DNA from: an uncultured Syntrophaceae bacterium
GTDB lineage: Bacteria > Desulfobacterota > BSN033 > UBA1163
Length of the DNA: 32,000 nt
Assembly (NCBI GenBank): GCA_964570075.1
Contig: CAZMWF010000029.1
Span: forward strand, 3,290 to 35,289
Direction of reading: 5' to 3'
This document shows positions 1 to 32,000 of this stretch, in pieces (within the stretch, counting starts at the first letter, position 1; the number at the start of each line of letters is the position of its first letter). The translations under genes were made by a program, and so were the position numbers. Below the pieces are notes generated by a model, which saw only the letters and a list, made by a program, of their open reading frames with translations, was not told the DNA's origin and did not search any database.

Positions 1-875
1 ATGACCTGTTTTTGAGTATAGGTGCAACAGACAGATGAACAGTAGCTATGGCCCCCTGGAATCACTTGTCTTGAACCCACACATTGAATCCATGCGAGTT
101 TGTGAGGGTGTTTCAGATCAGAGGTTCGTCGAATCTCGCCCTCATAAGGTCCCGTCGAGCTCAAAATCCGTTCATAGTCCATACTCGTCACGACATTGGC
201 CATCCTTCCATAACCATATTCATTTCGGATCTTGGGATTAAACGGTTCAAACCCCAGAGCCAGAACGATGGCTCCTACCTTCATTTCGAGTTTCTCTTCC
301 AGGGTTGAAAAATCGATGGCCTTCTTTTCACAGACGGCTTCACAGATTCGACATTTTTTCTCTTTCAGATAGAGGCAGTTTTCATCGATATAGGTAATTA
401 ATGGAATGGCCTGAGAAAAGTAGATATGGATCGCCTTATTTCGGGAGATCTCTTGATTAAAAGGATCAGGAATCTTCACAGGACAGTATTCGACACAGGT
501 CATACAACCGGTGCATCGGCTTTCGATCACGTATCGAGGCTTCTTCCTTAGGGTCACCCTAAAGTCTCCTGCCTCTCCTTCTACCCGATCTACCTCTGTG
601 TAAGTGATGACTTCAATATTGGGATGCCGGCCGACCTCGACCAGTTTGGGCGAAAGAATTCAGATGGAGCATTCATTCGTAGGAAAGGTCTTATCCAGTT
701 GAGCCATATGGCCGCCAATGGAGGGAGCCTTATCCACCAGATAGACCTTAAACCCCGAATTGGCAAGATCGAGCGAGGCCTGAACGCCACTGATCCCTCC
801 GCCAATTACCATCACGTCGCCGAAATTCTTCGTGGCCAGGGTTTTAAATAACTCTGAAAGTCTTTCGGTTTCCAC
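1..875 (-). CDS. HdrA-like FAD/[4Fe-4S] oxidoreductase (BamE-like); the 3' end runs off the window; in-frame TGA at 660-662 predicted to encode selenocysteine
   Basis: GTG start at 873-875, preceded by GAGGG. The N-terminus reads VMVIGGGISGVQASLDLANSGFKVYLVDKAPSIGGHMAQLDKTFPTNECSI, followed by TGA. My manual translation shows the same frame stays open down to nt 3: ILSPKLVEVGRHPNIEV...RCTGCMTCVEYCP...CRICEAVCEKKAI...WIQCVGSRQ...YCSSVCCTYTQKQV. These are the classic HdrA dinucleotide-binding and Cys-cluster motifs. Confidence 0.88.
627..644 (-). other. Candidate bacterial SECIS hairpin downstream of the in-frame UGA
   Basis: mRNA 5'-CUGGUCG AGGU CGGCCGG-3'. It forms a 7-bp stem (5 Watson-Crick and 2 G-U pairs) with apical loop AGGU. 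The stem starts 15 nt after the UGA, and GG/U in the loop is typical of bacterial SECIS. Folded by eye only. Confidence 0.45.
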
Positions 876-909
876 TTTTCTTTGCCCTCATTCAATGGGA
901 TAGGATTCT

Positions 910-2064
910 TTAAATGACCTCCCGCAGGATTTCGGTGATATCCTTGATCTCCAATCCTTCGCATTCCTTTAGAATGGATTTGCTATCCTCAAATTGGGTA
1001 ATACAATAGGGACAGGCCGTCACCAACACCTCTGCCCCTATGCTTGAGGCCTGTTGGAGTCGAAGGTCGGAGAATCGTTCTCCTTTTGCCGTCTCCATCC
1101 AGATCCGACCTCCTCCCATTCCACAGCAGAGACTGTTCTCCTTTGAATCGGGCATCTCCATGAATTGAAGACCTGGAATCCTCTTCAGGAGTTCTCGGGG
1201 TTCTTCATAAATTCCATTATGCCGTCCTAAATAGCAGGGATCATGGTAAGTGACTCTCTTCCTAAATTCCTTGGTGATCTCAAGTCTCCCTTCTCTTATC
1301 AATTCAAATAAATACTGAGAGATATGGATTACCTCGAAATTCGCTTTGAATTCGGTATAATCGTTTTTGAAGGTGTGATAACAATGGGGGGAAGAGGTAA
1401 GAATTTTCTTTACTCCATGATCAATAAATGTCTTGATGTTCTCGCGGGCCAGGCGCTTGAATAACTCTTCGTTTCCTGAGGCACGGACGCTCTCTCCACA
1501 GCAATTCTCCTTGGAACCCAGCAACCCAAAATCGACCCCGGCCTTTTGAAGGAGTTCACCAGTAGCCTGAGCGACCTTCTTTAATCTGGGTTCATAGCTG
1601 GGATAGCAACACGGGAAGTAGAGAAGATCCGTTCCTTCGGTGAAGGCCTTTATCGAAAGCGCTTCCGCCCACTCGGCCCGATCTTTCTCCTGTCGAAAGG
1701 GATTTCCCACACTGGCAATACTGGTCATCACGCTTCGAAGGTTTGGAATGCTGGCAGGGACGACGCCATCAGGAACCAAGATCCTTCGCATCGCCCTCAT
1801 TACATCGATGATCTTTACTCCTCGGGGGCATTGCTGAACACAGTTTCGACAGGTCGTACAAAGCCAAAGATCCTCCGACTCAAAAGGGACCAGACCGAGT
1901 TGACCCTGATGCATCAACTGTCGAATAAAAAATTTTCTGACACGATTCCAGGGGCAAACCGTATCACACTTTCCACATTGATAGCAGAACTTGAGCGCTT
2001 CTCCTCCTGCCTCTTTAATCCCATCGATAACCACTTTATAGGGGGTTAGGGGAATGGTCTCCAT
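910..2064 (-). CDS. HdrD-like Fe-S oxidoreductase with two 4Fe-4S motifs and two CCG domains (BamD-like)
   Basis: Motifs CYQCGKCDTVCP and CTTCRNCVQQCP are present. The two CCG-domain signatures are FPCC...NCCGES and DPCYLGR...LCCGMGGG...ACPYC. Length is 384 aa. Confidence 0.85.
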   Translation of the reverse strand: METIPLTPYKVVIDGIKEAGGEALKFCYQCGKCDTVCPWNRVRKFFIRQLMHQGQLGLVPFESEDLWLCTTCRNCVQQCPRGVKIIDVMRAMRRILVPDGVVPASIPNLRSVMTSIASVGNPFRQEKDRAEWAEALSIKAFTEGTDLLYFPCCYPSYEPRLKKVAQATGELLQKAGVDFGLLGSKENCCGESVRASGNEELFKRLARENIKTFIDHGVKKILTSSPHCYHTFKNDYTEFKANFEVIHISQYLFELIREGRLEITKEFRKRVTYHDPCYLGRHNGIYEEPRELLKRIPGLQFMEMPDSKENSLCCGMGGGRIWMETAKGERFSDLRLQQASSIGAEVLVTACPYCITQFEDSKSILKECEGLEIKDITEILREVI

Positions 2065-2131
2065 CCTCTTTTCCTATCCTCTTCTTTCTAAATTCACTCC
2101 ACCTCCCTCTCTCTTCAATGAAAGGGAAAGG

Positions 2132-2683
2132 CTATTCTTTCTGAACCATTCGGGCCATGGTATCAATCACCTTCTGTCTTCCATACTTATCGATCAGGGA
2201 TTCCAATCCGGTCTCCAGTTCCTTGAGTTCTTCCTCCTCTTCGACTTCCTCCTCCCTCTCTTCATACACGAGGGCATCGTTCAGGCACCACTGGACACAC
2301 ATGGGTTCGGAAAGAGGAGGTTCTTCCTCACACATATCACATTTGAGGGGAAGTTTGGAATCGGGCTCTTTGAAGAGATCTCTGGAAGGGCAGGAGGCCC
2401 CGCAGAAGGCACATTCAATATATTCCTTCCCATCCATGATATATTTGTTTCTGCCCGCGCATTCGGCCGGTGTATATTCACTCGCATACACCGGGAGATA
2501 GATGTTCTTTAGGGGATCAAAATGGACCTGGATTCGAGACCTGGAAGGATTATTACTTCCATATTTAGGCTGGGCATGAAAAGCAGAGCAGATGACCTCA
2601 CAGGCCCGACATCCATTGCATTTGTCTACATCTATCTTGATCACCTTCACCTTTCTTTTTTTCTTCTCGTTCTTCTCACTCAT
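2132..2683 (-). CDS. Poly-[4Fe-4S] ferredoxin-like electron-transfer subunit of the AOR-family enzyme (BamC-like)
   Basis: Cys motifs CNGCRACEVIC, CAFCGASCP and CDMCEE...CVQWC are present, followed by an acidic C-terminal tail. An RBS (GAAGGGTGAA) lies upstream. It sits immediately downstream of the AOR gene. Confidence 0.8.
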   Translation of the reverse strand: MSEKNEKKKRKVKVIKIDVDKCNGCRACEVICSAFHAQPKYGSNNPSRSRIQVHFDPLKNIYLPVYASEYTPAECAGRNKYIMDGKEYIECAFCGASCPSRDLFKEPDSKLPLKCDMCEEEPPLSEPMCVQWCLNDALVYEEREEEVEEEEELKELETGLESLIDKYGRQKVIDTMARMVQKE

Positions 2684-2722
2684 CGCCGTCGTTCACCCTT
2701 CTGATAGGATTTCATAGGAACG

Positions 2723-4705
2723 CTATGAAGACTCCCCGGAATCTCTTAGGATCCCTCTTCGAATGAATTCTTCACGGACATAGTCCAAACCCAATTTGTG
2801 GAGGGTCTCTTTCGTGGGAATTCCCCTTTCATCCCATCCCTTAAATCGATAATACTCTTCCAGAAGCTTGGCCTCATATTCAGGGAACCTCTTCTTCCAG
2901 TGATCGTCCGGGGGACGTTCATCTTCCTTCTTTAATCCCCTCAAGATATTAATCGCTCGAACCAGATTTCGATTCCGACTGGCAATGGTCCATAGTTTAT
3001 CCTCATCCATCTCTAAACCGGCAGCGTAGGAGATGATAAAGGGTAAGTTATGGATGTGATAAGGAGGTTTAATAGGAAAGGAGGAGAGCCCTGCACAGAT
3101 TCCAAGGGAGTCATCGATATAGTGCATGATCTCCTGCCAGTCCACGAGTTCACAGGCAACATCAATCGAGGGATAGTAAGGAAAAGCAGTTCCCGGCTCT
3201 CCCCAATCTAAAATAAATCGTTTAAACTTTTCCTCTTTTCCTGTCGGAATATGGATCCAGTCTTTCACAAACTCTTCTCTCTCCTCCCGAGTTGAAAATG
3301 GGGCCTGGGGAATCTGTCCTTCGATCTGAGTAATATTGATCTTTTCACCTGTGGACCACATCAGATAATAGATGGGATTGGTCACCCCCAATTTAATCGG
3401 AACCTGTTCATGTTTCTTGATCGTATTGTGATCGTAAGCCTCTGCCCCCTTTCCAATCTTTCGGGCAGCCCAATAGACGCCATCTGCCAACACATCTCCG
3501 ATCCCTTCCCTTCTTACAATTCGATCCAGAAGCCAATTGAACCTTCCTTCGATATCCTCTGGCATTCCCGAAAGATCTTCATCCGTCAAAATCCCGGCCT
3601 CATAAAGCTCGAGAGCAAAGGCCAATACCTGAGGGGTGGTAAACCCATCCACTCCATAATGCTGAGCCCTGGCCGCAATCTTTAAACCAAATTCAAGATC
3701 ATCGACCATAGCGGCCATCGTATAGGTAAGTTTTGAGAAACATTTCATGATGTAGGGGGGATGTCCTGGAAGGTGAATGATCCCTGCGCATCGAACCGGA
3801 CAGTTATAACAGCTGATCAACCGCTTTCTTGCCCTCTCGAGAGCATCCGCCCACATCTTCTCTACTTCCTTATTCCAGAAACCTTTTCTTCGATGTCGAG
3901 CATGTCCCCAAGCAAAACTGATGGTGTGCCATTCCTCATCGTGAAGGGCCATTTCTTGAGGAGAACCAATTCGAGCTAAAATGGGAGGAACTCCTGGAAG
4001 GGGATTATTTAATCGATGTTGGATGTACCTTAGGATCTCGTTGCAAGCCTCCACTAATTCAGCGGGTTTTGCAACCCTTACGTCTTTGGTTCCACGAACG
4101 GCGATGGCCTTTAATTTTTTGCTCCCCATGATCGCGCCCAGCCCCAATCGGCTGGCACTCCCCCGATGGGTCTCGATGGAAGCGAAATAGACCCTGTTTT
4201 CACCTGCAAGCCCGATAGACATGACCTGAGCCCTGGGTTCCTTTAATTCCTCTTTTATCTGTTCGGCTGTCTCATAGGTGCTTTTACCCTGCAGGTGAGT
4301 CGCATCCCGTATCTCCACCTTATCATTATTGATCCACAGATAGACCCAATCGGGGGATTTTCCACGAATGATGACCTTATCATAACCCGCATACTTCAAC
4401 TCAGGTGCCCAGAACCCACCCACCATCGAGAAGGCCATTAAAAGAGTTTGAGGAGAAATAGAAGAAATAATGGTTCGATTGGCTCCGGGCACAGGGGTTC
4501 CACCTAAAAGTCCACTGCTAAAAATCAGGAGATTCTCCGGTGAAAAAGGCTCTATCTCGGGCGGAACCCTATCCCATAAAATCTTGGCATTGGTTCCGAG
4601 GCCTCCAAGATGAAGTTCTGTATCTTTAGGATCCGTACTCACCCTCTCAATATTCCCACTTGAAAGGTCAACCTCTAAATTAAAACCCGTCTCTCCATAC
4701 CTCAT
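2723..4705 (-). CDS. Tungsten/molybdopterin aldehyde:ferredoxin oxidoreductase family protein, BamB-like (putative catalytic subunit of a class II benzoyl-CoA reductase-type enzyme)
   Basis: Length is 660 aa. The AOR N-terminal domain reads LEVDLSSGNIERV...LGGLGTNAKILWDRV. The [4Fe-4S] motif is CYNCPVRC, and GIGDVLADG is present. An RBS (AAGGGAGAA) lies upstream. BamB assignment rests on length, the N-terminus and synteny with the next three genes. Confidence 0.85.
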   Translation of the reverse strand: MRYGETGFNLEVDLSSGNIERVSTDPKDTELHLGGLGTNAKILWDRVPPEIEPFSPENLLIFSSGLLGGTPVPGANRTIISSISPQTLLMAFSMVGGFWAPELKYAGYDKVIIRGKSPDWVYLWINNDKVEIRDATHLQGKSTYETAEQIKEELKEPRAQVMSIGLAGENRVYFASIETHRGSASRLGLGAIMGSKKLKAIAVRGTKDVRVAKPAELVEACNEILRYIQHRLNNPLPGVPPILARIGSPQEMALHDEEWHTISFAWGHARHRRKGFWNKEVEKMWADALERARKRLISCYNCPVRCAGIIHLPGHPPYIMKCFSKLTYTMAAMVDDLEFGLKIAARAQHYGVDGFTTPQVLAFALELYEAGILTDEDLSGMPEDIEGRFNWLLDRIVRREGIGDVLADGVYWAARKIGKGAEAYDHNTIKKHEQVPIKLGVTNPIYYLMWSTGEKINITQIEGQIPQAPFSTREEREEFVKDWIHIPTGKEEKFKRFILDWGEPGTAFPYYPSIDVACELVDWQEIMHYIDDSLGICAGLSSFPIKPPYHIHNLPFIISYAAGLEMDEDKLWTIASRNRNLVRAINILRGLKKEDERPPDDHWKKRFPEYEAKLLEEYYRFKGWDERGIPTKETLHKLGLDYVREEFIRRGILRDSGESS

Positions 4706-4729
4706 TGTTATATTCTCCCTTGATTTACT

Positions 4730-4743
4730 TGTGAATATTTACA
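4730..4743. promoter_or_regulatory. Near-palindrome TGTGAATATTTACA, a candidate operator at the bamB-like promoter
   Basis: A 14-bp inverted repeat with one mismatched pair. It lies just downstream of the candidate -10 box and about 25 nt upstream of the bamB-like ATG. Confidence 0.3.
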
Positions 4744-4749
4744 CTTGAC

Positions 4750-4778
4750 TTTATATAATAAATAAAAGCTCTTCTCAA
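4750..4778 (-). promoter_or_regulatory. Candidate sigma70-type promoter for the bamB-like operon
   Basis: The minus strand reads TTGAGA-N17-TATAAA. The plus-strand equivalents are tctcaa at 4773-4778 and tttata at 4750-4755. Confidence 0.35.
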
Positions 4779-4882
4779 GAAAAAAATGAATCGATTCTAA
4801 AAATTTTTTCTTTGCTTCTCTTTTATTAAAAATTCCTGAATTATTTCAAAATATTACAAAGAGTGAAATCCCCAAAAAAGAG

Positions 4883-5368
4883 TTAATCTAAATGTTTTCT
4901 AAGATTAATAAAAGGAGAACGGTCAAATCCTATCGCCTTGAAAAAAGAAAGCATATCCCCGGCATCCCAGCGGACAGAGGTGTGAATATCGTGTATCCCT
5001 TTCTTTTTAAAAAAGGAAAAGAGTTTTTCGGCTAAGAGGCGACCAATTCCTATCCCCATCTGTCGTGGATGAACCCCTACAACCTCAATCCATCCGCTCT
5101 GCTCGAGACCAAATCCTTCCCCTTTTATCTCTCCGATGATAAACCCTACGATCTCACCATCCTTTATCGCCACGAATCCGACTCCCTGTTGTTTTTTGAA
5201 ATGGTCCCTTACCATCTGAATCCATTTCTTTGAGACTTTTTTCTTCAGGATGGCTTCCTGAATGGAAACAATCGCAGAGACATCTTCTGATCTAATCTTG
5301 CGGATGCGGAATCCTTTCCCCATAGGTTTTAATCGATTCGAATGATTTTGACCCTTTTCCCCACCCAT
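4883..5368 (-). CDS. GNAT-family N-acetyltransferase
   Basis: The acetyl-CoA binding core reads VVGVHPRQMGIGIGRLLAEKL. A likely alternative start is the ATG at 5321-5323 (MGKGFRIRKI...), 5 nt after the upstream stop. The longest start, at 5368, would overlap the upstream gene by 40 nt. Confidence 0.8.
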   Translation of the reverse strand: MGGEKGQNHSNRLKPMGKGFRIRKIRSEDVSAIVSIQEAILKKKVSKKWIQMVRDHFKKQQGVGFVAIKDGEIVGFIIGEIKGEGFGLEQSGWIEVVGVHPRQMGIGIGRLLAEKLFSFFKKKGIHDIHTSVRWDAGDMLSFFKAIGFDRSPFINLRKHLD

Positions 5369-5514
5369 TCTGGAGGCAGATAGACTCGCCCACTATTTCC
5401 GCTCTGCTTCACTTCCTTCTCGATCATCTCCTCCCCGTAGACTTCGAACTTAGACTTATTGGAAAGACTAAGGGAAGAAACAAGATCGATCTTAGACCCC
5501 TTCTTTTTAGGCAT
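5329..5514 (-). CDS. Small AbrB/SpoVT-like protein resembling the DUF2080 'transposon-associated' family
   Basis: Length is 61 aa. The C-terminal motif is GNSGRVYLPPEWVGKRVKIIRI. It is tightly coupled to the GNAT gene and has a good promoter upstream. The family call is from memory of the motif only. Confidence 0.55.
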   Translation of the reverse strand: MPKKKGSKIDLVSSLSLSNKSKFEVYGEEMIEKEVKQSGNSGRVYLPPEWVGKRVKIIRID

Positions 5515-5562
5515 GCCCGAATTAAAATAGCTATAATTTAATCATTAAATAACTTTAATTTC

Positions 5563-5592
5563 ACTATACTATAACTTCTCCCTCCTGTCAAC
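5563..5592 (-). promoter_or_regulatory. Candidate sigma70 promoter for the small-ORF/GNAT pair
   Basis: The minus strand reads TTGACA (5587-5592), an 18-nt spacer, then TATAGT (5563-5568). It lies about 45 nt upstream of the ATG at 5514. Confidence 0.45.
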
Positions 5593-5784
5593 CCCTCCTC
5601 CCTACTTACTCCACCTCTCTCCCGAACCCTCTCAGAGCATCCGTAAACAATTTAACTTTTGAACGTCCCCATTCGAAGGGTTTGGAACCTTACTTCCCCA
5701 ATCTTCCAAGGACTTTTTCAAAGGTCCCATCTTAAGAATTAGGAGTTGGTAAAAAAAGTCCTGATATCTTAAAATGATTCAAAC

Positions 5785-6846
5785 ATGTTTATGGAGAAAA
5801 GAATCCTGGGTAGAACAGGATGGAAAATCTCAACCATTGGATTCGGGGCTATCAAATTGCCAAAAATCTCTCAGAAAGAATGTAACCTCCTTCTTAATCA
5901 AGCCCTGGATCTTGGCATCAACTTTATCGATACAGCGGATTGTTACGGGGATAGTGAAGAGAAGATAGGAAATGCTTTAAGGGAGAGAAGAAAGGAGTTT
6001 TATCTCTCAACAAAAATTGATGAGAGAGATCGCTATGGGGTTTCAAAAAAACTCGAGCGGTCTCTTCAACGATTAAGGACAGACTATGTTGATTTAGTCC
6101 TGTTCCATGATGTTCGGGAATCCGAATACGAAAGGCTATTTAAAGAAGGGGGCCTCATCGCTTTACAGAAGGCCCAAAAAGAAGGGAAACTCAGAGAAAT
6201 TGGGATCAGCATTCATCATTCTCTTTCTCTCATGAGAAAGGCAATCGAATCTGGATATTTCTCTGCTCTCATGATTGCCTACAGTCCGATTGATGAGGAT
6301 CGTCTCACCTCAGACCTCATTCCCTTTGCCCACCGAAACGGGGTTGGATTAATTGCAATGAAGCCCCTTGCGGGAGGAAAGCTGGGAGAAGGGGTAGGAT
6401 GGAATAGAAAGCTTTTTAGGGGAGAGAGTTCCGCTCAAATCTCTCTTCGGTATATCCTTACCAATCCCTATCTCACCTGTGCGATTCCCGGGATGACCAA
6501 TCTAAACGAATTAAAAGAAAATGTTTCTGTAAGTAAAAACCCAAGGGCTCTCTCTCCTGAAGAGATTCGAAACCTCATGGATTGGGTAGGAGGAATTGGA
6601 AAAGGCTTCTGCAGAAATTGTGGCTACTGCCTCCCTTGCCCCGAAGGAATTCCTATCCCGGATATATTCCGCCTCGACGCCTATGCCTTTCAATATGGGA
6701 TGAAATCCTGGGCTGAAGAACAATATCGCAACCTCTCTGTAAAAGGAGAAAGCTGCACCTCATGTCAACAGTGTCTTTCGCGCTGTCCTTATGAGGTCTC
6801 AATTCCCGAACGGTTAAAAGAAGTCCATAAAAATTTATTCGCTTAA
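5785..6846 (+). CDS. Aldo/keto reductase with a C-terminal Cys-rich (4Fe-4S-type) extension
   Basis: The AKR N-terminus reads RILGRTGWKISTIGFGA...GINFIDTADCYG...DYVDLVLFHD. The C-terminus carries CRNCGYCLPCP and CTSCQQCLSRCP. The start could be ATG 5785 or ATG 5791. Confidence 0.85.
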   Translation: MFMEKRILGRTGWKISTIGFGAIKLPKISQKECNLLLNQALDLGINFIDTADCYGDSEEKIGNALRERRKEFYLSTKIDERDRYGVSKKLERSLQRLRTDYVDLVLFHDVRESEYERLFKEGGLIALQKAQKEGKLREIGISIHHSLSLMRKAIESGYFSALMIAYSPIDEDRLTSDLIPFAHRNGVGLIAMKPLAGGKLGEGVGWNRKLFRGESSAQISLRYILTNPYLTCAIPGMTNLNELKENVSVSKNPRALSPEEIRNLMDWVGGIGKGFCRNCGYCLPCPEGIPIPDIFRLDAYAFQYGMKSWAEEQYRNLSVKGESCTSCQQCLSRCPYEVSIPERLKEVHKNLFA

Positions 6847-6872
6847 GAAATGCTCTTTAAATCTTAAATGGT

Positions 6873-6908
6873 AAAAAATAAAAAAGCAGGGAACCCTCAA
6901 AACCCTGC
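6873..6908 (-). terminator. Rho-independent terminator for the 78-aa gene
   Basis: The minus strand forms a GCAGGG...CCCTGC stem (6886-6891 pairing with 6903-6908). It is followed by TTTTTTATTTTTT, the plus-strand A-run at 6873-6885. Confidence 0.6.
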
Positions 6909-6937
6909 CCTCGCCATTTTAAATCTAAATTGAAATT

Positions 6938-7174
6938 TTAATTTTGATTAAATGAGGATTGGTCAAGTTTTAAAATATCCCCAGAATCTTCATCGATTCT
7001 TACTTTGATATAATAAACCTCTTCCCCATTGATACTTCTTCCTAAAATACTCTCCACCCAATGCATAATCGATTTTTCAGTAATTCTCGATGAATCTTTT
7101 CTTCGTTCGGGAAGGATTCCAATGAGCCTGTCCCCTTTTACGGGGTCACGAATATAAAATTCATAAGCTATCAT
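6938..7174 (-). CDS. Hypothetical small protein (78 aa)
   Basis: The ORF has its own downstream terminator. I recognise no motif in it. Confidence 0.45.
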   Translation of the reverse strand: MIAYEFYIRDPVKGDRLIGILPERRKDSSRITEKSIMHWVESILGRSINGEEVYYIKVRIDEDSGDILKLDQSSFNQN

Positions 7175-7609
7175 AGCTAACCTTCTTTATTAAAAAATAA
7201 AAAAATCCTATTTTAATATAGCAAAAATAATGCCATTTCCCAATAAAAGAGGCGATAAGTTCATTTGGTAATTAATTATCTAATTTTATTTGTTTTTTTC
7301 TCTTATTTTTCTCTAAAAAATTTTTTTTAAAAACTTTTAATCATTTAAAGTTTGTAAAGAAATCTGACAGTAACACATATAAAAAAATATATTTTTAAAA
7401 AACAAATCAAAATAATTTGAAATAACAAATAGTTAAAAAGCTTCCCAATAAATCTATGTGCTTCGAAAAAAAGTGTAAAATTTTCCGACAGCCTTTCACT
7501 CACCCAAGCTTCTCGATCTCAATCTCTTAAGAGAATGATCTTGAACTATAAAACTGGATTCTTTTATAAATCGACATTAATATTATCAAAAAGGCCAAAA
7601 ATTAAAGGG

Positions 7610-8443
7610 ATGAAGAAACGTCCAAAAGACTATTATGAGATTCTTGGGGTGAGCCGAAATTCAACTCCTCAGGAGATCAAGGAGGCCTACCGCAAACTTG
7701 CCTTTCGTTACCATCCAGACCGAAATAAAGAAAATCCTAATGCGGTAGAAATGATGAAGGAAATTAATGAGGCCTATGCCGTCCTTTCTGATCCCAAAAA
7801 GAGAAGAGACTATGACCTCCTAAAGGAACAGTATGGTTCTTATGGTTATGAGCGATTCAGACAGAGCTATTCGGAGGAGGATATTTTTAAAGACTCAGAT
7901 ATCTTCCAGATTTTTGAGGAAATGGCCAGGAATTTTGGATTGAGAGGATTTGAAGAGATCTTCCGGAAGTTCAATGGAAAGGGATATCGAAGTTTTGAAA
8001 TCCGAAGACCAGGATTTTTCGGAAGAGGATTTATCTTTTTCGGTAGTGGCTTTGGAGAAGGAAGAGCACGAGAAATCCCGATTTCTTCTGGAATCCTCCC
8101 CGGACTTATGGGGAAATTCCTTCGTTATATTTTGAGGAAAACCTTTGGGTTGAAAGAACCCATTAGGGGAAAAGACATCGAAGGGGTTATCTTTCTCACA
8201 CCCCAACAGGCTATGGAAGGGGGGAAGGGTAAATTTTTCCATCGTAAGAGAGCAAAAGAACTTATTATCACCATTCCTCCTGGGGTCAAGGAGGGTCAAA
8301 AAATTAGACTAAAAGGAATGGGAGAAGAAGGAAGAAATGGAGGAGAGAGTGGAGATCTCTATCTTAAAGTCAAAATCAAGAAGCCCCTCCTTCAAAGATT
8401 AAAAGATCTTTTACATTTTTATAGGTCAACCCTTTCGCTTTAG
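7610..8443 (+). CDS. J-domain co-chaperone (CbpA/DnaJ-like, no zinc-finger region)
   Basis: The J domain reads DYYEILGV...[17 protein letters not shown]-rich stretch ([15 protein letters not shown]) follows, then a DnaJ C-terminal-type segment ([15 protein letters not shown]...IRLKGMGE...[10 protein letters not shown]). The ORF also opens at 7535, but the homologous part begins at ATG 7610. Confidence 0.8.
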
Positions 8444-8623
8444 GACATCCTCGAGGAGTTCCCCTCCTACTCCAACCTCCTCCGGAGTGGACTCTCTTAA
8501 ATAGATTACAAAAGCAGATTTCTCTATTCCTGTGAGCCTGCTTGCCGTCTCAGTAAACGCTCTGATCATCTCCTTTCTTTTCTCCTTTTCCAGTTTTGGA
8601 CCATAAAAAAATAGGGTTGGCAT
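8426..8623 (-). CDS. 4-oxalocrotonate tautomerase-family protein
   Basis: Length is 65 aa. It has an N-terminal Met-Pro (catalytic Pro1 type), the expected beta-alpha-beta length, and a strong RBS (GGGAGGAG). Confidence 0.65.
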
Positions 8624-8646
8624 AACTCCTCCCTTGATTATAACGA

Positions 8647-8688
8647 GACAGGTTACGGTTACCCAAAGGAAGGGAACCGTAACCTGTC
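8647..8688 (-). terminator. Strong hairpin directly after the katG stop (probable terminator)
   Basis: GACAGGTTACGGTT (8647-8660) pairs perfectly with AACCGTAACCTGTC (8675-8688). A further CCC/GGG extension is possible. The trailing T-tract is weak. Confidence 0.5.
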
Positions 8689-8700
8689 CTCATTCCCTAT

Positions 8701-10893
<2,193 letters not shown>

Positions 10894-10965
10894 TTACATT
10901 TTTTCTTATTAATACTTGTAATCAAACCCTTCCCATGCTAAACTTTAATCAGACATCCAACGAAA

Positions 10966-10988
10966 TAATAATTATTACTAATTAGTAA
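10966..10988. promoter_or_regulatory. Two overlapping perfect AT-rich palindromes (Fur/PerR-box-like operator)
   Basis: TAATAATTATTA lies at 10966-10977 and TTACTAATTAGTAA at 10975-10988. They sit in the katG / Fur-family divergent spacer, 10 nt upstream of the regulator ATG. Confidence 0.5.
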
Positions 10989-10997
10989 AATATCAAA

Positions 10998-11441
10998 ATG
11001 AAAAAGTCAATGGGAGAGAGAAATGTGAATGAGTTGGTAAAGAAATGCAAAGCCTCTGGCTTAAAAATTACACCCCAACGGGTGGCTATCTATAAGGAAG
11101 TCTTACATTCCTCGGAGCATCCTTCTGCCGAATCCATTTATAAAGCGGTAAAGGGGACACATCCTAACATCTCGTTTGATACGGTGAATAGGACCCTTCT
11201 CACTTTCGCAGAAATAGGCCTCATCCAAATTGTTGAAGGGTCTGGGGATGTAAGAAGATTTGATCCAAATACCGACCGACACCATCATTTTCGTTGTATG
11301 GAATGTGGCGCCATTATCGACTTTGACCATAAAAAATACGATCATTTAGACATTCCCAAAGAAATACAAGAAAAATTCATTGTAAAAAAGATCGCCGTGG
11401 TCATAGAAGGAATTTGTCATCGGTGCCGGAAGGGTCTGTGA
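10998..11441 (+). CDS. Fur-family metalloregulator (PerR-like by context)
   Basis: The winged-helix segment reads ITPQRVAIYKEVL...HPSAESIY. The metal-binding motifs are DRHHHFRCMECG and CHRC. It is divergent from katG. Confidence 0.85.
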   Translation: MKKSMGERNVNELVKKCKASGLKITPQRVAIYKEVLHSSEHPSAESIYKAVKGTHPNISFDTVNRTLLTFAEIGLIQIVEGSGDVRRFDPNTDRHHHFRCMECGAIIDFDHKKYDHLDIPKEIQEKFIVKKIAVVIEGICHRCRKGL

Positions 11442-11445
11442 TTTT

Positions 11446-12777
11446 TCATAGCGGATTCTCAACGGGCGTTTGGTCCCATTTCTTGAAATATCTTTCGGCT
11501 TTTTTGACGGCCTGCCAGAGGCCAAAATTCATCGGGCCAAAGATGATCAGACTTCGATTGAAATGGAAGGGATGGAAGAGTCGTTTAAACATGGAAGGGA
11601 TGGAATAGAAAGACCGATTCACCTTCCAAAAACCCTCCTGGAGTTCTTCCCGAGTCATTCGTTTGGGCCGAAAGACCACGGTGGCCATATCATACTTCGA
11701 CCAATCCTCGGTAAGAATCCTTCCCTCTTCTTTTAATCGTTTATAAATTCGTGTTCCGGGAAAAGGGGTAAGGACGGGAAGGAAGGCTCCTTCGATCCTG
11801 TTCCGTTCGGCAAACTCCAAAAACTCATCAAAAACGGTTGGGTCATCATAGTCGTAACCAAAAACGAAAGACCCATAGACTCCAATCCCAGATTCGTGAA
11901 GTCTTCGTATGGCTTCTTCATAGTTCTTGATTCGATTCATCCTCTTACCCATAAGGCGAAGATTCTCTTCCCTTAAGCTTTCAAATCCAATAAAAAGGCC
12001 ATGACATCCAGCTTTGGCAAGAAGAGAAAGGATCTCTTCGTTTTCCGAAATATGGATGGGTCCCTGACTCACCCATCGTAATCGATAATGGGAAAGCATG
12101 GTGAGAAGGGCTTTGGCATAGGCGAGATTCCCCACAATATTGTCATCCACAAAGAAGATATAGGCCTTCGAATGCTCCAGGGACTGAATCTCTTTTTCCA
12201 CCTCTTCGATTGGTCTCATCCGATAGGTCTTTCCGTGAAGAGCCGTCACAGAACAGAATTCACAATCATAAGGACACCCTCGTGTGGTTTGAATCAAATT
12301 ATGGAAGAGATAACCTTTCCGGGGCAGAAGATCTCTTCTTGGAATGGGAAGTCGTGCGAGGTTCGTTCTTTCTTCTTGACGATAGAAAGGTTTTAGTTCT
12401 CCTTTTTGAGCATCCCTGAGAATCTGGGGCCAGGTTTCATCAGCCTCTCCAATCGCGACGGCATCGGCATGAGCCTTGGCCTCCTGGGGAAGCCAGGTGG
12501 CATGAATCCCTCCGATCACCACCTTCGCCCCCCTTTCCCTAAATCGATCTCCAATCTCATAAGCCCTTCGGGCCAGAGGAGTGATGGCCGTGATGGCCAC
12601 TAAATCGATTTCCTCCTCGAAATCGATTTCGGAGAGACTTTCATCGATAATTTTTACCTCGTGGGGAGAAGGGGTGAGACTGGCCAGCAAGGAAGTGGAG
12701 AGGAGAGGAAATTTAAAGGCGATCACGTCCCAGAAACTCTCTTTAGGCCATCGTGGAACAATAAGGGCAACTTTCAT
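11446..12777 (-). CDS. B12-binding-domain radical SAM protein (class B)
   Basis: The N-terminal cobalamin-type domain reads DLVAITAIT...GAKVVIGGIHAT. The radical SAM motif is TTRGCPYDCEFCSV. Its start overlaps the upstream stop (ATGA). Confidence 0.85.
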   Translation of the reverse strand: MKVALIVPRWPKESFWDVIAFKFPLLSTSLLASLTPSPHEVKIIDESLSEIDFEEEIDLVAITAITPLARRAYEIGDRFRERGAKVVIGGIHATWLPQEAKAHADAVAIGEADETWPQILRDAQKGELKPFYRQEERTNLARLPIPRRDLLPRKGYLFHNLIQTTRGCPYDCEFCSVTALHGKTYRMRPIEEVEKEIQSLEHSKAYIFFVDDNIVGNLAYAKALLTMLSHYRLRWVSQGPIHISENEEILSLLAKAGCHGLFIGFESLREENLRLMGKRMNRIKNYEEAIRRLHESGIGVYGSFVFGYDYDDPTVFDEFLEFAERNRIEGAFLPVLTPFPGTRIYKRLKEEGRILTEDWSKYDMATVVFRPKRMTREELQEGFWKVNRSFYSIPSMFKRLFHPFHFNRSLIIFGPMNFGLWQAVKKAERYFKKWDQTPVENPL

Positions 12778-13382
12778 CTCCTCTTTCCTTTGATCAATCT
12801 CTCAATGGAACGAACCTCCACTCCTTCTGGGATGACCCATTGGAAGGCGTTTTCTGAAAGCAAAGGGTTCAGAACGACCTCTTTTAACCTCAGCTCTATA
12901 CGGGTCTCCTTCTCAGGCCATTCAATCCAGATTCGATCAGGAATCTCTCCATGCCCGGCCTTCTCGGAGGAGACCCGAATCTCTCCTGCCTTCTGAAGGA
13001 AATCCTCCAATCTTGAAATCTCTCCTCTATAGGCCTTTCTTTGTGAAGGAATCAGAAGGAAGAACTCTCCCTCTCGATAGAGGGCATCAAAAAGCCCCAT
13101 TCCTAAAAGATGATAACCAAGGAGCCGGAGTTTATCGGGTTTTTGATAGAGGAGGAAACCGTTGAGAATCCAATTCATCTCCTCTCCATCCCGGATAGTA
13201 TTAATTCGAATGGAAGTCCTTGCCTGTAGCGTTTCGACGGAAGAAAAGTGCTCTAAGAATTGATAAAGGGGGTTTACAAAAGGAGGCTTCTCCGGAATCC
13301 TCTCCACTTTTTTTGGACATCCCCAGAGGAGAAGAGAAGCGATGAAAAGCCAGAAGACAGAAAAATAGATTTTAGGGCCCAT
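12774..13382 (-). CDS. Lipoprotein, LolB/DUF4292-like fold candidate
   Basis: A signal peptide ends in the lipobox-like LLLWGC. The body pattern (QARTSIRI...LLYQKPDKLRLLGY...GEFFLLIP) resembles LolA/LolB-fold proteins. Confidence 0.6.
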   Translation of the reverse strand: MGPKIYFSVFWLFIASLLLWGCPKKVERIPEKPPFVNPLYQFLEHFSSVETLQARTSIRINTIRDGEEMNWILNGFLLYQKPDKLRLLGYHLLGMGLFDALYREGEFFLLIPSQRKAYRGEISRLEDFLQKAGEIRVSSEKAGHGEIPDRIWIEWPEKETRIELRLKEVVLNPLLSENAFQWVIPEGVEVRSIERLIKGKRR

Positions 13383-13383
13383 C

Positions 13384-14874
13384 TCAAAATTCTCCTCTCT
13401 CGAATTTTTCTAAAATCCTATTCGCAGTGAACTCCCCGGAGGCAACGACCCCCGCAATCCCTCCTCCTGGAGAGGTCCAGTGCCCAGAAAGAAAGAGATT
13501 CTCAAAGGGAGTGTTTCTCGATAGCCGATAGATCCCGGATTGATTGGGGATCAACGCCCATCCATAAGCGGCTCCCCATCGATTTCGAGTCCATTGCTCA
13601 ATGGTTTTAGGAGTCGTCTCTGCCTGGGTAAGAATTCTCTTCTTTAGATCAGGAATAAGTAAGGAGGCCTTTGTGATAAGATACTGAGAGAGCCGCTCCT
13701 GGAGTCCTTGATCCCAATTGGAATCAAGATGATAAGGAACTTTGAGGCTAAGGCAAAGCGTGCTTTTTCCTTTTGGTGAGTGGGATGGATTGACTTTCGA
13801 AGGGGCAAGAAGATAGTAAGAGGGATTTTCAGAAATCCGATTTTGATAGAGAAACTGATAGTCCCTTGAAAGTTGAGAATCGAAAAAGATCTCGTTATTC
13901 GATACAGGCAACTCCTCTAACTCTCCGTCTATTCCCAAATAAAGAATAAAATAAGAAAAAGAAGGCCTCATCCCTTTCAGTTTTGAAAGAAAACCGCTTG
14001 GAAGCCGATCCTCACCAACAAGGTGAAGGAAGGTATGAGAGGCATCGATGTTTGAAACAATCGCTCTTGCAGAAATTTCCTCCCCACCTTTGCATCTTAT
14101 CCCGATGGCCTTCCTATCCGAGAAAAGAATTCGATCGACCTCCTGTTCTTTAAGAATCTTTCCTCCATTCTGAAGGAAGGCCTTTTCTAATAGGAGAGGG
14201 AACCTCTCCACCTTTCCCTCGATACAGGAGACTCCGTAACGAAAATAAGACATCTCTATACCCGCCATTCCTATCACCGAGATCTCCTCTGGTGGGAGGA
14301 GACCATAAGAGGTGCGAACCGAGAGCAGGGTCTTGAGGAAGGGATGGGAAATATTTTCATCCAACAAATCCTGATAGGTTTTCCACTTATATTTCGAGAG
14401 GGTGGGAAAACGAAGAGAAAAGGATGAAGGGTCGAACCAGTCCACGGAAGAAGGAATCTCAGAAAACTCCCTGTAAATCTCATCCAAAGTTCGATAAACG
14501 GCTTCAATCCCCTTTCTCTCATCGGGAAATAGTCTGGAGAGGTTCTCGATATGACTCTCGAGGTTGGAAGATTGAAGGACCCTCTGTTCGGGAAAATAAT
14601 ACTCCCTTGCCGGCTCAAGCGGGATGAATTGAATCTGATCTAAAAGATCCAATCTCTCCAAGAGTTTCCAGACCCTTCCTCCTCTCTGGCATTCCCCCAA
14701 AGATTGAACGGAAAGATCGAAGGAAAAACCCTCCTTTTCAAAAGAGGAACAACATCCTCCAACTTTTTTATTTTTTTCCACCATTAAAATTTTTAGTCCC
14801 TTCTGACTGAGGAGAGAACCACAAGTAAGTCCACCCACTCCAGCGCCAATAATAATGACATCGAACTCACTCAT
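13384..14874 (-). CDS. Phytoene-desaturase-family (CrtI-like) FAD-dependent oxidoreductase
   Basis: The N-terminus is FDVIIIGAGVGGLTCGSLLSQKGLKILMVEKNKKVGG. The C-terminus is HWTSPGGGIAGVVASG. Length is 496 aa. Confidence 0.85.
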   Translation of the reverse strand: MSEFDVIIIGAGVGGLTCGSLLSQKGLKILMVEKNKKVGGCCSSFEKEGFSFDLSVQSLGECQRGGRVWKLLERLDLLDQIQFIPLEPAREYYFPEQRVLQSSNLESHIENLSRLFPDERKGIEAVYRTLDEIYREFSEIPSSVDWFDPSSFSLRFPTLSKYKWKTYQDLLDENISHPFLKTLLSVRTSYGLLPPEEISVIGMAGIEMSYFRYGVSCIEGKVERFPLLLEKAFLQNGGKILKEQEVDRILFSDRKAIGIRCKGGEEISARAIVSNIDASHTFLHLVGEDRLPSGFLSKLKGMRPSFSYFILYLGIDGELEELPVSNNEIFFDSQLSRDYQFLYQNRISENPSYYLLAPSKVNPSHSPKGKSTLCLSLKVPYHLDSNWDQGLQERLSQYLITKASLLIPDLKKRILTQAETTPKTIEQWTRNRWGAAYGWALIPNQSGIYRLSRNTPFENLFLSGHWTSPGGGIAGVVASGEFTANRILEKFERGEF

Positions 14875-14932
14875 CCGAAAATGAATATAACACCCCTCTC
14901 TTTTTGAGTCGACTAAAAATCCATTTCAGAGA

Positions 14933-14966
14933 TAATCCCTCACTCAGATGGGTAATAAACCCGAGA
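14933..14966 (+). repeat. Intergenic repeat, copy A
   Basis: The sequence is TAATCCCTCACTCAGATGGGTAATAAACCCGAGA. It shares the TAATCC...GGGnAATAA..CCCGAGA core with the copies at 20868, 21130 (reverse) and 23104. Confidence 0.7.
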
Positions 14967-14971
14967 TTCAA

Positions 14972-16219
14972 TTAGAGAACCTCACTCTGAGACCACGATT
15001 TAAACCAGAGAGAGAGGTTCGAACCTCCGTTTGAACATCCGTTGAGCAAGGCAGATCGAATCTCCCTCTTCTGCGGTTTTTCCAAGATGACGTTTAATCC
15101 GCATAGCGGGTCAAGATCCACGGTCCCGACAGTCGGAGGAATGATTTGGTGAAAAAGGGTTAAGGCCAGGGCACAGGCCCTTAGTCCTCCAGCGCCATCA
15201 AATTCTCCGATCATCGATTTAAGGCTACTGATGGAGATCCCTTTTATTCTCTCCCCAAACACATTCTGGATCGCAAGGCTTTCGGCACGGTCAAGCTCAG
15301 GGGTGGAGTTGGCTGCTGCAGAGATATAATCCACCAGTTCAAGATCATTCGTTGCCAGGAACATCGCTCTGGCTATTGCCTCTCCTTTAAGATCATATCG
15401 AAGAACTCCATCTGTACTGCCTGAACCACCTACTCCACAAATTTCTCCGTAAATCCTTGCCCCCCTCTGCTTCGCATGATCCAATCTTTCAAGGACAAGG
15501 ATTCCCCCACCTTCCCCCAGGACTATCCCATTTCTCTTTCGGTCGAAGGGTCTCATCCCTTCCTCCCCTTCTCCCCTCCCAGGGGAAAGGACCCCCAATC
15601 TGGAGTAAACGTGATAAAGGGGTTCGCTCAATTCATCCCCTCCCCCTGCGAACATAATATCAACCCTTCCCTTTTTGAGCTGTTGATAGGCGAAGGCTAT
15701 AGCCATCTCCGAAGAGACCTCTTTATGAGAGAAGGTAAGGTTGACCCCTCTGATCCCAAATTCGATGGCACAATGACTGGTGATAGCATTGGGAACGGCA
15801 GTCTGAAATAGAAGGGGCTGAGCTCCTGTTGGTCCTTCCTTGAGCAGGGATCGAAAGAATAGATCGACCGTATTCGAACTTCCGAGCCCTGTACCGATAG
15901 CAATCCCTATCCGATTTGGATCTTCTCTGGACAGATCCATTCCCGAATCCTCAAGGGCCAACTTCACGGCTGAAACCATGATCTTTCCAATTCGGTCCAT
16001 CCTTCTGAGATTGGAGGGTCTGATCCACTGCTTAAAATCAATCTCTGGAAGTTCAGCCCCTAATTGAGAGCGGTAGGGGCTTGTCTCAAATCGTTGAATG
16101 GGTTTAATCCCAGAAATCCCCGAGAGACAATTCCTCCAGAACTCTTCTCGACCAATTCCGACAGAAGAGACGATCCCTAAACCGGTAATGAGGACACGTT
16201 CATCCTCTTTACCTATCAT
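14972..16219 (-). CDS. Ketosynthase-fold protein lacking the catalytic triad (chain-length-factor-like partner)
   Basis: It aligns by eye to the adjacent KS. TVCSSS becomes HKEVSS (Cys to Glu). INAHGTAT becomes ISAAANST (His to Ala). MIGHCLG becomes MIGEFDG (His to Glu). Its start overlaps the KS stop (ATGA). Confidence 0.85.
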   Translation of the reverse strand: MIGKEDERVLITGLGIVSSVGIGREEFWRNCLSGISGIKPIQRFETSPYRSQLGAELPEIDFKQWIRPSNLRRMDRIGKIMVSAVKLALEDSGMDLSREDPNRIGIAIGTGLGSSNTVDLFFRSLLKEGPTGAQPLLFQTAVPNAITSHCAIEFGIRGVNLTFSHKEVSSEMAIAFAYQQLKKGRVDIMFAGGGDELSEPLYHVYSRLGVLSPGRGEGEEGMRPFDRKRNGIVLGEGGGILVLERLDHAKQRGARIYGEICGVGGSGSTDGVLRYDLKGEAIARAMFLATNDLELVDYISAAANSTPELDRAESLAIQNVFGERIKGISISSLKSMIGEFDGAGGLRACALALTLFHQIIPPTVGTVDLDPLCGLNVILEKPQKREIRSALLNGCSNGGSNLSLWFKSWSQSEVL

Positions 16220-17454
16220 CTGAAACTCCTCTTCCCATTCGAAATATATTTCCCAAATACCAGGCAGGCATTGTTCCCCCCAAAGGCAAAGGAGTTTGAG
16301 AGGGCGATCCGGACCTCCCTTTTAATGGATTGATTCGGCACATAGTTCAAATCGCAAAGAGGATCGGGTACCTCATAATGAATCGTAGGAGGAATGACTC
16401 CCTTCTCTATGGTCAACACCGTCGCCACGGCTTCAATTCCTCCAGCAGACCCTAAACAATGACCTATCATGGATTTGATCCCGCTGATGGGAATCTCCTT
16501 TGCCCTCTCTCCAAATACTCTCTTAATTCCTCGGGTCTCCGAGATGTCATTGAAAGGGGTGGCCGTGCCATGAGCATTGATCGTATCCACTTCTTCTGGA
16601 GAGAGACCCGCATGGGCTAAGGCCGATCGGATCACTCGCTCTACCCCTTCCCCATTGGGTTCTGGAGCAGTCAGGTGATACGCATCGGCACAGATTCCAT
16701 AGCCCAGCAGTTCTGCTCGAATTGGTGCTCCTCTTCTTAACGCATGCCCCAATTCTTCGAGGATCAAGATCCCTGCCCCTTCTCCGAGGATAAGCCCTTT
16801 TCTCCTTTTATCAAAAGGCTTACAGCTTTCAGGGTCGATCAATTTTAAACTATTGAATCCACTGAAGGAGACCTCACAGAGGGAATCGCTTCCCCCAGTC
16901 ACCATCACCTCTGCCAAACCCATCTGAATCATCTCGTAGGCCACTCCGATGGAGACGGAGCTCGAGGAACAGACGGTTGCGGTCGTATTTCTGGGCCCTT
17001 TTAACCCTGCCTCGATCGCAATCAGATCGGTAGTGGTCGCGAGAGAATAAGAGACAAGAAGGGAGGGGGAAGCCCTTTTTCGCCCCGAATAGAGATCTCT
17101 AAAATACCTCTCCATAGAGAGGATTCCTCCCGACCCTGCCCCGAGGAGCACACCCACCCTCTCTTTCTCTACAGGATCTCTATCCAGTCGACCATCCTTC
17201 CATGCCTCTCGGAAGGCAATCAATCCAAATTGATCGCATCGGGAAAGTCGTCGAAGTTCCCTCTTTGAAAAATGAGAGCCCAGATCTAAACCGGAAATCT
17301 CGGCAGCCCTTTTATTAGAGTAAGGAGAGGCATCAAAAACTGTAATCTCTTTTGTCCCATCCTTTCCCGAGATGAGAGATTCCCAGAACTGATAGACATG
17401 AGTTCCAATCGCACTGACCACTCCCAGACCTGTCACCACAACCCGTCTTCTCAT
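16216..17454 (-). CDS. Beta-ketoacyl synthase (FabF/KS-alpha-like) with an intact Cys-His-His triad
   Basis: Motifs ATVCSSSS, DAYHLTAP, NAHGTATPFND and KSMIGHCLGSAGG are all present. Confidence 0.9.
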   Translation of the reverse strand: MRRRVVVTGLGVVSAIGTHVYQFWESLISGKDGTKEITVFDASPYSNKRAAEISGLDLGSHFSKRELRRLSRCDQFGLIAFREAWKDGRLDRDPVEKERVGVLLGAGSGGILSMERYFRDLYSGRKRASPSLLVSYSLATTTDLIAIEAGLKGPRNTTATVCSSSSVSIGVAYEMIQMGLAEVMVTGGSDSLCEVSFSGFNSLKLIDPESCKPFDKRRKGLILGEGAGILILEELGHALRRGAPIRAELLGYGICADAYHLTAPEPNGEGVERVIRSALAHAGLSPEEVDTINAHGTATPFNDISETRGIKRVFGERAKEIPISGIKSMIGHCLGSAGGIEAVATVLTIEKGVIPPTIHYEVPDPLCDLNYVPNQSIKREVRIALSNSFAFGGNNACLVFGKYISNGKRSFR

Positions 17455-18095
17455 TGGACCTCTTTAATCTTTAAATCCTGTGGAAGGGAGACCTGGAAAT
17501 CAGACTCGGTGAGTCCTGAATTGACTCGAATGTTGGAAAAACGAAGGGTCGTGGTATCTCCGTTTCGTTCAACCAATTCCATCCCAATAATCATTCCTTC
17601 TTTTTTCGAAATCCAGAGCTTCGTCTTCACCAAAAGGGCTCCCTTCTCTTTGGGGAGAATCTCTATGACCGAGTAAGATCCATGATCTTCAATGATTTTC
17701 CACTGAGCCAACCTCTCATCAAAAGGATCTTTCGAGAAGAAGAGATATCTCTCTACCAGAGGATGGCCCTCGAGAGAGTATCGTTCTGCTGTCTTCTCTT
17801 CTTTGAAATAGATCAACAGGGTTTTCCCCTGAAGGAGCATCGTGATTCCTTCTGGAGAGAAGAATTCGATGAGGAGTCGGTCAGGTTTTTTGAACCGAAT
17901 CTTTCCTTTGGCAACGAGCTTTTCCCTGAGTAATGAGATCCTCTTCTCCTGGAGGAGATCCGCAGAGAAATCCTTCACTCTTTCCTGGGCCTCCCTTAAT
18001 CGTTGAATCACGACCCTTTCCTGAATCGAAAAGGTATCCCAGGGAAGGATAAGGATGGAAAAAAGAATAAGAAAAGAAAGAATGACAAACCTCAT
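17451..18095 (-). CDS. LolA-like periplasmic lipoprotein/lipid carrier family protein
   Basis: It has a signal peptide without a Cys. The LolA-type pattern reads FSADLLQEKRISLLREKLVAKGKIRFKKPDRLLIEF...GKTLLIY. It has 4-nt overlaps with both neighbouring genes. Confidence 0.75.
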   Translation of the reverse strand: MRFVILSFLILFSILILPWDTFSIQERVVIQRLREAQERVKDFSADLLQEKRISLLREKLVAKGKIRFKKPDRLLIEFFSPEGITMLLQGKTLLIYFKEEKTAERYSLEGHPLVERYLFFSKDPFDERLAQWKIIEDHGSYSVIEILPKEKGALLVKTKLWISKKEGMIIGMELVERNGDTTTLRFSNIRVNSGLTESDFQVSLPQDLKIKEVQ

Positions 18096-18952
18096 GGTCT
18101 CTCTCCTTTGAATGCCAGAAGGGTTTTACTCACTCCTGGAAGAAGGAAGTGTCTTCCGCTGAGGTAGAATACTCCTTCAGAGAGAGAACCAAAAAAAATA
18201 GAGGCCAATCGTTTCCCCAACGGTTTTGGGAGGGTGTAGCCCCCGATAAGATGCTGAACTCCGTGAAACCCAACTTTCTCGAGGGCCCCCTGGAGCAGTT
18301 TAGGGGAAAAATCCGAAAGATGGGAAGGCAGATCATAGAGTCTGTTTTCAATCCCGAAGAATCGAAGAAGGGTCTTGATAGGAGTCGTATGAGGATATCT
18401 CAAAAACAAGAGTCCATCCGGTTTGAGAAGCGTGTAACATTTCCTTAGAAACTTCATGGGCTCTGGGAGGTGTTCAATGACATAAAAGCCACTGATCACA
18501 TCAAATTCTTCTTCCCCGAGGGAAAGCGTTTCAAAAGGACCGGAATAGATGGTTAACCCCAATACCTCTCTGGCATAGGTGACGGCCTTCTCGGAAATCT
18601 CTACCCCAAAGACCTCCCATCCCCTTTGTCTCATCTCTTCGAGGAAGAAGCCAAAACCCGTTCCTACATCCAGCAATCTCCCTCTTTCTCTATATTTCAG
18701 GATGAGTTGGGCGGCTCGGGTAAATACGGGTTTCATCATTTTTCGCCAGGCCTCTCTCTCTTCCTCCCCCTCAGGGAAATAACGCTGGTAATGATCATAG
18801 AGGAAATCCATAATGGGTCTTGGATTGGCAAAGATAAATTTACAGTTCGAGCATCTTACCATCTGATAAGGATCTTCTCGATAGAGAGGCGAGTTTCTTC
18901 GTTCCCCACAGAGAGGGCAATTAATAACCACCATTTCGACTTTTATATCCAT
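18092..18952 (-). CDS. Class I SAM-dependent methyltransferase with an N-terminal Zn-ribbon
   Basis: The Zn-ribbon is CPLCGE...CSNCKF. The SAM motif is LLDVGTGFGFFLEEM. The longest ORF begins with TTG at 18982; I prefer ATG 18952, and ATG 18934 is also possible. Confidence 0.8.
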   Translation of the reverse strand: MDIKVEMVVINCPLCGERRNSPLYREDPYQMVRCSNCKFIFANPRPIMDFLYDHYQRYFPEGEEEREAWRKMMKPVFTRAAQLILKYRERGRLLDVGTGFGFFLEEMRQRGWEVFGVEISEKAVTYAREVLGLTIYSGPFETLSLGEEEFDVISGFYVIEHLPEPMKFLRKCYTLLKPDGLLFLRYPHTTPIKTLLRFFGIENRLYDLPSHLSDFSPKLLQGALEKVGFHGVQHLIGGYTLPKPLGKRLASIFFGSLSEGVFYLSGRHFLLPGVSKTLLAFKGERP

Positions 18953-19619
18953 ATTCCCTCTTCGACTCGATCCACATCTCAATGGTCCGGGTGGAGAGAG
19001 ACCATCCTTTTAATCGGGATGCCTCTAAGAATCTTCTGGACTCTTCTATGGTATAAGAAGAATAAACCGATTCCAGAAACCCATTTTTTGCCTTCGGATG
19101 CTTGACGAAGAGTTTCCAAAAAAAATTAAGAATTCCGATCAGCCGAGGGGAGGTATCTCTATGGAAGTCCACGATCACAAATACTCCCTCCTCCTTCAGG
19201 GTTCTGGCCACTTCGTTGAAAAAGACAACGGGATCGTCCAGATGATGAAGGGTATTGATACAGAGAAGGAGATCAAGGGATTGATCCTCACAGGGTAAGG
19301 CATAAGCAGAGCCAATCTCAAACCGAATCTTTCCAGCCAGTCCTTCCTCCCGGGCATTCTTCTGGGCCATCTCTATCATGGTAGGAGAGAGATCGATCCC
19401 CTTAAATTCAAGATCCGGAAGGGCTCGAGAGAGAAAGATCGGAAAGATTCCCGGTCCTGTCCCTACATCTAAGGCTTTTCCTCGACGAATCCCTTGCGCC
19501 TTGATCCTTTGAAGAACCCTTTGGCAAGGAATCTTCATATACTTCTTTGCCATGAGCGAATAGTACTCTGCCAGCTCCCGATCATCGATGATTCCTGGTT
19601 CTGCCACCCTGGACTTCAT
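18921..19619 (-). CDS. Class I SAM-dependent methyltransferase (UbiE/Methyltransf_11-like)
   Basis: Motifs ALDVGTGPGIFPIFL and LDLLLCINTLHHLDDP are present. ATG 19617-19619 lies 1 nt after the thiolase stop and has GAGG upstream. The longer GTG-initiated ORF (to 19697) would overlap the thiolase by 77 nt. Confidence 0.8.
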   Translation of the reverse strand: MKSRVAEPGIIDDRELAEYYSLMAKKYMKIPCQRVLQRIKAQGIRRGKALDVGTGPGIFPIFLSRALPDLEFKGIDLSPTMIEMAQKNAREEGLAGKIRFEIGSAYALPCEDQSLDLLLCINTLHHLDDPVVFFNEVARTLKEEGVFVIVDFHRDTSPRLIGILNFFWKLFVKHPKAKNGFLESVYSSYTIEESRRFLEASRLKGWSLSTRTIEMWIESKREYGYKSRNGGY

Positions 19620-19620
19620 C

Positions 19621-20844
19621 TCAACCTCGATCCACCTGAACAATGGCTCCTTCCCCCTGGGCGAGTCCCCCGCAGATCGAGGCCACTCCCATTCCACCCC
19701 CTCTTCTTCTCAACTCATAGATCATCGTCATCAGGATCCTTCCTCCACTGGCTCCTACAGGATGGCCAATGGCAATTGCTCCTCCATTGACATTGATCTT
19801 CTCTAAAATCCCTTTCATCCTCTCCGGATCCCCATTCGAAAGAATCTTGGCGCTGACCAGGGGCATGGCAGCAAAGGCTTCATTGATCTCGATAAGGTCG
19901 ATTTGGTCAAGGGAGAGATTGACTTTTTTTAAGACCTTCTGGATGGTGAAACCTGGGATAGCCGCAATGAGCCTTGGATCCGTGGCAGTGGGAATCATGG
20001 AGACGATTTTTGCCAAGGGCTTAAGTCCCTTCTCTTCTGCCTTCCTTCGACTCATGATGAGAATGGCTGCAGCACCGGTATCGAGTCCGGGCGCATTTCC
20101 AGCGGTTACGGTGGGGCTTCCATAAACCGTAGGAAGTCTGGCGAGTTTTTCAAGAGTCGTATCTGGCTTTGGAAATTCGTCCTTTTCAAGAATAATGGGA
20201 GGCCCCTTCTTTTGAGGAATCTCGACCCGCATCAACTCCTCTCCGATCTTAAATTTTCCCTCCTGCCAGGCCTTTACATACTTCATCTGACTCTCATAAG
20301 CCCATCGATCCTGATCCTCCCGAGTGACTCCATATTCGAGGGCCACTTCTCCTGCGTCGACAGAGACAGGATTAAATCCTTTATATCCCAGTTCATAGAG
20401 ACCATCCCATATCTGAATATTTCCCAATCTTTTCCCCCACCGCACATCCGGAGGAATGACATAGGGAGTTCTACTCATGTTATCGGAACCCACCGCTAAA
20501 GCCACATCAATTTCACCGCTTCGGATCGCACGATACCCGAATCGAAGAGCAGCCAGAGAAGAACAGCAAGCCCGATCCAGGGTAATTGAAATGGACTCCC
20601 CCGGCATCCCTGCTTTGAGGGTGGCTTGTCTTGCGGGAACATCCGTCTCCAGGGCTGCCTCCCCAATAACGGCTGTTCCGTAATAGGTTTCTTCCACCTC
20701 ATCCCCTCTCAGGCCCACCCTTTGAAGGACTTCCCGAATCACCATCGCCCCCAACTCTATGGATGGAATGTCCTTTAAGACCCCTCCAAACTTCCCAAAG
20801 GGGGTTCGAACTGCACTCACCACCCAAACCTCCTGCTCCCTCAT
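19621..20844 (-). CDS. Thiolase (acetyl-CoA C-acyl/acetyltransferase family)
   Basis: Motifs AVRTPFGKFGG, LDRACCSSL (nucleophile region), NVNGGAIAIGHPVGASG and ICGGLAQG are present. An RBS (GGAGGAGG) lies upstream. Confidence 0.9.
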   Translation of the reverse strand: MREQEVWVVSAVRTPFGKFGGVLKDIPSIELGAMVIREVLQRVGLRGDEVEETYYGTAVIGEAALETDVPARQATLKAGMPGESISITLDRACCSSLAALRFGYRAIRSGEIDVALAVGSDNMSRTPYVIPPDVRWGKRLGNIQIWDGLYELGYKGFNPVSVDAGEVALEYGVTREDQDRWAYESQMKYVKAWQEGKFKIGEELMRVEIPQKKGPPIILEKDEFPKPDTTLEKLARLPTVYGSPTVTAGNAPGLDTGAAAILIMSRRKAEEKGLKPLAKIVSMIPTATDPRLIAAIPGFTIQKVLKKVNLSLDQIDLIEINEAFAAMPLVSAKILSNGDPERMKGILEKINVNGGAIAIGHPVGASGGRILMTMIYELRRRGGGMGVASICGGLAQGEGAIVQVDRG

Positions 20845-20867
20845 AACCTCCTCCTTTATAAATCTCG

Positions 20868-20944
20868 TAACCCCTCACGGAAGGGTGGAAATAAATTTAA
20901 GCCCGAGGGGGTATTGGAGAAACCCATTCCGCCAGAGGCGGATC
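20868..20944 (+). repeat. Intergenic repeat, copy B (left arm of the inverted pair)
   Basis: The sequence is TAACCCCTCACGGAAGGGTGGAAATAAATTTAAGCCCGAGGGGGTATTGGAGAAACCCATTCCGCCAGAGGCGGATC. Confidence 0.75.
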
Positions 20945-21062
20945 CGACTCGGTCGGAGGTGCGGCTACCTTAAATGGTCCATAGAAATTGTCACCTTGGT
21001 TTGTTTTAATCAGAAACCCATTTCTACAATGGATCGATTCGTATTCCTTAAACATATAATTT

Positions 21063-21130
21063 GATCCGCATTCTATGGGTTTCGGAAATACTCCTCTCGG
21101 GCTTATCCCCCAATTCTGAGTGAGGGATTA
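21063..21130 (-). repeat. Intergenic repeat, copy C (right arm, inverted)
   Basis: The reverse complement reads TAATCCCTCACTCAGAATTGGGGGATAAGCCCGAGAGGAGTATTTCCGAAACCCATAGAATGCGGATC. It is colinear with copy B along its whole length. Confidence 0.75.
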
Positions 21131-21151
21131 CTAAATCTCTATTTTTAAGGA

Positions 21152-21180
21152 TTGACAGTTTTTACATTTAGATATAAATT
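21152..21180 (+). promoter_or_regulatory. Candidate sigma70 promoter for the 180-aa secreted-protein gene
   Basis: TTGACA lies at 21152-21157. It is followed after 15-17 nt by overlapping TATAAA/ATAAAT/TAAATT hexamers. The site is about 45 nt upstream of the ATG. Confidence 0.5.
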
Positions 21181-21224
21181 CTAATCAACATCCTTTCAAT
21201 CCCTTTATCCTCGAAAGGGAAACG

Positions 21225-21767
21225 ATGAAAAAAGTCTTCCCAAGAATCATCCTCTTGGTTGGAATGATCCTCTTCCCCCTCAACCCCCTCTTACCCTCCA
21301 ACCTTCCTTCCTCCGACGATAAAATTCTAATCGATTCAGGAATCGATCCTTGGGTTCCAAATCCTTTGGTGGGGGAACATAAATGGAAAAAATTCTTCAG
21401 TGACGAAAAATTCACCCTGTCTAAAAAAGCAGAGACTCTTTGGTATTATGATACAAAGACAGAGATGAAAGCAAAGGGTGAAAAATTAAATCTAAAGGGT
21501 CAACCCTTATCCTTAGAGGGCGCTACCCTGGTATGGGTTAAATCGGTTGATTTAAAAAATCATAGAACCAGCTATCTCTTCTACGGCCTTTGGCCAGAGA
21601 AGAAGGCAGCCCTCTTCTTCGGAATTTTTGAAAACGAGGACAGAACAAAATCTATAGAAGAGATTGGGGAAATGGAGGAGATCCCCAAAATGGCTCCTGG
21701 GCTGGAAAGAGCAGTCCTTGAAAATCTCATCAACATAGTGTTTAAACCCTGGTGGAAGATCCTATAG
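21225..21767 (+). CDS. Hypothetical secreted protein (180 aa)
   Basis: It has an N-terminal hydrophobic signal-like segment (MKKVFPRIILLVGMILFPL), an RBS (AAGGGA) and a promoter. I recognise no family motif. Confidence 0.55.
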   Translation: MKKVFPRIILLVGMILFPLNPLLPSNLPSSDDKILIDSGIDPWVPNPLVGEHKWKKFFSDEKFTLSKKAETLWYYDTKTEMKAKGEKLNLKGQPLSLEGATLVWVKSVDLKNHRTSYLFYGLWPEKKAALFFGIFENEDRTKSIEEIGEMEEIPKMAPGLERAVLENLINIVFKPWWKIL

Positions 21768-23006
21768 ATCTCTTTCGAATATAGCCGCGATCCCCAATCC
21801 TCCGCCTCCGCAGATCGTCTCCAATCCGAAGCGAGCATTCCGCCTCCGCATCTCATGAAGCAATGTGACCAAGACCCTCGTCCCCGTACAGGCAATGGGA
21901 TGCCCCAAGGAAATTCCTGATCCATTTACATTGATCCGAGAATAATCTTTCTCTCCAAGCCCCATCACCTTTATATCGGCCAGCACCTGAGCAGCGAAGG
22001 CCTCCTGAATCTCGATCAAATCCATCTGCTCAAGCCTAAGATTCGCCTTCTTTAACACCTGAGCGACCGCTTTCGGAACCGTCTTGTAAGTCCTTCTCGG
22101 ATCATCTCCTACCACCGAGAAGGCTACGAGTTTCGCCAGAGGCTCAATCCCAAGCTCTCGGGCTTTTTCCCTTGAAACCACCACCACAGCCGCCGCCCCG
22201 TCATTCTCAGAGGACGAATTCCCAGCCGTACAGACGCCTCCCAAAATCGGCTTAAGCTCGGAGAGCTTCTCCAAGGTCGTTTCTGGCCTCGGTCCCTCAT
22301 CCCGATCAACCAGGGCAAAATCCTTCTCGCCTTTCGGAATTCGAACCGCCACGATCTCCTCCTTAAATCGACCTTCCTCCATCGCCCGACAGGCCTTTTG
22401 ATGACTTCCAAGAGCCCAGAGATCGCACTCCATCCGGGAAATACCCTCCTCCTTGGCCGCGGTCTCAGCCCAGGACATCATCGCCGGTAAAACCCCATAG
22501 CGCTCGATCGGCTGAGACATCACCCTCGCCCTCTGAATCCGATCATAAAGAGGAATTCCCCAGAGGGAGAGATCCCCATGCCCCTTGGGCATCCCTCTTT
22601 TGCCCCCTATCCCCCATTTAATCTCCCCAGGAAGATAAAATTCTGCATGGCTCATACTCTCCACTCCACCCGCTACCACCACCTCCGCATTCCCAGACTG
22701 AATCTCCATTGCTGCAAAACAGACCACATCCAGACCCGTGCAACATCGCCGATCCAATGTAATACCAGGAATCGACTCTGGCCACCCCGCCTTCAGCAGG
22801 GCCATCCGGGCAATATTCACGTATTCCCCGCTCTGATAGGATTGACCCAAAATCACCTCATCCACATCTCCAGGACTGATCCCTGCTCTCTTAACCACTT
22901 CATTCAAAACAAAAACGGCTAAATCATAGGCAGGCACCTCTTTCAAAACTCCCATATATCTCCCTACCGGTGTCCTCACCGCACCAATCATCACGGCTTC
23001 TTTCAA
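21762..23006 (-). CDS. Thiolase family protein (paralogue of 19621-20844)
   Basis: Motifs AVRTPVGRYMG, LDRRCCTGL, NVNGSGISLGHPIACTG and ICGGGGLG are present. It uses a TTG start preceded by AAGGAGGAGG. Confidence 0.88.
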   Translation of the reverse strand: MKEAVMIGAVRTPVGRYMGVLKEVPAYDLAVFVLNEVVKRAGISPGDVDEVILGQSYQSGEYVNIARMALLKAGWPESIPGITLDRRCCTGLDVVCFAAMEIQSGNAEVVVAGGVESMSHAEFYLPGEIKWGIGGKRGMPKGHGDLSLWGIPLYDRIQRARVMSQPIERYGVLPAMMSWAETAAKEEGISRMECDLWALGSHQKACRAMEEGRFKEEIVAVRIPKGEKDFALVDRDEGPRPETTLEKLSELKPILGGVCTAGNSSSENDGAAAVVVVSREKARELGIEPLAKLVAFSVVGDDPRRTYKTVPKAVAQVLKKANLRLEQMDLIEIQEAFAAQVLADIKVMGLGEKDYSRINVNGSGISLGHPIACTGTRVLVTLLHEMRRRNARFGLETICGGGGLGIAAIFERDL

Positions 23007-23103
23007 ATTTCCTCCTCCTTTTCTCCACCGATTGTTTTTGAAATTTCTCGACCTATTATAATGCCATCTTTATATAAAATAAACCCAATCTTTCATCTTA
23101 ACG

Positions 23104-23155
23104 TAATCCACCACCGAAGTGGGGAATAAACCCGAGAGGGGTATTGGGTCTGGTG
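23104..23155 (+). repeat. Intergenic repeat, copy D
   Basis: The sequence is TAATCCACCACCGAAGTGGGGAATAAACCCGAGAGGGGTATTGGGTCTGGTG. Confidence 0.7.
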
Positions 23156-23233
23156 AAAAAAATAATTTTTTAGGATATAGGATAGGAAAAGTTCGATCAG
23201 TTCGTCAAAAATTTTCTAAAGAAAGGGGAAAGG

Positions 23234-24073
23234 ATGGATCTTTATGAAATATTGATGAAACGGCGCTCCATCAGGGTGTTTCAAGAACAAGAAATCCCTG
23301 ATGAGATTATCGAAAAACTCCTCGATGTGGCTATCCACGGGCCATCAGGAGGAAATCTTCAACCCTTCTCGATCATCTTGGTTCGAAGCCAGGAAGGAAA
23401 GAAAAAACTGGCAGAACTTTCGGGTGGACAACCCTGGGTCACCAAGGCCCCTCTCACCCTGATCTTCTGTCTCGATTTCTTCCGTATCAAAAGATGGGCT
23501 GACTCCTGCGAGGTGGATTTCAAAGGAGAGAAGGCCCTCAATCATTTTCTCATTGCTTATGCCGATTTGATGATTGCGGCCCAAAGTGTAGCGATCCTTG
23601 CAGAAACCTATGGCCTTGGTTCGGTCTATATTGGTTCCATCCAGCATGAGATCGATGAGACGAGAAAATACTTTGAAATCCCAGAATATGTCCTTCCGAT
23701 GATGCTCCTCTCCATCGGCTTTCCCAAATCCATCCCTCCCTCTATTCCTAAATTAAAGAAGGAGATCATGATCCATAAAGAAAGATATCAGAAACCGAGT
23801 GACGAGGCAATTCGGAGGGCCTTGGATGAAAAATATGGACCCATCGATCAGAATCTTGAGAAATATCTGGAAAGGATTTTCATAGAAGCCCTGGAAGCTG
23901 AGAAATTAGACGCCTCCAGCTATATGGAGCGAGTCAAAAAGGAGATGAAGCGACTCGACATTCAAAATAATGCCCAGTTTCTCTTCAAAGTGAGATACCC
24001 CACCAAGGTGATGGTTCGGATGAATCGACGATTCAAAGAATCGTTCAAAAACGCTGGATTTGAAATCTTCTAA
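23234..24073 (+). CDS. Nitroreductase-family flavoprotein with a roughly 100-aa C-terminal extension
   Basis: Motifs RRSIRVFQEQEIPDE and GPSGGNLQPF are present. An RBS (AAGGGGAAAGG) lies upstream. Confidence 0.8.
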   Translation: MDLYEILMKRRSIRVFQEQEIPDEIIEKLLDVAIHGPSGGNLQPFSIILVRSQEGKKKLAELSGGQPWVTKAPLTLIFCLDFFRIKRWADSCEVDFKGEKALNHFLIAYADLMIAAQSVAILAETYGLGSVYIGSIQHEIDETRKYFEIPEYVLPMMLLSIGFPKSIPPSIPKLKKEIMIHKERYQKPSDEAIRRALDEKYGPIDQNLEKYLERIFIEALEAEKLDASSYMERVKKEMKRLDIQNNAQFLFKVRYPTKVMVRMNRRFKESFKNAGFEIF

Positions 24074-24075
24074 AA

Positions 24076-25047
24076 TTACTCTCCCACAGGGAAATGGCAT
24101 GAAACCCAATGGTTCTCTCCTATGTCTTTCAATTCGGGTTCCATCTCTCGACAAAAATTTCTTCGATAGGGACATCGGGAATAAAATCGACACCCTTCCG
24201 GAAGATTGATGGGACTCGGGATTTCTCCTTGGAGAAGGATTCTTCGTTTCTTCATTTTCGGATCAGGGAAAGGAACCGCAGAAAGAAGAGCCTGGGTGTA
24301 AGGATGTTTCGGTGAAGTGTAAAGAGCGGTATCCTTTGCCAGCTCCACGATCTTCCCAAGGTACATCACTGCCACTCGATCACTGATATGTTCCACGACA
24401 CTCAGATCGTGTGCAATAAAAAGGTAAGAAAGCCCCGTCTCCTCTTGGAGTTTGATGAGGAGATTGATGACCTGGGCTTGGATCGACACATCGAGAGCCG
24501 AGACGGGCTCATCACAGATGATCAGTTTGGGATTAAGGGCCAACGCCCTTGCAATACCGATCCGCTGTCGTTGTCCCCCGCTGAATTCATGAGGAAATCT
24601 ATTGGCCTGCTCAGGATGAAGCCCTACTTTCTCCATAAGATAAAAGACCCGATCCTGAATCTCTCCCTTGGAGGCAGGGATATGATTTCTTATTGGCTCT
24701 GCAATAATTTCTTTTACGGTCATTCTTGGATTCAAAGAGGAGTAAGGGTCCTGGAAGATAATCTGGAGTTTAGCCCTCACTTTCCGCAGAGATTCCCTGT
24801 TCAACTTTAGCAGATTCTCCCCATCGAACAGGATTTCCCCTGAATCAGGTTCGATCAGTCGGAGAATACATCGGCCCACGGTCGTCTTCCCGCATCCACT
24901 CTCGCCCACCAGTCCAAGGGTTTCTCCAGGATAGAGAGTAAAGCTCACTCCATCCACGGCCTGAACCCATCCTATCATTCTGGAGAAGAGTCCTTTTCGA
25001 ACAGGAAAGTATTTCTTGAGATCCTTGACTTGAAGAATCAGGTCCAT
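24076..25047 (-). CDS. Oligopeptide/dipeptide ABC transporter ATP-binding protein (DppF/OppF-like)
   Basis: Walker A is GESGCGKTT, the signature is FSGGQRQR and Walker B is LIICDEP. The C-terminal oligopeptide domain reads [13 protein letters not shown] prefer ATG 25047 over TTG 25056. Confidence 0.9.
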
Positions 25048-26015
25048 AACCAACAAAATACCCTCCGACCATGCTTCACGATAAGTGGGGGCTCTTCATT
25101 TCGACATCTATCCCTTGCGGTTAAACATCGGGGGTGAAATCGGCACCCCCTCGGCATCTCTTTAAGGCTTGGCACCATTCCAGGAATTTCCTGAAGGGGT
25201 TTTCTCCCTTCTTTTATCTTTCTCCCCATCCAAGGAATGGATTCGAGAAGACCCTTGGTATAGGGATGAAGGGGTTCAGAAAAAAGCTCTTCCACCGGTG
25301 CCTCCTCGACAATTTTCCCTGCATACATCACCACTACTCGTTTGGCCATCTCAGCAATCAGACCTAAATTGTGGGTAATTAATAGGATGGATGTCCGGAT
25401 CTCTTCTTTTAGATGTTCCATCAGGTCTACAATCTGAGCCTGAATGGTCACATCGAGCGCTGTCGTCGGTTCATCGGCCAAAAGCAACCTGGGATGGCAA
25501 GAAAGGGCCATCGCAATCATCGCCCGCTGTCTCATCCCTCCACTCAATTTGTGAGGATATTCTCTGGCTCGGATCCGAGGAGAAGGGATTTGGACCCTCT
25601 CGAGCATCTCCACCGCTTTCTCCCAAGCCTCCTCCCTCCCCAACCCCTGATGAAGACGGATCGCCTCGGCGATCTGTTCTCCAATAGTGAGGACAGGGTT
25701 AAGAGAGGTCATCGGTTCCTGAAAGATCATCGAGATGGAATTGCCTCGGATCCTCCTTATCTCATCCAGACTCATTTTAAGAAGGTCATTTCCATCAAAC
25801 AGAATCTGCCCCTCTATCTGGGCAGGAGGCGAGGCGAGCAGTCTCAAGATTGAGAGTGCCGTGACGCTTTTCCCGCATCCACTCTCTCCAACCACCCCAA
25901 GAGTTTCACCCGGGTAGATCTCGAGATGAATCCCGTCCACCGCGGTGAGAACTCCTTCATAGGTATGAAACCTTGTCCTTAAATCTTTGATGGAGAGGAG
26001 AGGTTCTTGCTTCAT
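25038..26015 (-). CDS. Oligopeptide/dipeptide ABC transporter ATP-binding protein (DppD/OppD-like)
   Basis: Motifs [30 protein letters not shown] and HPYTKGLL are present. The start overlaps the permease stop (ATGA). Confidence 0.9.
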
Positions 26016-26842
26016 GATTTGAATCGTGGATCCAACATATCCCTTAATCCATCTCCTGAAAGGTTAAAACCCAACACAGCAAAAAAGATAGCCATTCCAG
26101 GAAAGGTGGCCACATGGGGGGCATGAAAGAGGTAGGGACGACCAGAACCTAACATGGCTCCCCATTCAGGAGTGGGAGGTTGAACTCCGATTCCTAAGAA
26201 ACCTAACCCGGCTGCGAAAAGGATGGCGGTCCCCATTCCCAAACTGGTCTGAATGGTGATGGGAGCCATCACGTTGGGTAAAATGTGTCGAAATAGAATG
26301 GTGAGGTCCCGTGTCCCCAAGGCTCGAGCGGCCTCGACATAAGTCTGTTCTTTCACTGAAAGAGTACACCCCCGAACCAAGCGAATGTAAATTGGAATCA
26401 TGCTGATTCCCACTGAAATGATCGTATTCTTTAATCCTACACCCAAAACCGCTACCAGGGCCAGCGCTAAAAGAAACCCCGGAAATGCTAACAAGGTATC
26501 GGTGGCACGTTGAATTCCAAAATCGACTTTCCCTCCATAGTAACCAGAGATAAGTCCCAATGGGACTCCTATGAAGAGCCCGACACAAACAACTCCAATA
26601 GCGATCAGCAAGGAAACACGAGAGCCATAAATGATTCTTCCAAGAATCGAACGGCCCAACTCATCTTTACCCAAAGGTTCTTTTATCGAGGGACGCTCTA
26701 AAGCTTTGGCAAGGTTGGGCGCTGAAGGATTCCCTGGATAGAGAAGGGGAGCGAATAGGGCTGTCACGAGGTAAATCAATAGGAGGATGCTCCCGAAGAG
26801 GGCGGCCTTATTTTTCTTAAATCTCCTCCATGGATTAATCAT
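26012..26842 (-). CDS. ABC transporter permease (DppC/OppC-like)
   Basis: The N-terminus is WRRFKKNKAALFG and multiple TM segments follow. The EAA-type loop reads YVEAARALGTRDLTILFRHILPN. I prefer ATG 26842 over TTG 26860. Confidence 0.88.
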   Translation of the reverse strand: MINPWRRFKKNKAALFGSILLLIYLVTALFAPLLYPGNPSAPNLAKALERPSIKEPLGKDELGRSILGRIIYGSRVSLLIAIGVVCVGLFIGVPLGLISGYYGGKVDFGIQRATDTLLAFPGFLLALALVAVLGVGLKNTIISVGISMIPIYIRLVRGCTLSVKEQTYVEAARALGTRDLTILFRHILPNVMAPITIQTSLGMGTAILFAAGLGFLGIGVQPPTPEWGAMLGSGRPYLFHAPHVATFPGMAIFFAVLGFNLSGDGLRDMLDPRFKS

Positions 26843-27755
26843 ATCGAATCCTCGGATCAAGATAGGCGTAAAGTAAATCCACCCCTAAATTTACCAGAAT
26901 ATAAAGGAGTCCAAAAATGAGGATAGCCCCTTGGATGACTGGATAATCCCTGGCCAAAATGGAGTCTACGATGAGGCGGCCCATCCCTGGCCATGCAAAG
27001 ACGGTTTCCGTGAGGACGGCACCCCCGAGAAGAAGTCCGAACTGAAGGCCAACGACTGTGATGATCGGAATCATGGCATTTTTGAGGGCATGTTTGATCA
27101 CGACGACCTCTTCCTTAAGACCTTTGGAACGGGCCGTGGTCGTGTAATCCTGAGAAAGAGCCTCAATCATACTCGCTCGAGTCATTCGGGTAATGAAGGC
27201 CACGACAAAGGCCGCCAAAGTCAGAGAGGGAAGGATGAGGTGCTTCCAGCTCCCGGTCCCTCCGGCAGGGAGCCAATGAAGGATTACAGAAAATAAAATG
27301 ATCAACATCAATCCAAGCCAGAAAACAGGCATAGAAATCCCGAAGAGGGCCATGGAGGTGAATAGGTAATCGATCCATGTATAAGGTCTGATTGCCGCTA
27401 AAATTCCAGCAGGAATCCCGAAGAGGCAAGCGAGGGCAATGGCTGTAACGGCAAGAAGGATGGTATTGGGAAGCCGGGCCCAAACCTCCTGGATGACGGG
27501 ATGCTGAGTTCGAGCAGAGCGACCCAAATCGAACCTCACTAAACGACCAAGAAAGAGCCCATACTGGACGAGCACGGGCCGATGGAGTCCGAGCTGTTGC
27601 CGAATGGTTTCTATCTCTTCGGGGCTCGCCATCTGTCCAGCAAGAACTTGAGCCGGATCTCCTGGTAACATTCGGAGCATGAAAAAAAGGAGAAGAGAGA
27701 TCCCAAAGAGGACGGGGATAGCCGAAAAAAGACGTTTTAGGACATATTGAAACAT
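26835..27755 (-). CDS. ABC transporter permease (DppB/OppB-like)
   Basis: The N-terminus is MFQYVLKRLFSAIPVLFGISLLLFF and the C-terminus is DLLYAYLDPRIR. Confidence 0.9.
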   Translation of the reverse strand: MFQYVLKRLFSAIPVLFGISLLLFFMLRMLPGDPAQVLAGQMASPEEIETIRQQLGLHRPVLVQYGLFLGRLVRFDLGRSARTQHPVIQEVWARLPNTILLAVTAIALACLFGIPAGILAAIRPYTWIDYLFTSMALFGISMPVFWLGLMLIILFSVILHWLPAGGTGSWKHLILPSLTLAAFVVAFITRMTRASMIEALSQDYTTTARSKGLKEEVVVIKHALKNAMIPIITVVGLQFGLLLGGAVLTETVFAWPGMGRLIVDSILARDYPVIQGAILIFGLLYILVNLGVDLLYAYLDPRIRYD

Positions 27756-27797
27756 AGGAATTACGATTTAGGAATGTGGACGTCTTCTTCAGATCAC

Positions 27798-27858
27798 GAG
27801 GCCCGTTTCGGGGAGAAACAGCGAACTATCCAATCACCCATTCACCGAAACGGGCCTC
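27798..27858 (-). other. Intercistronic stem-loop between the binding-protein and permease genes
   Basis: GAGGCCCGTTTCGG (27798-27811) pairs perfectly over 14 bp with CCGAAACGGGCCTC (27845-27858). The loop is 33 nt. Confidence 0.6.
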
Positions 27859-27890
27859 ACCACTTTAACCCTCAGACGAAATGTGATTTC

Positions 27891-29441
27891 TCACTCCATC
27901 TTAATATAGGTTGGATAAAATTTTTCGGTACTGGTCACCACCATTCCCTTAATCTTTTTAGAATAGGCAATCACAAACTTTTCTACATGGAGCCAAATCC
28001 ATGGACAATCATCCCAGACTATCTCCGAAGCCTTCTTCAAAATTTCCAGTCGTTTCTTAGGATCCTGTTCCATTCTTGAGGCGTCCATCAATTTGTCATA
28101 TTCAGGATTACTATAAAAAGCGGATCCTAACCCTTTGGGAGGATTGACGCTCGAGTGAAACTGACCATAGAGCCCCATGTCTGCATCAAGAATTAATGGC
28201 CCCCATCCTAAAAGGAAGACCTCCAATTCGGTCTGATCGAGGGGTTTCGTTAATCCCGCAACATAGGTCGGCCAATCATAGGTTCTGAGCTCGGTCTTTA
28301 CCCCAATGGCCTGAAGATAAGCCTGAACCGCTTCGGAGACCTGTTTATCGAAAAGATACCGACCCTGAGGGGTTCTCATCTTCACGGTTTGATTGAAATC
28401 AAAATTCGCTTTTTTTAGAAGTTCCTTTGCTTTTTCAGGATTATACTCATACTGATGGGCCATCCTGTGATAGCCAAAAAGGATCGGAGAGACAGGTCCA
28501 TCCATCGGGACTGCCGTATCAAAAAGGATCTTGCTGCAGATGGCCTTCTTATCGACGGCATAATTAAAAGCCTGCCTTACCAGTTTATTCTTCGTAACCC
28601 CCTTTTGGCAATTCAATCCCATGAAGATCGTTCTCGTATCCAGCGGCATCTCTACGGTAATATTAGGATCCGCTTTCAAAGAGGCCACATTCGATGGAAT
28701 CGGTTTATAGCAGACATCGATCTGGCCGGTTCGAAGCATCGTTTCTCGTGTCGCATCATCAGGAATGATTTTGAAGGTCAATCTCTCCACCGTGGGCTTT
28801 GGGCCGTAGTAATTTTCGTTTCGCACCAGGACAATCCGATCCCCCTTTACCCATTCCTTTAGCACAAAGGGGCCTGCTCCTACTGGATGTTGGCGAACCT
28901 CCTCTCCATATTTTTCTATGGCGGCTGGAGAAATGGGACTGGTGATCGTCAAAGAGAGGGTAGGAGCAAAAGGAGCAAAGGGATATTTGAGTTCGATTTT
29001 GAGGGTGGAATCGTCAATCACCTTTACCTCCTTAATCATAGCAATAGCAAAACGGAGAGGAACCCTCATCTTTGGATCAAGGGCTCGGTCAAAGGTCAAT
29101 TTCACTGCTTTGGCATCGCAGGGAGTCCCATCGCTAAACTTCACTCCTTTTCTGAGATGGATGAGATAGGTCAGGCCATCTTTGGAGACCTCATATTTGG
29201 TGGCCAATCGCCCTTCTAATTTTCCATCTGGGGTTTGAAAAAAGAGGGTGTCATGAATTAAATCGCTTATATTCTGCATCAATGTGGTCGTATGTTCCTG
29301 AGGATTCAATGTATCCGCATCAATTCCGATCCCAATTCGTAGCTCTTTAATTTGGGCTGGAGTCTGAGAAATGAGGGTCATGACCATCCCCAGGATAAAA
29401 AAAGCGAAAACTAAAATTTTAGAACAAATATTTTTTCCCAT
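27891..29441 (-). CDS. ABC transporter substrate-binding protein, family 5 (DppA/OppA-like)
   Basis: Length is 516 aa with a signal peptide. It shows the typical SBP_bac_5 pattern (LRIGIGIDADTLNP...GPFVLKEWVKGDRIVLVRNENYYG). An RBS (AAAGGAGGAAG) lies upstream. Confidence 0.9.
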   Translation of the reverse strand: MGKNICSKILVFAFFILGMVMTLISQTPAQIKELRIGIGIDADTLNPQEHTTTLMQNISDLIHDTLFFQTPDGKLEGRLATKYEVSKDGLTYLIHLRKGVKFSDGTPCDAKAVKLTFDRALDPKMRVPLRFAIAMIKEVKVIDDSTLKIELKYPFAPFAPTLSLTITSPISPAAIEKYGEEVRQHPVGAGPFVLKEWVKGDRIVLVRNENYYGPKPTVERLTFKIIPDDATRETMLRTGQIDVCYKPIPSNVASLKADPNITVEMPLDTRTIFMGLNCQKGVTKNKLVRQAFNYAVDKKAICSKILFDTAVPMDGPVSPILFGYHRMAHQYEYNPEKAKELLKKANFDFNQTVKMRTPQGRYLFDKQVSEAVQAYLQAIGVKTELRTYDWPTYVAGLTKPLDQTELEVFLLGWGPLILDADMGLYGQFHSSVNPPKGLGSAFYSNPEYDKLMDASRMEQDPKKRLEILKKASEIVWDDCPWIWLHVEKFVIAYSKKIKGMVVTSTEKFYPTYIKME

Positions 29442-29470
29442 CTTCTTCCTCCTTTCTTAAACCATTGGAT

Positions 29471-30670
29471 TTAGATTTGGCATTTGAAAAATTGTCCTTC
29501 TTTCATAATGGCCAAAATCTTTTCCCTCTCCTGGAGTAACGTGATCTCCTGAAGGGGATCTCCGTCAATGACGACCAGATCGGCTATTTTTCCTTCTTCA
29601 ATCGTTCCGATTTTTTGTTCCAACCCCAATACTTCAGAGGCGGTTTGGGTGGCGGCGACGATGGCCTCCATCGGGCTCAGTCCTATTTTAACGAGCAACT
29701 CCATCTCTTTCAAATTCTTGCCGTGACAGTTAAAGGGAGTGCCTGCATCGGTTCCCATGGCGATGCGGATCCCAGCTCGATAGGCTCTCCGGACACTTTC
29801 CCAATGACGTTTAATGACTGCCTTGGATTTCTCAACGGCAAAGGGAGGAACTCCTCTCCTCACCCCTGCCTGAATAATAAAATAGGGAGCACTGAGAGTG
29901 GGTATCAGAAAGGTCTTCATCTCTAACATCAACTCGATGGCTTCGTCATCCAGGAAAAATCCATGTTCGATGGAGGTGACCCCTGCCCATAGAGAATTCT
30001 TGATCCCTTCTGTGCCTTGGGCATGAGTGGCGGTTCGCCTTCCAGCCTTTCTCGCCTCTTCTACCCCAGCCATCAACTCCTCGAGAGTAAACTGAGTGGC
30101 TCCAGGTTCCACCCCCTTCGTCATTACCCCACCCGTTGCCATTAATTTAACGAAATCAACCCCTGCTTTAAGCTGTTCTCGAACCGCTGCCCTCACCTCG
30201 TCTACTCCATTGGCTTCCCGCCCAAAGGGCCAACCATGGCCGCCAGTCATACAGACCAATTTCCCACTACAGACCATCCTGGGGCCTATTAGAAGTCCAG
30301 ATTGAATTCCGTCTCGAAGAGCGAGATCGATATAGTCCTTCCCTCCCATATCCCGAACCGTGGTTATCCCCGCTTCGAGGGTCATTCGAGCATGGTGAGC
30401 GGCCTTCAGGGTAATCTGAGGAATAGATTCCTTTAAAATAGATGAGATAGGATCAGGGCTCCCATCCAGACAGAAATGGACATGGGTATCAATCAAACCT
30501 GGCAGAATCGTCTTTCCAGAAAGGTCAAAAATGCTCGCCTTCCTTGCTGACGGAACCCTCTTCCCGGATCCAACAAATTTTATCCACCTTCCTTCTACAA
30601 TGACCATTCCCTTCTCAATGATCTTTCCATTCCCAACAATAATTTTACCATTTCTAAATTGAATAGCCAT
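29471..30670 (-). CDS. Metal-dependent amidohydrolase-superfamily protein
   Basis: Motif LPGLIDTHVHF supplies the HxH metal ligands. VDFVKLMATGGV, ATHAQG and SIEHG...GTDAG are also present. I prefer ATG 30670, which follows GGGAGGAA, over ATG 30706. Confidence 0.85.
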   Translation of the reverse strand: MAIQFRNGKIIVGNGKIIEKGMVIVEGRWIKFVGSGKRVPSARKASIFDLSGKTILPGLIDTHVHFCLDGSPDPISSILKESIPQITLKAAHHARMTLEAGITTVRDMGGKDYIDLALRDGIQSGLLIGPRMVCSGKLVCMTGGHGWPFGREANGVDEVRAAVREQLKAGVDFVKLMATGGVMTKGVEPGATQFTLEELMAGVEEARKAGRRTATHAQGTEGIKNSLWAGVTSIEHGFFLDDEAIELMLEMKTFLIPTLSAPYFIIQAGVRRGVPPFAVEKSKAVIKRHWESVRRAYRAGIRIAMGTDAGTPFNCHGKNLKEMELLVKIGLSPMEAIVAATQTASEVLGLEQKIGTIEEGKIADLVVIDGDPLQEITLLQEREKILAIMKEGQFFKCQI

Positions 30671-30729
30671 TGGATTCCTCCCACGGATGGATCCTTCATG
30701 GTTCATCCCAATTCATCCCTATTCGTCCC

Positions 30730-31947
30730 TTAAAAATATTGGATTGTCCCATCGGGATAGAGGGCCACCTTTGCCTCCTTTCCCCACTCGGCTCTCAACA
30801 ATTCCAGAACTTCTTCCCATGTCTTAACCCAGAGAATATTCGAAACCTTCCCGAAAAAACAAGCCCCTACGTGATCTCTAATAGGGGAAAGAATGATCAT
30901 CCGCTTCACCTTGGTCGGAAGAGGTTGAGGAAGTCGAAGCCTCCCTTCCCCACATCTTCCAAATTCGCCAAAAAGGTAATGGACCATCTGTCCTGAAGGT
31001 TCATTGGCAATGATCACCAGATCTCCTCCTTCTTCTTTTAAAGAAGGAATCCCGATAAAAGGGGCAATGGCGGCCTCGTTCGCTTTCGAAAAGGTGTTCA
31101 CGACAACAATATCCATCCCCCTGGCAGGAGTGGTAAGATAGACCTCTCTGGCCAATTTCATCCCTTCGTGGTGCTCCTGGAGAGGATCCCCTACAAAGAG
31201 GCTCGTGATCTCTCCTCGAAGATTAAGGATGGCGTCAATCTTTAAATCAAGTTTTGCCATTCGGGCCGCTTCTTCCATGTCGAAACGCGGGATGTTTCCA
31301 TCCATCCTTCCTAATCCCACACATTCAGGATACTTTTGAATGAGACTATGATTATGAGCAATGGAATCGATATGGGCAACCCCGGGAAGGATAATCTTGG
31401 CTCCTCCTCCAAAGCCTGAAAAAGAATGGGGAACAATACACCCAATCCCAATTTTTAGATCACAGGCCATCACTTCTTTATTGATTGAAACGGGAGTCCC
31501 GTAACTTGTTTTTCCAAGATATTGACAATAATCGAAGGGATGATGATTATAGACGGGAAAACGGTCCAGCACCTCCTGTCCAAGTTTTTTCTTAAAATCG
31601 TTGGCGGTGTGAGCCCCGTGGGCACCCAAAGCGGCTATTAAACGAACTTGATTATCTTGGATCTTGGCTTTCTCAAGCTCTCTCAACACAAAAGGAAGGA
31701 TGTGATAAACGGGGGTCGGTCTGGCCAGATCATCAAATAGAATGACAATCTCCCTCTTCCCTTTAGCCAACTCGTGGAGAGGAGGAGTTCCAATGGGATG
31801 GGTAAAAGCTTCCTCCATTTCTCTCCCGTTGAGTCTCCTCTTTTCTCCTCCTTTCATCGGACAGTAGAAGAGAGACCAGGACGAAGGAAATTCTAATTCC
31901 ATCTCTGTCTTTCCGTACCAGAGAAGTTGAGGAACCTTGACTTTCAT
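30730..31947 (-). CDS. LarA-like (DUF2088) protein, a putative nickel-pincer-cofactor-dependent 2-hydroxyacid racemase/epimerase homologue
   Basis: Motif HPIGTPPLHELAKGKREIVILFDDLARPTP resembles the LarA N-terminal domain. ALGAHGAHT and PHSFSGFGGGAKIILPG are also present; the latter carries the His and Lys positions I recall for LarA His174/Lys184. VAHIDSIAHNH follows. Confidence 0.7.
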   Translation of the reverse strand: MKVKVPQLLWYGKTEMELEFPSSWSLFYCPMKGGEKRRLNGREMEEAFTHPIGTPPLHELAKGKREIVILFDDLARPTPVYHILPFVLRELEKAKIQDNQVRLIAALGAHGAHTANDFKKKLGQEVLDRFPVYNHHPFDYCQYLGKTSYGTPVSINKEVMACDLKIGIGCIVPHSFSGFGGGAKIILPGVAHIDSIAHNHSLIQKYPECVGLGRMDGNIPRFDMEEAARMAKLDLKIDAILNLRGEITSLFVGDPLQEHHEGMKLAREVYLTTPARGMDIVVVNTFSKANEAAIAPFIGIPSLKEEGGDLVIIANEPSGQMVHYLFGEFGRCGEGRLRLPQPLPTKVKRMIILSPIRDHVGACFFGKVSNILWVKTWEEVLELLRAEWGKEAKVALYPDGTIQYF

Positions 31948-32000
31948 ACTCTAATGAGGATTAAAGGATTCAAGGGGTCAAGGAGTTATCCAATAAAAAG

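Follow-up and report, generated by a model that had tools for sequence, protein, structure and literature searches.

The nine-gene array analyzed here is a co-conserved, uncharacterized offshoot of type II fatty-acid synthesis, similar in kind to aryl-polyene and ladderane-candidate loci, and is not a categorically new system. It lies in the window (the whole 32,000-nucleotide stretch of DNA analyzed, from an uncultured Syntrophaceae bacterium) and comprises two linked modules that are co-conserved across Thermodesulfobacteriota. Judged from sequence, the closest known system is the anammox gene set Cluster I, a candidate for ladderane synthesis.

Organization of the Locus

The nine open reading frames, their limits, and their domain calls were checked against the window sequence, and the minus-strand array described in the earlier note was confirmed along with all six tight junctions (Table 1). 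Four junctions are ATGA overlaps (18092/95, 17451/54, 16216/19, and 12774/77) and two are TGAGATG one-base gaps (19619/21 and 13382/84), all read directly from the sequence. ATGA overlaps bound the LolA-like gene at either end and couple the ketosynthase (KS) to the dead KS. The choice of MT2 start codon (ATG at 18934 or 18952) sets the overlap of the two methyltransferase genes at 14 or 32 nt. None of the nine proteins reached an NCBIfam equivalog cut-off. With these junctions and the co-conservation described below, the array can still be described as a co-transcribed-looking, uncharacterized lipid- or polyketide-like gene set, as first proposed. A Fur-family gene and katG adjoin the locus in the window, a neighborhood confined to the closest relatives.

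Table 1. Features of the locus in the window.
Feature	Position	Strand	Description
Thiolase	19621-20844	-	Thiolase_N/C; catalytic Cys/His/Cys present
MT1	18921-19619	-	Class I SAM-dependent methyltransferase, UbiE/COQ5-like; 232 aa from ATG at 19619
MT2	18092-18952	-	Class I SAM methyltransferase; N-terminal CxxC...CxxC zinc-ribbon-like segment
LolA-like carrier	17451-18095	-	LolA (PF03548); signal peptide, without lipobox
KS	16216-17454	-	Ketoacyl-synt N+C; Cys-His-His intact
Dead KS	14972-16219	-	Ketoacyl-synt N+C; full length, 415 aa
Intergenic gap	14875-14971		97 nt, between dead KS and CrtI-like gene
CrtI-like	13384-14874	-	Amino_oxidase/crtI_fam; FAD oxidoreductase
Lipoprotein	12774-13382	-	202 aa; lipobox LLLWGC; LolA/LolB fold in model
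B12-rSAM	11446-12777	-	B12-binding + Radical_SAM + DUF4070; CPYDCEFC; last operon gene

The only real gap in the array, between the dead KS and CrtI-like genes, is the boundary of two sub-operons. It contains a weak promoter-like site (14912-14884) and a short dispersed repeat (14933-14966) that is missing from locus L007. The gap is an insertion hot spot, and eight related loci carry 0.1-9.6 kb of unrelated genes here (L011, L014, L018, L019, L022, L027, L113, and L114). In L028, the cluster is split at this boundary.

Conservation and Extent of the Gene Set

Gene order was compared across about 25 related loci, all from MAGs or metagenome contigs (Thermodesulfobacteriota, Syntrophaceae or Syntrophorhabdus); all carriers found are uncultured. 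The conserved core has the order MT1, MT2, LolA-like gene (where present), KS, dead KS, insertion hot spot, CrtI-like gene, LolB-fold lipoprotein gene, and B12-rSAM gene. The last three genes occur in the same order in 13 of 20 genome loci anchored on the lipoprotein, and the KS and dead KS also lie within 10 kb in eight of the nine loci with enough upstream sequence. The same linkage was found in three of four loci anchored on the dead KS. Some relatives carry additional genes for a FabZ/ApeI-like dehydratase, a second dead KS, or a small exporter. The limits of the unit follow from natural deletions, seen when L016 is set against L015 and when L008 and L009 are set against the window. As a whole, the set is dispensable: in the close relatives L008, L009, and L016, it has been cleanly lost or is decaying.

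The adjacency could in principle be fortuitous, with unrelated genes merely brought together in this lineage. The thiolase is indeed a mere neighbor, and the two halves are split in L028 and lie up to about 10 kb apart in other loci. However, order and linkage persist across genomes whose proteins are just 55-80% identical, four junctions are ATGA overlaps, and the genes are lost together in the deletion variants. Chance adjacency was already disfavored and is extremely improbable; the co-conservation check bears out the earlier view that these genes belong together.

Thiolases of the acetyl-CoA C-acyltransferase family are represented by the first gene of the array (TIGR01930, 377 bits). It is present one base from MT1, as the earlier note had it, and is probably co-transcribed with the cluster in the window. 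Its inclusion in the conserved set did not hold, because cluster-less close relatives L008 and L009 retain it together with its paralog Thl2 and unk180, and because a FabZ-like dehydratase gene takes its place upstream of MT1 in more distant relatives (L015, L022, L028, and L113). The thiolase gene is thus a syntenic neighbor. Both methyltransferases are conserved. MT1 matches Methyltransf_11/25/31, reaches no equivalog, has only generic PDB relatives, and is found upstream of MT2 at 67-74% identity in L015, L018, L022, and L026. MT2 matches Methyltransf_23/11, with a weak match to CMAS, and is found at 59-65% identity in L014, L015, L018, L022, L026, L027, L028, and L113.

Ketosynthase Pair

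The KS is predicted to be an active FabF-type enzyme of the amxFabF2/ApeO type rather than a housekeeping FabF. Its sequence passes PRK07314, a broad model of the FabF subfamily, and its TIGR03150 score (454 bits) is under the cut-off of 493.75. Its top PDB match is amxFabF2 (9s5h_B), and identity is higher with Kuenenia FabF2 (45%) than with E. coli FabF (38%). The acpP-linked FabF clade leaves it outside in 87.5% of NJ bootstraps, and the KS is on average 0.96 distant from members of the clade, compared with 0.60 within the clade. A 6-aa deletion is common to the KS, amxFabF2, and ApeO and is missing from 65 of 66 canonical FabFs; the three also have the motif PExxC(K/Q)PFDKxRKG in common. 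The KS and the amxFabF2 group were joined in just 2.5% of NJ bootstraps. The earlier expectation that KS phylogeny would place this protein outside housekeeping FabF is supported by the cut-off, the clade, and the deletion.

The second ketosynthase is dead, as had been noted: its Cys-His-His triad is lost, with Cys163, His303, and His340 of E. coli FabF replaced by Glu, Gly, and Ala, respectively, and these replacements are invariant in orthologs. More than 120 90%-identity clusters occur in metagenomes at 71-83% identity to this protein. It forms one group with KS3, amxFabFmut, and the dead KS of L035 in 100% of NJ bootstraps; this monophyly may be long-branch attraction. The dead KS is presumed to be a chain-length-factor-like partner of the KS.

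Putative Tailoring Enzymes and Comparison with Anammox Cluster I

The CrtI-like protein is homologous to phytoene dehydrogenase and is not a carotenoid enzyme. It scores 185 bits against crtI_fam (under the cut-off of 238). Identity is 31% with Kuenenia PDH (239 bits), 26-27% with proteins annotated as CrtI, and 29-30% with NRPS-linked oxidoreductases of Bacillus. When present, its gene is always directly upstream of the lipoprotein gene. The radical SAM enzyme is class B (cobalamin-binding); its best NCBIfam match is BchE, at 107 bits compared with a cut-off of 481, and it is 33% identical to the Kuenenia Cluster I enzyme (226 bits). More than 150 family representatives, in unrelated contexts, are closer to it than the anammox enzyme. 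Its orthologs are 76-83% identical, making it the best-conserved gene of the set.

Cluster I (KustE3603-3608) encodes an ACP, FabZ, FabF2, FabFmut, PDH, and a B12-rSAM enzyme. The families that it shares with the window follow one another in the same order, and the Kuenenia homologs are 31-45% identical to the window proteins. The earlier note knew of no characterized system with this composition, which is true of the added genes only, since the order KS, dead KS, phytoene-dehydrogenase homolog, and B12-rSAM is the core of Cluster I. The partial resemblance it saw to both aryl-polyene and ladderane-candidate clusters is borne out.

A stronger claim would be that the locus is a true Cluster I ortholog outside the anammox bacteria and makes a ladderane-like lipid or another cyclized or strained one. 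Four or five families are collinear (counting the FabZ-like protein of relatives), amxFabF2 is the best solved-structure match of the KS and has its deletion, and NJ bootstraps recover the dead KSs as one clade. We consider this very unlikely, however. Identities are low, and the dead triad differs (Glu/Gly/Ala in the window; Val/Thr and Asn/Glu/Cys in the anammox protein). The rSAM enzyme and CrtI-like protein are at least as close to proteins from elsewhere; because the latter is equally near the NRPS-linked Bacillus oxidoreductases, component-level homology to Cluster I is not exclusive. The window lacks amxACP and has additional methyltransferase and Lol-like genes. Moreover, ladderanes have been reported from anammox bacteria only, and even there Cluster I is a candidate with no demonstrated role in their synthesis.

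Lol-Like Proteins and Comparison with Aryl-Polyene Clusters

[quoted passage not shown] A second Lol-fold lipoprotein is therefore not an addition to known clusters, contrary to the earlier note. The LolA-like protein matches PF03548 (60.6 bits); its best NCBIfam match is LolA2_flexi (76; cut-off 125), and it scores 65 against TIGR00547 (cut-off 112). BLAST found no similarity between it and ApeL. Its gene is an accessory member, present in L014, L015, L019, L022, L026, and L028 and absent from L018, L027, and L113. Outer-membrane delivery, as first suggested, draws on this gene alone, which those three loci lack. The lipoprotein has no match in Pfam; its AF2 model (pLDDT 71) has LolA/LolB as leading Foldseek matches, and 665 homologs were found. 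It is retained alone in L008, L009, L016, L020, L023, L024, and L025. Because loss of the cluster consistently leaves this gene in place, its role is probably not cluster-specific; though embedded in the operon, it is probably a resident that functions independently.

The locus might instead make an aryl-polyene or flexirubin-type pigment, in which a conjugated polyene built by the KS and its dead partner is methylated and carried by Lol-like proteins to the outer membrane for protection from oxidative stress. The ApeO-type deletion, the match of the relatives' dehydratase to an ApeI-like Pfam family, the LolA2_flexi match, and the adjoining Fur-family gene and katG fit such a pigment, and KS, CLF, methyltransferase, LolA-like, and LolB-like genes are also combined in APE loci. 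Nevertheless, we regard it as quite unlikely. The LolA-like protein, lipoprotein, methyltransferases, and dehydratase have no BLAST similarity to ApeL, ApeN, ApeB, ApeI, or ApeP, and the LolA2_flexi score is below its cut-off. The dead KS is full length, whereas ApeC is a 240-aa CLF. ACPs, ketoreductase, aryl-starter ligase or ammonia-lyase, thioesterase, acyltransferases, and MMPL exporter are absent, while the CrtI-like and B12-rSAM genes are missing from APE clusters. The KatG/Fur neighborhood occurs only in the closest relatives.

Proposed Function

Somewhat more likely than not, the locus encodes a dedicated branch off type II fatty-acid synthesis whose product is a tailored acyl lipid. 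We infer the KS/dead KS heterodimer, all substrates, the sequence of steps, and the envelope destination. Neither the window nor any related locus has a gene for an ACP, a ketoreductase, an enoyl reductase, a thioesterase, an acyltransferase, or a large exporter, and the proposed pathway therefore depends on unseen genes. Retention of the lipoprotein when the rest is lost argues against its dedication to this pathway.

Alternatively, the set could modify bulk membrane fatty acids (for example, by mid-chain methyl branching or anaerobic desaturation in temperature or redox adaptation), with the Lol-like genes serving ordinary lipoprotein sorting in housekeeping envelope biogenesis. In favor of this reading, MT2 weakly matches cyclopropane/mycolic-acid synthase, the KS passes PRK07314, members of the rSAM family occur widely and in many contexts, and the lipoprotein behaves as a resident. 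It is nevertheless unlikely. The set is dispensable, the KS has a dead partner and does not fall within the acpP-linked FabF clade, and the LolA-like protein, which disappears along with the cluster, scores under the LolA equivalog cut-off.

As a dedicated side branch, the locus would act through a KS/chain-length-factor-like heterodimer of the KS and adjacent dead KS, which would prime and/or extend an ACP-bound chain to a defined length. The precedent is the active/dead FabF pair of anammox bacteria, a functional heterodimer (PDB 9s5h; bioRxiv 10.64898/2026.05.19.726425). ACP, ketoreductase and, in this genome, dehydratase would be borrowed from elsewhere in the genome. The CrtI-family flavoenzyme may tailor the chain by C-C bond desaturation, isomerization, or saturation, the cobalamin radical-SAM enzyme may further methylate or rearrange an unactivated carbon, and the two SAM methyltransferases would add methyl groups. 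Where present, the exported LolA-like protein may be a periplasmic shuttle for the hydrophobic product or for a lipoprotein carrying it, and the LolB-fold lipoprotein could be its outer-membrane receiver.

Gene Array and Flanking Genes

The array consists of nine head-to-tail open reading frames on the minus strand. In order of transcription, they encode a thiolase (Thl1), two SAM methyltransferases (MT1 and MT2), a LolA-like protein, an active FabF-type ketosynthase (KS), an adjoining ketosynthase lacking the Cys-His-His triad (dead KS), a CrtI-like oxidoreductase, a lipoprotein, and a cobalamin (B12) radical SAM enzyme (rSAM). ATGA overlaps couple MT2 to the LolA-like gene, the LolA-like gene to KS, KS to dead KS, and the lipoprotein gene to rSAM, and one-base gaps (TGAGATG) separate the thiolase from MT1 and the CrtI-like gene from the lipoprotein gene. 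These six junctions were quoted in the earlier note, and all were correct when read from the sequence; the reading frames of MT1 and MT2 overlap as well. Most starts are preceded by Shine-Dalgarno-like purine runs, and the only real gap in the array is the 97 nt between the dead KS and CrtI-like genes. Pfam and NCBIfam profile searches confirmed every domain call made in the earlier note, and none of the array proteins reached an NCBIfam equivalog cut-off. In PDB, the methyltransferases had only generic relatives. The observation of a nine-gene array stands, and its interpretation as an envelope-lipid or polyketide-like synthesis and export system was only partly supported. Promoter and terminator scans were uninformative because shuffled sequence gave counts at least as high, and Rfam and tRNA scans gave no matches.

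At its 3′ end the operon adjoins a Fur-family (PerR-like) gene and KatG, which are divergently transcribed. The Fur-family gene is convergent with rSAM, with 5 nt between its end and the stop codon of rSAM. At the thiolase end, two thiolase paralogues (Thl1 and Thl2) surround an opposite-strand gene for a 180-aa protein (unk180), which has a signal peptide but no family match; this trio is kept in the related loci L008 and L009. One stretch of the window has a GC content of about 37.5%, compared with about 47% elsewhere, and may have been horizontally acquired. It carries a DnaJ-domain gene and little else that is recognizable.

An element of about 34 nt, TAATCCCTCACTCAGATGGGTAATAAACCCGAGA, lies upstream of the CrtI-like gene and recurs upstream of Thl2, and its 16-nt core recurs in inverted orientation between Thl1 and unk180. 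The inverted match could be read as an operator shared by two sub-operons. In L007, a relative 92-98% identical to the window, the corresponding site lacks the element, which is located elsewhere, and a small dispersed repeat is therefore more likely than an operator.

Coordinates of features in the window and in related loci, and identities to their counterparts
Feature	Location	Compared with	Identity
Aldehyde:ferredoxin oxidoreductase, 4Fe-4S protein, and CCG-domain/4Fe-4S (HdrD-like) protein genes	Window 910-4705		
Low-GC stretch	Window 6000-9000		
DnaJ-domain gene	Window 7535-8443		
Fur-family gene and KatG	Window 8701-11441		
Nine-gene array	Window 11446-20844		
Lipoprotein gene	Window 12774-13382		
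Site corresponding to junction insertions in relatives	Window 14875-14971		
Short element, copy upstream of CrtI-like gene	Window 14933-14966		
Short element, copy upstream of Thl2	Window 23104-23137	Window 14933-14966	79%
16-nt core of element, inverted	Window 21115-21130	Window 14933-14948	Exact
Thiolase paralogues and unk180	Window 19621-23006		
LolA-like and rSAM remnants	L009 5613-6850		
Extra upstream module	L015 102-3483		
Extra upstream module	L028 1-4014		
Extra upstream module	L113 517-2734		
KS		Kuenenia FabF2	45%
Dead KS		Kuenenia FabFmut	33%
CrtI-like protein		Kuenenia PDH	31%
rSAM		Kuenenia Cluster I rSAM	33%
L015 dehydratase		amxFabZ	40%

Comparison With Anammox Cluster I

Cluster I of anammox bacteria (KustE3603-3608) encodes amxACP, amxFabZ, amxFabF2, the triad-less amxFabFmut, a phytoene-dehydrogenase homologue (PDH), and a cobalamin radical SAM enzyme (Granatino et al., 2026; bioRxiv 10.64898/2026.05.19.726425). 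It is the leading, unproven candidate for ladderane synthesis (Rattray, 2009, PMC2649909; Javidpour, 2016, PMC4790861; Granatino et al., 2026) and has been called unique to ladderane producers (Granatino et al., 2026). FabF2 and FabFmut form a heterodimer resembling a KS/chain length factor (CLF) pair, which decarboxylates malonyl-ACP (Granatino et al., 2026). A Brocadia-like contig (L030) and a complete Kuenenia cluster (L110) served as the anammox comparison loci.

Aligned with E. coli FabF, the KS retains Cys-His-His, and in the dead KS the triad positions are occupied by Glu, Gly, and Ala, which are invariant in its orthologues. Against the TIGR03150 fabF model, the KS scored 454.3 bits and the dead KS 318.5 bits, both below the equivalog cut-off of 493.75. 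The earlier note had raised placement inside the housekeeping enzymes as a point to check. In neighbor-joining (NJ) trees (200 bootstraps), the KS fell outside the housekeeping reference clade of 22 acpP-linked FabFs and E. coli FabF in 87.5% of replicates. Mean distances to the acpP-linked clade were 0.96 for the KS and 0.955 for amxFabF2, compared with 0.60 within the clade. The KS clade, the amxFabF2 group, and the aryl-polyene ketosynthase ApeO have in common a 6-residue deletion and the motif PExxC(Q/K)PFDKxR(K/Q)G, which are absent from 65 of 66 canonical FabFs (canonical loop, ...TRNDxPxxASRPFD...). No acpP was found near the KS. Membership among the housekeeping FabFs was rejected on the basis of the profile score, the position outside the acpP-linked clade, and the deletion. 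The best PDB match of the KS is 9s5h_B, which is amxFabF2 (Granatino et al., 2026; PDB 9s5h/9s5i), and the KS joins the amxFabF2 group in only 2.5% of NJ bootstraps. The dead KSs of the window lineage and anammox bacteria cluster together in 100% of NJ replicates, a grouping that may result from long-branch attraction.

The CrtI-like protein scored 185 bits against crtI_fam (cut-off, 238) and was far under the cut-off of every equivalog. It is 26-27% identical to annotated CrtI, and a phytoene synthase was not found in the window. A carotenoid phytoene desaturase of the CrtI/CrtD type was rejected on these grounds; KustE3607 of Cluster I has no phytoene desaturase activity. By plasmid tblastn, NRPS-linked Bacillus oxidoreductases match the CrtI-like protein no less closely than anammox PDH does, which argues against a specific relationship with PDH, and the CrtI-like protein is clearly further from true CrtI than from either.

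The rSAM protein matched PF02310 (34.7 bits; cut-off, 32.1) and PF04055 (72.9 bits) and carries the motif CPYDCEFC. Its B12-binding N-terminus and CxxxCxxC core place it among the class B (cobalamin-dependent) radical SAM enzymes. The best NCBIfam match was BchE, at 107 bits (cut-off, 481). The family is large (2,674 representatives at E≤1e-30), and in an all-library search at least 150 clusters at 50% identity were nearer to the window rSAM than the anammox enzyme is, with identities of 38-50%; the anammox rSAM is therefore not its nearest relative. Two of these nearer relatives were examined, and both were in unrelated contexts. Membership in TIGR04072 ("rSAM_ladder_B12") was rejected because the score was 74.5 bits and the equivalog cut-off is 360. 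Even the rSAM of Kuenenia Cluster I scored no more than 85 bits, so TIGR04072 describes another anammox enzyme.

The array and Cluster I share the order of active FabF-type KS, full-length dead KS, CrtI-family oxidoreductase, and B12-rSAM. In both, the active KS adjoins a triad-less KS (the window pair being ATGA-coupled), the active KS carries the amxFabF2-type deletion, and the CrtI-family protein is under the crtI_fam cut-off. Relatives of the window also have an upstream FabZ/ApeI-like dehydratase. Several features set the array apart. It has no dedicated ACP nearby and no dehydratase in the window; tblastn searches for an ACP gave no match in the window or across about 25 related loci. 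The array adds two SAM methyltransferases and a LolA-like carrier, and a putative LolB-fold lipoprotein is located between the CrtI-like gene and rSAM. The residue at the Cys position of the dead KS is Glu, compared with Val or Thr in the anammox proteins. The window rSAM and CrtI-like proteins and their anammox counterparts (rSAM and PDH) are not each other's nearest relatives, and the host belongs to a Thermodesulfobacteriota lineage rather than to the anammox planctomycetes. From these sequence comparisons, we regard the window locus as an architectural relative, and possibly a distant homologue, of Cluster I, and not as a member.

On four non-Brocadia metagenome contigs (L034, L035, L037, and L038), genes for a dead KS, a dehydratase, a KS with 47-54% identity to amxFabF2, and an ACP precede one for a B12-rSAM or a CrtI-like protein. 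These contigs suggest that cassettes resembling Cluster I form a wider family that is not confined to anammox bacteria.

Lol-Type Proteins and Comparison With Aryl-Polyene, Flexirubin, and Deltaproteobacterial Clusters

The best NCBIfam match of the LolA-like protein was LolA2_flexi (NF053544), at 76.4 bits (cut-off, 125), and it scored 64.6 bits against TIGR00547 lolA (cut-off, 112). A canonical, indispensable LolA was rejected because of the latter score and because the gene is lost in several relatives; it is deleted or fragmentary in L008 and L009. The 202-aa lipoprotein has a lipobox and no Pfam match. AlphaFold modeled it with moderate confidence (pLDDT 71), and a Foldseek search of PDB with the model returned LolA and LolB structures at the top (probability 1.0, TM about 0.5 at best). 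It may be a general LolB-like outer membrane lipoprotein; LolB is not known from this group.

Aryl-polyene (APE) clusters are well described (Cimermancic, 2014; Grammbitter, 2019; Johnston, 2021, PMC8253772), and the E. coli CFT073 apeA-R locus (L029) was compared with the window protein by protein. Both are type II FAS-like, with a KS and an inactive partner, a SAM methyltransferase, a LolA-like protein, a LolB-like lipoprotein, and numerous gene overlaps. The window KS is 36% identical to ApeO and has the same loop deletion. However, ApeC is a short CLF of 240 aa, whereas the window partner is a dead KS of 415 aa without similarity to ApeC, and APE loci have no CrtI-like or B12-rSAM genes. 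APE features missing here are two ACPs, a ketoreductase (KR), two dehydratases (DHs), an aryl-acid ligase, a thioesterase, acyl- and glycosyltransferases, and an MMPL pump. Pfam searches of the window found no ACPs, KR, DHs, aryl-starter ligase, thioesterase, acyltransferases, or exporter, and tblastn with E. coli AcpP, ApeE/F, and most other Ape proteins gave no match in the window or related loci. Neither the LolA-family protein nor the LolA/LolB-fold lipoprotein has sequence similarity to ApeL or ApeN. Membership in the APE family was rejected, as only the KSs match E. coli CFT073 Ape proteins, at 26-36% identity.

Flexirubin loci of Bacteroidota have dedicated LolA2/LolB2 proteins (PMC11885536). 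The array resembles them in having a pathway-embedded LolA-like and LolB-like pair beside KS genes. It differs in lacking TAL, DarA/DarB, and ACPs, in belonging to another phylum, and in having a LolB-like gene that outlives its cluster. The NF053544 score excludes the LolA-like protein from flexirubin LolA2.

Uncharacterized FAS-II-like clusters syntenic with K. stuttgartiensis were reported in Desulfotalea psychrophila, Geobacter, and Pelobacter (Rattray, 2009, PMC2649909), which are in the same broad bacterial group as the window. Like the array, they include FabF paralogues (some without the catalytic Cys) and phytoene-dehydrogenase-like and SAM/radical-SAM genes. By description, they differ in having phenylacetyl-CoA ligase-like, glycosyltransferase, MMPL-like membrane protein, and non-B12 radical-SAM genes, and on those descriptions they are more APE-like. 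Our literature search found no characterized cluster with the window's gene combination. Because similar deltaproteobacterial clusters had been noted (Rattray, 2009), this kind of cluster is already known, and it is the window's composition that is undescribed.

Conservation and Natural Deletions in Relatives

Window proteins were mapped onto related loci, and Pfam-annotated contexts were read. Proteins identical to those of the window occur on metagenome contigs only. The 20 related species-level genomes are all MAGs, labeled Thermodesulfobacteriota, Deltaproteobacteria, Syntrophaceae, or Syntrophorhabdus. The window flanks contain aldehyde:ferredoxin oxidoreductase, CCG/4Fe-4S proteins, KatG with the divergent Fur-family gene, the second thiolase, a nitroreductase, and an Opp transporter, which fits an anaerobe of these lineages. 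The aldehyde:ferredoxin oxidoreductase and 4Fe-4S genes indicate that the host is a strict anaerobe.

The CrtI-like, lipoprotein, and rSAM genes are adjacent in the same order in 13 of 20 loci anchored on the lipoprotein. KS and dead KS are located no more than 10 kb upstream in eight of the nine loci with enough sequence, and three of four loci independently anchored on the dead KS have the same linkage. MT1 and MT2 are upstream of KS throughout the compared loci. The LolA-like gene is present in most and is absent from the cluster in L018, L027, and L113. The KS/CrtI junction is an insertion hot spot: 0.1-9.6 kb of unrelated genes are inserted there in L011, L014, L018, L019, L022, L027, L113, and L114, including PAS histidine kinases, FecR/DUF6600 proteins, NUDIX genes, response regulators, and peptidases. 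The two halves of the cluster are separated in L028, with the break at the dead KS/CrtI-like junction.

Upstream of the cluster, Syntrophia-type relatives (L015, L022, L028, and L113) encode a FabZ/ApeI-like dehydratase, an Sm_multidrug_ex membrane protein, and another dead KS, in which Phe replaces the Cys as it does in Kuste2805. In some of these relatives, genes for an acyl-CoA dehydrogenase and for a BchE-like B12-rSAM are present too. The window has no such extra upstream genes; the dehydratase is found only in relatives (the four Syntrophia-type loci and L018).

Several relatives have lost the cluster. L016 has the order acyl-CoA dehydrogenase, lipoprotein, LemA, and in its relative L015 the complete cluster is present, partly between these genes and partly beyond them. 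L008 and L009, which are 82-91% identical to the window, have the order Thl2, unk180, Thl1, lipoprotein, KatG, and the Fur-family gene is gone from both. The deletion is clean in L008. In L009, short in-frame remnants of the LolA-like and rSAM genes surround an intact lipoprotein gene, which looks like a snapshot of recent cluster decay. These natural deletions delimit the conserved unit and indicate that the thiolase is a neighbor, that the cluster is dispensable, and that the lipoprotein is kept when all else is lost. The lipoprotein gene is the only one kept upon cluster loss in L008, L009, L016, L020, L023, L024, and L025. In cluster-less genomes it is located between an MFS transporter or acyl-CoA dehydrogenase gene and a LemA/DUF2207 pair.

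Proposed Function and Significance

The best-supported reading of the locus is a side branch of type II fatty acid synthesis, and among FAS-II offshoots the locus is a variant of the aryl-polyene/ladderane-like family. Direct observation covers its anatomy, its conservation, and the family placement only. We infer the heterodimer, the substrates, and the destination of the product as follows. KS and dead KS would set up an ACP-bound chain as a heterodimer. The CrtI-family flavoenzyme, the class B radical SAM enzyme, and the two methyltransferases would tailor this chain, and the LolA-like carrier, where present, would move the product or a conjugate through the periplasm. The absent ACP, KR, and acyltransferase and the independent retention of the lipoprotein are real gaps in this mechanism.

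We think it rather improbable that the cassette of KS, dead KS, CrtI-like protein, and rSAM is an ancient lipid-tailoring unit shared by anammox bacteria and widespread uncultured Thermodesulfobacteriota. If it were, Cluster I would not be unique to ladderane producers. Either these deltaproteobacteria would make a cyclized or methyl-rearranged fatty acid, or the cassette would perform a general step on which anammox bacteria build. A second, independent lineage with natural knock-outs would then be available for testing the role of the cassette in the ladderane problem. The homology to anammox genes is distant and not exclusive, and similar deltaproteobacterial clusters were noted in 2009.

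Ladderane synthesis in anammox bacteria is a long-standing open question. To our knowledge, the favored ladderane gene cluster lacks a genetic system, and nobody has yet reconstituted it. Abundant anaerobes outside the anammox group, with origins in hot springs, deep lakes, peat, and the subsurface, have the core gene order of the array, which cautions against taking a KS/dead KS, CrtI-like, and B12-rSAM cassette as ladderane-specific. The locus may point to an unrecognized tailored lipid in Thermodesulfobacteriota and, from the structural model, to a putative LolB-fold lipoprotein among bacteria from which LolB is not known. Its main value is comparative: the same core order outside anammox bacteria, together with sister genomes showing natural loss, provides a handle on the acyl-chain chemistry of the cassette and on the anammox Cluster I problem.

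Follow-up and report, generated by a model that had tools for sequence, protein, structure and literature searches.

The stretch of DNA analysed here, 32,000 nucleotides from an uncultured Syntrophaceae bacterium (hereafter the window), carries seven intact open reading frames on the minus strand between positions 24076 and 31947, in agreement with the coordinates of a preliminary description made from the sequence. They encode a LarA homologue, an amidohydrolase and an ABC importer, and are followed by a convergent gene:

30730-31947, minus strand: LarAH, LarA homologue, 405 aa (Pfam Lar_N, E 5.8e-57, 192.6 bits)
29471-30706, minus strand: AHyd, COG1228-type binuclear-metal amidohydrolase, 411 aa (Pfam Amidohydro_1, E 7.7e-58, 196.8 bits)
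27891-29441, minus strand: SBP5, family-5 periplasmic solute-binding protein, 516 aa (SBP_bac_5, E 1e-96, 324.7 bits; N-terminal signal peptide)
27798-27858, minus strand: hairpin in the SBP5-PermB spacer (from the folding energy of the spacer)
26835-27755, minus strand: PermB, DppB/GsiC/NikB-type ABC permease, 306 aa (Pfam BPD_transp_1 and BPD_transp_1_N)
26012-26860, minus strand: PermC, DppC/GsiD-type ABC permease, 282 aa (Pfam BPD_transp_1 and OppC_N)
25038-26015, minus strand: ATPD, DppD/OppD-type ABC ATPase, 325 aa (Pfam ABC_tran and oligo_HPY)
24076-25056, minus strand: ATPF, DppF/OppF-type ABC ATPase, 326 aa (Pfam ABC_tran and oligo_HPY)
23234-24073, plus strand: NTR, convergent nitroreductase-family gene (Pfam Nitroreductase)

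From LarAH to ATPF the intergenic distances are 23, 29, 135, -26, -4 and -19 nt, so that the description of seven minus-strand genes, overlapping or at most 135 nt apart, holds. The 135-nt spacer between SBP5 and PermB folds at -44.6 kcal/mol (z -2.6), a stability equalled by one of 200 shuffled sequences; in a related locus (L016, at 3613-3647) a similar 16-bp hairpin lies behind the genes for the Liv binding proteins. The seven genes belong to a same-strand array of 17, the other ten lying upstream, beyond the end of the window: GT2, a ParB-like gene, an SPL-like radical SAM gene, an SDR gene and a six-gene Liv-type ABC importer. The order on the contig is SDR, LivK1, LivK2, LivH, LivM, LivG, LivF and then LarA, and ATPF is the final gene of the co-directional array. 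NTR marks the 3' boundary and lies outside the unit. It is a conserved backbone neighbour, which in related loci is found in opposite orientation behind the cassette or immediately behind LarAH.

LarAH is a member of the family of 2-hydroxyacid racemases and epimerases that use the nickel-pincer nucleotide (NPN), and falls into an uncharacterised subfamily. The three motifs quoted in the preliminary description were found at residues 72 (DDLARPTP), 108 (GAHGAH) and 173 (PHSFSGFGGGAK), and all cofactor and catalytic residues of the N-terminal domain are retained: D72, R76, K184 and H200, which align to 5huq and 2yjg, and the catalytic histidines H110 and H174, lying within GAHG and PHSF, respectively. 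D72, R76, K184 and H200 are invariant in 21 close relatives; in a set of 95 diverse relatives K184 is conserved in at least 90%, with R76 and H200 again invariant. The AF2 model (pLDDT 96.6) matches 6c1w, 8ezf and 9eia in Foldseek with TM-scores of 0.82-0.84 and E about 1e-28, the fold of holo-LarA. Membership of the family, as first proposed, is thus borne out by both residues and fold. All six NCBIfam LarA models (the named groups compared were lactate racemase, malate racemase LarAH5/H6, LarAH10, LarAH14-16 and hexonate epimerase) score the protein below cut-off, the best being the LarAH6 malate racemase model (227.9 bits, cut-off 500), which matches residues 9-284 only. Gln295 and Lys298 are the carboxylate-binding residues of LarA (PMC11851776). 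No equivalents of these two were found in LarAH by HMMER alignment to 5huq and 9eid, in which Ala292 and Ala295 take their places in an uncertain register; the two alanines adjoin a gap of 3-4 residues, and alternative registers likewise offer non-polar residues only. K288, N290 and E291 might act as stand-ins, and the C-terminal pocket, judged from the alignment, appears to differ from that of every characterised group.

None of larB, larC and larE lies within the window, as had been remarked at the outset, and a search of the same genome finds all three elsewhere and above their NCBIfam cut-offs (LarB, 313 bits, cut-off 175; LarC, 214.7, cut-off 90; LarE, 332.5, cut-off 150), together with four additional LarA paralogues. 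The cofactor residues are kept and the cofactor biosynthesis genes present, two points on which the preliminary description had made its proposal depend.

The same description named a metal amidohydrolase and a complete Dpp/Opp-type importer, and both identifications stand. The binuclear-metal ligands of AHyd (H75/H77, K187, H228, H248 and D320) are all kept in alignment with 9kov and 2qs8, and its relatives in the PDB include 2qs8 (Xaa-Pro dipeptidase), 3mtw (Arg carboxypeptidase Cc2672), 8ihq and 4c5y (ochratoxinase), so that AHyd would be an enzyme resembling carboxypeptidases and dipeptidases. Its score of 360 bits against the Xaa-Pro dipeptidase equivalog (NF051886) lies under the cut-off of 500, for which reason its substrate is not assignable. 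The importer is a full PepT-family set, with an SBP_bac_5 protein bearing a signal peptide, two BPD_transp_1 permeases and two oligo_HPY ATPases. SBP5 is closest to GsiB/YliB (1uqw, 255.7 bits, full length), with DppA next, and aligns with NikA in the PDB search only in part (147 bits, residues 40-361); in NCBIfam it scores 285 bits for GsiB and 197 for NikA (cut-off 393). It carries, in a low-identity alignment, a Leu where DppA has Asp408, which we take to be the Asp that binds the alpha-ammonium group. PermB scores 357.3 bits for Opp2B, a "nickel ABC transporter permease" (cut-off 350), and 353.5 for GsiC (cut-off 463); every NCBIfam match of PermC is below cut-off, and ATPF falls into subfamily PRK11308 (424.9 against 408). 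The Nik models stay below their cut-offs (NikC, 274 against 358; NikD, 253 against 319; NikE, 278 against 333).

The organization of some 90 related loci, each of them from the same Thermodesulfobacteriota family, bears on whether the seven genes form one dedicated unit, as had been proposed. Two variable slots flank the LarA gene in these loci. The upstream slot holds a Liv importer of type A, one of type B, or nothing: a Liv-type ATPase gene lies upstream on the same strand in 65 of 73 informative orthologous loci (38 of type A, 27 of type B) and immediately upstream in 48 of 68, which makes the Liv importer, here outside the window, the commonest neighbour of LarA. Of 69 informative loci, 30 (43%) have the amidohydrolase in the downstream slot, 25 a thiolase, two NTR and 12 other genes. 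Among these 12 is a true trpD (313 bits, cut-off 199), so that backbone neighbours need not be related in function. In L090, L091 and L096 the slot holds an M24 peptidase resembling Xaa-Pro dipeptidases and non-homologous to AHyd, which could represent an analogous gene displacement. Over half of the informative loci thus have a LarA orthologue without the amidohydrolase-Dpp cassette, and three genomes of the same family (G011, G053 and G216) have one without an amidohydrolase orthologue.

The preliminary description had asked whether the linkage recurs in other genomes. Wherever a genome of the family holds both a LarA orthologue and an amidohydrolase of at least 75% identity the two are adjacent (7/7 genomes, with a further 29 metagenome loci), the space between them being mostly 16-45 nt. 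Such adjacency whenever both are present is also what one would expect of a functional pair. The linkage is nevertheless confined to this one bacterial family: Liv, amidohydrolase, Dpp and thiolase neighbours are absent beside LarA homologues of 42-50% identity in 20 other genomes. Three Chloroflexota homologues (47% identity) are followed directly by LutC and LutB/A-like genes of lactate oxidation, and a 49% homologue in another family also adjoins an SDR gene. Mapped onto the LarA tree, the label for the amidohydrolase requires 16 changes, at least nine of them forced by well-supported branches, and is clustered phylogenetically (0/500 shuffles as low); a single early insertion of the cassette with subsequent losses explains the pattern no worse than repeated gains do, and the count of changes is consequently no proof of independence.

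The cassette is also found by itself. Seven loci from other genera carry the amidohydrolase, SBP5 (at times in two copies), PermB, PermC, ATPD and ATPF with no adjacent LarA gene, their transporter parts being 65-86% identical to those of the window, and in six of the seven the amidohydrolase leads the operon behind a divergent neighbour. One of these seven comes from a genome of the same family (G186) that possesses no LarA orthologue, its best LarA match being only 33% identical. In another locus (L063) LarA and the amidohydrolase are separated by a GntR regulator gene, and the cassette includes an enolase-superfamily (MR/MLE) enzyme of its own. The claim of one dedicated unit is therefore not supported in the form proposed, LarA occurring without the cassette and the cassette without LarA.

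Accordingly, we favour, with a probability of about 0.58, the view that two separable modules stand side by side within a longer array, neither needing the other; since the cassette occurs alone elsewhere, a dedicated pathway common to it and LarA is only a possibility. The first module would be the LarA homologue, for which LarB, LarC and LarE, encoded at other places in the genome, can make the NPN cofactor. Judged from every characterised member of its family, it would invert the configuration at C2 of a 2-hydroxy acid, hydride passing between His110 and His174 in a proton-coupled transfer. It is part of a family-specific backbone (GT2, ParB-like, SPL-like radical SAM, SDR, LarA, ..., trpD/thiolase) in which the Liv-type importer between the SDR and LarA genes may bring in its substrate. 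The second would be an autonomous operon of amidohydrolase and DppABCDF. Its GsiB/DppA-like binding protein and ABC translocator are predicted to take up a di- or tripeptide-like compound, the C-terminal amide bond of which the COG1228 binuclear-metal hydrolase may then cut. As this module begins 23 nt after the LarA stop codon with no terminator between, the Liv genes, LarA and the second module are probably co-transcribed in this lineage.

It is tempting to hypothesize, with the preliminary description, that the two modules form an integrated salvage route. The Dpp system would import an amide-linked compound, the amidohydrolase would free a 2-hydroxy acid and LarA would invert it to the oxidisable enantiomer. 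Candidate compounds are N-(2-hydroxyacyl)-amino acids, among them N-lactoyl amino acids and D-lactyl peptides. The tight gap between the two genes, here and in most relatives, and their adjacency in every family genome holding both speak for such a route, as do the characterised COG1228 relatives, which cut the bond between an N-acyl or peptidyl group and a C-terminal amino acid and tolerate acyl groups other than amino acids (cf. ochratoxinase). So do the M24 prolidase-like gene that enters the same slot and the Chloroflexota LutC/LutB neighbours, which suggest a lactate-like substrate for the wider LarA subfamily. The Leu at the Asp408 position of SBP5 would suit a ligand without a free N-terminal amine, an argument weakened by GsiB-like proteins that also do without this Asp. 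Nevertheless, either module is found without the other, the linkage is restricted to one family and missing in distant homologues, and in L063 a GntR gene separates LarA from an amidohydrolase whose cassette has its own MR/MLE enzyme; an integrated route is in our opinion unlikely. A broader version, that LarA is a hub enzyme with exchangeable uptake cassettes on either side and forms with its partner hydrolase an undescribed salvage route, seems to us quite improbable. In it N-(2-hydroxyacyl)-amino acids or lactyl peptides would be imported and cleaved at the amide, and the 2-hydroxy acid set free would undergo nickel-pincer racemisation. The exchangeable parts would be the two types of Liv importer (A and B) on the upstream side, and amidohydrolase-Dpp and the M24 peptidase on the downstream side. 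Less likely still is that LarA, devoid of the Gln295/Lys298 clamp, acts on the amide-linked compound itself.

At the other extreme, LarA might have no functional tie to any neighbour, Liv included, and merely lie between two permissive insertion sites. The family-wide order of GT2, ParB, SPL, SDR, slot, LarA, slot, NTR, trpD and thiolase, in which only the slots vary, fits such pure synteny, as do the plainly unrelated housekeeping genes that the array takes in (e.g., trpD), the basal loci without Liv between SDR and LarA (L053, L066 and L070) and the provenance of all orthologues from one family. Against it stand the two Liv systems, only about 42% identical, that share the upstream slot, where well-supported branches force no fewer than 5-8 changes, a turnover that resembles replacement under selection; the entry of solute-uptake or peptidase genes alone into both slots; and the SDR-LarA adjacency seen again beside the 49% homologue of another family. 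On balance we find it rather improbable. Lar loci in other organisms adjoin nickel importers, and the transporter might likewise be NikABCDE-like and supply nickel or a nickel chelate for the NPN cofactor of LarA, the amidohydrolase perhaps processing the chelator. The Opp2B match of PermB and NikC, NikD and NikE scores at about 75-85% of their cut-offs point that way, the former being marginal because PermB scores nearly as high for GsiC. Against this, SBP5 is much closer to GsiB and DppA than to NikA, the cassette is always headed by a dipeptidase-like hydrolase and is also present in genomes away from any LarA gene, and the L063 amidohydrolase is paired with a dipeptide-epimerase-like enzyme, all of which makes nickel import highly improbable.

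The two-module reading can be set beside known systems. COG0683/0410/0411 (Liv), COG0747 (dipeptide-binding), COG1228 (amidohydrolase) and COG0183 (thiolase) were not found in the supplementary files that include Desguin Table S1 (PMC7583248). That table gives LarAH group 9 an 80% association with a polar amino-acid transporter of the ABC type and an aminotransferase (Desguin 2020, PMC7583248), a precedent for an uncharacterised LarA homologue adjoining an amino-acid-type ABC importer; the importer is of the Liv/HAAT type here, and no evidence of kinship between the two LarA groups was found. With members of the LarA superfamily such as L. plantarum LarA (5HUQ/6C1W), Isosphaera pallida LarA (9EIA) and T. 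thermosaccharolyticum Mar2 (6D6Z) (PMC7583248, PMC11770544), LarAH shares the two-domain fold in its predicted structure, and it keeps the equivalents of Asp72, Arg75, His108, His174, Lys184 and His200. It differs from them in that a single-sequence search aligns the N-terminal domain only, that the specificity loop with Trp358 and Thr359 falls in a deletion, and that Phe175 is replaced by Ser. AHyd shows full-length homology (E 1e-46 to 1e-77) to the characterised COG1228 structures 3MTW, 2QS8, 3FEQ/3N2C (prolidases), 4C5Y and 8IHQ (both ochratoxinase-type amidases), with the HxH, the carbamylated-Lys position, two His and the Asp of the metal site conserved. All five component types of E. 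coli GsiABCD/DppABCDF also occur here, with oligo_HPY C-termini on the ATPases, although the components fall below the equivalog cut-offs except for PermB (Opp2B) and ATPF (PRK11308 subfamily). Finally, the E. coli Gsi operon is presumably headed by a peptidase gene (iaaA-gsiABCD), and in the stand-alone cassettes the hydrolase is likewise the first gene of the operon.

Our comparative analyses suggest that the simplest account of the seven-gene region is a juxtaposition, in which a portable operon for peptide uptake and hydrolysis would have come to lie directly after the LarA gene early in the history of the family, and would since have been kept in about four of ten lineages and lost from the rest. 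The preliminary description had claimed seven minus-strand genes at 24076-31947; the open reading frame listing confirmed them at exactly that location, and Pfam and NCBIfam assigned them as follows:

30730-31947, minus strand, Lar_N protein (the LarA homologue)
29471-30706, minus strand, Amidohydro_1 protein
27891-29441, minus strand, SBP_bac_5 binding protein (SBP5)
26835-27755, minus strand, first BPD_transp_1 permease
26012-26860, minus strand, second BPD_transp_1 permease
25038-26015, minus strand, first ABC_tran plus oligo_HPY ATPase
24076-25056, minus strand, second ABC_tran plus oligo_HPY ATPase

Successive genes lie 23, 29, 135, -26, -4 and -19 nt apart. The 135-nt spacer behind the SBP5 gene folds into a stable hairpin (-44.6 kcal/mol, z -2.6), and a hairpin after an ABC binding-protein gene is a usual device; it is paralleled in a related locus by a 16-bp GC-rich hairpin that separates livH from the second of the Liv binding-protein genes (L016:3613-3647). 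The contig extends past the window, and genes on the same strand continue upstream of the LarA gene:

LivF, same strand, first gene upstream, 98 nt from the LarA gene
LivG, LivM and LivH, same strand, beyond LivF in that order
two Peripla_BP_6 binding proteins, same strand, beyond LivH
SDR dehydrogenase, same strand, beyond the Peripla_BP_6 pair
SPL-like radical-SAM protein, same strand, beyond the SDR
ParB_N protein, same strand, beyond the SPL-like gene
family-2 glycosyltransferase (GT2), same strand, outermost, beyond ParB_N

The co-directional array thus comprises 17 genes, with all gaps of at most 135 nt. Given the 23-nt gap and the lack of a terminator by consensus scan at either the LivF-LarA or the LarA-amidohydrolase junction, the amidohydrolase-Dpp cassette is probably transcribed from upstream in the window's genome. 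Promoter and terminator scans gave no signal exceeding shuffled expectation, and Rfam returned no riboswitch or other RNA family over three full loci. The GT2, ParB_N, SPL-like and SDR genes form a block (L211:6040-9812, on the window's own contig) that precedes the Liv and LarA genes family-wide, and the pairing of SPL with ParB_N in it is odd.

The preliminary description quoted three LarA motifs and made its reading depend on conserved cofactor residues and on cofactor-biosynthesis genes in the genome, and all of these were found. Alignment to solved LarA structures places equivalents of Asp72, Arg75, His108, His174, Lys184 and His200 in the LarA homologue; all six are invariant across 21 close relatives, while in a set of 95 diverse relatives R76, H110 and H200 (numbering of the homologue) never vary and H174 and K184 are at least 90% conserved. 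The AlphaFold2 model, built on the relatives' alignment, has a mean pLDDT of 96.6 and gives TM-scores of 0.82-0.84 against structures of holo-LarA, and the genome (2.43 Mb, 97% complete) encodes LarB, LarC and LarE, each above its curated cut-off. Residues, fold and these genes therefore support the view that the protein belongs to the LarA superfamily and that its cofactor is available. By analogy, the enzyme would most likely use the family's mechanism to racemise or epimerise a 2-hydroxy acid. The genome encodes five Lar_N proteins in total, none of which reaches any NCBIfam equivalog cut-off; the four further paralogues (424-505 aa) lie on contigs C37, C113, C97 and C28 (loci L011, L012, L014 and L015), and five uncharacterised nickel-pincer enzymes within one small 2.4-Mb genome are unusual.

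The proteins of the window were mapped onto loci that encode relatives, 13 from genomes and 80 from metagenomes, the latter being the best-scoring 80 of 344 matches and biased to close relatives. Orthologues at 74-96% identity belong to a single family of Thermodesulfobacteriota, in which 10 of 11 sampled genomes carry one; the next best matches among 400 genomes of the phylum reach at most 50% identity. The family shares a backbone of GT2, ParB, SPL, SDR, a first variable slot, LarA, a second variable slot, a nitroreductase on the opposite strand, a variable trpD and a thiolase, with a beta-oxidation cluster at the end in some loci. Downstream of LarA, the second slot holds the amidohydrolase-Dpp cassette in 30 of the 69 informative loci (43%) and is empty, with the thiolase directly next, in 25; the remaining loci have a genuine trpD or other genes, and the lineage of L090, L091 and L096 has an M24 Xaa-Pro-dipeptidase-like gene (L091:3550-4668; domains Creatinase_N and Peptidase_M24; nearest to the PepQ-type Xaa-Pro dipeptidase, whose cut-off it does not reach). 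On the LarA tree (quick maximum likelihood in IQ-TREE with SH-aLRT support, as for all tree statements here), the cassette label requires 16 changes, at least nine of them forced by well-supported branches. The same slot contains a group II intron reverse transcriptase/maturase in one locus (L073:3532-4584) and a PIN-domain gene preceded by a small ORF in another (L046:11610-12414), mobile or selfish elements that fit an insertion-prone site. The window's thiolase (19621-20844) is followed by a lipid-type operon, and its conserved counterpart in L020 (9537-18011) and L022 by TetR, an MBL-fold protein, a 3-hydroxyacyl-CoA dehydrogenase/enoyl-CoA hydratase fusion, a thiolase and an acyl-CoA dehydrogenase; since different genes lie beyond it in relatives, the thiolase belongs to the backbone and is not specific to the lipid-type operon.

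The linkage of LarA, amidohydrolase and importer thus recurs in one family, and 20 homologues at 42-50% identity from other families have no Liv, amidohydrolase, Dpp or thiolase neighbours. In three Chloroflexota loci, LutC and LutB/A-like genes directly follow a homologue of 47% identity (L024:9989-14031, L025 and L026, from Dehalococcoidia MAGs), the order being LarA homologue, LutC-like gene and fused LutB/LutA-like gene (LUD, 4Fe-4S, CCG). This arrangement suggests racemisation feeding a lactate-type oxidase, and lactate, or another small 2-hydroxy acid, fits as the substrate of that branch.

A phylum-wide search with the amidohydrolase led to a second group of loci, with the amidohydrolase at 52-59% identity. 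In seven of these loci (binding protein at 70-82%, permeases and ATPases at 65-86%), extended flanks revealed that the amidohydrolase forms a stand-alone operon with one or sometimes two copies of the binding protein gene, PermB, PermC, ATPD and ATPF. The amidohydrolase is the first gene in six of the seven, behind a divergently transcribed neighbour, and none of the seven has a LarA gene beside it in these flanks. One such cassette occurs in a genome of the window's own family (G186) whose best LarA match is only 33% identical; divergently upstream of it are a BglII-like restriction endonuclease and a DNA methylase (L201:9385-10943). Conversely, three genomes of the same family (G011, G053 and G216) have the LarA orthologue and no amidohydrolase orthologue. 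In L063 (4113-10223), LarA is followed by a GntR/FCD regulator, an amidohydrolase (59% identity), an MR/MLE enolase-superfamily enzyme (370 aa, reaching no equivalog cut-off) and a different family-5 binding protein and Dpp system, which is a typical peptide-utilisation layout. Since each module is found without the other, one dedicated seven-gene unit, as the preliminary description read the region, is not supported, while its LarA membership and cofactor supply stand.

The transporter-hydrolase unit is itself ordinary. Over its full length, the amidohydrolase is related to COG1228 enzymes, among them the Xaa-Pro dipeptidase 2QS8, the Arg carboxypeptidase Cc2672 (3MTW), the prolidases 3FEQ/3N2C and ochratoxinase-type amidases; it keeps five of five metal-ligand positions and scores 360 bits, below the 500-bit NCBIfam equivalog cut-off. 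The Dpp-type transporter is complete. Import of nickel by this system, suggested mainly by one marginal NCBIfam call (PermB, 357 against 350), is contradicted by the binding-protein comparisons, in which SBP5 is nearest to GsiB/YliB, then to DppA, and far from NikA, and we regard it as very improbable. Somewhat more probable, if still unlikely, is the salvage route first proposed, in which the Dpp system would import a compound, the amidohydrolase cleave its amide and LarA invert the freed 2-hydroxy acid: within the family the LarA and amidohydrolase genes adjoin wherever both occur, a non-homologous prolidase-like peptidase can fill the same slot, and COG1228 enzymes tolerate non-amino-acid acyl groups. 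In a low-identity alignment, SBP5 also has Leu in place of Asp408 of DppA, which we take to be the binder of the peptide alpha-ammonium group; however, GsiB likewise has no Asp there. If true, this route would be the first link of a nickel-pincer racemase to catabolism of amide-linked hydroxy acids. The obvious context, a hydrolase and peptide importer directly downstream, is shown here to be a cassette that is optional and portable, and tight gene spacing alone should not be read as a pathway.

Gene context is the main lead to the substrates of LarA-family enzymes, most of which have no known substrate, and the commoner partners here are the Liv-type importer and the SDR dehydrogenase. Of 73 informative loci, 65 have a Liv-type importer, the most frequent partner of the enzyme, in the slot between SDR and LarA (38 type A and 27 type B, the two types only about 42% identical). 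Basal loci, among them L053, L066 and L070, have no gene in this slot, and their SDR abuts LarA. Liv-type labels require at least five to eight changes on the LarA tree, and each type occurs with both downstream states. The exchange of two paralogous systems at one site makes a functional link between Liv and LarA plausible. That SDR and LarA form a real pair is a lead, although its support is confined to the basal loci and one homologue at 49% identity. Both Liv binding proteins have PDB 3I45 as nearest structure, for which a literature search found no publication; most of their nearest solved relatives are uncharacterised entries from structural genomics (3I45, 3N0X, 4EY3 and similar), the classical Leu/Ile/Val-binding proteins rank behind these, and scores against the LivJ/K and UrtA NCBIfam models are far below the cut-offs. 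With the downstream context facultative and Liv and SDR commoner, ligand screening is redirected to the two Liv binding proteins.

The C-terminal half of the LarA homologue is unusual: in a single-sequence search only residues 9-285 align to most LarA proteins, and the rest aligns only with a profile. In Isosphaera pallida LarA, Gln295 and Lys298, called relatively conserved, bind the substrate carboxylate (PMC11851776), whereas the aligned positions here appear non-polar and lie beside a deletion of 3-4 residues. Of the four specificity residues used by Urdiain-Arraiza et al. (PMC11770544), Phe175 is replaced by Ser and Phe176 kept, and the loop bearing Trp358 and Thr359 lies within a deletion. 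As far as sequence alignments describe the pocket, published rules cannot give a substrate prediction. A literature search found no paper connecting a lactate racemase homologue with an amidohydrolase and an ABC transporter, and in the available portion of Dataset S2 of Desguin et al. 2020 the sole match to the motifs of this subfamily is an unrelated group-10 protein. The supplementary files of that study, including context table S1, have no COG0683, COG0410, COG0411, COG1228, COG0747, COG0183 or peptidase terms; the LarA homologue therefore belongs to a known superfamily but is itself uncharacterised, and its context had not been tabulated before. The same study (PMC7583248) ties its uncharacterised group 9 to a polar-amino-acid ABC importer and its groups 18 and 19 to SDRs.
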